Origin: Phoronis australis | Lineage: Eukaryota > Animalia > Phoronida | DNA: 64,000 nt | Assembly (NCBI GenBank): GCA_002633005.1 | Contig: NMRA01000179.1 | Coordinates: 152,252 to 216,251, forward strand | Direction: 5' to 3' | Shown: positions 1-64,000 of the stretch, one piece after another | How positions within the stretch are numbered: position 1 is the stretch's first letter | Layout of the letters: every line of letters begins with the position of its first letter | Program-made: the position numbers and the translations under genes | Notes under the pieces: generated by a model | Seen by the model: the letters and a program-made list of their open reading frames with translations, nothing else | What the model was told of the DNA's origin: nothing | Database searches by the model: none

Positions 1-821
1 AATGCGTACAGACGATAACTTTCATATTTTTTTAACTTTCTGGGCACTTAAGAACTGTGGATTAGGGATCTTTGAAATGCGAAAAACCAAGAGCCTAAAC
101 AGATTTGGAGGTCACTTTCATCTTACTGCTCTGTATTCAGGAACCTAAGCCTTTCATCGAATTTCACCATCGCCTTGCAAGAAGCAATGGATTTCGTCTA
201 GAGATTTGCATGGATTACTAACAAAACTACACGGACATTCCCAGTACGTACACTTTAGTTTCTCTGGTCCCCCACAGGTGGTGACATCATATACTTCCTC
301 GTATTGATCAATTTGTTTCTCAGAAATTTTTTGTTTCTCACGGTCACTACGCGGAAATACATGCTGAAAGATGCACTGCAAGAGCTGACTGATAAAAGCA
401 AACTCAAATGCTATAGCTATCTATAAGAACTTGTAAAATGTTTTGGGCATGGATAAAGACTTTGTCACAATCTGCGAAAGTAACAATTCTCTTAACTGTC
501 ATACGTGTCTACGATGACGATCTAGTAGCATACTAGATTTCACTGAGTTAGGAACAGAAAAACTAACAAGACTCCAATTCTCTGTTCCACACGATGAGAA
601 AAACATGCTTAACGACAAATGACCACTTTGAGTTGATCTGGCTACATCAAAAAAGATTAAACTAATGAAAATCGATATTTATCACCAAATTTCATTTACA
701 ACAAACCACCAGGTCATTTTTGTGAAAAATTGATACATACCAATCTAAAATATCTTGAGAAACTTTCTACCTATGTTGTCGCTATTGCACGTGCCAGTTA
801 ATCCTTCTGATATATATATAT

Positions 822-1693
822 ATATAGATTACTACATGGCGAAGTCGTTATCCCCCGTTATCTAGAGCCCGAGTGGATTTTGGAGAATTATCGCCCGAGG
901 GGCTTTAGCCCCGAGGGTGATAATTCTCCAAAATCCACGAAGGCTCTAGATAAGGGGGGTAACGGCTGAGAACATGTAATAATCTATTTATACCACATAC
1001 TAAACGAGAAACATTGCAATGAATCGATTTACCTTTTCTGACTCTCCACGGCTTTGTAACTACTTTCTATGTCAGAGGCCCGGGGTCGGAGGTCGTGACC
1101 TTTTAAGAAAAACCGGGCTATTTTTGTCAAATAATGCTTTTACTCAAAACCAATTGAAAACTTAAATATAATAGAAATAAATTGAATTTATAAATTAAGG
1201 TTTACCAACTATTATAGCTTAAAACACGTTTTTTTCACGCTAAGCTTCGACCGGGAAATTATCGTCTGCTAAAGTAGGTTACCACTGGTAACTGAATATA
1301 ATCCTCAAGTCAAAGATCCTGACGACACGATACCCGCATTCAAACTGGAGATCGTTGATTTACAAGTAAGAGGATCTGAGAGAAAAAATTCACTGAATTA
1401 AGATATCATTTTATGGAAATTATGTGTCTTATTTTTCGTAGCGTATAAGCACAGTACAATGCGGTTTGTTGAACATGGGATTATTGCGCGTGCTCATTTA
1501 AGTATTCTATTTTCACTCTTGATGACGTCAGTCGCTGCATGGTGTAGTGGTAAAGTCGGCGACCAGCAATTTCAAGGTCCCGGGTTCGACTCCGTCCTCG
1601 GTTTCCTGCCAAATCGTTATCTCACTAGTGAGATAACTTGATGGGTTATTACACGGTTGTATCTGCCATTTGACGCTAATACTGTGGTATAAA
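822..1693 (+). mobile_element. Hairpin-capped non-autonomous element, copy 1 (~870 bp; unclassified, possibly Crypton/tyrosine-recombinase-dependent)
   Basis: Imperfect palindrome at 824-987 (atagattactacatg...catgtaataatctat). The body is bounded by an 11-bp inverted repeat, tttataccaca (987-997) / tgtggtataaa (1683-1693). Homologous copies lie at 15768-16578 (+), 16584-17407 (-) and 26484-26640 (hairpin only). The left end abuts (TA)n at 811-826. Confidence 0.85.
1531..1603 (+). ncRNA. Degenerate tRNA-like Pol III cassette inside the hairpin element (not a functional tRNA)
   Basis: A-box TGGTGTAGTGG and B-box GGTTCGACTCC at tRNA spacing, with a T-arm-like CCGGG-TTCGACT-CCG. The anticodon region differs between copies. 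It is preceded by TGACGTCA (1523-1530) and followed by a perfect 22-bp palindrome (1616-1637). Confidence 0.6.
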
Positions 1694-2279
1694 ATGCTAA
1701 TACTCTTATGTGTCGCTTGCACATGCATATACATCGTTGTGATATAGGCTAGTGTTATTTTTACGACTGTTATCGCGTAGTAATTTCTGCACAGTCGACG
1801 TCATTCTCCATTTTGACAGTCATGTAACTAAACATTCCGATTGAAGTTCGGACATGCGCAGATATGAAACACCTCCGGACTACTACACCCGAATTTTTTT
1901 GCATGGTACCATATGGAGCATTGGGGCCAATTTCGTAACATTAAATTATCCCACGGAAGTGTTTCATGTCTGCACATGTGCCAACTACAAAACAACAACA
2001 AATGATTCTGGTCAACAGCTCAATTATGACATTCTGAAAATACCTGATGTTTTCCGGGTGTGACGATGCGTGCATGGAAGGCTTACGAAAAGCCACGACT
2101 GGTAAAAATAGGTCAAATGGTCAACATTTTGCCTTTTATGCTTTCAGGACAAACAAAAACAAGCAAATGCTACTCGTAGCATTCAAATCAGCTCAAATTT
2201 CATATGTCCAGCCAACCCAACAGTCGCCAATATTTGAAAAAATTTCGAGGCGGTGAACTTCAACAATGGGTAAAAACCT

Positions 2280-2462
2280 CAGTGGCAGATCTACGGGGTT
2301 TAGGATTCTTGCGAATCTGAGGCGCCTAGCGCCGAGCGGGGGGAGCTCGGAAGGGATGTAAGAGTGGTTTTTGTAGCTGATTTCGTTTTCCTGTCGACAC
2401 TTTTTATTTTTGATCCTGTCCGAGGCGTTTATACCCCCTGAACATCCGTAGACCCGACTTTG
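2280..2462. mobile_element. Small GC-rich MITE-like element (cagtggc.gatcta family), degenerate
   Basis: Degenerate terminal inverted repeats cagtggcagatctacgg / ccgtagacccgactttg. Similar left ends occur near 3508 and at 10952. Confidence 0.35.
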
Positions 2463-5400
2463 AAACTATGGAGTGCCAGTCTAATTTATTCTCATGACCA
2501 GTTTTTCACCTCATGCATGCTGGTCCACACAGACTCCACCCAGATAAACAATTCTGCAATTAATGGGTTATTTCACCTATGAGTGTAACCCGTCATAAAT
2601 ACTGTACCACTTTAAATTTACACATGACCATCAGCATATTTTTGCCTTCAAACAAATACTTGGCAGACTGTGTAATGTTCAGCACTGCACCCGACACTCT
2701 GCCTCCAGTGAACACGAAGACTTCAGTAATTTAGCAGTATAACTACAACTGTTAGATGTACGTAACAACCGAATTGTACAGCGCATTTTTGAATGTATAT
2801 ATTCTGTTAAATTTTTTAATTTTGTCATATCTGTATTCAATTCTCTGTTTTATTTATTGCATCTTGTCTATTTTTAATGTTAATGTAGGATTGGACATGA
2901 TGTGTTTATCTGAGTCCCGGCGGGAGAGTAGACATACCCACTAACTGGGCAACCAAGTCTAGATGACTAAATCAAAGGAAATCAAGAGGTTCTTGTCGCC
3001 ACCTAGATCAGACACTTGCCCTTCCAGTAAGTCTCTCCTGTGGGATGCGCACGCGCATTTTCAAAGACCGTAAAAGGGTCATATGATACGGAGTGCCAAC
3101 TTGCCGTACAGTTTTCTCATGATTCCTGTCAAAATTATCAATGGAAAGTATGCTACGCAGATCAATTTCATGCCGAATCCGACTAATGTATTGACGATTA
3201 CACTCTGGGGAACGATTTTGTTCAAGCCTCTGCAAATGCGCTTTACATTGCATTATCCACATTCAATACTTATACACACACACGTACACGGATCAAGGAT
3301 ATCGCGAGGGGACTTTTATAATGCATCCTCTCATGGGCAGAGGGGTACCTCTAAATCCTGATATGATCTAATGTTACACTGCAATCGCCAGACCGTCGTC
3401 GTATACACGAGAGGCCGATGTGCTCTGTGAGTGTAGACTCAAAGTGTTCGAATTTGACGCGTCCATATGCACAATTAATGTCCCAGTTTGTTTTGTTTGT
3501 GTTGATCAGTGGAGGATCTAGGATGTCATAAATGGTGGGTGAAGTAATTGTAGTTCAAAGAAAAATGTCGTACTAAGCTCTTTAAACGGCATGCTTACGA
3601 CATGTGGTTTGACCGTGCCGGTATGAGAGGAAATGTGGGTCCCGGAAATCCGCCTATGACAATGGGCAAAGTTCGGATTACCAAGGTAATTACTGACACA
3701 TTTCCATAGGCATGCTGAAAAGTTCAATATTTTACGGAAATGGTTTTATCAATTTCATTAATTTTAAACATTTGACTTCAACGAAGCATTTTAAAATGTA
3801 ACCAGCCAATATGTTGAGAGGAAATTCAAACTGAATCATTTAGCGTGTGCTGTGCCTTTCCTTCATAGAAAATCCATTACGTTCGCTGTACATAACACAA
3901 AAGTAATGTAAGAGTTGCAACTAATTTGAAATTGTTTTCAAAGCTAACACTACAATACGTTTGGAGATAAGACTGGCAAACAAAACATTTTTACACAATA
4001 GAACGCATAAACAACCCGCACACAATTAGCTCGCGAGTTTTAGTTAAAGTTTAAAGGAAGTTGAACTTCCACGTGTAACTCATTTTGCAAACAAAAAGTA
4101 TAATTTGCAAACGCGTCTCTCATTAGCATACATAAATGTCGGATTGTGCAAGTACATGGCAGTGCTACTTATCTACAATACATTTGATTACTTAGTGGGG
4201 TAGTAACACCTTCAACTATTTAAACAATCTACGCTAATAGCATGCACATAAGATTGTAATTAACCCATTTTTTAATTTCGTAGGCCTACATATTTTTTCA
4301 TATATTCAATTACAGATTCGCTAGTAATTGCTCTCAGTCATACGAAATATGTGTAAGGACAAGTTGGTGTTTATCTGATAAGCGCATTAGTTTGGAGTCA
4401 TTTAAACACTGCCAGAAAGAGATCTTTTATAACGTTCGTTTTGAATATGGCTGCTGCCAGTGATCAGTAACATACAAACTAACGGTAGTGCTACACTCAT
4501 GCATAGTAACACTAGCAGAATACAGCTTAAAAACCTGTTCAAGATAACAAAGCGGTACGTGTTCTTCCATAGGGTCCTAATGAGAAAGACGGTATTGGAA
4601 AACTGAGTAATAAATTAGCATAAGAAAGAATAAAATATGATATCAAAAGGTTAATAGCTAGCATTAACTGTGTGAAAATGTATCATTAAACGTTACACAG
4701 ATACCTGAAGTAAAAGATTCATGTACCTATAGATTCACTGTGACGGACATCTGTGTCAACTGAGACGGTTCATATCAATAGAGCAGAAAATCTTGCATCA
4801 TGTTGGGAGTTTCTGTGAACAGGGCCTTTAAATATACGCTGATGGACCTGTGTGTGAATTTTTATCGGAATGTAGACAAATCTGTTGTGCGAACTGCACT
4901 GTAAATTTTCACGGTTTTTTCAGGGTTTCGAAATATCAAATATATCGGGTCCATTCTAGCACTTTTTAGCTTATCATCGGAACAATCGATTTAAACTACC
5001 TGTTTACAATCAGCAGTACAATCGTTTTCTACTAAGCCAACTATTTTATACGCACATTTGAAATGTTGAAGTCGTTCTTCGCCAGATAAGCAACAACCGG
5101 GAATTCCGACAAACACGCTGTTCAAATATAGGCCTACGGCGTCCAGAGATGGAGCTTGCATGTATACTTGGGATAGTAGACGAAAGGCAAAAACAGATAG
5201 GGGCTTACCATCAGAAATTCTCAGTACATGTTTATGCAAACATCCGCCACGACAATCTCTGTTTTATAGTCCTCTTCTTTCGTTGACTAAGAAAAAGGAT
5301 AATTAGCCTTATCTCGACTGTACGGTCCAAGAGATTCCCGATATAGACACATTTCAAAAATCCAGGTTTGAATTAAACATTTTTTTGCAAAACTTCATGT

Positions 5401-6227
5401 TCCCATGTCCAGAACACACTTAATACAAAAACAAACAAAAAATGTGCGGTATGGACAACGAATTATTGTTAAATGAATTTTGTCAAATCGGTGATTCGTT
5501 GTGGAAAATAGGTGGAAATCGGGGAAAAAATTGTGAATCTGAAATGAAATGCCTAGCTGGGCACCACTAGCGGGATTCACGACGGAGGGGAATAAATTGG
5601 GTGAGGGCACTCATGCCTTGTTTCTGTAATTTGTGGAGCTACTGAGGTTACCAAAAAGCTGTCAAATGATTGCTGCAAGGTTACGGCTACCTGTGCGGTC
5701 TACAACGCTGAATTGCAAAGAACCCCCAAGAAGCCAAGCACCCAACCCGACGGTGTCGATAGTGAGATGGTTAGGGGTCTCAGTATCCCGGAATGTTGAT
5801 GCGTGACTTTCGTCATTTTGAACAATCCGGCAAAGCGCACCATGGCTTGCAAACCGCAATATAAGTTCTAGCATGCCTGCTAGGATTGCCAGTAAACAAC
5901 ACATCGATTCAGCGTTGGAGGATATTGCCAGATTCGCAGCATAAACAAGGTGGTGAAGACTCAGTCGTTAAACGGAAAAAATCCTCTCACAATTAGTATT
6001 TTTCTCATTGTAACGAGTTCAGTATGACCCCATTATTCAACTTGAGGCCGGGAGTTGTTTTGGCATTTAGTTCTGCAGATGCGGAAGGCATGTGTGTTAT
6101 GCATCTAACAATCGAAAATAACAAGAACATTCACGATAACTATTTTATTGCTAAATGCCACGTTCATCATGTATACAAATACGCGACTTCAAGTGAGAAA
6201 TATTTTATTGATAGCGAAATGAATGTG

Positions 6228-6386
6228 CATGGGCGGTGCAGCACTGAATAAAGTACGTGGGGGGGCTAAAGCCCCCTCAGCCCCCTTGTGGTGCACCGCC
6301 TACAGACCCGGCCGTGTGCGGCGCAGCACTGAAAAAAGTGGTGGGCTATAGCCCCCCCCCAGCCTCCCGTTGGTGCGCCGCCCATG
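6228..6386. mobile_element. Small GC-rich MITE made of two related ~70-bp units
   Basis: TIR catgggcggtgca (6228-6240) / tgcgccgcccatg (6374-6386). The internal unit gcagcactgaa..aagt..gggcta.agccccc occurs twice. A reverse-orientation relative is at ~37876-37931. Confidence 0.6.
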
Positions 6387-6550
6387 ATGATCTGTCCGGA
6401 GCGATTTTGTTCACGGTGGAAAACGCATGATAATTAAAGAGATACAAGTTAACACCGCTTTTCAGATTACGCTTTCATGAGCATCCGTACTTGTGTCTTC
6501 AGTTCGACCGGGGAAACCCAACGCTACGTTTTCCCGGACGGACTGGCCGT

Positions 6551-6708
6551 TTACCTTCTCGACGTCATCGGAAGGGTGCGAGTGAAATGCTGCTAGGCTA
6601 GGTATTTACATGCTGCAATCTGGACACATTTCCACAGTGAGCATGTAAATGCTTAGCCTGTCGCCGCAGCATTTCACTCGCACCCTTCCGATGACGTCGA
6701 GAAGGTAA
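6551..6708. mobile_element. Foldback MITE, 158 bp
   Basis: Perfect 43-bp inverted repeats at 6551-6593 and 6666-6708, plus further inner pairing (aggctaggtatttacatgct / agcatgtaaatgcttagcct). Confidence 0.75.
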
Positions 6709-9364
6709 CGTACGACGTTTGTCCCTACTCATTGGACTTTCAATTTACGGAAGTGATGACTGCGGTCAGAAACTTGTACAGTGTCACCTGTGTTGCTATT
6801 CCTTTTAGCAAATCGAACTATTTTTGAGCGGGCTCTCGAAATGTCGTCGATTTCCCGGCTCGACTTGTTTTTTAGCATAGGTAAGATGACACGTGTACTA
6901 CACGGTGTCGCCACCTTACGAAGTTGTATTGCCATTAGCGCCATCTTTCAGTCAATAAATACATACTTGATGAAACATTCCTCTTATAAGAAGAATGTTT
7001 CATTTTGTAGAAAGCTTGACTACAGCAAGAGTCTAATAACTGCTTCTACTTAAAAGTGATCTCTTAAAACATTTGAATGGTCGTTTTAAAATAAAATTCA
7101 GATCATATTGACATAATTGTCGTCACGGTCAGTTTCGACTTGTACTAGCTGCAAGCGAAAATGGTTTCAAACTGACAGTTCGTTCATGGTCCGTGTTTAC
7201 AATGGGACTGTCAGTTTTTTCTATGTATAGAAATTTGCATAAAATAACGAGTTGAGTGTACGTCATTTTTTAACGGAAAAGCGGGTTTATAACAGGTTCG
7301 TCTTGAACAGCGCCGCCCACTGAGCATTGCGAGCAGTGTAATAACCCGGTAGATAAGATGTACTTTTTTCTACTGAGTTGTGCCTGCACAAATATAGATT
7401 TTTTGTAGTCCACTTTCTAGAGCTACCTAAAATTTTGATTATTCACTGCCAGTGTAAAATAACAAAACTTTAATTTTTATTTAGTGGTTATGTCTTTTGC
7501 TCTGGCGACTTTGGTGCAGCAGTATTACACCAGGAGGTTCTGTACTGCCGAACCTCGCACTCATCTTTATTGCCTTCTAAAACAATGGACTATCACAGTA
7601 GTCAGAACCCGTGCTAACATTTGAGGGGTTTAACAACTTGTGGGGTGGGGTGGGGGCATCCCCAATTGTAGTTGAATATGTATCTGCACCCAGCGCGTGA
7701 TACTTCAGTTTTAATCCGGTCTTATGAAACACATTGGCACTTTCTAGTATTTTTTAGGATAAAATAATACCGTGTATTTAAAATTTTACGCCAGTGCTTC
7801 AACCGAAATAAATGAAAACAGCACGCGTGGACGGAGGAACCTTCAGTCTGTAGTCAACTCCGAACACGATTGGTCTTAAATGTCACAAAAACATTCAAGT
7901 CATGGATAGATGAAAAAACAAGTCGTGAGTTCGCGAGATGTCGATAAGTTGTGCATTTTCCTAATTGCATTCTATTGATGATAATGTTTTCAGGACACAA
8001 CGCAAACACACGAGCGAGTATTAGCGAACACCGGTATGGTTTCCCCGAAATTTCTTGTAATATTTCAGCTAAAACGATTGAGAAAGGAAAGTAGGCTTCG
8101 TTTGCAAATAGTGAGTTTACACCCAACCTACAAAATTTAAACGAAAATAGTTATCGTAATTACTGTTGTCACACCTTCCTTCGGTAGAATAACTTTGACA
8201 AGATTTAACGTAGCGTCTTATGCCTTCCATGCACAACGTAAGTATTGGGAAAGTTAATTTATTTCTGTAATAAATGCCATGGGCCCACTGTACAAAAGAA
8301 CAACATGTAACATACTGAAGAGGTAAGCAAGCTTTCACGGATTGAAAAGCATAAAATAATATTTCCATAGCATCATCAGTTGTTGACATTAATTTATTGA
8401 ACTTTAAAAAAGTAAAATGTACAGTTACATTTACTTACCTGTTCATCATCTAAGATGCGACCTTTTCTTTATCAAGTACAAGGTTTAAGTTGTTTTACAA
8501 ATTTCAAGCCTTGTCTTTTTATAGATATAAGATAAATATGGTTTAATAACCCTTAACCTAAAAATGAGATCATCTTCGCCGCTTATTTACAACGTCATGC
8601 CTCACTCACCAGCCACATTTATTATCGCATTGTTGTCGCTGTCACGTGTCTCTCTAGGGCATGTTGGTAATGCACTTCACAACACGCTCTATCACCAAGA
8701 ACACACAAACAGACTGAATCATACACACTGATACAGGTAAGTTGTTTTTCTTTAATACCAGTCGATTGTTCACGGTTTGCTTCGGGGAGAAGTTGCCATT
8801 ATTTCCAGAACATGGATCTTCTGTTACTGTAGTTGCAAAACAGCGAAATTATATGTTTTTCATGTACGCCAATATGATCATGTTATTATTTGTGCGCAAT
8901 GGACCTGCGTGAGGAATCTGCTCATAACACATTGCAACAGTTTACTTGTCTACCATTTCAATTTCCTGTGTTGTTTCAGTTGTAAAGCTTTGTAATTTGT
9001 GAATCACAATATGAATACATGGGTTGTGTTGATAATTGCAATTGTAGTAGAATATAACAACATAGGTTATACAACAGTAGTGACGTTGCTAAACACGATT
9101 TCAATATACACAAAAAATTCGGCCGACTCTTTTGGTGAAATACGGTCACAACGCCCAGCGTCCGATCAAACACCATCACTCACAAGGTGTCGCAAGTGAG
9201 ACAAGGGCCCTTCCACCTCCCTAGAAATGCTTGCATTCAGAGCTGAGTTCTATAGACCGTGAGACACTGGCTTGCACTTGCGGAGGAAAATCTTTGCTGT
9301 GATTGAACGAAAACAATGAATTCAATCCCACTATTCATCATTCCAAGCTCGCCAGTCAATCACT

Positions 9365-9942
9365 CTCTCTGTTTCCCTGCGTGTCCAATAGGGGGAAGGG
9401 GACACGCAGGTATCGTTCAGCAGCACGTGTTTTATCCCTGTTTGATGTAACCTTGGCAGTCATTGGTTAGCTTGACAACAAGACCAGAAAATGGCGGACT
9501 GTGAACGATTTTTACACTTGTCTAACTACAACAAGTTTTCTCTCTGCATTGTCAATAATGTCATAAAGACGGAGTACAGCTATCTGCAACCTGGACAGTG
9601 TATGAGCTTCACATCGGTAACCGAAAAATACACTCTTGCTCTATTGCCAACAGGCTATTAAAATGTACACCAAAAAGGCACAACCACAACTTTCCGATTC
9701 ACATTTCTTGAACATATCCCAATTAATCACCGATATGTCTGTACAACAGACCACAAACTATATCATTGCACATTTACACTTTCTCCATCAGCCATGCCGG
9801 TTTGTTTACTTATAAAGCTGCTACAAGTTGAAAATTCGAATAGCCAATCAGAAACTCAGGTGTAAATTTTTTGCCCAAGAAAAATCAACTGATACCTATG
9901 TGTCCCTTTTTCCCTAGCGGACACGCAGGGAACCAGCAAGGC
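9365..9942 (+). mobile_element. Internally deleted Academ(H)-like DNA transposon with a RecQ-type helicase N-terminal fragment
   Basis: ~50-bp imperfect TIRs (9368-9417 and 9887-9937, core ttccctgcgtgtcc..ggacac..aggtatc). A 56-aa ORF at 9491-9661 ends in YSYLQPGQ...TLALLPTGY*, which resembles the RecQ Q-motif plus the start of motif I (LPTGxGKS). An 8-bp direct repeat caatcact lies at 9357-9364 and 9943-9950. Confidence 0.55.
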
Positions 9943-10788
9943 CAATCACTTTGGTGACCGCCATTTTACTTCTAGGCATACTTGGGAAAAATCGCTTTTT
10001 ACTCAAGAATTTTCGAGGTATTGCGATATCTTGCTTTTCCGCAAAAATTAGGTGTGCCAAACGCTGTCCACGTAAGGACGTGGGTCCCTTATCACAGGAA
10101 CGTCCCACTCTGATGACCTACTTTTTACTCTCGCTAGTCATGTAGGGGAGCGTTCCGTAAACGGGAGACCATCACGAAAACGTAACAATACGCAAGACTT
10201 CCCGAGACATCATCATTCATGCAAGCAAAGCACGTGACCACATTACCTTATCTGAGTGACCCCGTGCTATTTTATTACAGACTTCTTTCACTATTCGCCA
10301 TTCTTACGTCAACAAATTTCAACTGCTCCACTGTGAGTTGTAATGCTGGCAGTAAAAAGTGAGTGGGCAGTTATATATCGTCCTGATAGCTTCAGTTGAA
10401 CCCAAAAGAGTGTTGGCTGCCTTTCCTTAGTTTCGAAAACTCGACCGATTTTAGAATGCACTATTCTACTGCGGAAAACGAGAGTTGAATTTGAGATGTA
10501 GACAATATACCACATAACACAACTTTAAGGTGCACTGATAAATTTATCAAGTTGATCTCTAAAAACCTGCTCGAAAAGACGTTTCAGTCATCTCGCAGTT
10601 CGCCCGCATTCAAAATTTGAAAACCCGGTTTTATTGAAAACGCACCCCTCCTTACATATCAAGACCTTTAACATTCTGACTAAGATACTTTCAATCGAGA
10701 TATATTTTAATAGTTTTCGACTGAAAACATTTTAGGCAGATTTTTGTAATCAAAAATACAAAAGAAGACTCTTAACTATACACGTATT

Positions 10789-11102
10789 CAGGCCCGTAGG
10801 AAGGCAAAAATTATTGAGGGGCACAAACCGTATCGACTTCGCCAAACAGCCCCTCTCCCCATCACCTCCGCCACCTCCCCCTCCCCTCCCCGTGCTCCCA
10901 ATGTCACCATATTTGTACCGAATCTCCTACGTCCGCCTTGGGTGGGGGGCACAGTGGCGGACTTAGGGGTGGCCAAGGGGCCATGGCCCCTTGAAATTCT
11001 CCCAGATTCCAGTTGACAGTTCGGGGTGCGAATTTCTGACGGGTAAAACCCTGGCTAATACTCTGCCCTGCCCCCCAACTCAAAATCCTGAATGCGTCCC
11101 TG
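10789..11102. mobile_element. Two adjacent GC-rich MITE-like fragments
   Basis: caggcccgtagga...tcctacgtccgccttg (10789-10940) and cagtggcggacttaggg...atcctgaatgcgtccctg (10952-11102), with degenerate CAG...CTG termini and poly-C/G tracts. Confidence 0.4.
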
Positions 11103-12503
11103 GGACAATCCCGGGGATGAAGTCATCAAGAGTTGACTAAACGTGAACCAACACGGAGAGTAAAAATGGGCCTAGTACCAGTACACTGACCGATAGCGAG
11201 GAGCTGCCTCAAGTAGCTATAGCTGAGATCTAACAGTGTAAGAAATACGAAATTCCCTATGAACTAAAGCTAGTTGCTGGTCAGCTCAACTATGATTCAC
11301 TTGAGACAGGCAGCTCGTACCGGCCGTCTCCGCTCACTCCAAGATAAAGATTCGTTTTATTTTGATCCAGTTCGGAAAAACTTTATTTTATTATGGTCAT
11401 TCTTTGAAGGAGTTTTTTTGAAAAGGTGAGGTGGTCCCGAAGTCCCTGATAAGGTGCTTTTGGGGCTGTTTCAAAATTTATAGTTGCAACGCGACCGGTA
11501 GTCTAGTTTCTGGTGGCTGGGGAAAAGGATAGTGTGTCCCAAAAACGTACACACTTCCTGAACGCCTGGAGTTTAAATTCTGTTCCCGTGGATCACTGAG
11601 ATTCTGCGCGGGCCTACTGCATGATTACATCTTATTTTTAAGGTGGGTACATGTACGTCAGTCATGACGTAAACGCGAATCAGGACAAGCAAGCAATTTA
11701 GTTTGAAGAACGAAAAATCCATTGCTCAATACCACTGGAAACTAAAAACACCACGGAAGTGCAAAGACAACCTTTTATTTATTCTAGGATTTTTAAAACG
11801 ATTTTTATCTACAGTTTGTGAGTCAGAATTCATCAATGTCTCTGAGAGTTATTTGAGATATGCAAAAATCGTCTGTAAGTGTACTTTGCTATTGGGGGAT
11901 CGGATTATAGAGTTTTTCCAACTTCAGGCCGCAATTAAATTCACTGAAACATCAATTCTTACAAGATTAGCTTCTAATTGTCAAAAATCATCTATGAATA
12001 AATCGATTTTCGTAGATACATAAACAAGTAAATCCAAAACCAACAGATTTGTTTATCAAAACGGAATGTTATGAGCAATTTCCGCATCCATACTTGCAGA
12101 TTTTTGACGGGTAAGCGGGGGAATATGGGAGGTGTATTTCTGCTCATTTCTGAGGTACCTATAACGGTTCACGAGGTAAACTTGATCTCCACTGACAAAA
12201 AAACGCTGAAATCTTTGTTCATGATTGCGAGAGTTCATTGAGTACCCTCTTTCGACATGTACACGGTTATCACAAATACACGTAGTAGCCTAGACATCAG
12301 TGTTTTCCACATAATATGGGTATTCCTTACAAACAACTCGCAGTAACCATCTTGAAAAAAAGATACTATTCTTGTGATACTACAGGAAACTGTAACATTA
12401 TTTTATAACTAACCATCGGAAATAGTCCTTTCGAGTAATTACTCTGCGCGTGTAAGCGCAGAGTACTGTTGTTCCTGAGTTTTCTTCAATTTTATTCTTC
12501 ATA

Positions 12504-14073
12504 TTACTCTGCGCGTGTAAGCGCAGAGTACTGTTGTTCCTGGGTTTTCTTCAATTTTATTCTTATTCTTCTTATTCTTCTTATTCTCATTCTTCTTCCG
12601 ACCAACTGTGAGGCTTAATAACTCCAAATTGGGTGCAGGTAAAGTCTTTAAATTCTGCATGCCACTTTTGATACTACATGAATTTTGATTCGTTATATAC
12701 ATGTAATCATATTCCATATTGCACCGGAAGAGGTCATTTGTTGCAAAGGTCATGTAATTTTCAAAATGCTACTCCTTCTTCATTTTTAAAGCTATTCTTT
12801 TCAAATTCGGTGCACAGGTATAAGTACTGACGTAGAATCTCCTAAACACCTGGTAGAGTCTTGCCCAGTTTTTTATAGGCTATGGAGCAACCTACTGGAT
12901 GGCACTGTTACATGCCTACAACATATAGTGTGCATGGCAACAAATGGAAACGTCTGTCCGTTTTCCTAAAGGAGACTGGCAGACTTGAAAACTTTCTTCA
13001 CGAGGAGCCATAATTGGGGTCTCGTGCCTTTGCTCAGGTGTTTTGTGCAATGGGCCCAACCATGAGGTCTGCGCACGTCTGATGCACCGCAAATGACATC
13101 AGACCACCTGCACTGTTTTTTTTATAAGTCAACAAGGCAATTTAAAAACTCACTTTTCTAAGTAATCGGGTCATCCAATCAGGTGAAATAGGTCAAAGGT
13201 CAATAAGTGCAAACTAAATTTTTGAGCTAGACACTTCAAATTGACAGATCTGATTGGCACAGGTAATTCAATTCGGAATTCAAAGTTTCAGGTCATTTAG
13301 TGCAAGCATGGGGTCATTAGGTGCACTTTTCTTCTGAAAATTTGACCTTTTCAATCAGCAAGTATTCCGATGTGTCAACCGTTAGACAACTGTGATTCTC
13401 AGCGTTAAACACATTTTCCATGGGCTTTGTAATAATTCTCCTAAAGATGCTTAAAATGCACCGGATAAGGTCAATTAGTGCAAAGGTCGTGTAACGTTCA
13501 AAATGTTATATCTCTTACGTTTTTCAAGGAATTCTTTTCAATTTCAGCACACTGGTGTAAGTCAACATGCCAATTGAATACCCTACTTTACTTCGCAATA
13601 GGCCTAACCAATCAGAAAAAATAGGTCAAAGGTCATTGAGTGCAAACTAAAATTTTGAGCTAGAGACTTCAGAATTACATATCTGCTTACTAAGTGCGGT
13701 TGAGTTTGAATTCTAAATTTTCAGGTCATTTGGTGCACCCGTGGGGTCATTAGGTGCATTTTTCTTCTGAAAGTTTGACCACTTCATTCATCTTGTATTC
13801 TGAAGTGCTTAAAGTAAAACATATGTGATTATTAGCATTAACCACTCTTTTAATCGAGTTAGCAATTACTCCCTCATCGGGGCTCATAATGCACAGGAAG
13901 AGGTCAATTAGTGGAAAGGTCATCAAAAAATTAATATGTAATTTCTCCTACAATTTTAAAGAATTCCTTTTCATATTGGTAAACGGGTTGCTGTCAGTGA
14001 CTTCCCATAATAATTCCAGTAATACGCACGCGCAGAGTCCGTTATTGTCACGCCGTGACAATAATCTTTCTAG
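12504..14073 (+). mobile_element. Inner HINE/DINE-1-like element with ~433-bp internal tandem units
   Basis: 5' subTIR at 12506-12516, then a microsatellite. Units start tgcac.gga...ggtca at 12720, 13458 and 13890 (spacing 434 and 432 once the LINE insert is removed). 3' subTIR at 14028-14038, hairpin at 14042-14064, terminal CTAG at 14070-14073. No TSD. Confidence 0.78.
12826..13122 (+). mobile_element. 5'-truncated non-LTR retrotransposon 3' end (I/Loa/R1-group-like)
   Basis: 7-bp TSD tataagt (12819-12825 and 13123-13129); the empty site is visible in the paralog near 14307. It translates as ESPKHLVESCPVFYRL (end of the ORF2 CCHC knuckle) and, after a frameshift, KWKRLSVFLKETGRL...*, followed by a short UTR. 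Confidence 0.65.
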
Positions 14074-15767
14074 TTCTTATTCTTATTCTTCTTCCGACCA
14101 ACTTTGAGGCTTAATAGCTCCAAATTGGGTCAGGTACGGTCTTTCAATTCAGCATATGATTTTTGACAGTATATAAATTTTGATTGGTTACATAATCATA
14201 TTCCATATTGCACCGGAAGAGGTCGTTTGGGCAAAGGTCATATAATTTTCAAAATGCTACTCCTTCTTCAGTTTTAAAGCTATCTTTTTCAAATTCGGTG
14301 CACAGGTATAAGTCAATAACACAATTTAAAAAATTACTTTTCTAAGTAATCGGGTCAAGCAATCAGGCTAAATAGGTCAAAGGTTATTAGGTGCAAACTA
14401 AAATTTTGAGCTAGACACTTCAAATTGACAGGTCTGATTGGCACAGGTAAATCAAATCGGAATCCAAAGTTTCAGATCATTTAGTGCAAACATGGGGTCA
14501 TTAGGTGCATTTTTCTTCTGAAAATTTGACCTTTTCAATCAGCAAATATTCCGATGTGTCAACCGTTACGCGCAGAGTCCGTTATTGTCACACCGTGACA
14601 ATAATATTTCTTGTTCACAAATAGTGGTCTTCAGGTTCTTCAAAATTCTATCCGACCGATGGCGGCAATCCTACTCACGTATTTTTTCACATTTTTGGTT
14701 AATTGTTTCGAATGGCTGTGCTGTTCACGAACCTTCTGTGTTTTTGTTTTGATGAATTTAGAATCTCAACTTCCATAGAGAATACTTGGAAGTGTCGGAT
14801 TTACATGTATAGAGCGACAAAGGGACATTTCCCCCGAACTGCTCCACCGAGAGAGGGTACCGTATGAAATGGGACACCTTAAGGCTAAACATCTTAGAAA
14901 AAAGGATGACAGTGCATTCCACCGTCACGTGGTCCCAAAACGATACAGGGAGTGACCTCCTTCAACATGACAGCCGGTTGCACGATTTCACAAAAAAGGA
15001 AAATAGAGGTAATCGATTCCAACATTGGACCATCTCTCCGTAAGCAGCCCCATAAGAATTTGTCACTAAAAGCACAAAAAGGGTGGCCACTTCAATGTCA
15101 TCAATGGCCTCCTTCAAGGGCGGGGCCCCTAAATATGAAAATATCTTATTTTCAAATATCAAGAAATGCGCAGCAATTGATTTTATCTGTCAGGTCATTA
15201 ATTTTTCTCAAGTAACAGTTTCGAGAAAAAAAAATAAAACGAAAGTTTTCTCCGTTATCCATTGGCAGAGAGGGGCATCTGGAAAAATATAGTTTTGCAT
15301 TCGCAAAATTGACTTATTGAATTTAAAAATCCATTAAATTAGTACAATCCGCAAAAGTTTCGCTTTACAAATTTTCTCGATTTTTCGAAATACATGTATG
15401 ACTGATTTCATGCACGTTTTCAAGTGCATTTAGACGACCTGTGCTGCAAAGGCAGAGACCCTAACGACAATGTCCTGGCCAGAGTACTCAAAAGGTAAAC
15501 CATGCACTGATGCCGAGTTGTTAAACGTTCTTTTGAATTTTCTCTGTTATCCGTATTTCGCAGTCTTTCTTTTCTTGGCTGTTCCCGGCCCCACGCCGGT
15601 TGCCACGGTTTAAACCTGACGCCTGAAAATTTTTGTGGGGGCCCGGTCTTGGTAGAGAGCCCTCGATGAAGAAATCCACTGAACTCCTTCTGTTTGTTAT
15701 TTATACACCTTGTATTATCTTAATGTACATGTATACATGCATTCGAAATTTAATTAGGTAACAATAA

Positions 15768-16578
15768 ATATAGATTATTACATGGCGAAGTCGTTATCCC
15801 CTCGGGCGATAATTTTCCAAAATCCACTCGGGCTCTAGATAACGGGGGATAACGACTGAGAACATGTAATAATCTATTTATACCACATACTGAACGAGAA
15901 ACATTGCAATGAATCGATCTACCTTTCTCGACTGGCCTCGGCTTTGTAACTACTTTCTATGTCAGAGCCCGGGGGTCGGAGGTCGTGACCTTTCAAGAAA
16001 AGCCGAGCTATTTTTGTCAAATAATGCTTATACTCAAAACCAATTGAAAATTTAAACAAAACATAAATAAAGTGAATCTATAAATTAAGTTTTAGCAACT
16101 ATTATAGCGTACTACACATTTCATCACGCTAAGCTTCCACGGGGAAAATATCGTCTGCTAAAGTAGGTTACCACTAGTGATTATAATGCTCAAGTCAAAG
16201 GATCCCGACTACACAATACCCGCATTCAAATTGGAGATCGGTCATTTACAAGTGAGAGAACACGATAGAAAAAAAATCACTGAATTAAAATATCGTTTTT
16301 ATGGAAATTATGCGTCTTATTTTTCAAAGCGTATAAATGTCGGTACTATAGCCTTTACTGAACATGCGATTGTTGCGCGTGCTCATTTAAGTATGCTATT
16401 TTCACGCTTGATGACGCTAAGTGCTGAGTGGTGTAGTGGTAAAGTCGGCGACTCGAAATTCTTGAGGCCCGGGTATGAGTCCGGCCTCGGTTTCCCGCCA
16501 AAATATCTCACTAGTGAAATAAGTTTATGGGATATTACACGGTTGTATCTGCCATTCGAGGCTATTATTGAGGTATAA
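15768..16578 (+). mobile_element. Hairpin-capped element, copy 2 (flop hairpin with deletion)
   Basis: Colinear with 822-1693 along its length; tRNA-like cassette at ~16423-16492; ends ggtataa. Confidence 0.85.
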
Positions 16579-16583
16579 TTCTG

Positions 16584-17407
16584 TTTATACCTTAATATTA
16601 TCCCCGTGTAATAACCCATATACATGTAGTTATCTCACTGGTGAGATAACATTTTGGCGGGAAACCGAGGCTGGGTTCGAACCCGGGCGGCATGAGTTTT
16701 GGTCCTCGACTTTACCACTACACCACTCAGCGGCTGACGTCATCGAACGTGAAAATAGAATACTTAAATCAGTACGCGCAACAATCGCATGTTCAACAAA
16801 GGGCACTGTGCCGAGATGTGTACGCTATGAAAAATAAGACGCATAATTTCCATAAAAACTACATTTTAATTCAGTAAAAATTTTCTCTCCTGTTCTCTCG
16901 CTTGTTAATCACCGATCTCCAATTTGAATGCGGGTATCGTGTCGTCGGGTTCCTTTGACTTGAGAATTATACTCTGTTACCAGTGGTAACATACTGTAGC
17001 AGACGATAGTTTCCCGGTCGAAGGTTAGCGTGTGTTTTAAGCTGTAACAGCTGGTAAACCTTAGTTTATAAATTCATTTTATTTCTATTTTATTTAAATT
17101 CTCAATTGGTTTTGAGTAAAAGCATTATTTGACAAAAACAGCTCGACTTTTCTTAAAAGGTCACAAACCTCCGACCCCGGACCCCTAACATAGAAAGTAG
17201 TTACAAAGCCGAGGAGAGTCGAGAAAGGTAAATGGATTCATTGCAATGTTTTTCGTTTAATATGTGATATAAATAGATGATTACATGTTCTCGTGGATTT
17301 TGTAGAATTGTCATCCTCGGGGCTAACGCCCCTCGGGTGACAATTCTTCAAAATCCACCCGGGCTCTAGATAGCGGGGGATAGCGACTTCGCGATGTAAT
17401 AATCTAC
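16584..17407 (-). mobile_element. Hairpin-capped element, copy 3, tail-to-tail with copy 2
   Basis: Its reverse complement is colinear with copy 1. The tRNA-like cassette at ~16664-16734 has the B-box GGTTCGAACCC. The hairpin at ~17274-17407 has part of one arm deleted. Confidence 0.85.
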
Positions 17408-18913
17408 ATTTATCGTAATTATTTGATATCATAAAGGATAAGTGAATAACACCCACGCCTACGTAGCACGTAAGTAAAACAAATGTGCATGGTTTGGTCT
17501 AGAATTATCAAACCCACAACATTGTTAAATCCAATTCCTTTCATTAGTAAAAATGTGGTAATATCTGCATAGATGCAATGGTAACCAATTCAACAATTCT
17601 TAAAATTAGGATGTAGTATTAGAAATTAAAAGACATTCCTATCTGCCAGTAATCTTTTATTCCGTGTGCTCTTGTCTTGGTTAAATACAATATTCTAGAT
17701 AGGGAACAACATAGATTAAGTGTAGTAACTGCTGCACGACTGATATGATCACGTTTTAGTTATGGTCGGCCGAGGAGTGCTCGCCAAAATATTACCTGCT
17801 GATGCTATTTAAAGATCTTTTGAAACAAAATACCATTTGTTGATAGTATTTTTTCTGATAACAAACAAATAATGTTTCTGAAAAAATTGTCTGAATACGG
17901 TACATTATTAATAGGATCCAGGGATAATTGAAGTCAATGGCTGGCAAACATTCATAGAAGTCTTTATTCTAAACAATACCAAACACATAGACTTAAGAAT
18001 TAGTTAGACCCCTCACCAAAAATCTTATTAATGTTTGTCCACGCTTACACACATATACCTTACGCCGAACTTCAGGCATTTACGTTACACGGAGATTTAA
18101 GCCAAAACTCACGACTGATCTCAAGTCTCTCTTTAAAGCTGCACTTAATCCAAAACGCAAGTCTCCGCTTAAAGCTGTATTTCATCCTGTTTAGCTGGTT
18201 AAAGACGAAAATCGTATAGTTACATGTAGGTCTTTCACTCATTAACTCTCTTAAAATCGGTCTCATTGTAGTCCTTAGCGAGTTAGTATTCTATTTCCGT
18301 TTTCAGCAAAAACATTCAATTGGTACCACCAGTGACTCAAAAAATCTTCTGAGTTTATTAAGATTGGCCACCGTGGCCCTAATGACGCATGATGAACTCA
18401 TTCGATGTTACATGAGTTGATGACGGAAATAGAATCGCATCACGGAAAAGACTGTCACGAGCCCAATTTTATGAATGTAAAAGGTTTAATTTGATTTTCG
18501 TTTCTTAGCCAGCTAAAGAGCGCGAAATCTGGCTTTTAGTGTAAAAACCTCATTAAAGCGGCAATTAAACCCCGCGCCACTCAAGTCATGATTTTGTTAT
18601 TGCTGAACCACGTCTCACGGTTGCAGGTTGTACATGTACAACGGACTTTGTGTGCTTAACAGTTGCCAAACAGTTTTTGTTACTGACTGATGCCGTGTGA
18701 CTGAAACGAAAGTTTTATTTAGACCACTTACCCGCGGCTGTGGAATTGGTCTTAATTCGTTCTGTACTCGTATTAGTAATCATGTGTTCGACACTTCGTT
18801 ACTGAGGTGACCTCGCGATCGTTCTCAGTGCATATATGATACGGCATGATAAACCAACATGTAGCGCCTGGTCCGTTTTCAAGTTGCTAGTGAACTACTT
18901 CATGTTACAATCA

Positions 18914-21631
18914 TTATTTAGAATCGTGCGGAGTCGGAGCATTTCGCTTCATAGTAATCTTTAGACCCACAATGAACATGACAAGAACTAAGCCACAAGA
19001 GGGCGCGCAAACAATCAGCGCAACTCTAATTTGATCGTAATCATCATTTTGGACAAACTGTTGAAGAAGCGGGTTTGTCTTCATTCTCTGTGACCGCTTG
19101 AAACCAATGACATTGGCAGCTTGGCATGTGACGCCGTGTATTTCGTCTTTGTTGCTTTCCGTTGGCAGGTAGGCCACAGCAGAGGTACGTTGTAAGAGGC
19201 TAGCTGGCTCAAAGGCGAGGACTTGCCCATCAGCTGAGAAAAGTGTAATATTTGGCGCGGGATCAGCACGTGAAGAGCAGGAAACTACTACGTTTTTGTC
19301 AAGGAAAGTGAAATCGATGCCAGGCAGGGAAGGTGTTGAACAGTTTGAATCATTAATAAATGTCGTCACGTCCTCAGTCAGACCATCGAAAGTTTGGCAC
19401 GTTGAAAAACTCACTTGGTTATTCATTATCCAAAATTTCAAATCTTTAAAGTTACAGCTGCACGGGACAGGGTTGTTATCAAATTTAACAGTCAATGTAG
19501 ACCCATTTTTAGCCAATTCTTCTTTGCACCATACAGGAAATGTGTCAATCAAGTTATTGCTAATGTCTAACATAGTTAGCGACCCAGCACGAGGCAAAAT
19601 TTCACGTTCTAGGTTCTCTATTGAATTGGAGGACAGACGCAAAGTTCTAAGATTGAATAGGGAATAAAAATGCATACGCGATACATTTTTAATTCGGTTG
19701 CCGTTCAAAGACAGCGTCAGAAGGTTGCTCAACTTGGTAAATGCTGACGGCTCTATCGTCAAAATCTTATTGTTGTCTATATTAAGTATCTTCATATTGT
19801 CTAGCGTACCATTAAACATGCTTTTAGTGATTTTTGTCAATTGGTTATTGTTTAAGTTCAATTTCTCCAAAAGTGTCAGGTCATAAAAACTGTCTTCGTC
19901 AATTTCTTTAATTAAGTTTGAAGCTACACTTAATGTTCTCAGCAAACTCAACTTTCGAAACATCGATGTATAGATCCGTTCGATTTTGTTGTTTTCTATC
20001 AAAAGAGTGTCTAGTCGCAAAAAATTCTGAAGAACTCCGCTCTGTATATTTCTAATCAAATTATTCTTTATATCCAAATGCAAAATGTTATCGAATCCTG
20101 CAAAAATGCCATTCATCAACTCCTGTACGTCATTGTTTTTAAAATGTAAATGGGTCAACGAAATACCGTTTACCCCACCAAACCCCATGCCGTCGTCTGC
20201 CTGAAAACGAGAGGTTATGACTCCACGAATTAGATTTATAACGCTGCCTTTGACGTGTTGTGCTATCCCTGCGGACATACTTAATTGGTGCCCGGACAGA
20301 GAATATATTTTCACCTGTTTTCCATTGACAGTGTTTTTTAGTTTTCCTTCATTGCGCGCACGGACACCAATTGTTACTGTCTCAGAAGTTACATCTGGAA
20401 CTTGAGATAATGATGACACGTCCAAAAAGACATTCGACAACTTAGTACAGTATCTCAACCCATTGCTTTCTAAATAAGAAAACCTTGTAAGCGAGACGTG
20501 GAGATCGAGCAACTCCGCCAATGGCTTGAAGTGCAAAACGGAAAGAGAGTTAATATTGTTACCAAGTAAGTTAAGATACTTTAGGCGTTGAAGATTGGCA
20601 AAAGCGTTCTCATGGACAGTGGTCATCATATTGTCGTTCAAGTACAGTTTCTCAAGTCTAAACAAACCGCGTAGAGTTTGACTTGTTAAGTTAGTCAGGA
20701 TGTTGTGAGACAGGTCCAAATATGTCAAAGAGCGCAATTCTACCCACTCACATTCAATCAAAGAGATGGCGTTATTGGATAAATCAATTCTTTTAACTGA
20801 CACCAGTCCAGTCAACGTAAACTTTTCGATCTGTTCGAGCATGTTGTGAGCAAGATCAAGAACTGTTAATCTCTTCATGTGCTTGAAAGTACCTGACTCT
20901 ATGGTCGCTATCTCATTGTACGGGATACTCAATGTACCAAGCTGTTGTAGGCCAACAAATGCGGACGACTGGATCCTGTTTATACAGTTATGGCCCAAGC
21001 CCAAAGTTTGTAGAAGATTGCCGACATTCTTGAAGGGCGATCCGACAAGCCGACGAATGTTGTTTCGTTCTGCACCAAGGCCCATCATCCCATCACCATT
21101 AAAATCATCTTCTGTGAAGTTGTGGATTTGGTTACCTTCAATCAACAAAATGTAGGGGTTGGCCTTCCTGAGGACAGATGGGACGCGTGCGATAACATTC
21201 TGTCCAAAGTCAACCACTATTAACGATGGCGTGTGTGCAAATATGTTACCAACAATAGTAGCAATCCAGTTGTTGAAAAGATTCAACGTCGACAAATTCT
21301 CTAAGCCCATAAACGACAATTCGTTGAGTGTTCTTATCCTGTTGTAGGATAAATCCAAACGATTCATCCTTCGTAATTGATGAAACACTCCAAATGGTAT
21401 AGAATTGATTGCGTTTCGTTTCAGCTTTACCTCTTCGATCGCGCTTGATTCTTCTACGGAGAAAGCGTCTCGGTCAATCTGTATTACTTCACAGCCATCC
21501 AAGTTGACCTGGGAGGAGCCATTGAAATGCTTAATGATCTTCTTCGACAAGACGAAAGTTGGTGTGCCAATGAAACAAGTTCGACACGGGACTACCAGCA
21601 TCAGCACCAACACAAACCATCTTACAGGCAT
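18914..21631 (-). CDS. Single-exon LRR-Ig-transmembrane (LIG-type) receptor, 905 aa, no TIR
   Basis: Uninterrupted ORF; ATG at 21631 (the track starts at an upstream TTG). It has a signal peptide MPVRWFVLVLMLVVPC, many LxxLxLxxNxI repeats in two blocks, an LRRCT (NPVPCSCNF..LKFW), an Ig-like domain (VVSCSSRADPAP...VTCQAANVIG), a TM helix and a ~14-aa tail. Confidence 0.93.
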   Translation of the reverse strand: MPVRWFVLVLMLVVPCRTCFIGTPTFVLSKKIIKHFNGSSQVNLDGCEVIQIDRDAFSVEESSAIEEVKLKRNAINSIPFGVFHQLRRMNRLDLSYNRIRTLNELSFMGLENLSTLNLFNNWIATIVGNIFAHTPSLIVVDFGQNVIARVPSVLRKANPYILLIEGNQIHNFTEDDFNGDGMMGLGAERNNIRRLVGSPFKNVGNLLQTLGLGHNCINRIQSSAFVGLQQLGTLSIPYNEIATIESGTFKHMKRLTVLDLAHNMLEQIEKFTLTGLVSVKRIDLSNNAISLIECEWVELRSLTYLDLSHNILTNLTSQTLRGLFRLEKLYLNDNMMTTVHENAFANLQRLKYLNLLGNNINSLSVLHFKPLAELLDLHVSLTRFSYLESNGLRYCTKLSNVFLDVSSLSQVPDVTSETVTIGVRARNEGKLKNTVNGKQVKIYSLSGHQLSMSAGIAQHVKGSVINLIRGVITSRFQADDGMGFGGVNGISLTHLHFKNNDVQELMNGIFAGFDNILHLDIKNNLIRNIQSGVLQNFLRLDTLLIENNKIERIYTSMFRKLSLLRTLSVASNLIKEIDEDSFYDLTLLEKLNLNNNQLTKITKSMFNGTLDNMKILNIDNNKILTIEPSAFTKLSNLLTLSLNGNRIKNVSRMHFYSLFNLRTLRLSSNSIENLEREILPRAGSLTMLDISNNLIDTFPVWCKEELAKNGSTLTVKFDNNPVPCSCNFKDLKFWIMNNQVSFSTCQTFDGLTEDVTTFINDSNCSTPSLPGIDFTFLDKNVVVSCSSRADPAPNITLFSADGQVLAFEPASLLQRTSAVAYLPTESNKDEIHGVTCQAANVIGFKRSQRMKTNPLLQQFVQNDDYDQIRVALIVCAPSCGLVLVMFIVGLKITMKRNAPTPHDSK

Positions 21632-22110
21632 TGTCAAATCTCTTTGTTGCTTTTTCGCGCCAAGCGTCTACAGAGCGATGCCGTGTTACTGATGTCAACA
21701 TCCAGTTAACAAGACACGAGAAACACAGCGGGGAGATACTGCGCTTAATCCAAACAGCAGAATATTGGCCAATCTGATGGCAAAACACAACTGCGCCTTG
21801 GGCCCTAAGGTCTTTCACACCAACATGTGGATCGATGGTATTGTTCCACAAATTACAAATTAGTTGAAATCACGGCTGCTTAATCTGCTGTAATCTGCTC
21901 GGTCTGTTATTTTCTGAAAAGTTGTCATCAGCTATTCTTTACGTGATTGTGCACTAGGTTGACTTTTTATCGATTCCGAGTGCATTAAAGCCTTCGATTT
22001 CATCCCTCAATGGGTTAGACGACGTGGTCCAGATACTAATAATTTAATTCCCTTGTGTTTTGTAATCTTACATCAAATCATGAACTGAAATAGCAATGGC
22101 AAAATTTATC

Positions 22111-22216
22111 CCAGGTTGCGTAACCTTTAGAACTTATCCAGTGGATAATTTGCGTGACCTGTTCAACATTAGCATCATAATTTTGCTATCCAGCGTATAA
22201 CTTTTATGCAACCTGG
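22111..22216. mobile_element. Small MITE upstream of LRR gene 1
   Basis: TIR ccaggttgcgtaa / ttatgcaacctgg with the internal palindrome ttatccagtggataa. Confidence 0.5.
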
Positions 22217-25017
22217 CCCAGGCCTGACTTTTAGTGTTCACCCTGTTGCCACTCTTCAGTCTGCTGTCGCCACCAATCGCCCCCCCCCACAAGGTTCTGT
22301 CATATTAAGATCGACAACTTCGTTTAGTAACTTGGACTAAAACGTTTTAACGGTGCTTTTTGCTTCATCATTACTTACTTTGGTACCTGCGGTATTTGTA
22401 TACATGTACATGCTGTCACACAAATGCGTTTCTCAGTCTGTGATTGGCTAATGCTGTTGTTTTCAGCGCCCTCTATTTTTCAACATATGGAACAGTTTAA
22501 TTCGCATGAACTTCGTTTTTACGGGAAATGTCCAAATTAAAGAGTGTAATTTTTAAAATAATCAATTGTACATACTTATTAAACAGAGAAGAAAGGAGTG
22601 AATTGCCAGTTGAAAGTAGTCACGAAATTTTCTCGTTCAGCTCAGTATCCACTGACCACTGATGTGATCGACAGCGCGTTAGCCGCCAGCGTCTTCACTG
22701 AATTAGTCACAAGTAACCGAGCCTACGCTAAACATTCACTGTAAATACATGTAATAAATGTTTCGACTTGGAATTCATTCCCACATTTTGCGTCTCGTGT
22801 TCGTGGTGTGAGTATTATCTGACAGCTTTAGTGCACCCCGTGGAGGGGAAGAAAGATGGTGTGGATTGTTGCGTGAACATGCGCGCACCCAGGGGGGGGG
22901 GGAGGGAGGGGGCGCAAAAGGTCTCCCTCGGAGAAAGAAACAAAAACTCCGAAAGAATAGAAATCGAGACAAATGTCCACTAAAATGGCAGGAACTACCA
23001 AAATTCGGCGAATGCACAATTCTGGCTCTGAACATACATGTACCCCGTGAAGTTAGTAAAAGGTCATATTCTCAAAAATTTGAGCCCCTTCATTTTTAAG
23101 GTGGGTGCGCGCATGCTGAACTTTCGGTATGTTTTAAGTTTCACGGATTGATTTATGGATTGTTGGAAACATGTACTCTGCGTTGCACCAATAAACAGTT
23201 GCCATTCACTAATTCAGCGCCATTTATGTTTCCTCAACTAGCGTTCTTCTACACTACACCTTAATTTGATGTTTTTAACAATGTTCTTTTGAATGTTATG
23301 TAGGCACTACTTAGTTCTACCCCTGACGCCGTCGTGAATTCATAACAACGTGTAGAGCAAACGACCTGCCGATGTGCATGCAAAATTTGGGGGTCAACGG
23401 ACGCTCACCATTGCTGACGTTCATGTTTAAACTGATCAAGTGTGGTGCCCCCGCGTGCTCGTGATTTTGTTTTTTCATCCACGGTTGTTTTTTGCCTGAA
23501 TCCTTTGTAGATCTCTGAAATATGAAGTGTTTTCCTGGAAATGTTACTATTATGAACCCGTGCCTGGGTTTCTATAGTGTCTTACAATGTTATTTTACTT
23601 TTCTCCAATTCAAGCACATTCTAGAACCTTCCGGAACCTACTCAATCATTCTAAAATCTTACACTAGGCTTTACAATGTTCCAGACTACGGTTTAATTTT
23701 AATCACTAATATACTGGAATCTATGATAATAAATGTCTATTATTGTATTGTAAACAAACTGCGTTATCATTGTCCTGACCTCATGGGTCAAGTGCTTTCT
23801 GCTAGTAATAAAATTTACAGAACAATAATCAGTACCCGTATACTTATGAGGGTGACAACGGATTTCCACGACTCTTTGTAGGGTTCTGACTAGTGGCCCC
23901 CTCTGCCACCGTATTTTCAGTGGTTTTCATGAAGTTTGCAATTCCTGTTATGACGATTACAGCATCTTTCCATTTTTGGGATGGAGTCAACATAATCTGC
24001 AGCGCATTCTAGCGGCCATTAAGGAAACATCGTGTTTCTTCGAGACAACCAGCCAGAGATTTAAGTGTTGCATAATTTCAAAGCTTGGATTAGTATCAAT
24101 AATCTCTTTGTTAACTTCTTTCCAATTTTGAGGGATTAAAATATTGATTACCTATTTGAATCAGCACTAATTAGTTGGAGCCAATACTTTTACACTTCAC
24201 GGGCGCATTGCAGTATTGACAGATCCAATCTAAGCTGCATCAGTTTTGTAAGTCTCTAATTTGTGAAGAAGACCTCTCGCATCCTAAAACTGATGTCCAC
24301 TATAGCAACGTACTCTAAGATTAAAACTTATTAAAACGGTTATGGGAAAATAGAGAAATAGGAATTGCTTAAAACATACCTATGTTCGTTCGAATTTTCA
24401 AGGAAGTTATTCTTTGAGCAAAAAGAATATAAACTGTTATCCGAATTGTTCTTTATACTCTCAGAGATTTCTGGGTATCTGAAATGGATGAATGAAGCCA
24501 CAACAGCTACAGATATCCCACATTTTTATTAAAAAGAGAAAAGGAAATCGTTGAGGATAATGACCCGATGTTGGAACAATAAGGGTGCCTTGTTGGTGGT
24601 TAGTCGTGTCAATAATTTTCAATACAATGTTGTCCCCTGGTCCACCTCTATGGCACTATTGTGTGTTAGGATATATTTTCGCTAGTTAGGTTCATTATCG
24701 ACTAACTTACAAAATTTAAATTCCTTTGCAAAATTGTCATAAAACGTTCCAAAGTTGGTGCTGGGAAATACCAAAATATTTTTTGGGTTAAAGTACACTT
24801 ATACAATTGTCTTTTAAAATTGACCAGGCAAACATTATACAAATACCATAGTGTACGTGAATTTCTGTATTTGGAAACGGAAGACTACTGGTTAACACCA
24901 TTGATGTGCACGTATGCACTCACTTGACCAGTTTGTAAACAATCACCCGGTGGCGCGACTGTCTGGTTCACAAGTCAAACCCGGGATCCAACGCTTATCC
25001 CTGTAGCCCTACAGACT

Positions 25018-25170
25018 CAACCCTAACCAACCACAGAACTTTTCTAATTACATGTATATCCCTACTACACGCAGGCCTAACCCTGGACCTTATTATAGGC
25101 TTAAGCCCTAAACCTACCTAACACTAACTCTATTCGTATCCCTAACACAAGGTCCAGCCTTAACCTTAGA
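25018..25170 (+). repeat. Degenerate (CCTAAC/TAACCC)-like simple repeat
   Basis: Scattered aaccctaacc, cctaaccct, cctaaacctacctaac and ccttaacctta units. Confidence 0.45.
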
Positions 25171-26069
25171 AAAGTAACTTTAGAAGAATCAAGACAGAAA
25201 TTTGATCTTGCGTTTCACACAACTGTTTCTGAAAATATTTAAATCTCAACCGCTTTCATGTGTACGTGAGCCATGCTGTTTGTGAATTCTGAAAGGCTGG
25301 CTTCAAGGGCTTGTTTTACGAAAAGTGACTTTTAAAGACTTCAAAAAATTTGGTCTTCCCTTTGGCGCCTTCTTAGAAATATATAAATCTCATTTGAGCT
25401 AAAGTGCTGTCTCATACGTATATGCACATGACTGCTAGATAGTGAAATAATTTCTATAAATTGCTTCTAGACTGTGATACGCTCAGTAATTAATTGGCTC
25501 AACATTTATTCAGCAATTGTGAACAAATTTCTGTAAAAGACTTAAAACACTTTCATGAGGCGTACCCCAGATTGCATGACACACTTCTGAGGGGAAATCT
25601 TGAGGCCACATTTATATATATGCAAGGTGTTCCGATTACAAAACAAGTCTGGCGCGAGAGCGAAAATAGTAAAAAATAGCCACAACGATTTCGCCAAAAG
25701 TCGTTTTTATGTGTATATTGCAGTCACTCTGTCCAGAGTCCGTTTGTCTGGCGTCTGCTGTTGTATCTCCTTGAGCCCTTGTACTGAGAAGAGCGCAACG
25801 GACATTTTCGGACAGCTCCGGGTACTGTTGCGCCACCTAGAGGTAGTTTTTTGCGTCTGCGACTGTATCTCTTAAAAAGCCTTACATGATTTTTACGGAA
25901 TGTAGTATTCCTACGAACGAGACAACAGATGCCGACTTTCGGACAGACTTGACCTACGCCTTGTCTTCTAGTGCCAATTTTATTTTGTACGTTTGTCTTT
26001 CATCTCCGGAGTTCCTTGACGAATTTTTATGAAATTTGGAAAATAAGTAGTCAGTTTAGGATATGAACA

Positions 26070-26365
26070 TGTAGGACCTTATCGACTTGTCGTGTATTTA
26101 GTCAAGTATGTACAAAACTGTACTTTTTAACTCAGTAGAAGTATGTATTTTCTGGAACTTGAAAGCCTAAGTTTGATATTTGACTATTTGTCAATCTGCT
26201 GTTATTTGTATCACGTGACCATATCTTTCTGGTAAAATTTAGCAAAAGAGAAAGGGGTAGCAACAGCAAAACAACGATATCAATAACATGACCAAATTTC
26301 GTTGGATATAAACTTTCAAGACGAAATCTTAAAAACGTTGTTACAGTTTTCTAAATTGTCATTTC
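26070..26365 (+). repeat. Old interspersed repeat; inverted homolog at 52140-52442
   Basis: tgtaggaccttatc...ttttaactcagtagaagtatgtattttctg...taaaatttagcaaaa...agcaaaacaacgatat aligns by eye to the reverse complement of 52140-52442 with many substitutions. Confidence 0.6.
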
Positions 26366-26483
26366 TTTTGTAATTTAAGCAATTTTTTATAAAAAGTATA
26401 AATATCATATTTTGATTGCACCTAATGCAAAAGTGAAGGTTTTAAGACCAATTCCTTATGGCGTGTTCGAGAACAGTGTATAA

Positions 26484-26640
26484 ATATAGATTATTGCATG
26501 GCGAAGTCGTTATCCCCCGTTATCTAGAGCCCGAGTGGATTTTGGAGAATTATCGCCTGAGGGACGTTAGCCCCGAGGGTGATAATTCTCCAAAATCCAC
26601 GAGGGCTCTAGATAAGGGGGATAACGACTGAGAACATGTA
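26484..26640 (+). mobile_element. Solo terminal hairpin of the hairpin-capped element (copy 4)
   Basis: Near-identical to 824-978 and stops at gagaacatgta with no body. Confidence 0.85.
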
Positions 26641-29600
26641 CAATTTAAAAATTAATGAACCACTATGCGAATTTTGTCGATCTAATTTGAGTCGGGATCA
26701 AGCGGAAGTCGCATTCTCACTCTCATTACTCGAGAGCGCCCATATGTGGCCGGACCTATTATTCTGGCTCCTCCTAGTGGGTGTTTTTTTTTTTTTGCGT
26801 CCGTGGCTAACGCCTTGAAGAATCTTTAGGAAACTTGGCATTCCTATGAAAGTGTCAAAGAATGTTAAAGACGCCTGGAACGAGAAAAACAGACCGAATT
26901 GCATTTTTCAGTGGTTCTCTCCATTGAAACAAAACTCAATGGAAAATGTGTCCATTGACCTCCGATGTAAACAAAACAATGCCGACTTGAGCAGCAATCA
27001 GTCCGATTGAGAGATGTCACACCTAACTGTTTAACATTATTTTTAAACATATTGTTGCATTCCAAAGTGTACTTAGAACTATTTTTGGAAATTTGCTTAC
27101 TTCAATGGCTGTGTTGTTGACCTCAGACTCGGAGTGGTATCGTGTATCATAATCTGCCGTTAATATCCATCTTGTTGTTCAGCTGTTTGTCGAATGACTT
27201 TGAGAGCATGTGCACCTTTATCCAAATGGGATAGAAATTAGAAACTCTATGGTGACAACAGAATTTTTCCTTGGCACACGTTCCAAAATCGTGAATTTTG
27301 CGGTTTTCTCTCGAAATTCCCTCACAGTACAAATTGAATAGCTCTGTGGTGGACGCGGTACTTTATTCAGGATTTGTTTAAAAGACATTTTTGACAGGGT
27401 TTCACGTTCCGTGCCGCTTTAAAGATCTTGGACAGATCTGGCTACCTACTGCGCCCCCTAGTGGTAATTTTAGTTGTTAAAGTTTTTCATTGTATTTTTG
27501 GAGTTCTGGGACGGATTTCCATAAACGTGGCTAATAGATATTCACCAGGGAGGCGTCATCACTCTCGTGTTTTCGAATGGACACGATATTTGCCATCGAC
27601 CACCTAGTGACCGTTTTTGTACTAGTTTCGAGTATGCTTTCTAGTGTTCGCTCCTTTACCCGAAAAAACTGCTCAAAGAATCATCAAGAAAATCGACAGA
27701 GATTTTCATACTGGGAAGAGAATGGCTGTCTTTAGCCGTAATTTTAGACGGTTGCCCCAAGCGACATTGTTTGCTTCCACGACTGTACAGTGTATCTCCA
27801 AAATCCCTTTCTGAACCCAGTCTTTGTGAAATTTGACAAGTGTACAACTATGAGTGTGACACCAGATGACGGCGTCTTCTAGAAGTATTTGACTACCTCT
27901 GTACTCTCCTAGTAGCAAGTTTAATAATCTTTTACGTTTTCCTCTCTATTCTCAGACTTCCCTGGCGGATTTTCATGAACTTAGGCAAATAGGATTCTGT
28001 TAATGACGCGATGACGCCTTCCCATCACTTTCCAACATATTTTAAACACCTTAGTTTCCATTTTCATAACTCTGAGTTGTTTTTTGGCATCCACCCCTTT
28101 GTCAGCCAAACCACTCCAAGGATCATTGTTAAATCTGGGATACGTTTTTCTACAGAGAAGAGTACGAATGAACAGGACCGAGTACTGTGGCGCTCCCTAG
28201 TGACAATTTTGATTTTTCGCATGTAGTTCAACTTGAGATGTTTCACGCTCCATGCTGGATCTTCGGTATACGCACCTTTTTGGGATAATACCACTGACCT
28301 GGGATTTATGATAACTTCAGCTTCTACAGAATTCCCGGTGTCAATTTTGATTGCTGATGGAACTTATTTTATTTTGATTTGTATGCGAAATTTATCTGTC
28401 CTTCAAAATAAGCAAGTGCATGGTTTAAACATTTTCATAAAAACATTCACATTTGTTCCAAATCCAAAAAATGTCATGTAACAAGAAAACGAGACATATT
28501 TTGTTAGTTACTTAGGAAACGAAAACAACGAAATGTGGATAGAGTTTTTATTTCACGTTGACGTTAATTTCTAGATTTTCCACCGTAAGGTCAATATGCG
28601 TGACAAACCAGGTTCACAAACAAGTCAATTCCAGAACCAGCTCTCTTTTCACGTAGAACACACAAACAGGGTTTTGTCACAGCCAATGATATACAGTGTA
28701 TATGACCCCATAATAATATGCGCGACGATTAACATTTGAAAGAGACAGAGATGACGTGGTTTTTCAGGATCTATGTATATTTTACATTTTTCCAGAGATG
28801 CCTTTGTTTAAGTGTCTGTAACGGTAAAACTAATTTGGTCGCTCCCATAGATTCTTTTAGATTTCTAGTGAGCAAGCACGAAAGTACAAAATTTGAAAAT
28901 TAAAAAAATCTGCGAGTATGTATGAAAATCGACAACCGAGAACATACATGTAGTCGTGCGTTTAATGAATTGTGTCTTCTGCCATTCACGTGGACATACA
29001 GTATAGGTAGAATTGTCCCTTCGCTGTACACCGTACACAAATAAACCATTTCTTGAATATGGTGCATGCACGCGGACAACTTTCTTAGATACCCGTTACA
29101 TGTAAAATTATATAACTAAGATGCGCTTAGGTGAAAAAGGTCAAATTGCTCAGAATTTTATATTTCATTTTGCTTGTTCAGCATGTAAAATAGTTGTTAT
29201 TACACAGGTGAATAATTATGTAATTGGATACGTTAGGGCTTCAGAGAGAAACAAAGTTTTTACTGAGACTGTGTCGACTGTCCTTCTCATTTCCGGAACA
29301 TCTATCAATTTACATATTGCACTTTTCATAAGCACGTGACGAATAACTATCTTATCGTCTAGTGGTCGACAACGTTTCGAAGCAAAAAACAGTTCGCACG
29401 CGATATTACAACATTGTAGTTTCTTTCGCAATTTTCAGTAAAACTGATGAAATTTTAAGTATTTCAGGAAGTTCTATGTGTCGAAAACCAATTAAAAATA
29501 TTGCTGAGATAAAACGCTTTTTTTCTGAAGAAGGAGATCCATGATAATCACTATTCTAAATTTCGGCGCCGACCAGAAAATAATACGGGATACGTTGAAA

Positions 29601-29973
29601 CTTTGACGAATTCAACTTTGGAAGGTTGTCTCACACGAGACAAAAATTTTGTCTCTTGTGAAACAACGTGACTTCCCTGCGAGCGCTGTTTAGGTAACAC
29701 GACTGTTACATTCGGACCTCACTAAATGGCGAAGGTTGAATGTACATGTAATGTAGTGATTTTGTGGCGATCGCCAAAATAAGGCAAGTTGACACTTTTT
29801 TGTTTTCTATGGTTATACTGTGCTCGGAATGAGACTAATAAATTTTATCTGAATCGTTTCATTTTTTTCTCAGCACATAAGACATTTGTTTCTGATCCGC
29901 CGATATAGCGCTCAGACTTTGGTGTGTTCAGGTCTAGCGTCTCGCATTCGCAGTATACATACAGGTGTAGGTT

Positions 29974-32379
29974 TCATTTGCATTTCAGTTTTTTGCAGGC
30001 TACACAGACAGCCCCAAGTAAAAGAACCACACCTAAACAACTAGCACTTACGACCAAGCCGGCAAGATTTCCAACATAGCCGCCTGCTCTCTGGGAAGAA
30101 AGTGGAATTTGCTCGTGCACTTTCCTCATAGTGGTTCCCAATTTGTTTTTGGCTTCACAGAGTATCTCGTTGTTTTGACTGTGAAACTGCCTTCCTGACA
30201 TTTCAACGGTAGCCACAGTGACCAGGTCCGAGGGCCGCGTGGGGGTGATGTCGTAGCGTCCCCAGAAGCGTGAGCTCAGTGTGACAGTCGGCGGAGGATC
30301 TCCGTGAGAGGAACAGGATACGGTAACATTATGATTGTCAGAAACAGAAATGCTGACGTTAGGTTCCGATGGTTTTGAACAGGTTAACGACAGGCGGGAA
30401 AACTCATCAACATTTGGTCCTGAATTAAAAGGCGAATGACAGGCCGGTATGCTCCATGAACTATTTCCGTCGTCGTTCTGCAAGATAAACTCTTGCAGTA
30501 CCTTCAAGTGACAGTTGCAATGAATGGGTGTGTTGGATATACCAATATTCATCAATGGATATCTTTTAATGTACTTGGTAAGAAGAGACTTCGGCAGTTT
30601 TTGAAGTGGGTTTCCATCAACGGAAAAGGAGTTCAAATTACCACTGTCGGTCAGAAAGTCATCATCTATAGCCGTGATCGAATTTTGTGACAATCGGAGT
30701 TCTGTGAGTTTAGAAAGGGATCGGAAAATATTTTTTAAAATATACTGAATACTATTTCTAGAAAGATCCAACGTGTTGATGTTTTCTAAACTAAAAAAGG
30801 CGCCTTCTTTTATGATCGTAATTTCATTATCTCTGAGATTAAGCATCTTCAATCTTTGCATGGATCCGTTGAATGTGTTCCGGTCAATTGTTTCCAGCTT
30901 GTTACCAGACAGCACAAGGGTATTTAGCGATGCCAGTCCCTGAAAACTATTGTCATAAATCTTTTTGATCTTATTTCCCTCCAGAAAAAGATTTTTTAAG
31001 GAATACAGGTTCTTAAATGCCTCTTGATCGATTCGCTCCAGATGGTTAAACGAAAGATGTATATCCTCGATTTCTGGGAGAACCTGAAATGTGCCTTTAA
31101 GAATATTTTGTAAACGATTTTTATCTAAATTCATCGTTTTTAGATTGTTCAGCCCAATAAACGTCTTATCTGTCAAATGTTTGATGTTGTTTTTGGTCAA
31201 GTCGAGGTTGGTAATTAAAGAATTTTGTAACCCAGTGAAAGAGTTGTCTTCAATGTGCATCAGTTGACAATAGCTTAGATCAATATTGATTGCCCGGATG
31301 TTATTCACCATACGTGCGGTGGCCGTCAACTGCTTGTTACCACCGTAGCGGATAGATAATTTTTCGGCGCGTATTGTACCACGAAGAATTGGTTGAAATG
31401 ACGATTCCACGTGAATCATTACTGTTTTTGCTTCTATATTTGGAACCTCGTTTAAAGAAAATATATCCATGTGAACAGTGTCGAGCGAATTGCTGTGTTT
31501 CAAAGCGTCTCTGTTCACATATTGTGATGAAATGTCCAGATACCACAGTTCTTTTAAGGGTTTAAGATGCAAAGCAGTGAAAACGAACAAAACGTTTCCT
31601 TTTAGATCTAGCTTTCCAAGGTTTTCTAAAGTAGCAAAGGCGTCACTGTGAATTGAGCGTATGTTGTTGTCATTCAGAAACAACTGTTTCAGATTCCGCA
31701 GTTCATGAAGCGTGCCACTCTTCAGGATAGACAGTTTATTGTTGGTCAGTTCTAGACTTTCTAACATTTTGTGCTCCGCCCAATTGCAATTCACATCACT
31801 TATCATGTTATGTGTCAGGGACAATTGGGTAAGAGAACGCAAACCAAAGAACGTCAAATTACCCAGCACGTTTAGCTGGTTGTGAGCAAGGCTCAACGAT
31901 TCCAGTAGAAACAAATCTTTGAACGCCATATCTTCTACGTGCTTAATACGATTTCTTCCGAGGTCAAGTCGCTTCAACTCATTTTGTCCTTCAAGTGACG
32001 TTGCCTTGATTTTTAGTAGTTTGTTGTTATTCAACATCAACTGGATCGTGGACGCGCTTAGAAATTGATCGGGTATGTGCCTGATATCACTGTCGGATAT
32101 TTTAATAGAATGAGGCTGGGGGTAATTGGCAAAGAACAACGCAACATCCTCCATCTTTACAAATCGGCAACTTTGGAAGGAATTGGAGGGAGATCTAGGC
32201 CAACTCTCTAAGAACGCTTTGTCGATGACACCGTCTTCGGTAGGACAGCCGTCGAGGTATTGAACACTAGTTAACCAAAGAGCAATCAAAAAATAAGTGA
32301 AATTATCTCCCATTCTGCTTAAGCTAGAGCACAACATTACACGGCCTGTCCTCCGTGGATGCTCTTTCATAATCTCCAT
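29974..32379 (-). CDS. Single-exon LRR-Ig-transmembrane (LIG-type) receptor, ~780-800 aa, paralog of 18914-21631
   Basis: Uninterrupted 801-aa ORF; the likely start is M23 (ATG at 32313), just before the signal peptide FTYFLIALWLTSV. It has two LRR blocks, an LRRCT (TPIHCNCHLKVL), an Ig-like domain (VTVSCSSHGDPPP...ILCEAKNKLG), a TM helix and the tail CKKLKCK. Confidence 0.93.
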   Translation of the reverse strand: MEIMKEHPRRTGRVMLCSSLSRMGDNFTYFLIALWLTSVQYLDGCPTEDGVIDKAFLESWPRSPSNSFQSCRFVKMEDVALFFANYPQPHSIKISDSDIRHIPDQFLSASTIQLMLNNNKLLKIKATSLEGQNELKRLDLGRNRIKHVEDMAFKDLFLLESLSLAHNQLNVLGNLTFFGLRSLTQLSLTHNMISDVNCNWAEHKMLESLELTNNKLSILKSGTLHELRNLKQLFLNDNNIRSIHSDAFATLENLGKLDLKGNVLFVFTALHLKPLKELWYLDISSQYVNRDALKHSNSLDTVHMDIFSLNEVPNIEAKTVMIHVESSFQPILRGTIRAEKLSIRYGGNKQLTATARMVNNIRAINIDLSYCQLMHIEDNSFTGLQNSLITNLDLTKNNIKHLTDKTFIGLNNLKTMNLDKNRLQNILKGTFQVLPEIEDIHLSFNHLERIDQEAFKNLYSLKNLFLEGNKIKKIYDNSFQGLASLNTLVLSGNKLETIDRNTFNGSMQRLKMLNLRDNEITIIKEGAFFSLENINTLDLSRNSIQYILKNIFRSLSKLTELRLSQNSITAIDDDFLTDSGNLNSFSVDGNPLQKLPKSLLTKYIKRYPLMNIGISNTPIHCNCHLKVLQEFILQNDDGNSSWSIPACHSPFNSGPNVDEFSRLSLTCSKPSEPNVSISVSDNHNVTVSCSSHGDPPPTVTLSSRFWGRYDITPTRPSDLVTVATVEMSGRQFHSQNNEILCEAKNKLGTTMRKVHEQIPLSSQRAGGYVGNLAGLVVSASCLGVVLLLGAVCVACKKLKCK

Positions 32380-35044
32380 ACCGACTACTGTCCGTCACTT
32401 CTTGAAAGCAAGCTCGAACATTCTGTGGAAGCGTGTGTTAGCTCTGGTGGCATCTGTTTGTTTTCTGGAAACGTCTCTGTCATTATATGTAGATAACCAC
32501 GCCAGATGTCGCAAAGGTATATATTTCTTGGTTTTGTTCCAATCAGATGTCAGAAGTCATGTTCCCGCTTCTAATGATATCCGACATGTTGCGGATTATG
32601 CAAATTATTAAACGAAGCGTCCGTGCATTGGCTAGGTAACCTCACCACTGCCGTGCTTTGGATTCTACAGATTCATTTCCTGAGTCACACTAATTACTAC
32701 TCTAGATAATCTCTAAACCATGACAAAATAACGGATTATATAATGGGGAAGCCGATGAAAACTCAGTTGGAAAGAAAAAGTTCAGTGAAAAAATAAAGTC
32801 TACGTTGTAGCAACAAATCGTTGAATTGTCCAGATTGAGAATGAATATCCAAAATCAGTTAAGACTCGAGTCTCAGCCTTCTTGGATTTTTCACATTTAC
32901 AACACTCAATACTGCATAAAATGACTTCCTGGAGAACTGTGTGTACAAGTATAGGAAACAATCTGTATATAAAATGCGGCTAGAAAACACCACCATTGGC
33001 ACACTTAAACACAAGTGAGCACATATAGAAAACCTTCGTAATTCCAAATATTACGCAATCATTATTTTGCTAGCGAAATGAACAGACTGTGCCATGTTTT
33101 ATTAAGGTAACGATGGCATATTACCATACTCATTTACATAAAATAGACTCGCAAACCGAGACTTTCGCGAGATTGTAATAGTGACTGGTTCTCGAATGGT
33201 TTCCGGCACACCGGAAAATCAGGGGTTGTTTGTAAACTATTGCTTAATTTGCATGTTCACAACTTAATGATACATAGCATCTTTAAAGTGCAAACAGTTC
33301 TTGCGTTTAAAGTTTCTCATTTTCGGGTACTTTGCCGATGAATTCGATAAAAAAGACAAAACATTGAAATTTTGTCATTAATGATTGCCCCAAACATTTT
33401 AGCAGAATATTCCATCACTCTTGGTTGCATTAAACACTTTTTCAAAACACCACATTGCTACCTAGAAATTGCTTTTAAAGTTAAAAGTTCAATTTTAGAT
33501 ATCAAGACCACTTTGATTTTAAATTAAATAAGTGAGGCATTTACTATTTTCCTCTCGATATGACAATTAACGGATGCCAACAACTTCAGGGCAGCTCTGA
33601 CTATTGGTGTGCCCCCTATTAGTTTTACGCACGATTTTCCTCTGTATCTTAGGAGTTCTGCAAATGAGCTTCTACTATGAAAACGTAGCACGTTTCCGGT
33701 TTGGAATGGATTCGACGTATTGTGTACTCCTTCGTGGGAATTTTTATTATTTTCGAGTCGTTTTTGCCGTCTGCCTCTGTCCGCCAAACTGGGCAGGAGA
33801 TCATTATGAAAACGCCTGCACGGTAATGCCAACACAAGTGTGAAGTTTGTAAAACAAGGTTTACATAGGTTTTCTGTTCATTTATTACGAACTAACACCT
33901 GGAAAATCTACGCGGAAAGAGAACTTATAAGGGATTGCCGTTACACAGCAGACATCAAAATGAAATTGTAACAGTTATGATGAAGGGAACATGGAATTTG
34001 AAAAGTTAAGGCAATCGTCCCAGTTAATTTGGAATACTATGCACTTCAAGTTCTTGGGAGGGTCAGCCTTCGTCTACATTTTGTGACCATCATTCACCAG
34101 AGTAGATCGGAGCCGTTCAGTCTCCTGTAAGTATCTGGCCGGTCTTCTTTGCACTCACCTTCTCAGTCTCCAGATGGTGACCAGACTCGCCCACGGGTCG
34201 CCTCCCCAGACTGCCGAACAACGTGTACTGAAAATCGATATTTCGTGAGTCCGCCAAAAGTAGTTCGAGACAATTTACAAGGAAGTGGAGCAGAAATGTG
34301 CAAAATCAAACATAATCGTTTGGCAACGCTTTTGACGTTTAATATTGCAGAACAATGTGGTTTTGTTTCGTTAGAAAATACCGCATGTGGATGCTGGCAT
34401 AAACATAAGGGGATAATAAGATTTGAAGTTAGTAAGATAATACACGCTAGTGTTGGTTTACGAAGTAAACGCTGCCTTTGTCAAAAATTAATTTTAATCT
34501 TGATCAGTTAGTGTTAGAAAATGACCTAATTCAGTTATTCAAGGCAGAAGTAATTCCTGTGTTGGGGAAGATCTGACAGTTCATAGCGGCTAGAGGACCA
34601 GCATGGTCAGTCAGCTGGGTGGACCGTGTGCGGGATCCTGATTAGGACAAAAAAGCGAAGTTGGTTTTGGTCTTTACCCTGGACTCATTTCAAGACCAAC
34701 ACCCACAAATTAAAAAAACAACCGCCCGTATGAATTTCAGTCAGTTTCATATACTTGAAAAAGCAGCAAGTCACGTAAAGACTTTGAAGGTTTAAAAGAA
34801 CTAACATCGTTTTTGCTAGTCTCTGGTGATTTTCTTTATTGGAAAGTGAGCAACTAGCGGCTTCTAGGTAGACTTGCCCGATTTAGGCAGACAGTAAATC
34901 GTCAAAACCGTAATTTCACCTGCGTGAACCGCGACGAGACGAACAGTTCAATTTCGCGAGCCCGTTGTAAATGAAGCAGTCGGTATGTTGCGACTTCAAT
35001 GTTGTTTATCCAGGACCCCAAAACAACACTGTCTGACAAATATA

Positions 35045-35050
35045 TTTATT
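35045..35050 (-). promoter_or_regulatory. Candidate distal poly(A) signal of the SIK gene
   Basis: AATAAA on the minus strand followed by GU/U-rich sequence (revcomp of caaaacaacactgtctgacaaa). This would give a ~3.6-kb terminal exon; other AATAAA hexamers exist nearer the stop. Confidence 0.4.
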
Positions 35051-35685
35051 TCAACAGTGAAGTTAAAACAATCAGCAATGAACGTTCGCCAATTTTCTAC
35101 ACCGACATGTGCCTGTAAGCCATTCACATAGGAAACCACGTAAGCACTCCGGCATTTCCGTCAGAAAAATAACGTAGAAAATAAATCTGAAACTAAATAA
35201 GGCGATCCAGATCTTCCCAAGGATACTATTGTTTCATGAAATGTAGAATATAAATCGGTAAATAAAACAACAAGAATGGATCAACTGAAATTTGAAATTT
35301 TCGGAAGTTATAACATCCGAAAATTTCAAATTTCAGTTGATCCATTCTTGTTGTTTTATTTACCGTCAGAAAAAGACATGAAAATGCAATGAAAGTGTAA
35401 CAATTAGACAACTGAATGGAAACGAAACATTTCCAGCACAACGTCTATACAATACGTGAAATGGCTTCCTTTCAACACATCAAACAGTGGGTTACAGTTA
35501 CAGCGTTCCAGAAACTCAAGAGTATATTTTTCAGGAGAGCCGGCTGTTCAGCGTGTAAAACATGGATGCGTTCAGTAGACCCCGAAACATAAGTTAAAAC
35601 TTTTAGCGAAAAATCTTCGATTACGCCCACAATCCAACAATTTTGCAAGGATAGGTTGGTCAGCTTCCGAGTACACATGTTCATG

Positions 35686-35710
35686 TATAGTATAGTATAG
35701 TATAGTATAG
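35686..35710. repeat. (TATAG)5 microsatellite
   Basis: Read directly from the sequence. Confidence 0.9.
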
Positions 35711-37875
35711 TGTGATTTTGCAAAGTTCCTAAGTCAGTGTGTTTATTTCGCAAGCAAGAAACCTGAATGGAGTTTCGTAGAACACAAGAATCTCGCTCGA
35801 AGCCAAATTATGCGACTACGCGCTTCGCTTGCAATACATGACGATATTTTTGCGACGTCTTGCATTTCTCGCGAGAAACTAGGTCCACAGAACGCTATCC
35901 TGGTAAACATAAAGGAGCTAGGAAACCCAAACAAAACCTACACCTAAGTGGAAACGAAATCGCTGGCGTAAAGAGAAATGTTGGAAAAGTTTCGGGATAT
36001 AAAAGCTGCAATAGTATTCCAAAACCTACTTATAGTAAATGCTCTTGAGCACAATATTGCTCAAAAGGATTGCACTCAAGCTGCGTCTTTAGACAAACAC
36101 TGAGATTCACAACATATCGCATACCACGAACTACTTTCCTGGAACCCCTTCAGACCTCTAGCTGAAAAGCAGAAGTGAGCATGACTCAAAAACTGGTTTT
36201 ACGTCGGGCTCCAGTATACAGCTTATTAGCCCAAACAGAAATGTCAAACTAAAAATGGGAACAAACTAGGAAAGCGGTAGTCAGTCTGTCCGTTGAGGCA
36301 ATCACTGAACCATCTTCATTTGGTCATCATTTTACACTTAACAATCTGAAGCCAAACGTTTCCCACCTCAAACACGAACTGTAACAACGGTTTTAAAAAG
36401 AAGTCGTTGCATGGGACATTAAAATTCCATTTCGCCTTGCTTAGTTGTCTAAAAATGAAAATCCAATTAGGCTTCAACTCTCATAAAATTCCCGTGATAT
36501 GATTCTATCTTTTCACTTCACAGACAAAGGCGTACATGCGCCATATACGAATCAACAATTTTACGGTTGGCTAACTCCAATAAACTCGGGTGCATCTGAC
36601 GATCTTGCAGGTTAGGAAATAAAACATATTAGGAAAAGGAATATTAGACCTTATTTTATGAGAGTAAAAGGAACAATTCGCTTTTGGCTTTTCATCCAAC
36701 TAAACATGAAATGCAACTTTAAGATTACAAATGTTTCAGAATTAAGCTTTCATTGGGTTAAAGAGCAATTTACATTGTTTTTGGCTCCAGATTCAAAAGG
36801 TTTTGAGGAAGAGGCACATGGTTGCACACCATGCGTGGATGTATATTTCCAGTGTGAATGGACGGACGAAGCATCTCAAACCGTAACCCCTTGTACAGGT
36901 CAAGAAAGAACTTTGAACTGCCGAGGCAGCACGTACACATTATCAGTCACATTATCTCCCAACTGCCTCCCTGGGTATCCAAGGTAACAAACACGACTTT
37001 CTCCTTCAAGAAGAGCATGGGTATTCTAAGCAACTATGTTCTTTTCTCATGAACAATTCTTTTCCCACAGTCTTTTTCTCATGCACCACATATTTTATTC
37101 AAACACATTTACATGAACCATAGCTCTTCCGCCAAACTACAGCTCGCTAGATAAGGACACGGCTGATGAGAACAGAGCAATGGTAAAATGGGTTTCAACA
37201 AGAGACGGTTGTAGTTGGAACTAAAGAATGGTGTCAGCAAAACGCCAGTGAAGGAGAAAGGCCATCAACCTTGGTCAGCACTGCTAAGACAAAGAAGTGC
37301 AGAACACAATTATACCAGACAACATTAAAACCAGCCTTGAGCTCTTCAGAAACTGTAGAGAACATTTAGGTGTCACATCCCGTAGTCCTAGCGCGACAAC
37401 CTGCAGGCAACACACATGACAAAAACTTGCTTTATTCCTTTAACTTCTTTATAAATATTGCTCCAAAACAGGTCCCTTGATGTAAATTGGCCATGTTTTT
37501 AAGATTCATATGAAATGTAACATGCACAAACTGTTAACCAGACAATCCCGTTACCACACCAAAATTGCGTTTTCTTACCAAAAATAATAAAAATCAAATA
37601 CATTATTTTGCAGGTAATTTCTCAGAATATTGCAACAGAAAAGTTTCAAGAGTAGACCTCAGTTAACCAGGCATTAGGGTATGCCTATATTAGACAACTG
37701 GTTTAACTGTCAAGAGCTATGAGACAAGTCACAGCATAGTCTCTGAGGAGGTCACCAGACATCAGCCGACCATACACTTTTGGAAACTAACAACTTTTAA
37801 ACAGCTAATTAATTCAATTATCAAAGATTGAAATCTTTTTCCGCTGAATAATTTATTTGCAATAATGCCACTCTC

Positions 37876-37931
37876 ATGGGGGCTGGGGTGGGGCTATAGC
37901 CCCCACTTTTTTCAGTGCTGCGCTGCCCATG
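37876..37931 (-). repeat. Fragment of the 6228-6386 MITE family in the putative SIK 3'UTR
   Basis: The revcomp catgggcagcgcagcactgaaaaaagtgggggctatagcccc matches 6228-6250 and 6318-6360. Confidence 0.6.
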
Positions 37932-38442
37932 ACTCTTCCGACTGCAGAATCAGCCCCCCCCCCAAACATAAGTGTTTTGCACCTTATCACAAAAGAACAG
38001 CTGAGAAGGAACATAAAATTTACAAATGGACGACTGTACAAGCACTACACAACAGTTCTAACAGATATTTACAAGACATTCATGTCCTACTGCAGCAGTT
38101 TTCAAAATAAACTGAACAACGTCGGATACTTTGGTCTCAAATCCATTTCAATTCTGGCTAAATCTCAACAAGTATTGTTGCACGCACTTTGTTGAAATCA
38201 CCCACAACTTAGGATGCAAGTCCATTCATATGTAAACAACAAGCTGCACAGCCCCATAAAATCACATTAAACTCTGACCAAATTTCGACAAAAACTTTTA
38301 TTTTGTCATAAAACTCAACTAAGCTGCCAAATTAACCTGCCACAAAGTTCCATCATAGTTTGACGCAGCATGACAGAGTTCTGTCCACTTTACTTTGAAA
38401 ACTACTGCGTAAGTAAACAGTGACCAATATAACTTAACTCAA

Positions 38443-38654
38443 CACCAGGATTCACATACTCTTGGCTGCTACAGTGCTAAGCGGTTCACTTGAACCACCA
38501 GGATTCACATACTCTTGGCTGCTACAGCGCTAAGCGGTTCACTTGAACCACCAGGATTCACATACTCTTGCCTGCTACAGTGCTAAGCGGTTCACTGGAA
38601 CCACCAGGATTCACATACTCTTGGCTGCTACAGCGCTAAGCGGTTCACTGGAAC
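38443..38654. repeat. 53-bp tandem repeat, 4 near-identical copies
   Basis: The unit caccaggattcacatactcttggctgctacagYgctaagcggttcactKgaac starts at 38443, 38496, 38549 and 38602. Confidence 0.97.
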
Positions 38655-38980
38655 CTGCAATGAGACACCGCAGGCTAAACACCATTGAAAAATAAATGTT
38701 CCAATTCAATCTTGGCAGCACCATATGTATTGAGATATCTTTTCACACCCCACTTCCAATTCACCGCGGGATGCGGGACGGCGAGGGGTAGGACGTTAGG
38801 TTACATCCCGAGCGCAGTCGTCGACATGTTCTCTCTACAGACAACATCAAATGGCTGACAAATACTTGTACGCCTGCCAGCAAGTACGTAGGATGCAAGA
38901 CCAGAATCCATTCGACTCCACGGATAATCAGATATTCCCCAACATGTTAGTCAGTATCACAGGAACTTACTCGTTGCACC

Positions 38981-59500
<20,520 letters not shown>

Positions 59501-61696
59501 TCACAGTTTCATGAAATAGAGTAGAGTAACGCCCCTTTCCTATTTATCCTACCATTTCAAATTTGGAAACATTTGGAATGAGGCGACTCCTGTATTTAGT
59601 TCAATGAAAACGCAATCATTGAAAATAGTTAATAAATTTACATCAACTTCATGCTATAAGCAGCCAAAGACAACATATTGCCAAGTTCCATCAACACAAA
59701 CTAGAAGCCTAAATAACACCATAACTGCAATAGTTCTCACAAGCAGAAGGTGTTATTGTCTTCTCAAACATCAGTGAAATTTCAGAGCAAAAATATCACC
59801 CTAATCATCAAATTTGTTGACTTGTTCAAAACTACAGCATCACTGTGTTAGAGAGTAATGACACACGTTTAATGGACTAATTACGTGAGCCACTCAGATG
59901 CGTTAATTGGTAACAGGGATGACAAACAGCCCAGTGACCAAACCTTTAAATGTCCAGGTATGCAATGTCCAGAGATTGGTCAGTTTCTGATACAGGGCCC
60001 AAGCATAGTGTTTACAAGGGCCAAGACAACTCAACCACTTACTAAAAACATGTTCATATTCATCTATGCCCAAGATTTCTAGCAGTTCATTTTGTATCAT
60101 AATGCGAACTGTTTCATCAGGAGAGCATTTTTCAAAACAGCAACATAAAGGGCAGACGATTATGAAGAACTGTACCAAAATTCCAGCGGCAACTATTCAG
60201 TCATTTAGAATGAAAGTTAGTTTAATCTGAGCATATGATTTCTGCACAACCGTGTGCCGTGCATGAAAGAAATATTCAAAAGTAAAACATCGTGGTAAAC
60301 ATACGAGTCCAGGGGAACTATTCCATCAACTGAACAGGACAAAACATGAGATGGATTTAGGATTATATCTGAGAAGTCAACAAAAACATCACCACATAAA
60401 TGTGGAGCCCAATTAAATATTATGTCAATGGTTCAATGCAAGGTTTAGGACAGACTAAACAATAATCACCCTTGGTAACCCAAAATATTTCCACATTTTT
60501 AGGAGACGCAGCTGACCTAATTTCTGTACTAAGAAAACACAAAGTCACATGTGAATCAACTACCAGTCAAATAAACTCAATTTGACTAATATTTACTGAT
60601 AATTTACCTCCTGACATTTACGTACTAAGCACCTGAACAGTTCATTGGGTGATCAATCACTATCGATTTCATTGGGGCTGATAGCACTATATTTAGTAAC
60701 TTCCAAACAGAACAAAACATAGGCAAATAAAAGCTGTACAAAGAGATATTGGAAACTGAGATGCTATCTATGAAAGGATTGGTAGGTGTGATTGAAAATC
60801 AATTGGGCCAATACTATACTTAGTAACATGTGATGTAACCCATTAATTGCATGGAGCACTGATCTTGATACTTAATGGGTGCATACACAATGACTTCAAC
60901 ATGGAGGGTGTGTCCATAACTGATTTAACAACAACCCGTTTTCCAGGAACATTCCACAAATATTATTAACTACATAATTTGGTATCAACTATGGATAGTG
61001 GTTTGAATTAATTTTCCAAAATTAAACTACAAGTGCCGGGGATTTCTGTAAGAGCCCCAAACCAACTAAAGGCCCCGATGGACAGTAGACACTCATTTGA
61101 AAACGGTGTTCAAAAAGCACATGGAAGCTATTTCACGAAAATTTTGCATGTAGGTATAAACAATGCACACAAGAGATACTGATTTCTCAATCCTTGGAGT
61201 TCTAAAGCTGATACTGAAACCTGTCTCTTACAGCACCAATGAAAGTGCATGTTGATGTCTGACACAGCAGACTGACACAAGCCTCCAAACCTTTCACTTA
61301 ACAGATTTTTGGAACAGCAACCCTTCCGTAAAATGAGAGTTTAAAAAGGCCCTTTTTCGGAAATGCCCGCACAAGAAATTTATTACAAAATTAAAGCAAA
61401 GGACAGAGTGAAAACCACAAAATGAATGGAAGGGTCACACTTCCAAATACGCACTACATAGGCGTATTTTCATCAGCTTCATTTTTACATTTTTGTAAGC
61501 AATATGGCTAAAAACAGGCCAGAAAGAATTTTTTGATGAAATATTGTCCTTTGAAGATTTAATATTGTGAAACAGACAACATTCCTATGGCCTCCACCTG
61601 AAATCAGCAAAAACTTACAATTTCTAAATTTAACTGCCACATTTTACCAGACCTGTTTAGTCATGAATGTTCTCACTAACACCTAATTACATTATA

Positions 61697-61930
61697 CAGG
61701 GCTTGGAATAACCAATGACAAGGAAGAGGAAAATTTTTCAAATAAATACTAGGTTTGTGTGACGGAAGTTTTTTTGTATTGGAAAATTTAAGTGAAATTT
61801 TTTTTTGCATGCATCAGGCCAAAATAATGACAAAAAAGCGGCGGAAAAAGAGAAAACTGGAAATCAAATAAGAGGAGATCAAAACGAAAAAAGAGGAAAT
61901 CCTCTTAAAAGAGGAAAATTCCAAGCCCTG
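61697..61930. mobile_element. hAT-like MITE, 234 bp, with a 6-bp TSD
   Basis: Perfect 12-bp TIR cagggcttggaa / ttccaagccctg, a flanking direct repeat attata (61691-61696 and 61931-61936), and subterminal aagaggaaa repeats. Confidence 0.75.
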
Positions 61931-64000
61931 ATTATAATTTGAAAGAACAGTCAACATTATAAGACAGGATTTGCAAAATACTAGTCCAAAACCTCTGAAG
62001 ATACACTTGACATACTACCACAGCACATACCAAGGAATCTGTTCAAAAGAGTTCACAAACTCGGCTAGAGAGCAACAACATCCAAATCACAATTGGAAAA
62101 AATATTAACTTCCAAATTATTAACAAAATCTGGAAATCTCCACGGATGAACTCTGGCCAACCTTCAAAACATGTCAAGTTCAATTAAAGAGGTGCTTCTT
62201 GGCAAAAGAAGTTCCAAATACCAATGGGGTACATAAAATAAACACTACCCATTCATAATAACATCAATGCACTGAGGCATTTCATAAGTTTCCAGGAGAT
62301 AGTAAAAAATAGCTTTTTATCTATATATGCCTCAATATGAACAGAGACTAAACCTTAACAGAACTGACTGAAACACAGGATTGCAAGCTGTAACCATGAA
62401 AACAGTTCATAAATAAAGGACCCATGTCACCTGAATAGGTCATCACACAGACTAACCCTACAACTAAGGGGTGTAGGCTTGGCTGCCCACTCTAATATGG
62501 CCGGAGTCCTCTAGCGATTACTAAGGGAAGGATAAAACCTTTTACACTCCTCAACAGGACTCAATCCAATGCTTTGCACGTGAGTTGCCACAACAGCTTA
62601 ACCCCAGTAGTTTTAAAAACTTTTACATCAACTGCAATTCCCCAAAGCAAGATAGCAGAGTTGCTGTCAGTACCGAAGGAAATCCGAAATGTGTGTCATT
62701 GTGCAGAAGGATACCTTTCCATAGAGAACCTGGCTGTCCACTTTCAAAAACAGAGAAATAACATTAAACACGAAATACTGTTCATTTCCTTTTGGAAGTT
62801 ACCAAATTTCATTTTCTTATTCCAAAGTGATAGATAACAAAAAATGAACGGATGAAGAATGTTGCATGCCATGTTTATTGTTTCTCAGAACAGGAAAGTG
62901 AACAATGCCAACTGAATATGTTAAATTTGATGAACTTTTCTTTAATTTGGTAATTAAAAACTCAAAAATAGCAAAATTACGACAATGGCTACAGAAATTA
63001 TGTTCGAAATGTCCAATTCCGTGAAAAAAAATCAGATTACATGAATCCCATACTTGTTTTCCATTGAAACACTGAGTTGATTTCAATGCTACCAAACAGA
63101 AGCTCCTGTTAATAAACAAGGGCAAACCTAAAAGTTGTGAGCCGAGTAGTCCTCCTCTAGTGAACTACAGCCCAGCTTATAACTCCACGCAGGTTGGGTT
63201 ACCCACACACATCAAGAAAATTACTTAGCTTTATTACGTTACTAGTAGTGGAGAAAGAACAGTTCACCATTCTAAATCCATAATGTATAAGGCCCTTAGA
63301 ACTACAATTAACATCCTGTTAACACCTTCTCACTATGGGAAACCTGTCCACAACTGGGCAAAAATATGGGACTTCTCCCCCCCCACAAGATGTAGCAGTA
63401 AAAATAGTCCAATTACAAGTACAGAGAAAACAAAAATAACATTTTCATGACGCAAGCCCCACCAGATGACAATAACATCACTGAATGGCAGTCAATCAGA
63501 AAACAATCACCAACAGGCAAACATCATTTTAAGGTCACTGTAGTTCCACAAGTCTTAACAGGTCACGGGGTCAAGGACCTATTTCAATAAAAAGCCATTA
63601 TACACTTGGAACCCAAAACAGTCTTACAACCAGTAGTAAGTATTGGATATGTCTTCCTTCAGACATTTCAGAGAAACTGGCCTGAAGTGATATGGTAACT
63701 TCAAAGAAAGATAAAAGTTGGATATGCAGCAGATAATTGGATCAACCCTCAGCAACACACAGTTCAGGAAACTGGTGACTGAGCCATATATAATCTGTGG
63801 CCAAAGGTAAATCAACCTCCATTGTCCCAAATGTTTGTCCGGGAAATTCTTAGGTTGCCAAACGAGAGCCAAAAAAGGAAACAAACAAGACGCCCAACGT
63901 GCAAAACGACAAACTAGGCAATTGTCCGCCAGCAAACATGTTTTTTGATTGAACACAAAAAATTAGTGGTGTCTTGCATTCTTGGTGAAGGACTATTTTT

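What the first reader, a model, noticed from the sequence alone, without database searches (positions are those of the whole stretch)
824..17407. Flip/flop isomers of a ~165-bp terminal hairpin in a repeat family
Seen: in copies 1, 3 and 4 the outer arm reads ...tcccccgttatctagagcccgagtggat..., and in copies 1 and 4 the inner arm reads ...atccacga.ggctctagataagggg.... In copy 2 (15801-15856) the inner arm is the reverse complement of copy 1's OUTER arm with one mismatch (ccactcgggctctagataacggggg). The asymmetric flanks (gcgaagt / actgagaa) keep their places, and a deletion fits cccct microhomology in the flipped form. Copy 3 shows a compensatory pair change (aattAtc/gaTaatt to aattGtc/gaCaatt). 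Established: flip/flop ends arise from hairpin-resolving replication (parvovirus, poxvirus) or from recombinase inversion. Inference: this element's hairpin is a working replication or recombination structure, which is not a standard MITE/SINE architecture.
Basis: partly seen in the sequence, partly recalled or inferred. Interest (0 to 1): 0.78.

Follow-up and report, generated by a model that had tools for sequence, protein, structure and literature searches.

The report
Rare flip in strand-polar transposon hairpin
The reversed hairpin arm is real but occurs in only about 1-2% of reads from a repeat with roughly 400 copies, so it is likely an ordinary DNA-copying slip, while the hairpin's fixed one-strand pattern of G-A mismatches likely marks a folded-DNA signal used to move this gene-less jumping element.

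Summary
The letters are real: copy 2's arm matches the reverse complement of copy 1's left arm at 59 of 60 bases. The flip/flop reading is not supported. In raw reads of this ~400-copy family, the reversed-arm form is 39 of 3,576 reads by one marker and 64 against a depth of ~3,700-4,200 by another. It is at most about a tenth, and no reciprocal left-side form reached 1%. One template switch explains copy 2. The compensatory pair is 1 of 29 (163 of 500 shuffles match it).

The hairpin ends an ~870-bp non-coding element with ATAA at both ends. Three tandem GA/GA mismatches, a bulged G, a G-T wobble and a GCGNNAGC loop all favour one strand, and the family keeps that polarity. The element is likely a non-autonomous Crypton-type (tyrosine-recombinase) transposon whose folded single strand would be the substrate. 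No recombinase was found and no genome was held. This scan noted the same hairpin design before in other animal genomes.

The parts
818..1692 (+). Copy 1, full-length element of about 870 bp (hairpin, body, tRNA-like boxes, tail); sits at the end of an (AT)8 run at 810-826
822..990 (+). Terminal hairpin of copy 1; outer arms 826-839 and 973-986, inner arms 843-903 and 908-967
   Evidence: fold -64.3 (+) against -57.9 (-) kcal/mol for 818-995
841..969 (+). Strand-polar features: tandem GA/GA mismatches 841-842/968-969, 871-872/939-940, 897-898/913-914; bulged G 857; G-T wobble 893/918; tip 902-909 (family majority GCGTTAGC, copy 1 has a private T at 904)
   Evidence: pair table; G at 904 in 1,850 of 2,290 reads; copy 3 tip
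989..998 (+). 10-bp inverted repeat of the tail end (1683-1692); joining tail to head extends the stem by 12 predicted pairs
1523..1593 (+). tRNA-like A box (1540-1550) and B box (1583-1593) preceded by TGACGTCA (1523-1530); not called a tRNA by ARAGORN or Rfam
   Evidence: 2 matches in window, 0.01 expected; box consensus recalled
1616..1637 (.). Perfect 22-bp palindrome near the tail, sharing GTTATC with the hairpin arms
15764..16578 (+). Copy 2; hairpin reduced to left flank plus reverse complement of the left arm (15798-15857) plus right flank
16585..17413 (-). Copy 3, tail-to-tail with copy 2 across 6 bp (16579-16584); 30-bp deletion in the right arm; carries the one compensatory pair
26480..26640 (+). 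Copy 4, hairpin only, truncated; 2,322 reads of other copies continue from here into the body

Best explanation
The hairpin is one end of an ~870-bp, gene-less repeat of roughly 400 copies that is likely a non-autonomous Crypton-type (tyrosine-recombinase) transposon, and copy 2's reversed arm is likely a rare replication template-switch accident, not a working flip/flop isomer. Shown: the anatomy, the ATAA at both ends, the one-strand polarity of all consensus mismatches, and the rarity of the reversed arm. Inferred for copy 2: a polymerase copying the right arm switched at the 14-bp arm repeat to the opposite strand, copied the left arm inward and returned at a run of C's, giving inversion and deletion in one event. 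Inferred for the family: one strand folds, stabilised by three tandem G-A pairs and a GCGNNAGC loop; tail and head join into a circle whose junction lies in the stem; a recombinase supplied in trans would exchange one strand with an ATA-containing target, as integron integrases do with attC. A flip would reverse two of the three G-A tandems against the third, so flipped copies would be dead ends.
For: Rarity: 39 of 3,576 reads (1.1%, interval 0.8-1.5%) carry the flip-type C; 64 reads show the copy-2-type strand switch (1.5-1.8%). None of the GA sites appears among the 40 variant rows shown in either call; the rows shown went down to about 14% and 12% share. A single template switch fits copy 2 with 3 mismatches, the same as flip plus deletion but in one step. 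Partial, one-site conversions and many distinct internal deletions occur: X2 contig with TC at 26533-4 followed by a deletion, X5 loose end with TC but the bulge kept, and skips of 36-105 bp. Template switching is known to homogenise arms and invert spacers (PMC8604942, passages). Polarity; loop variant GTCA in 314 of 2,143 reads keeps GNNA, and a further G-A mismatch is in 1,266 of 2,896 reads; GCGNNAGC including GTTA is an unusually stable DNA mini-hairpin (PMC13037366, passages). Ends: ATAA before 3 of 4 heads and at 3 of 3 tails; the base next to the head is C or T in 678 of 1,996 reads, so this is target microhomology and not a strict duplication, as described for Cryptons (PMC13465315, passages; PMC3212892).
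Against: No recombinase is linked: no genome was held, the 150 longest of 320 open frames in the window hit no recombinase, HUH or transposase family, and five collection scans found no long copy (one search gave two unrelated bacterial 24-mers). Kojima and Jurka found no terminal repeats in animal Cryptons (PMC3212892). The read tables hide many rows (182 and 322 variant rows, 151 and 83 joints), so the flip share is bounded at roughly a tenth rather than measured exactly. Retention of mismatches could simply reflect a few master copies. The predicted strand difference is modest (2.6-6.4 kcal/mol), and the special stability of tandem G-A pairs is recalled; one search found no paper for it. 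GCGNNAGC alone is not enriched in the window (11 against 8.5). Some reversed-arm reads may be library fold-backs.
Confidence: 0.6

Rival explanations
1. The hairpin is a parvovirus- or poxvirus-like replication terminus whose resolution makes flip and flop isomers.
For: Copy 2's arm is the reverse complement of the left arm with flanks in place. A parvovirus end can be reported in one conformation only (PMC1185569, one passage), so a single orientation does not exclude every hairpin-primed route.
Against: Reversed arms are about 1-2% of reads, not a second mode. The left-side marker (loss of the bulged G) is not listed at 1%. Copy 2 holds only half a flipped core. No Rep/NS1 frame was found in the window.
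Confidence: 0.05
2. The mobilising tyrosine recombinase itself occasionally inverts the core between the 14-bp arm repeats, so flips are a low-rate by-product of transposition.
For: The reversed form recurs (35 read starts; two X4 contigs summing to depth 210.6 against about 8 for a single copy).
Against: Reciprocal left-side change was not seen at 1% (with 7 indel rows and 83 joints hidden). Conversions have variable end points and often come with deletions, unlike a site-specific inversion. The GA-centred quasi-palindromic sites all point the same way, which would favour excision, not inversion (sequence).
Confidence: 0.13
3. The element is a non-autonomous rolling-circle (Helentron/HINE-like, HUH) element read in the reverse direction, with an oversized terminal stem-loop; copy 2 is still a template-switch accident.
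For: HUH enzymes act on single-stranded hairpins (PMC10288648, passages). Read in reverse, both ends touch T-rich sequence, and HINEs are flanked by T's without target modification (PMC4067079, passages). An internal 10-bp inverted repeat resembles a subterminal repeat.
Against: HINE palindromes are 5-10 bp and the 3' subterminal repeat lies 38-60 bp from the end; here the stem-loop is about 165 bp and the repeat is about 175 bp from that end. The base adjoining the head is the least conserved of the ATAA (66% A), unlike a TT target. No central tandem repeat was found in the copies.
Confidence: 0.15
4. The mismatch pattern has no function: it came from internal duplication of a CCCGAGGG unit in one master copy and was amplified passively by some other transposase.
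For: The GA sites share sequence context, so they are not independent. Copies are only about 85% identical and conversion after insertion is rare, so retention is expected without selection.
Against: Bulged G, G-T wobble, GNNA loop and the 44% extra G-A variant are separate features that favour the same strand. Related hairpins in organisms B and C show no listed change at the GA sites apart from one X5 contig (low depth).
Confidence: 0.07

Closest known systems
Template-switch arm homogenisation and spacer inversion at inverted repeats (PMC8604942, passages read)
   Same: One arm is rewritten as the reverse complement of the other, with switches at short shared sequence; intermolecular switches invert the interior.
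   Different: Here the rewritten stretch is 45-60 bp and the return switch at a C run also deletes the left arm and tip.
Non-autonomous Crypton DNA transposons: CryptonA/CryptonI derivatives (PMC3212892, parts 1-2 of 7 read), CryptonV (seen only as cited in PMC8869645), Eulor5/6 (PMC5753468, passages; Fig. 1c not held)
   Same: Gene-less, high-copy, no matching terminal inverted repeats, short direct repeat that looks like target microhomology (PMC13465315, passages); one of four copies adjoins a TA microsatellite, a CryptonV trait.
   Different: No recombinase partner was found. The papers read report no terminal repeats for animal Cryptons and describe no long strand-polar hairpin or tRNA-like boxes.
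Integron attC sites (PMC2727003, passages read)
   Same: An imperfect palindrome whose two strands fold differently; an extrahelical G and unpaired segments mark one strand.
   Different: attC uses R and L boxes and an IntI integrase; here the marks are tandem G-A pairs and a GNNA loop, the host is an animal, and no enzyme or reaction is shown.
Parvovirus flip/flop termini (PMC1185569, one passage read)
   Same: Imperfect terminal palindrome that can be written in two complementary forms.
   Different: The second form is about 1-2% here, is partial, and no Rep/NS1 is linked.
Helentron-associated HINE/DINE-1 elements (PMC4067079, passages) and Replitrons (PMC10288648, passages)
   Same: Gene-less derivatives with hairpins, no true target duplication; Replitrons have short direct terminal repeats.
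   Different: Hairpin size and position do not fit HINEs; the Replitron passages name plants, algae and protists as hosts.

Membership tests
Flip/flop hairpin replication terminus | Both complementary isomers common among copies | tested here: not met
   39 of 3,576 reads and 64 joint reads at depth 3,667-4,186; upper bound about a tenth from hidden-row cut-offs
Flip/flop hairpin replication terminus | Reciprocal exchange of both arms | tested here: inconclusive
   No row for loss of the bulged G at 1% or 2%, but rows and joints are hidden and reads are unphased
Flip/flop hairpin replication terminus | Cognate Rep/NS1 or resolvase | tested here: inconclusive
   None in 150 of 320 open frames of the window; genome not held
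Template-switch mutation at an inverted repeat | Arm replaced by reverse complement of the other arm, bounded by microhomology | tested here: met
   59 of 60 bases; switch points in the 14-bp arm repeat and a 3-4-nt C run
Crypton (non-autonomous) | Ends shared with an element encoding a tyrosine recombinase | not testable with these tools
   No genome; collection scans gave no copy of the family
Crypton (non-autonomous) | Short direct repeats at the termini that reflect target microhomology, not a duplication | tested here: met
   ATAA at 3 of 4 heads and 3 of 3 tails; last base C or T in 678 of 1,996 reads; no empty site was available
Crypton (non-autonomous) | No terminal inverted repeats joining the two ends | tested here: met
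   The tail's inverted partner is internal (989-998), not at the head
Crypton (non-autonomous) | Circular intermediate or head-to-tail junction | not tested
MITE | Terminal inverted repeats at both ends with a target duplication | tested here: not met
   2,322 reads run on from the hairpin into the body, so the hairpin is not a free MITE; ends are not inverted copies
tRNA-derived SINE | tRNA-like head at the 5' end and a simple-repeat tail | tested here: not met
   A/B boxes lie about 720 bp inside; no tRNA by ARAGORN or Rfam; no repeat tail
Helentron/HINE | 12-15-bp subterminal repeats, 5-10-bp 3' palindrome within 8-35 bp of the end | tested here: not met
   10-bp repeat, 165-bp stem-loop, 22-bp palindrome 55 bp from the tail (criteria)
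Helentron/HINE | Insertion between T residues | tested here: inconclusive
   Both ends are T-rich when read in reverse, but the adjoining base varies in about a third of reads

The most novel reading that the evidence does not exclude
An animal tyrosine-recombinase transposon family moves as a folded single strand: tail and head close into a circle, and a 165-base hairpin studded with tandem G-A pairs, an extrahelical G and a GNNA mini-hairpin tells the recombinase which strand to use, the eukaryotic counterpart of integron attC recombination; the rare flipped copies are natural loss-of-polarity mutants for testing it.
Probability: 0.35. Interest if true: 0.8.

Novelty: new variant of a known kind. 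Interest (0 to 1): 0.4.

Why it matters
The flagged flip is an ordinary mutation type and matters little by itself. The hairpin design matters more. How animal Cryptons move has only a proposed model (circular intermediate, by analogy to prokaryotes; PMC3212892). A strand-polar end kept across hundreds of copies gives a concrete, testable substrate. If the folded-strand route holds, it would extend integron-style recombination to animals. Four paper searches listed no title or abstract opening that describes such an end for Cryptons; Repbase reports and most subscription papers are outside that library.

Tried and rejected
Whole-genome collection of copies: no genome held. Pattern scans for further copies or an autonomous partner: viral contigs 0, 0, 0; metagenomes 1 hit, a 22-base match at a contig end without the rest of the element; prokaryote genomes 0 and 2 hits limited to 24-27 bases. 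Pfam scan of the 150 longest of 320 open frames of 55 aa or more: only LRR, SIK3 UBA and kinase domains; the other 170 were not scanned. Rfam on 700-1800: only sub-threshold microRNA hairpin matches, rejected as generic stem similarity. ARAGORN: no tRNA. Left-side flip joints could not be read because deep X2 contigs filled the 15 joint rows shown. The CCCCT microhomology argument was rejected (it predicts five C's; copy 2 has four). Covariation across the window's copies was rejected as evidence (only 3 sequences have both arms). A paper for tandem G-A stability in DNA was not found. Look-ups of earlier notes by sequence, by motif words and near this place gave nothing; the same-genome look-up gave unrelated findings.

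Full report
Setting. The window is animal DNA of about 39% GC with two single-frame LRR genes and exons of a SIK-type kinase. No whole genome was held, so the family was studied through four copies in the window and through public reads.

Observation. The hairpin occurs at 818-990, 15764-15880, 17413-17270 (minus strand) and 26480-26640. Copy 2's arm (15798-15857) matches the reverse complement of copy 1's left arm at 59 of 60 bases and differs from copy 4's right arm at 6 bases and one gap. The flanks stay in place. That part of the finding is right. Three details are weaker than stated. Copy 3's left arm differs from the quoted string at two bases. The junction overlap is only the run of C's; a CCCCT overlap in a flipped parent would leave five C's and copy 2 has four. 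The compensatory change is 1 of 29 pairs in the three copies with both arms, 3 pairs are broken, and 163 of 500 shuffles reach the same count.

Anatomy. The hairpin is the end of a longer element. Copies 1, 2 and 3 align over about 870 bp at about 85% identity in the body. In one search, 2,322 reads run on from the end of copy 4 into the body with 0.88 agreement, so copy 4 is a truncated copy. On the other side 1,359 reads leave the element before 26480 into unrelated AT-rich DNA (agreement 0.34). All three tails end in GGTATAA and three of four heads are preceded by ATAA. The last base of that ATAA is C or T in 678 of 1,996 reads, which fits target microhomology better than a strict duplication. 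The last 10 bases of copy 1's tail are the inverted repeat of 989-998, so joining tail to head extends the predicted stem by 12 pairs. The body holds tRNA-like A and B boxes about 720 bp from the head (2 matches in the window, 0.01 expected; box consensus recalled), with no tRNA call, and a 22-bp palindrome at 1616-1637. Depth of about 4,200 on the hairpin against 9-11 in flanking bins gives roughly 400 copies; this is a rough figure from a Hi-C library.

Population test of flip/flop. Raw reads of run X10 were laid on copy 1 (16,954 reads) and on copy 4 (8,147 reads). On copy 1, 39 plus 25 reads switch strand at 843-968 and 845-966; I read these two rows as the copy-2-type junction, 64 reads at a depth of 3,667-4,186, or 1.5-1.8%. 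On copy 4, the flip-type C behind 26615 is in 39 of 3,576 reads (1.1%; 35 starts). These are largely the same reads seen two ways, not independent counts. Contigs of a second sample show the C at single-copy depth in X2 (45.7 against 47.8), not in X3, and in two X4 contigs summing to 210.6 (single copy about 8). Loss of the bulged G, the left-side marker of a true inversion, is not among the 12 indel rows shown at a 1% threshold (7 hidden). No GA site is among the 40 variant rows shown in either call; 182 and 322 rows were hidden, and the shown rows went down to about 14% and 12% share. Reads from flipped copies could also be laid backwards or clipped, so the defensible statement is at least 1% and at most about a tenth. 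A bimodal population is excluded. The form is probably not unique to copy 2, though some reads may be library fold-backs.

How copy 2 arose. A flipped parent plus a deletion and a single template switch both fit with 3 mismatches against copy 4; an unflipped parent with a plain deletion does not (30 in an ungapped count). The single switch needs one event. The family shows the expected scatter: many internal deletions of 36-105 bp with different end points, an X2 contig with TC at one left-arm GA site followed by a deletion (table 5c), and an X5 loose end with TC at that site but the bulge kept (depth 2). Two of the four window copies have internal deletions. Template switching between imperfect inverted repeats is known to homogenise arms and invert spacers (PMC8604942, passages).

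What the hairpin keeps. In copies 1 and 4 the shared non-Watson-Crick positions are three tandem GA/GA mismatches, one G-T wobble and one bulged G. The majority tip is GCGTTAGC (G at 904 in 1,850 of 2,290 reads; G at 26564 in 2,058 of 2,368). GCGNNAGC with a GTTA loop is a stable DNA mini-hairpin with a sheared G-A pair (PMC13037366, passages). The commonest loop variant (314 of 2,143 reads) stays GNNA, and the commonest stem variant (1,266 of 2,896) adds another G-A. On the other strand these become T-C, A-C and a TAAC loop. Predicted folds favour the top strand by 6.4 and 2.6 kcal/mol. That tandem G-A pairs in this context are stable in DNA is recalled; one search found no paper. Copy 3 has lost one GA (GG at the 871-872 site), and the GA sites share context, so they are not independent. 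I first read the GA pairs as direct-repeat cores; the folded-strand reading came from earlier unchecked notes of this scan and was then checked here for this family only.

Mechanism. Best reading: a non-autonomous Crypton-type element. Cryptons lack terminal inverted repeats, have 4-6-bp direct repeats thought to be recombination substrates and are proposed to move through a circle (PMC3212892, parts 1-2 of 7); the repeats reflect microhomology with the target (PMC13465315, passages); some CryptonV families target microsatellites (PMC8869645, passage), as copy 1 does. The same paper reports no terminal repeats for animal Cryptons, and no recombinase was linked here, so membership is not shown. 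The folded-strand step is inferred by analogy with attC, where an extrahelical G directs strand choice (PMC2727003, passages). My rough odds: copy 2 an accident 0.8, Crypton-type 0.65, folded single-strand substrate 0.35-0.45. Rivals are a Helentron-like element read in reverse (criteria from PMC4067079; PMC10288648), rare inversion by the recombinase, true flip/flop replication (PMC1185569) and passive amplification of a functionless pattern.

Literature and limits. Ten paper searches were run. For papers not read further I saw listings and abstract openings only. The four on Cryptons and Eulor repeats showed no description of such an end. No supplements were opened; those of PMC3212892, Fig. 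1c of PMC5753468 and Repbase entries may show related termini. The scan had noted this hairpin design in several other animal genomes and template-switch flips in many; those notes are unchecked.

Verdict. Observation partly confirmed, flip/flop not supported, element real and unusual in its end design. New variant of a known kind; interest 0.4.

Noticed in passing
window 15858-17292: Copies 2 and 3 lie tail-to-tail 6 bp apart and form a 1.4-kb imperfect inverted repeat (81% by BLAST); the tail of one may have been the target of the other.
   Followed up: partly
window 1523-1593, 16673-16727: tRNA-like A and B boxes, preceded in copies 1 and 3 by a TGACGTCA motif (CRE-like, label recalled), are carried inside the element; copies may be Pol III templates.
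   Followed up: partly
window 810-826: Copy 1 adjoins an (AT)8 run; the other three heads do not.
   Followed up: partly
window 6551-6708, 29625-29667, 35256-35365, 51093-51153: Other long palindromes unrelated to this family; their predicted folds show no tandem GA/GA pattern.
   Followed up: partly
window 12438-14616: Composite repeat with 433-bp and 65-bp periods and two small terminal hairpins; unclassified.
   Followed up: no
window 26070-26456 and 52046-52440; 26684-26736: Two further repeats flank copy 4: a 390-bp family at 68% identity and a ~50-bp stretch at depth about 220 against 10.
   Followed up: no
window 18914-21667, 29974-32394, 38984-59500: Two long single-frame LRR membrane-protein genes and exons of a SIK-type kinase, all on the minus strand.
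   Followed up: no
L002:2850-2873, L003:5001-5024: Two bacterial contigs hold the same 24-base hairpin tip (GA/GA under a GCGNNAGC loop) without the rest of the element; L002's looks like a REP-type palindrome (label recalled), perhaps a convergent single-strand signal.
   Followed up: partly
runs X5, X6 on window 822-1121: Organisms B and C hold related hairpin and body sequence at low depth (9 and 20 contigs laid), so the family is not confined to one species label.
   Followed up: partly
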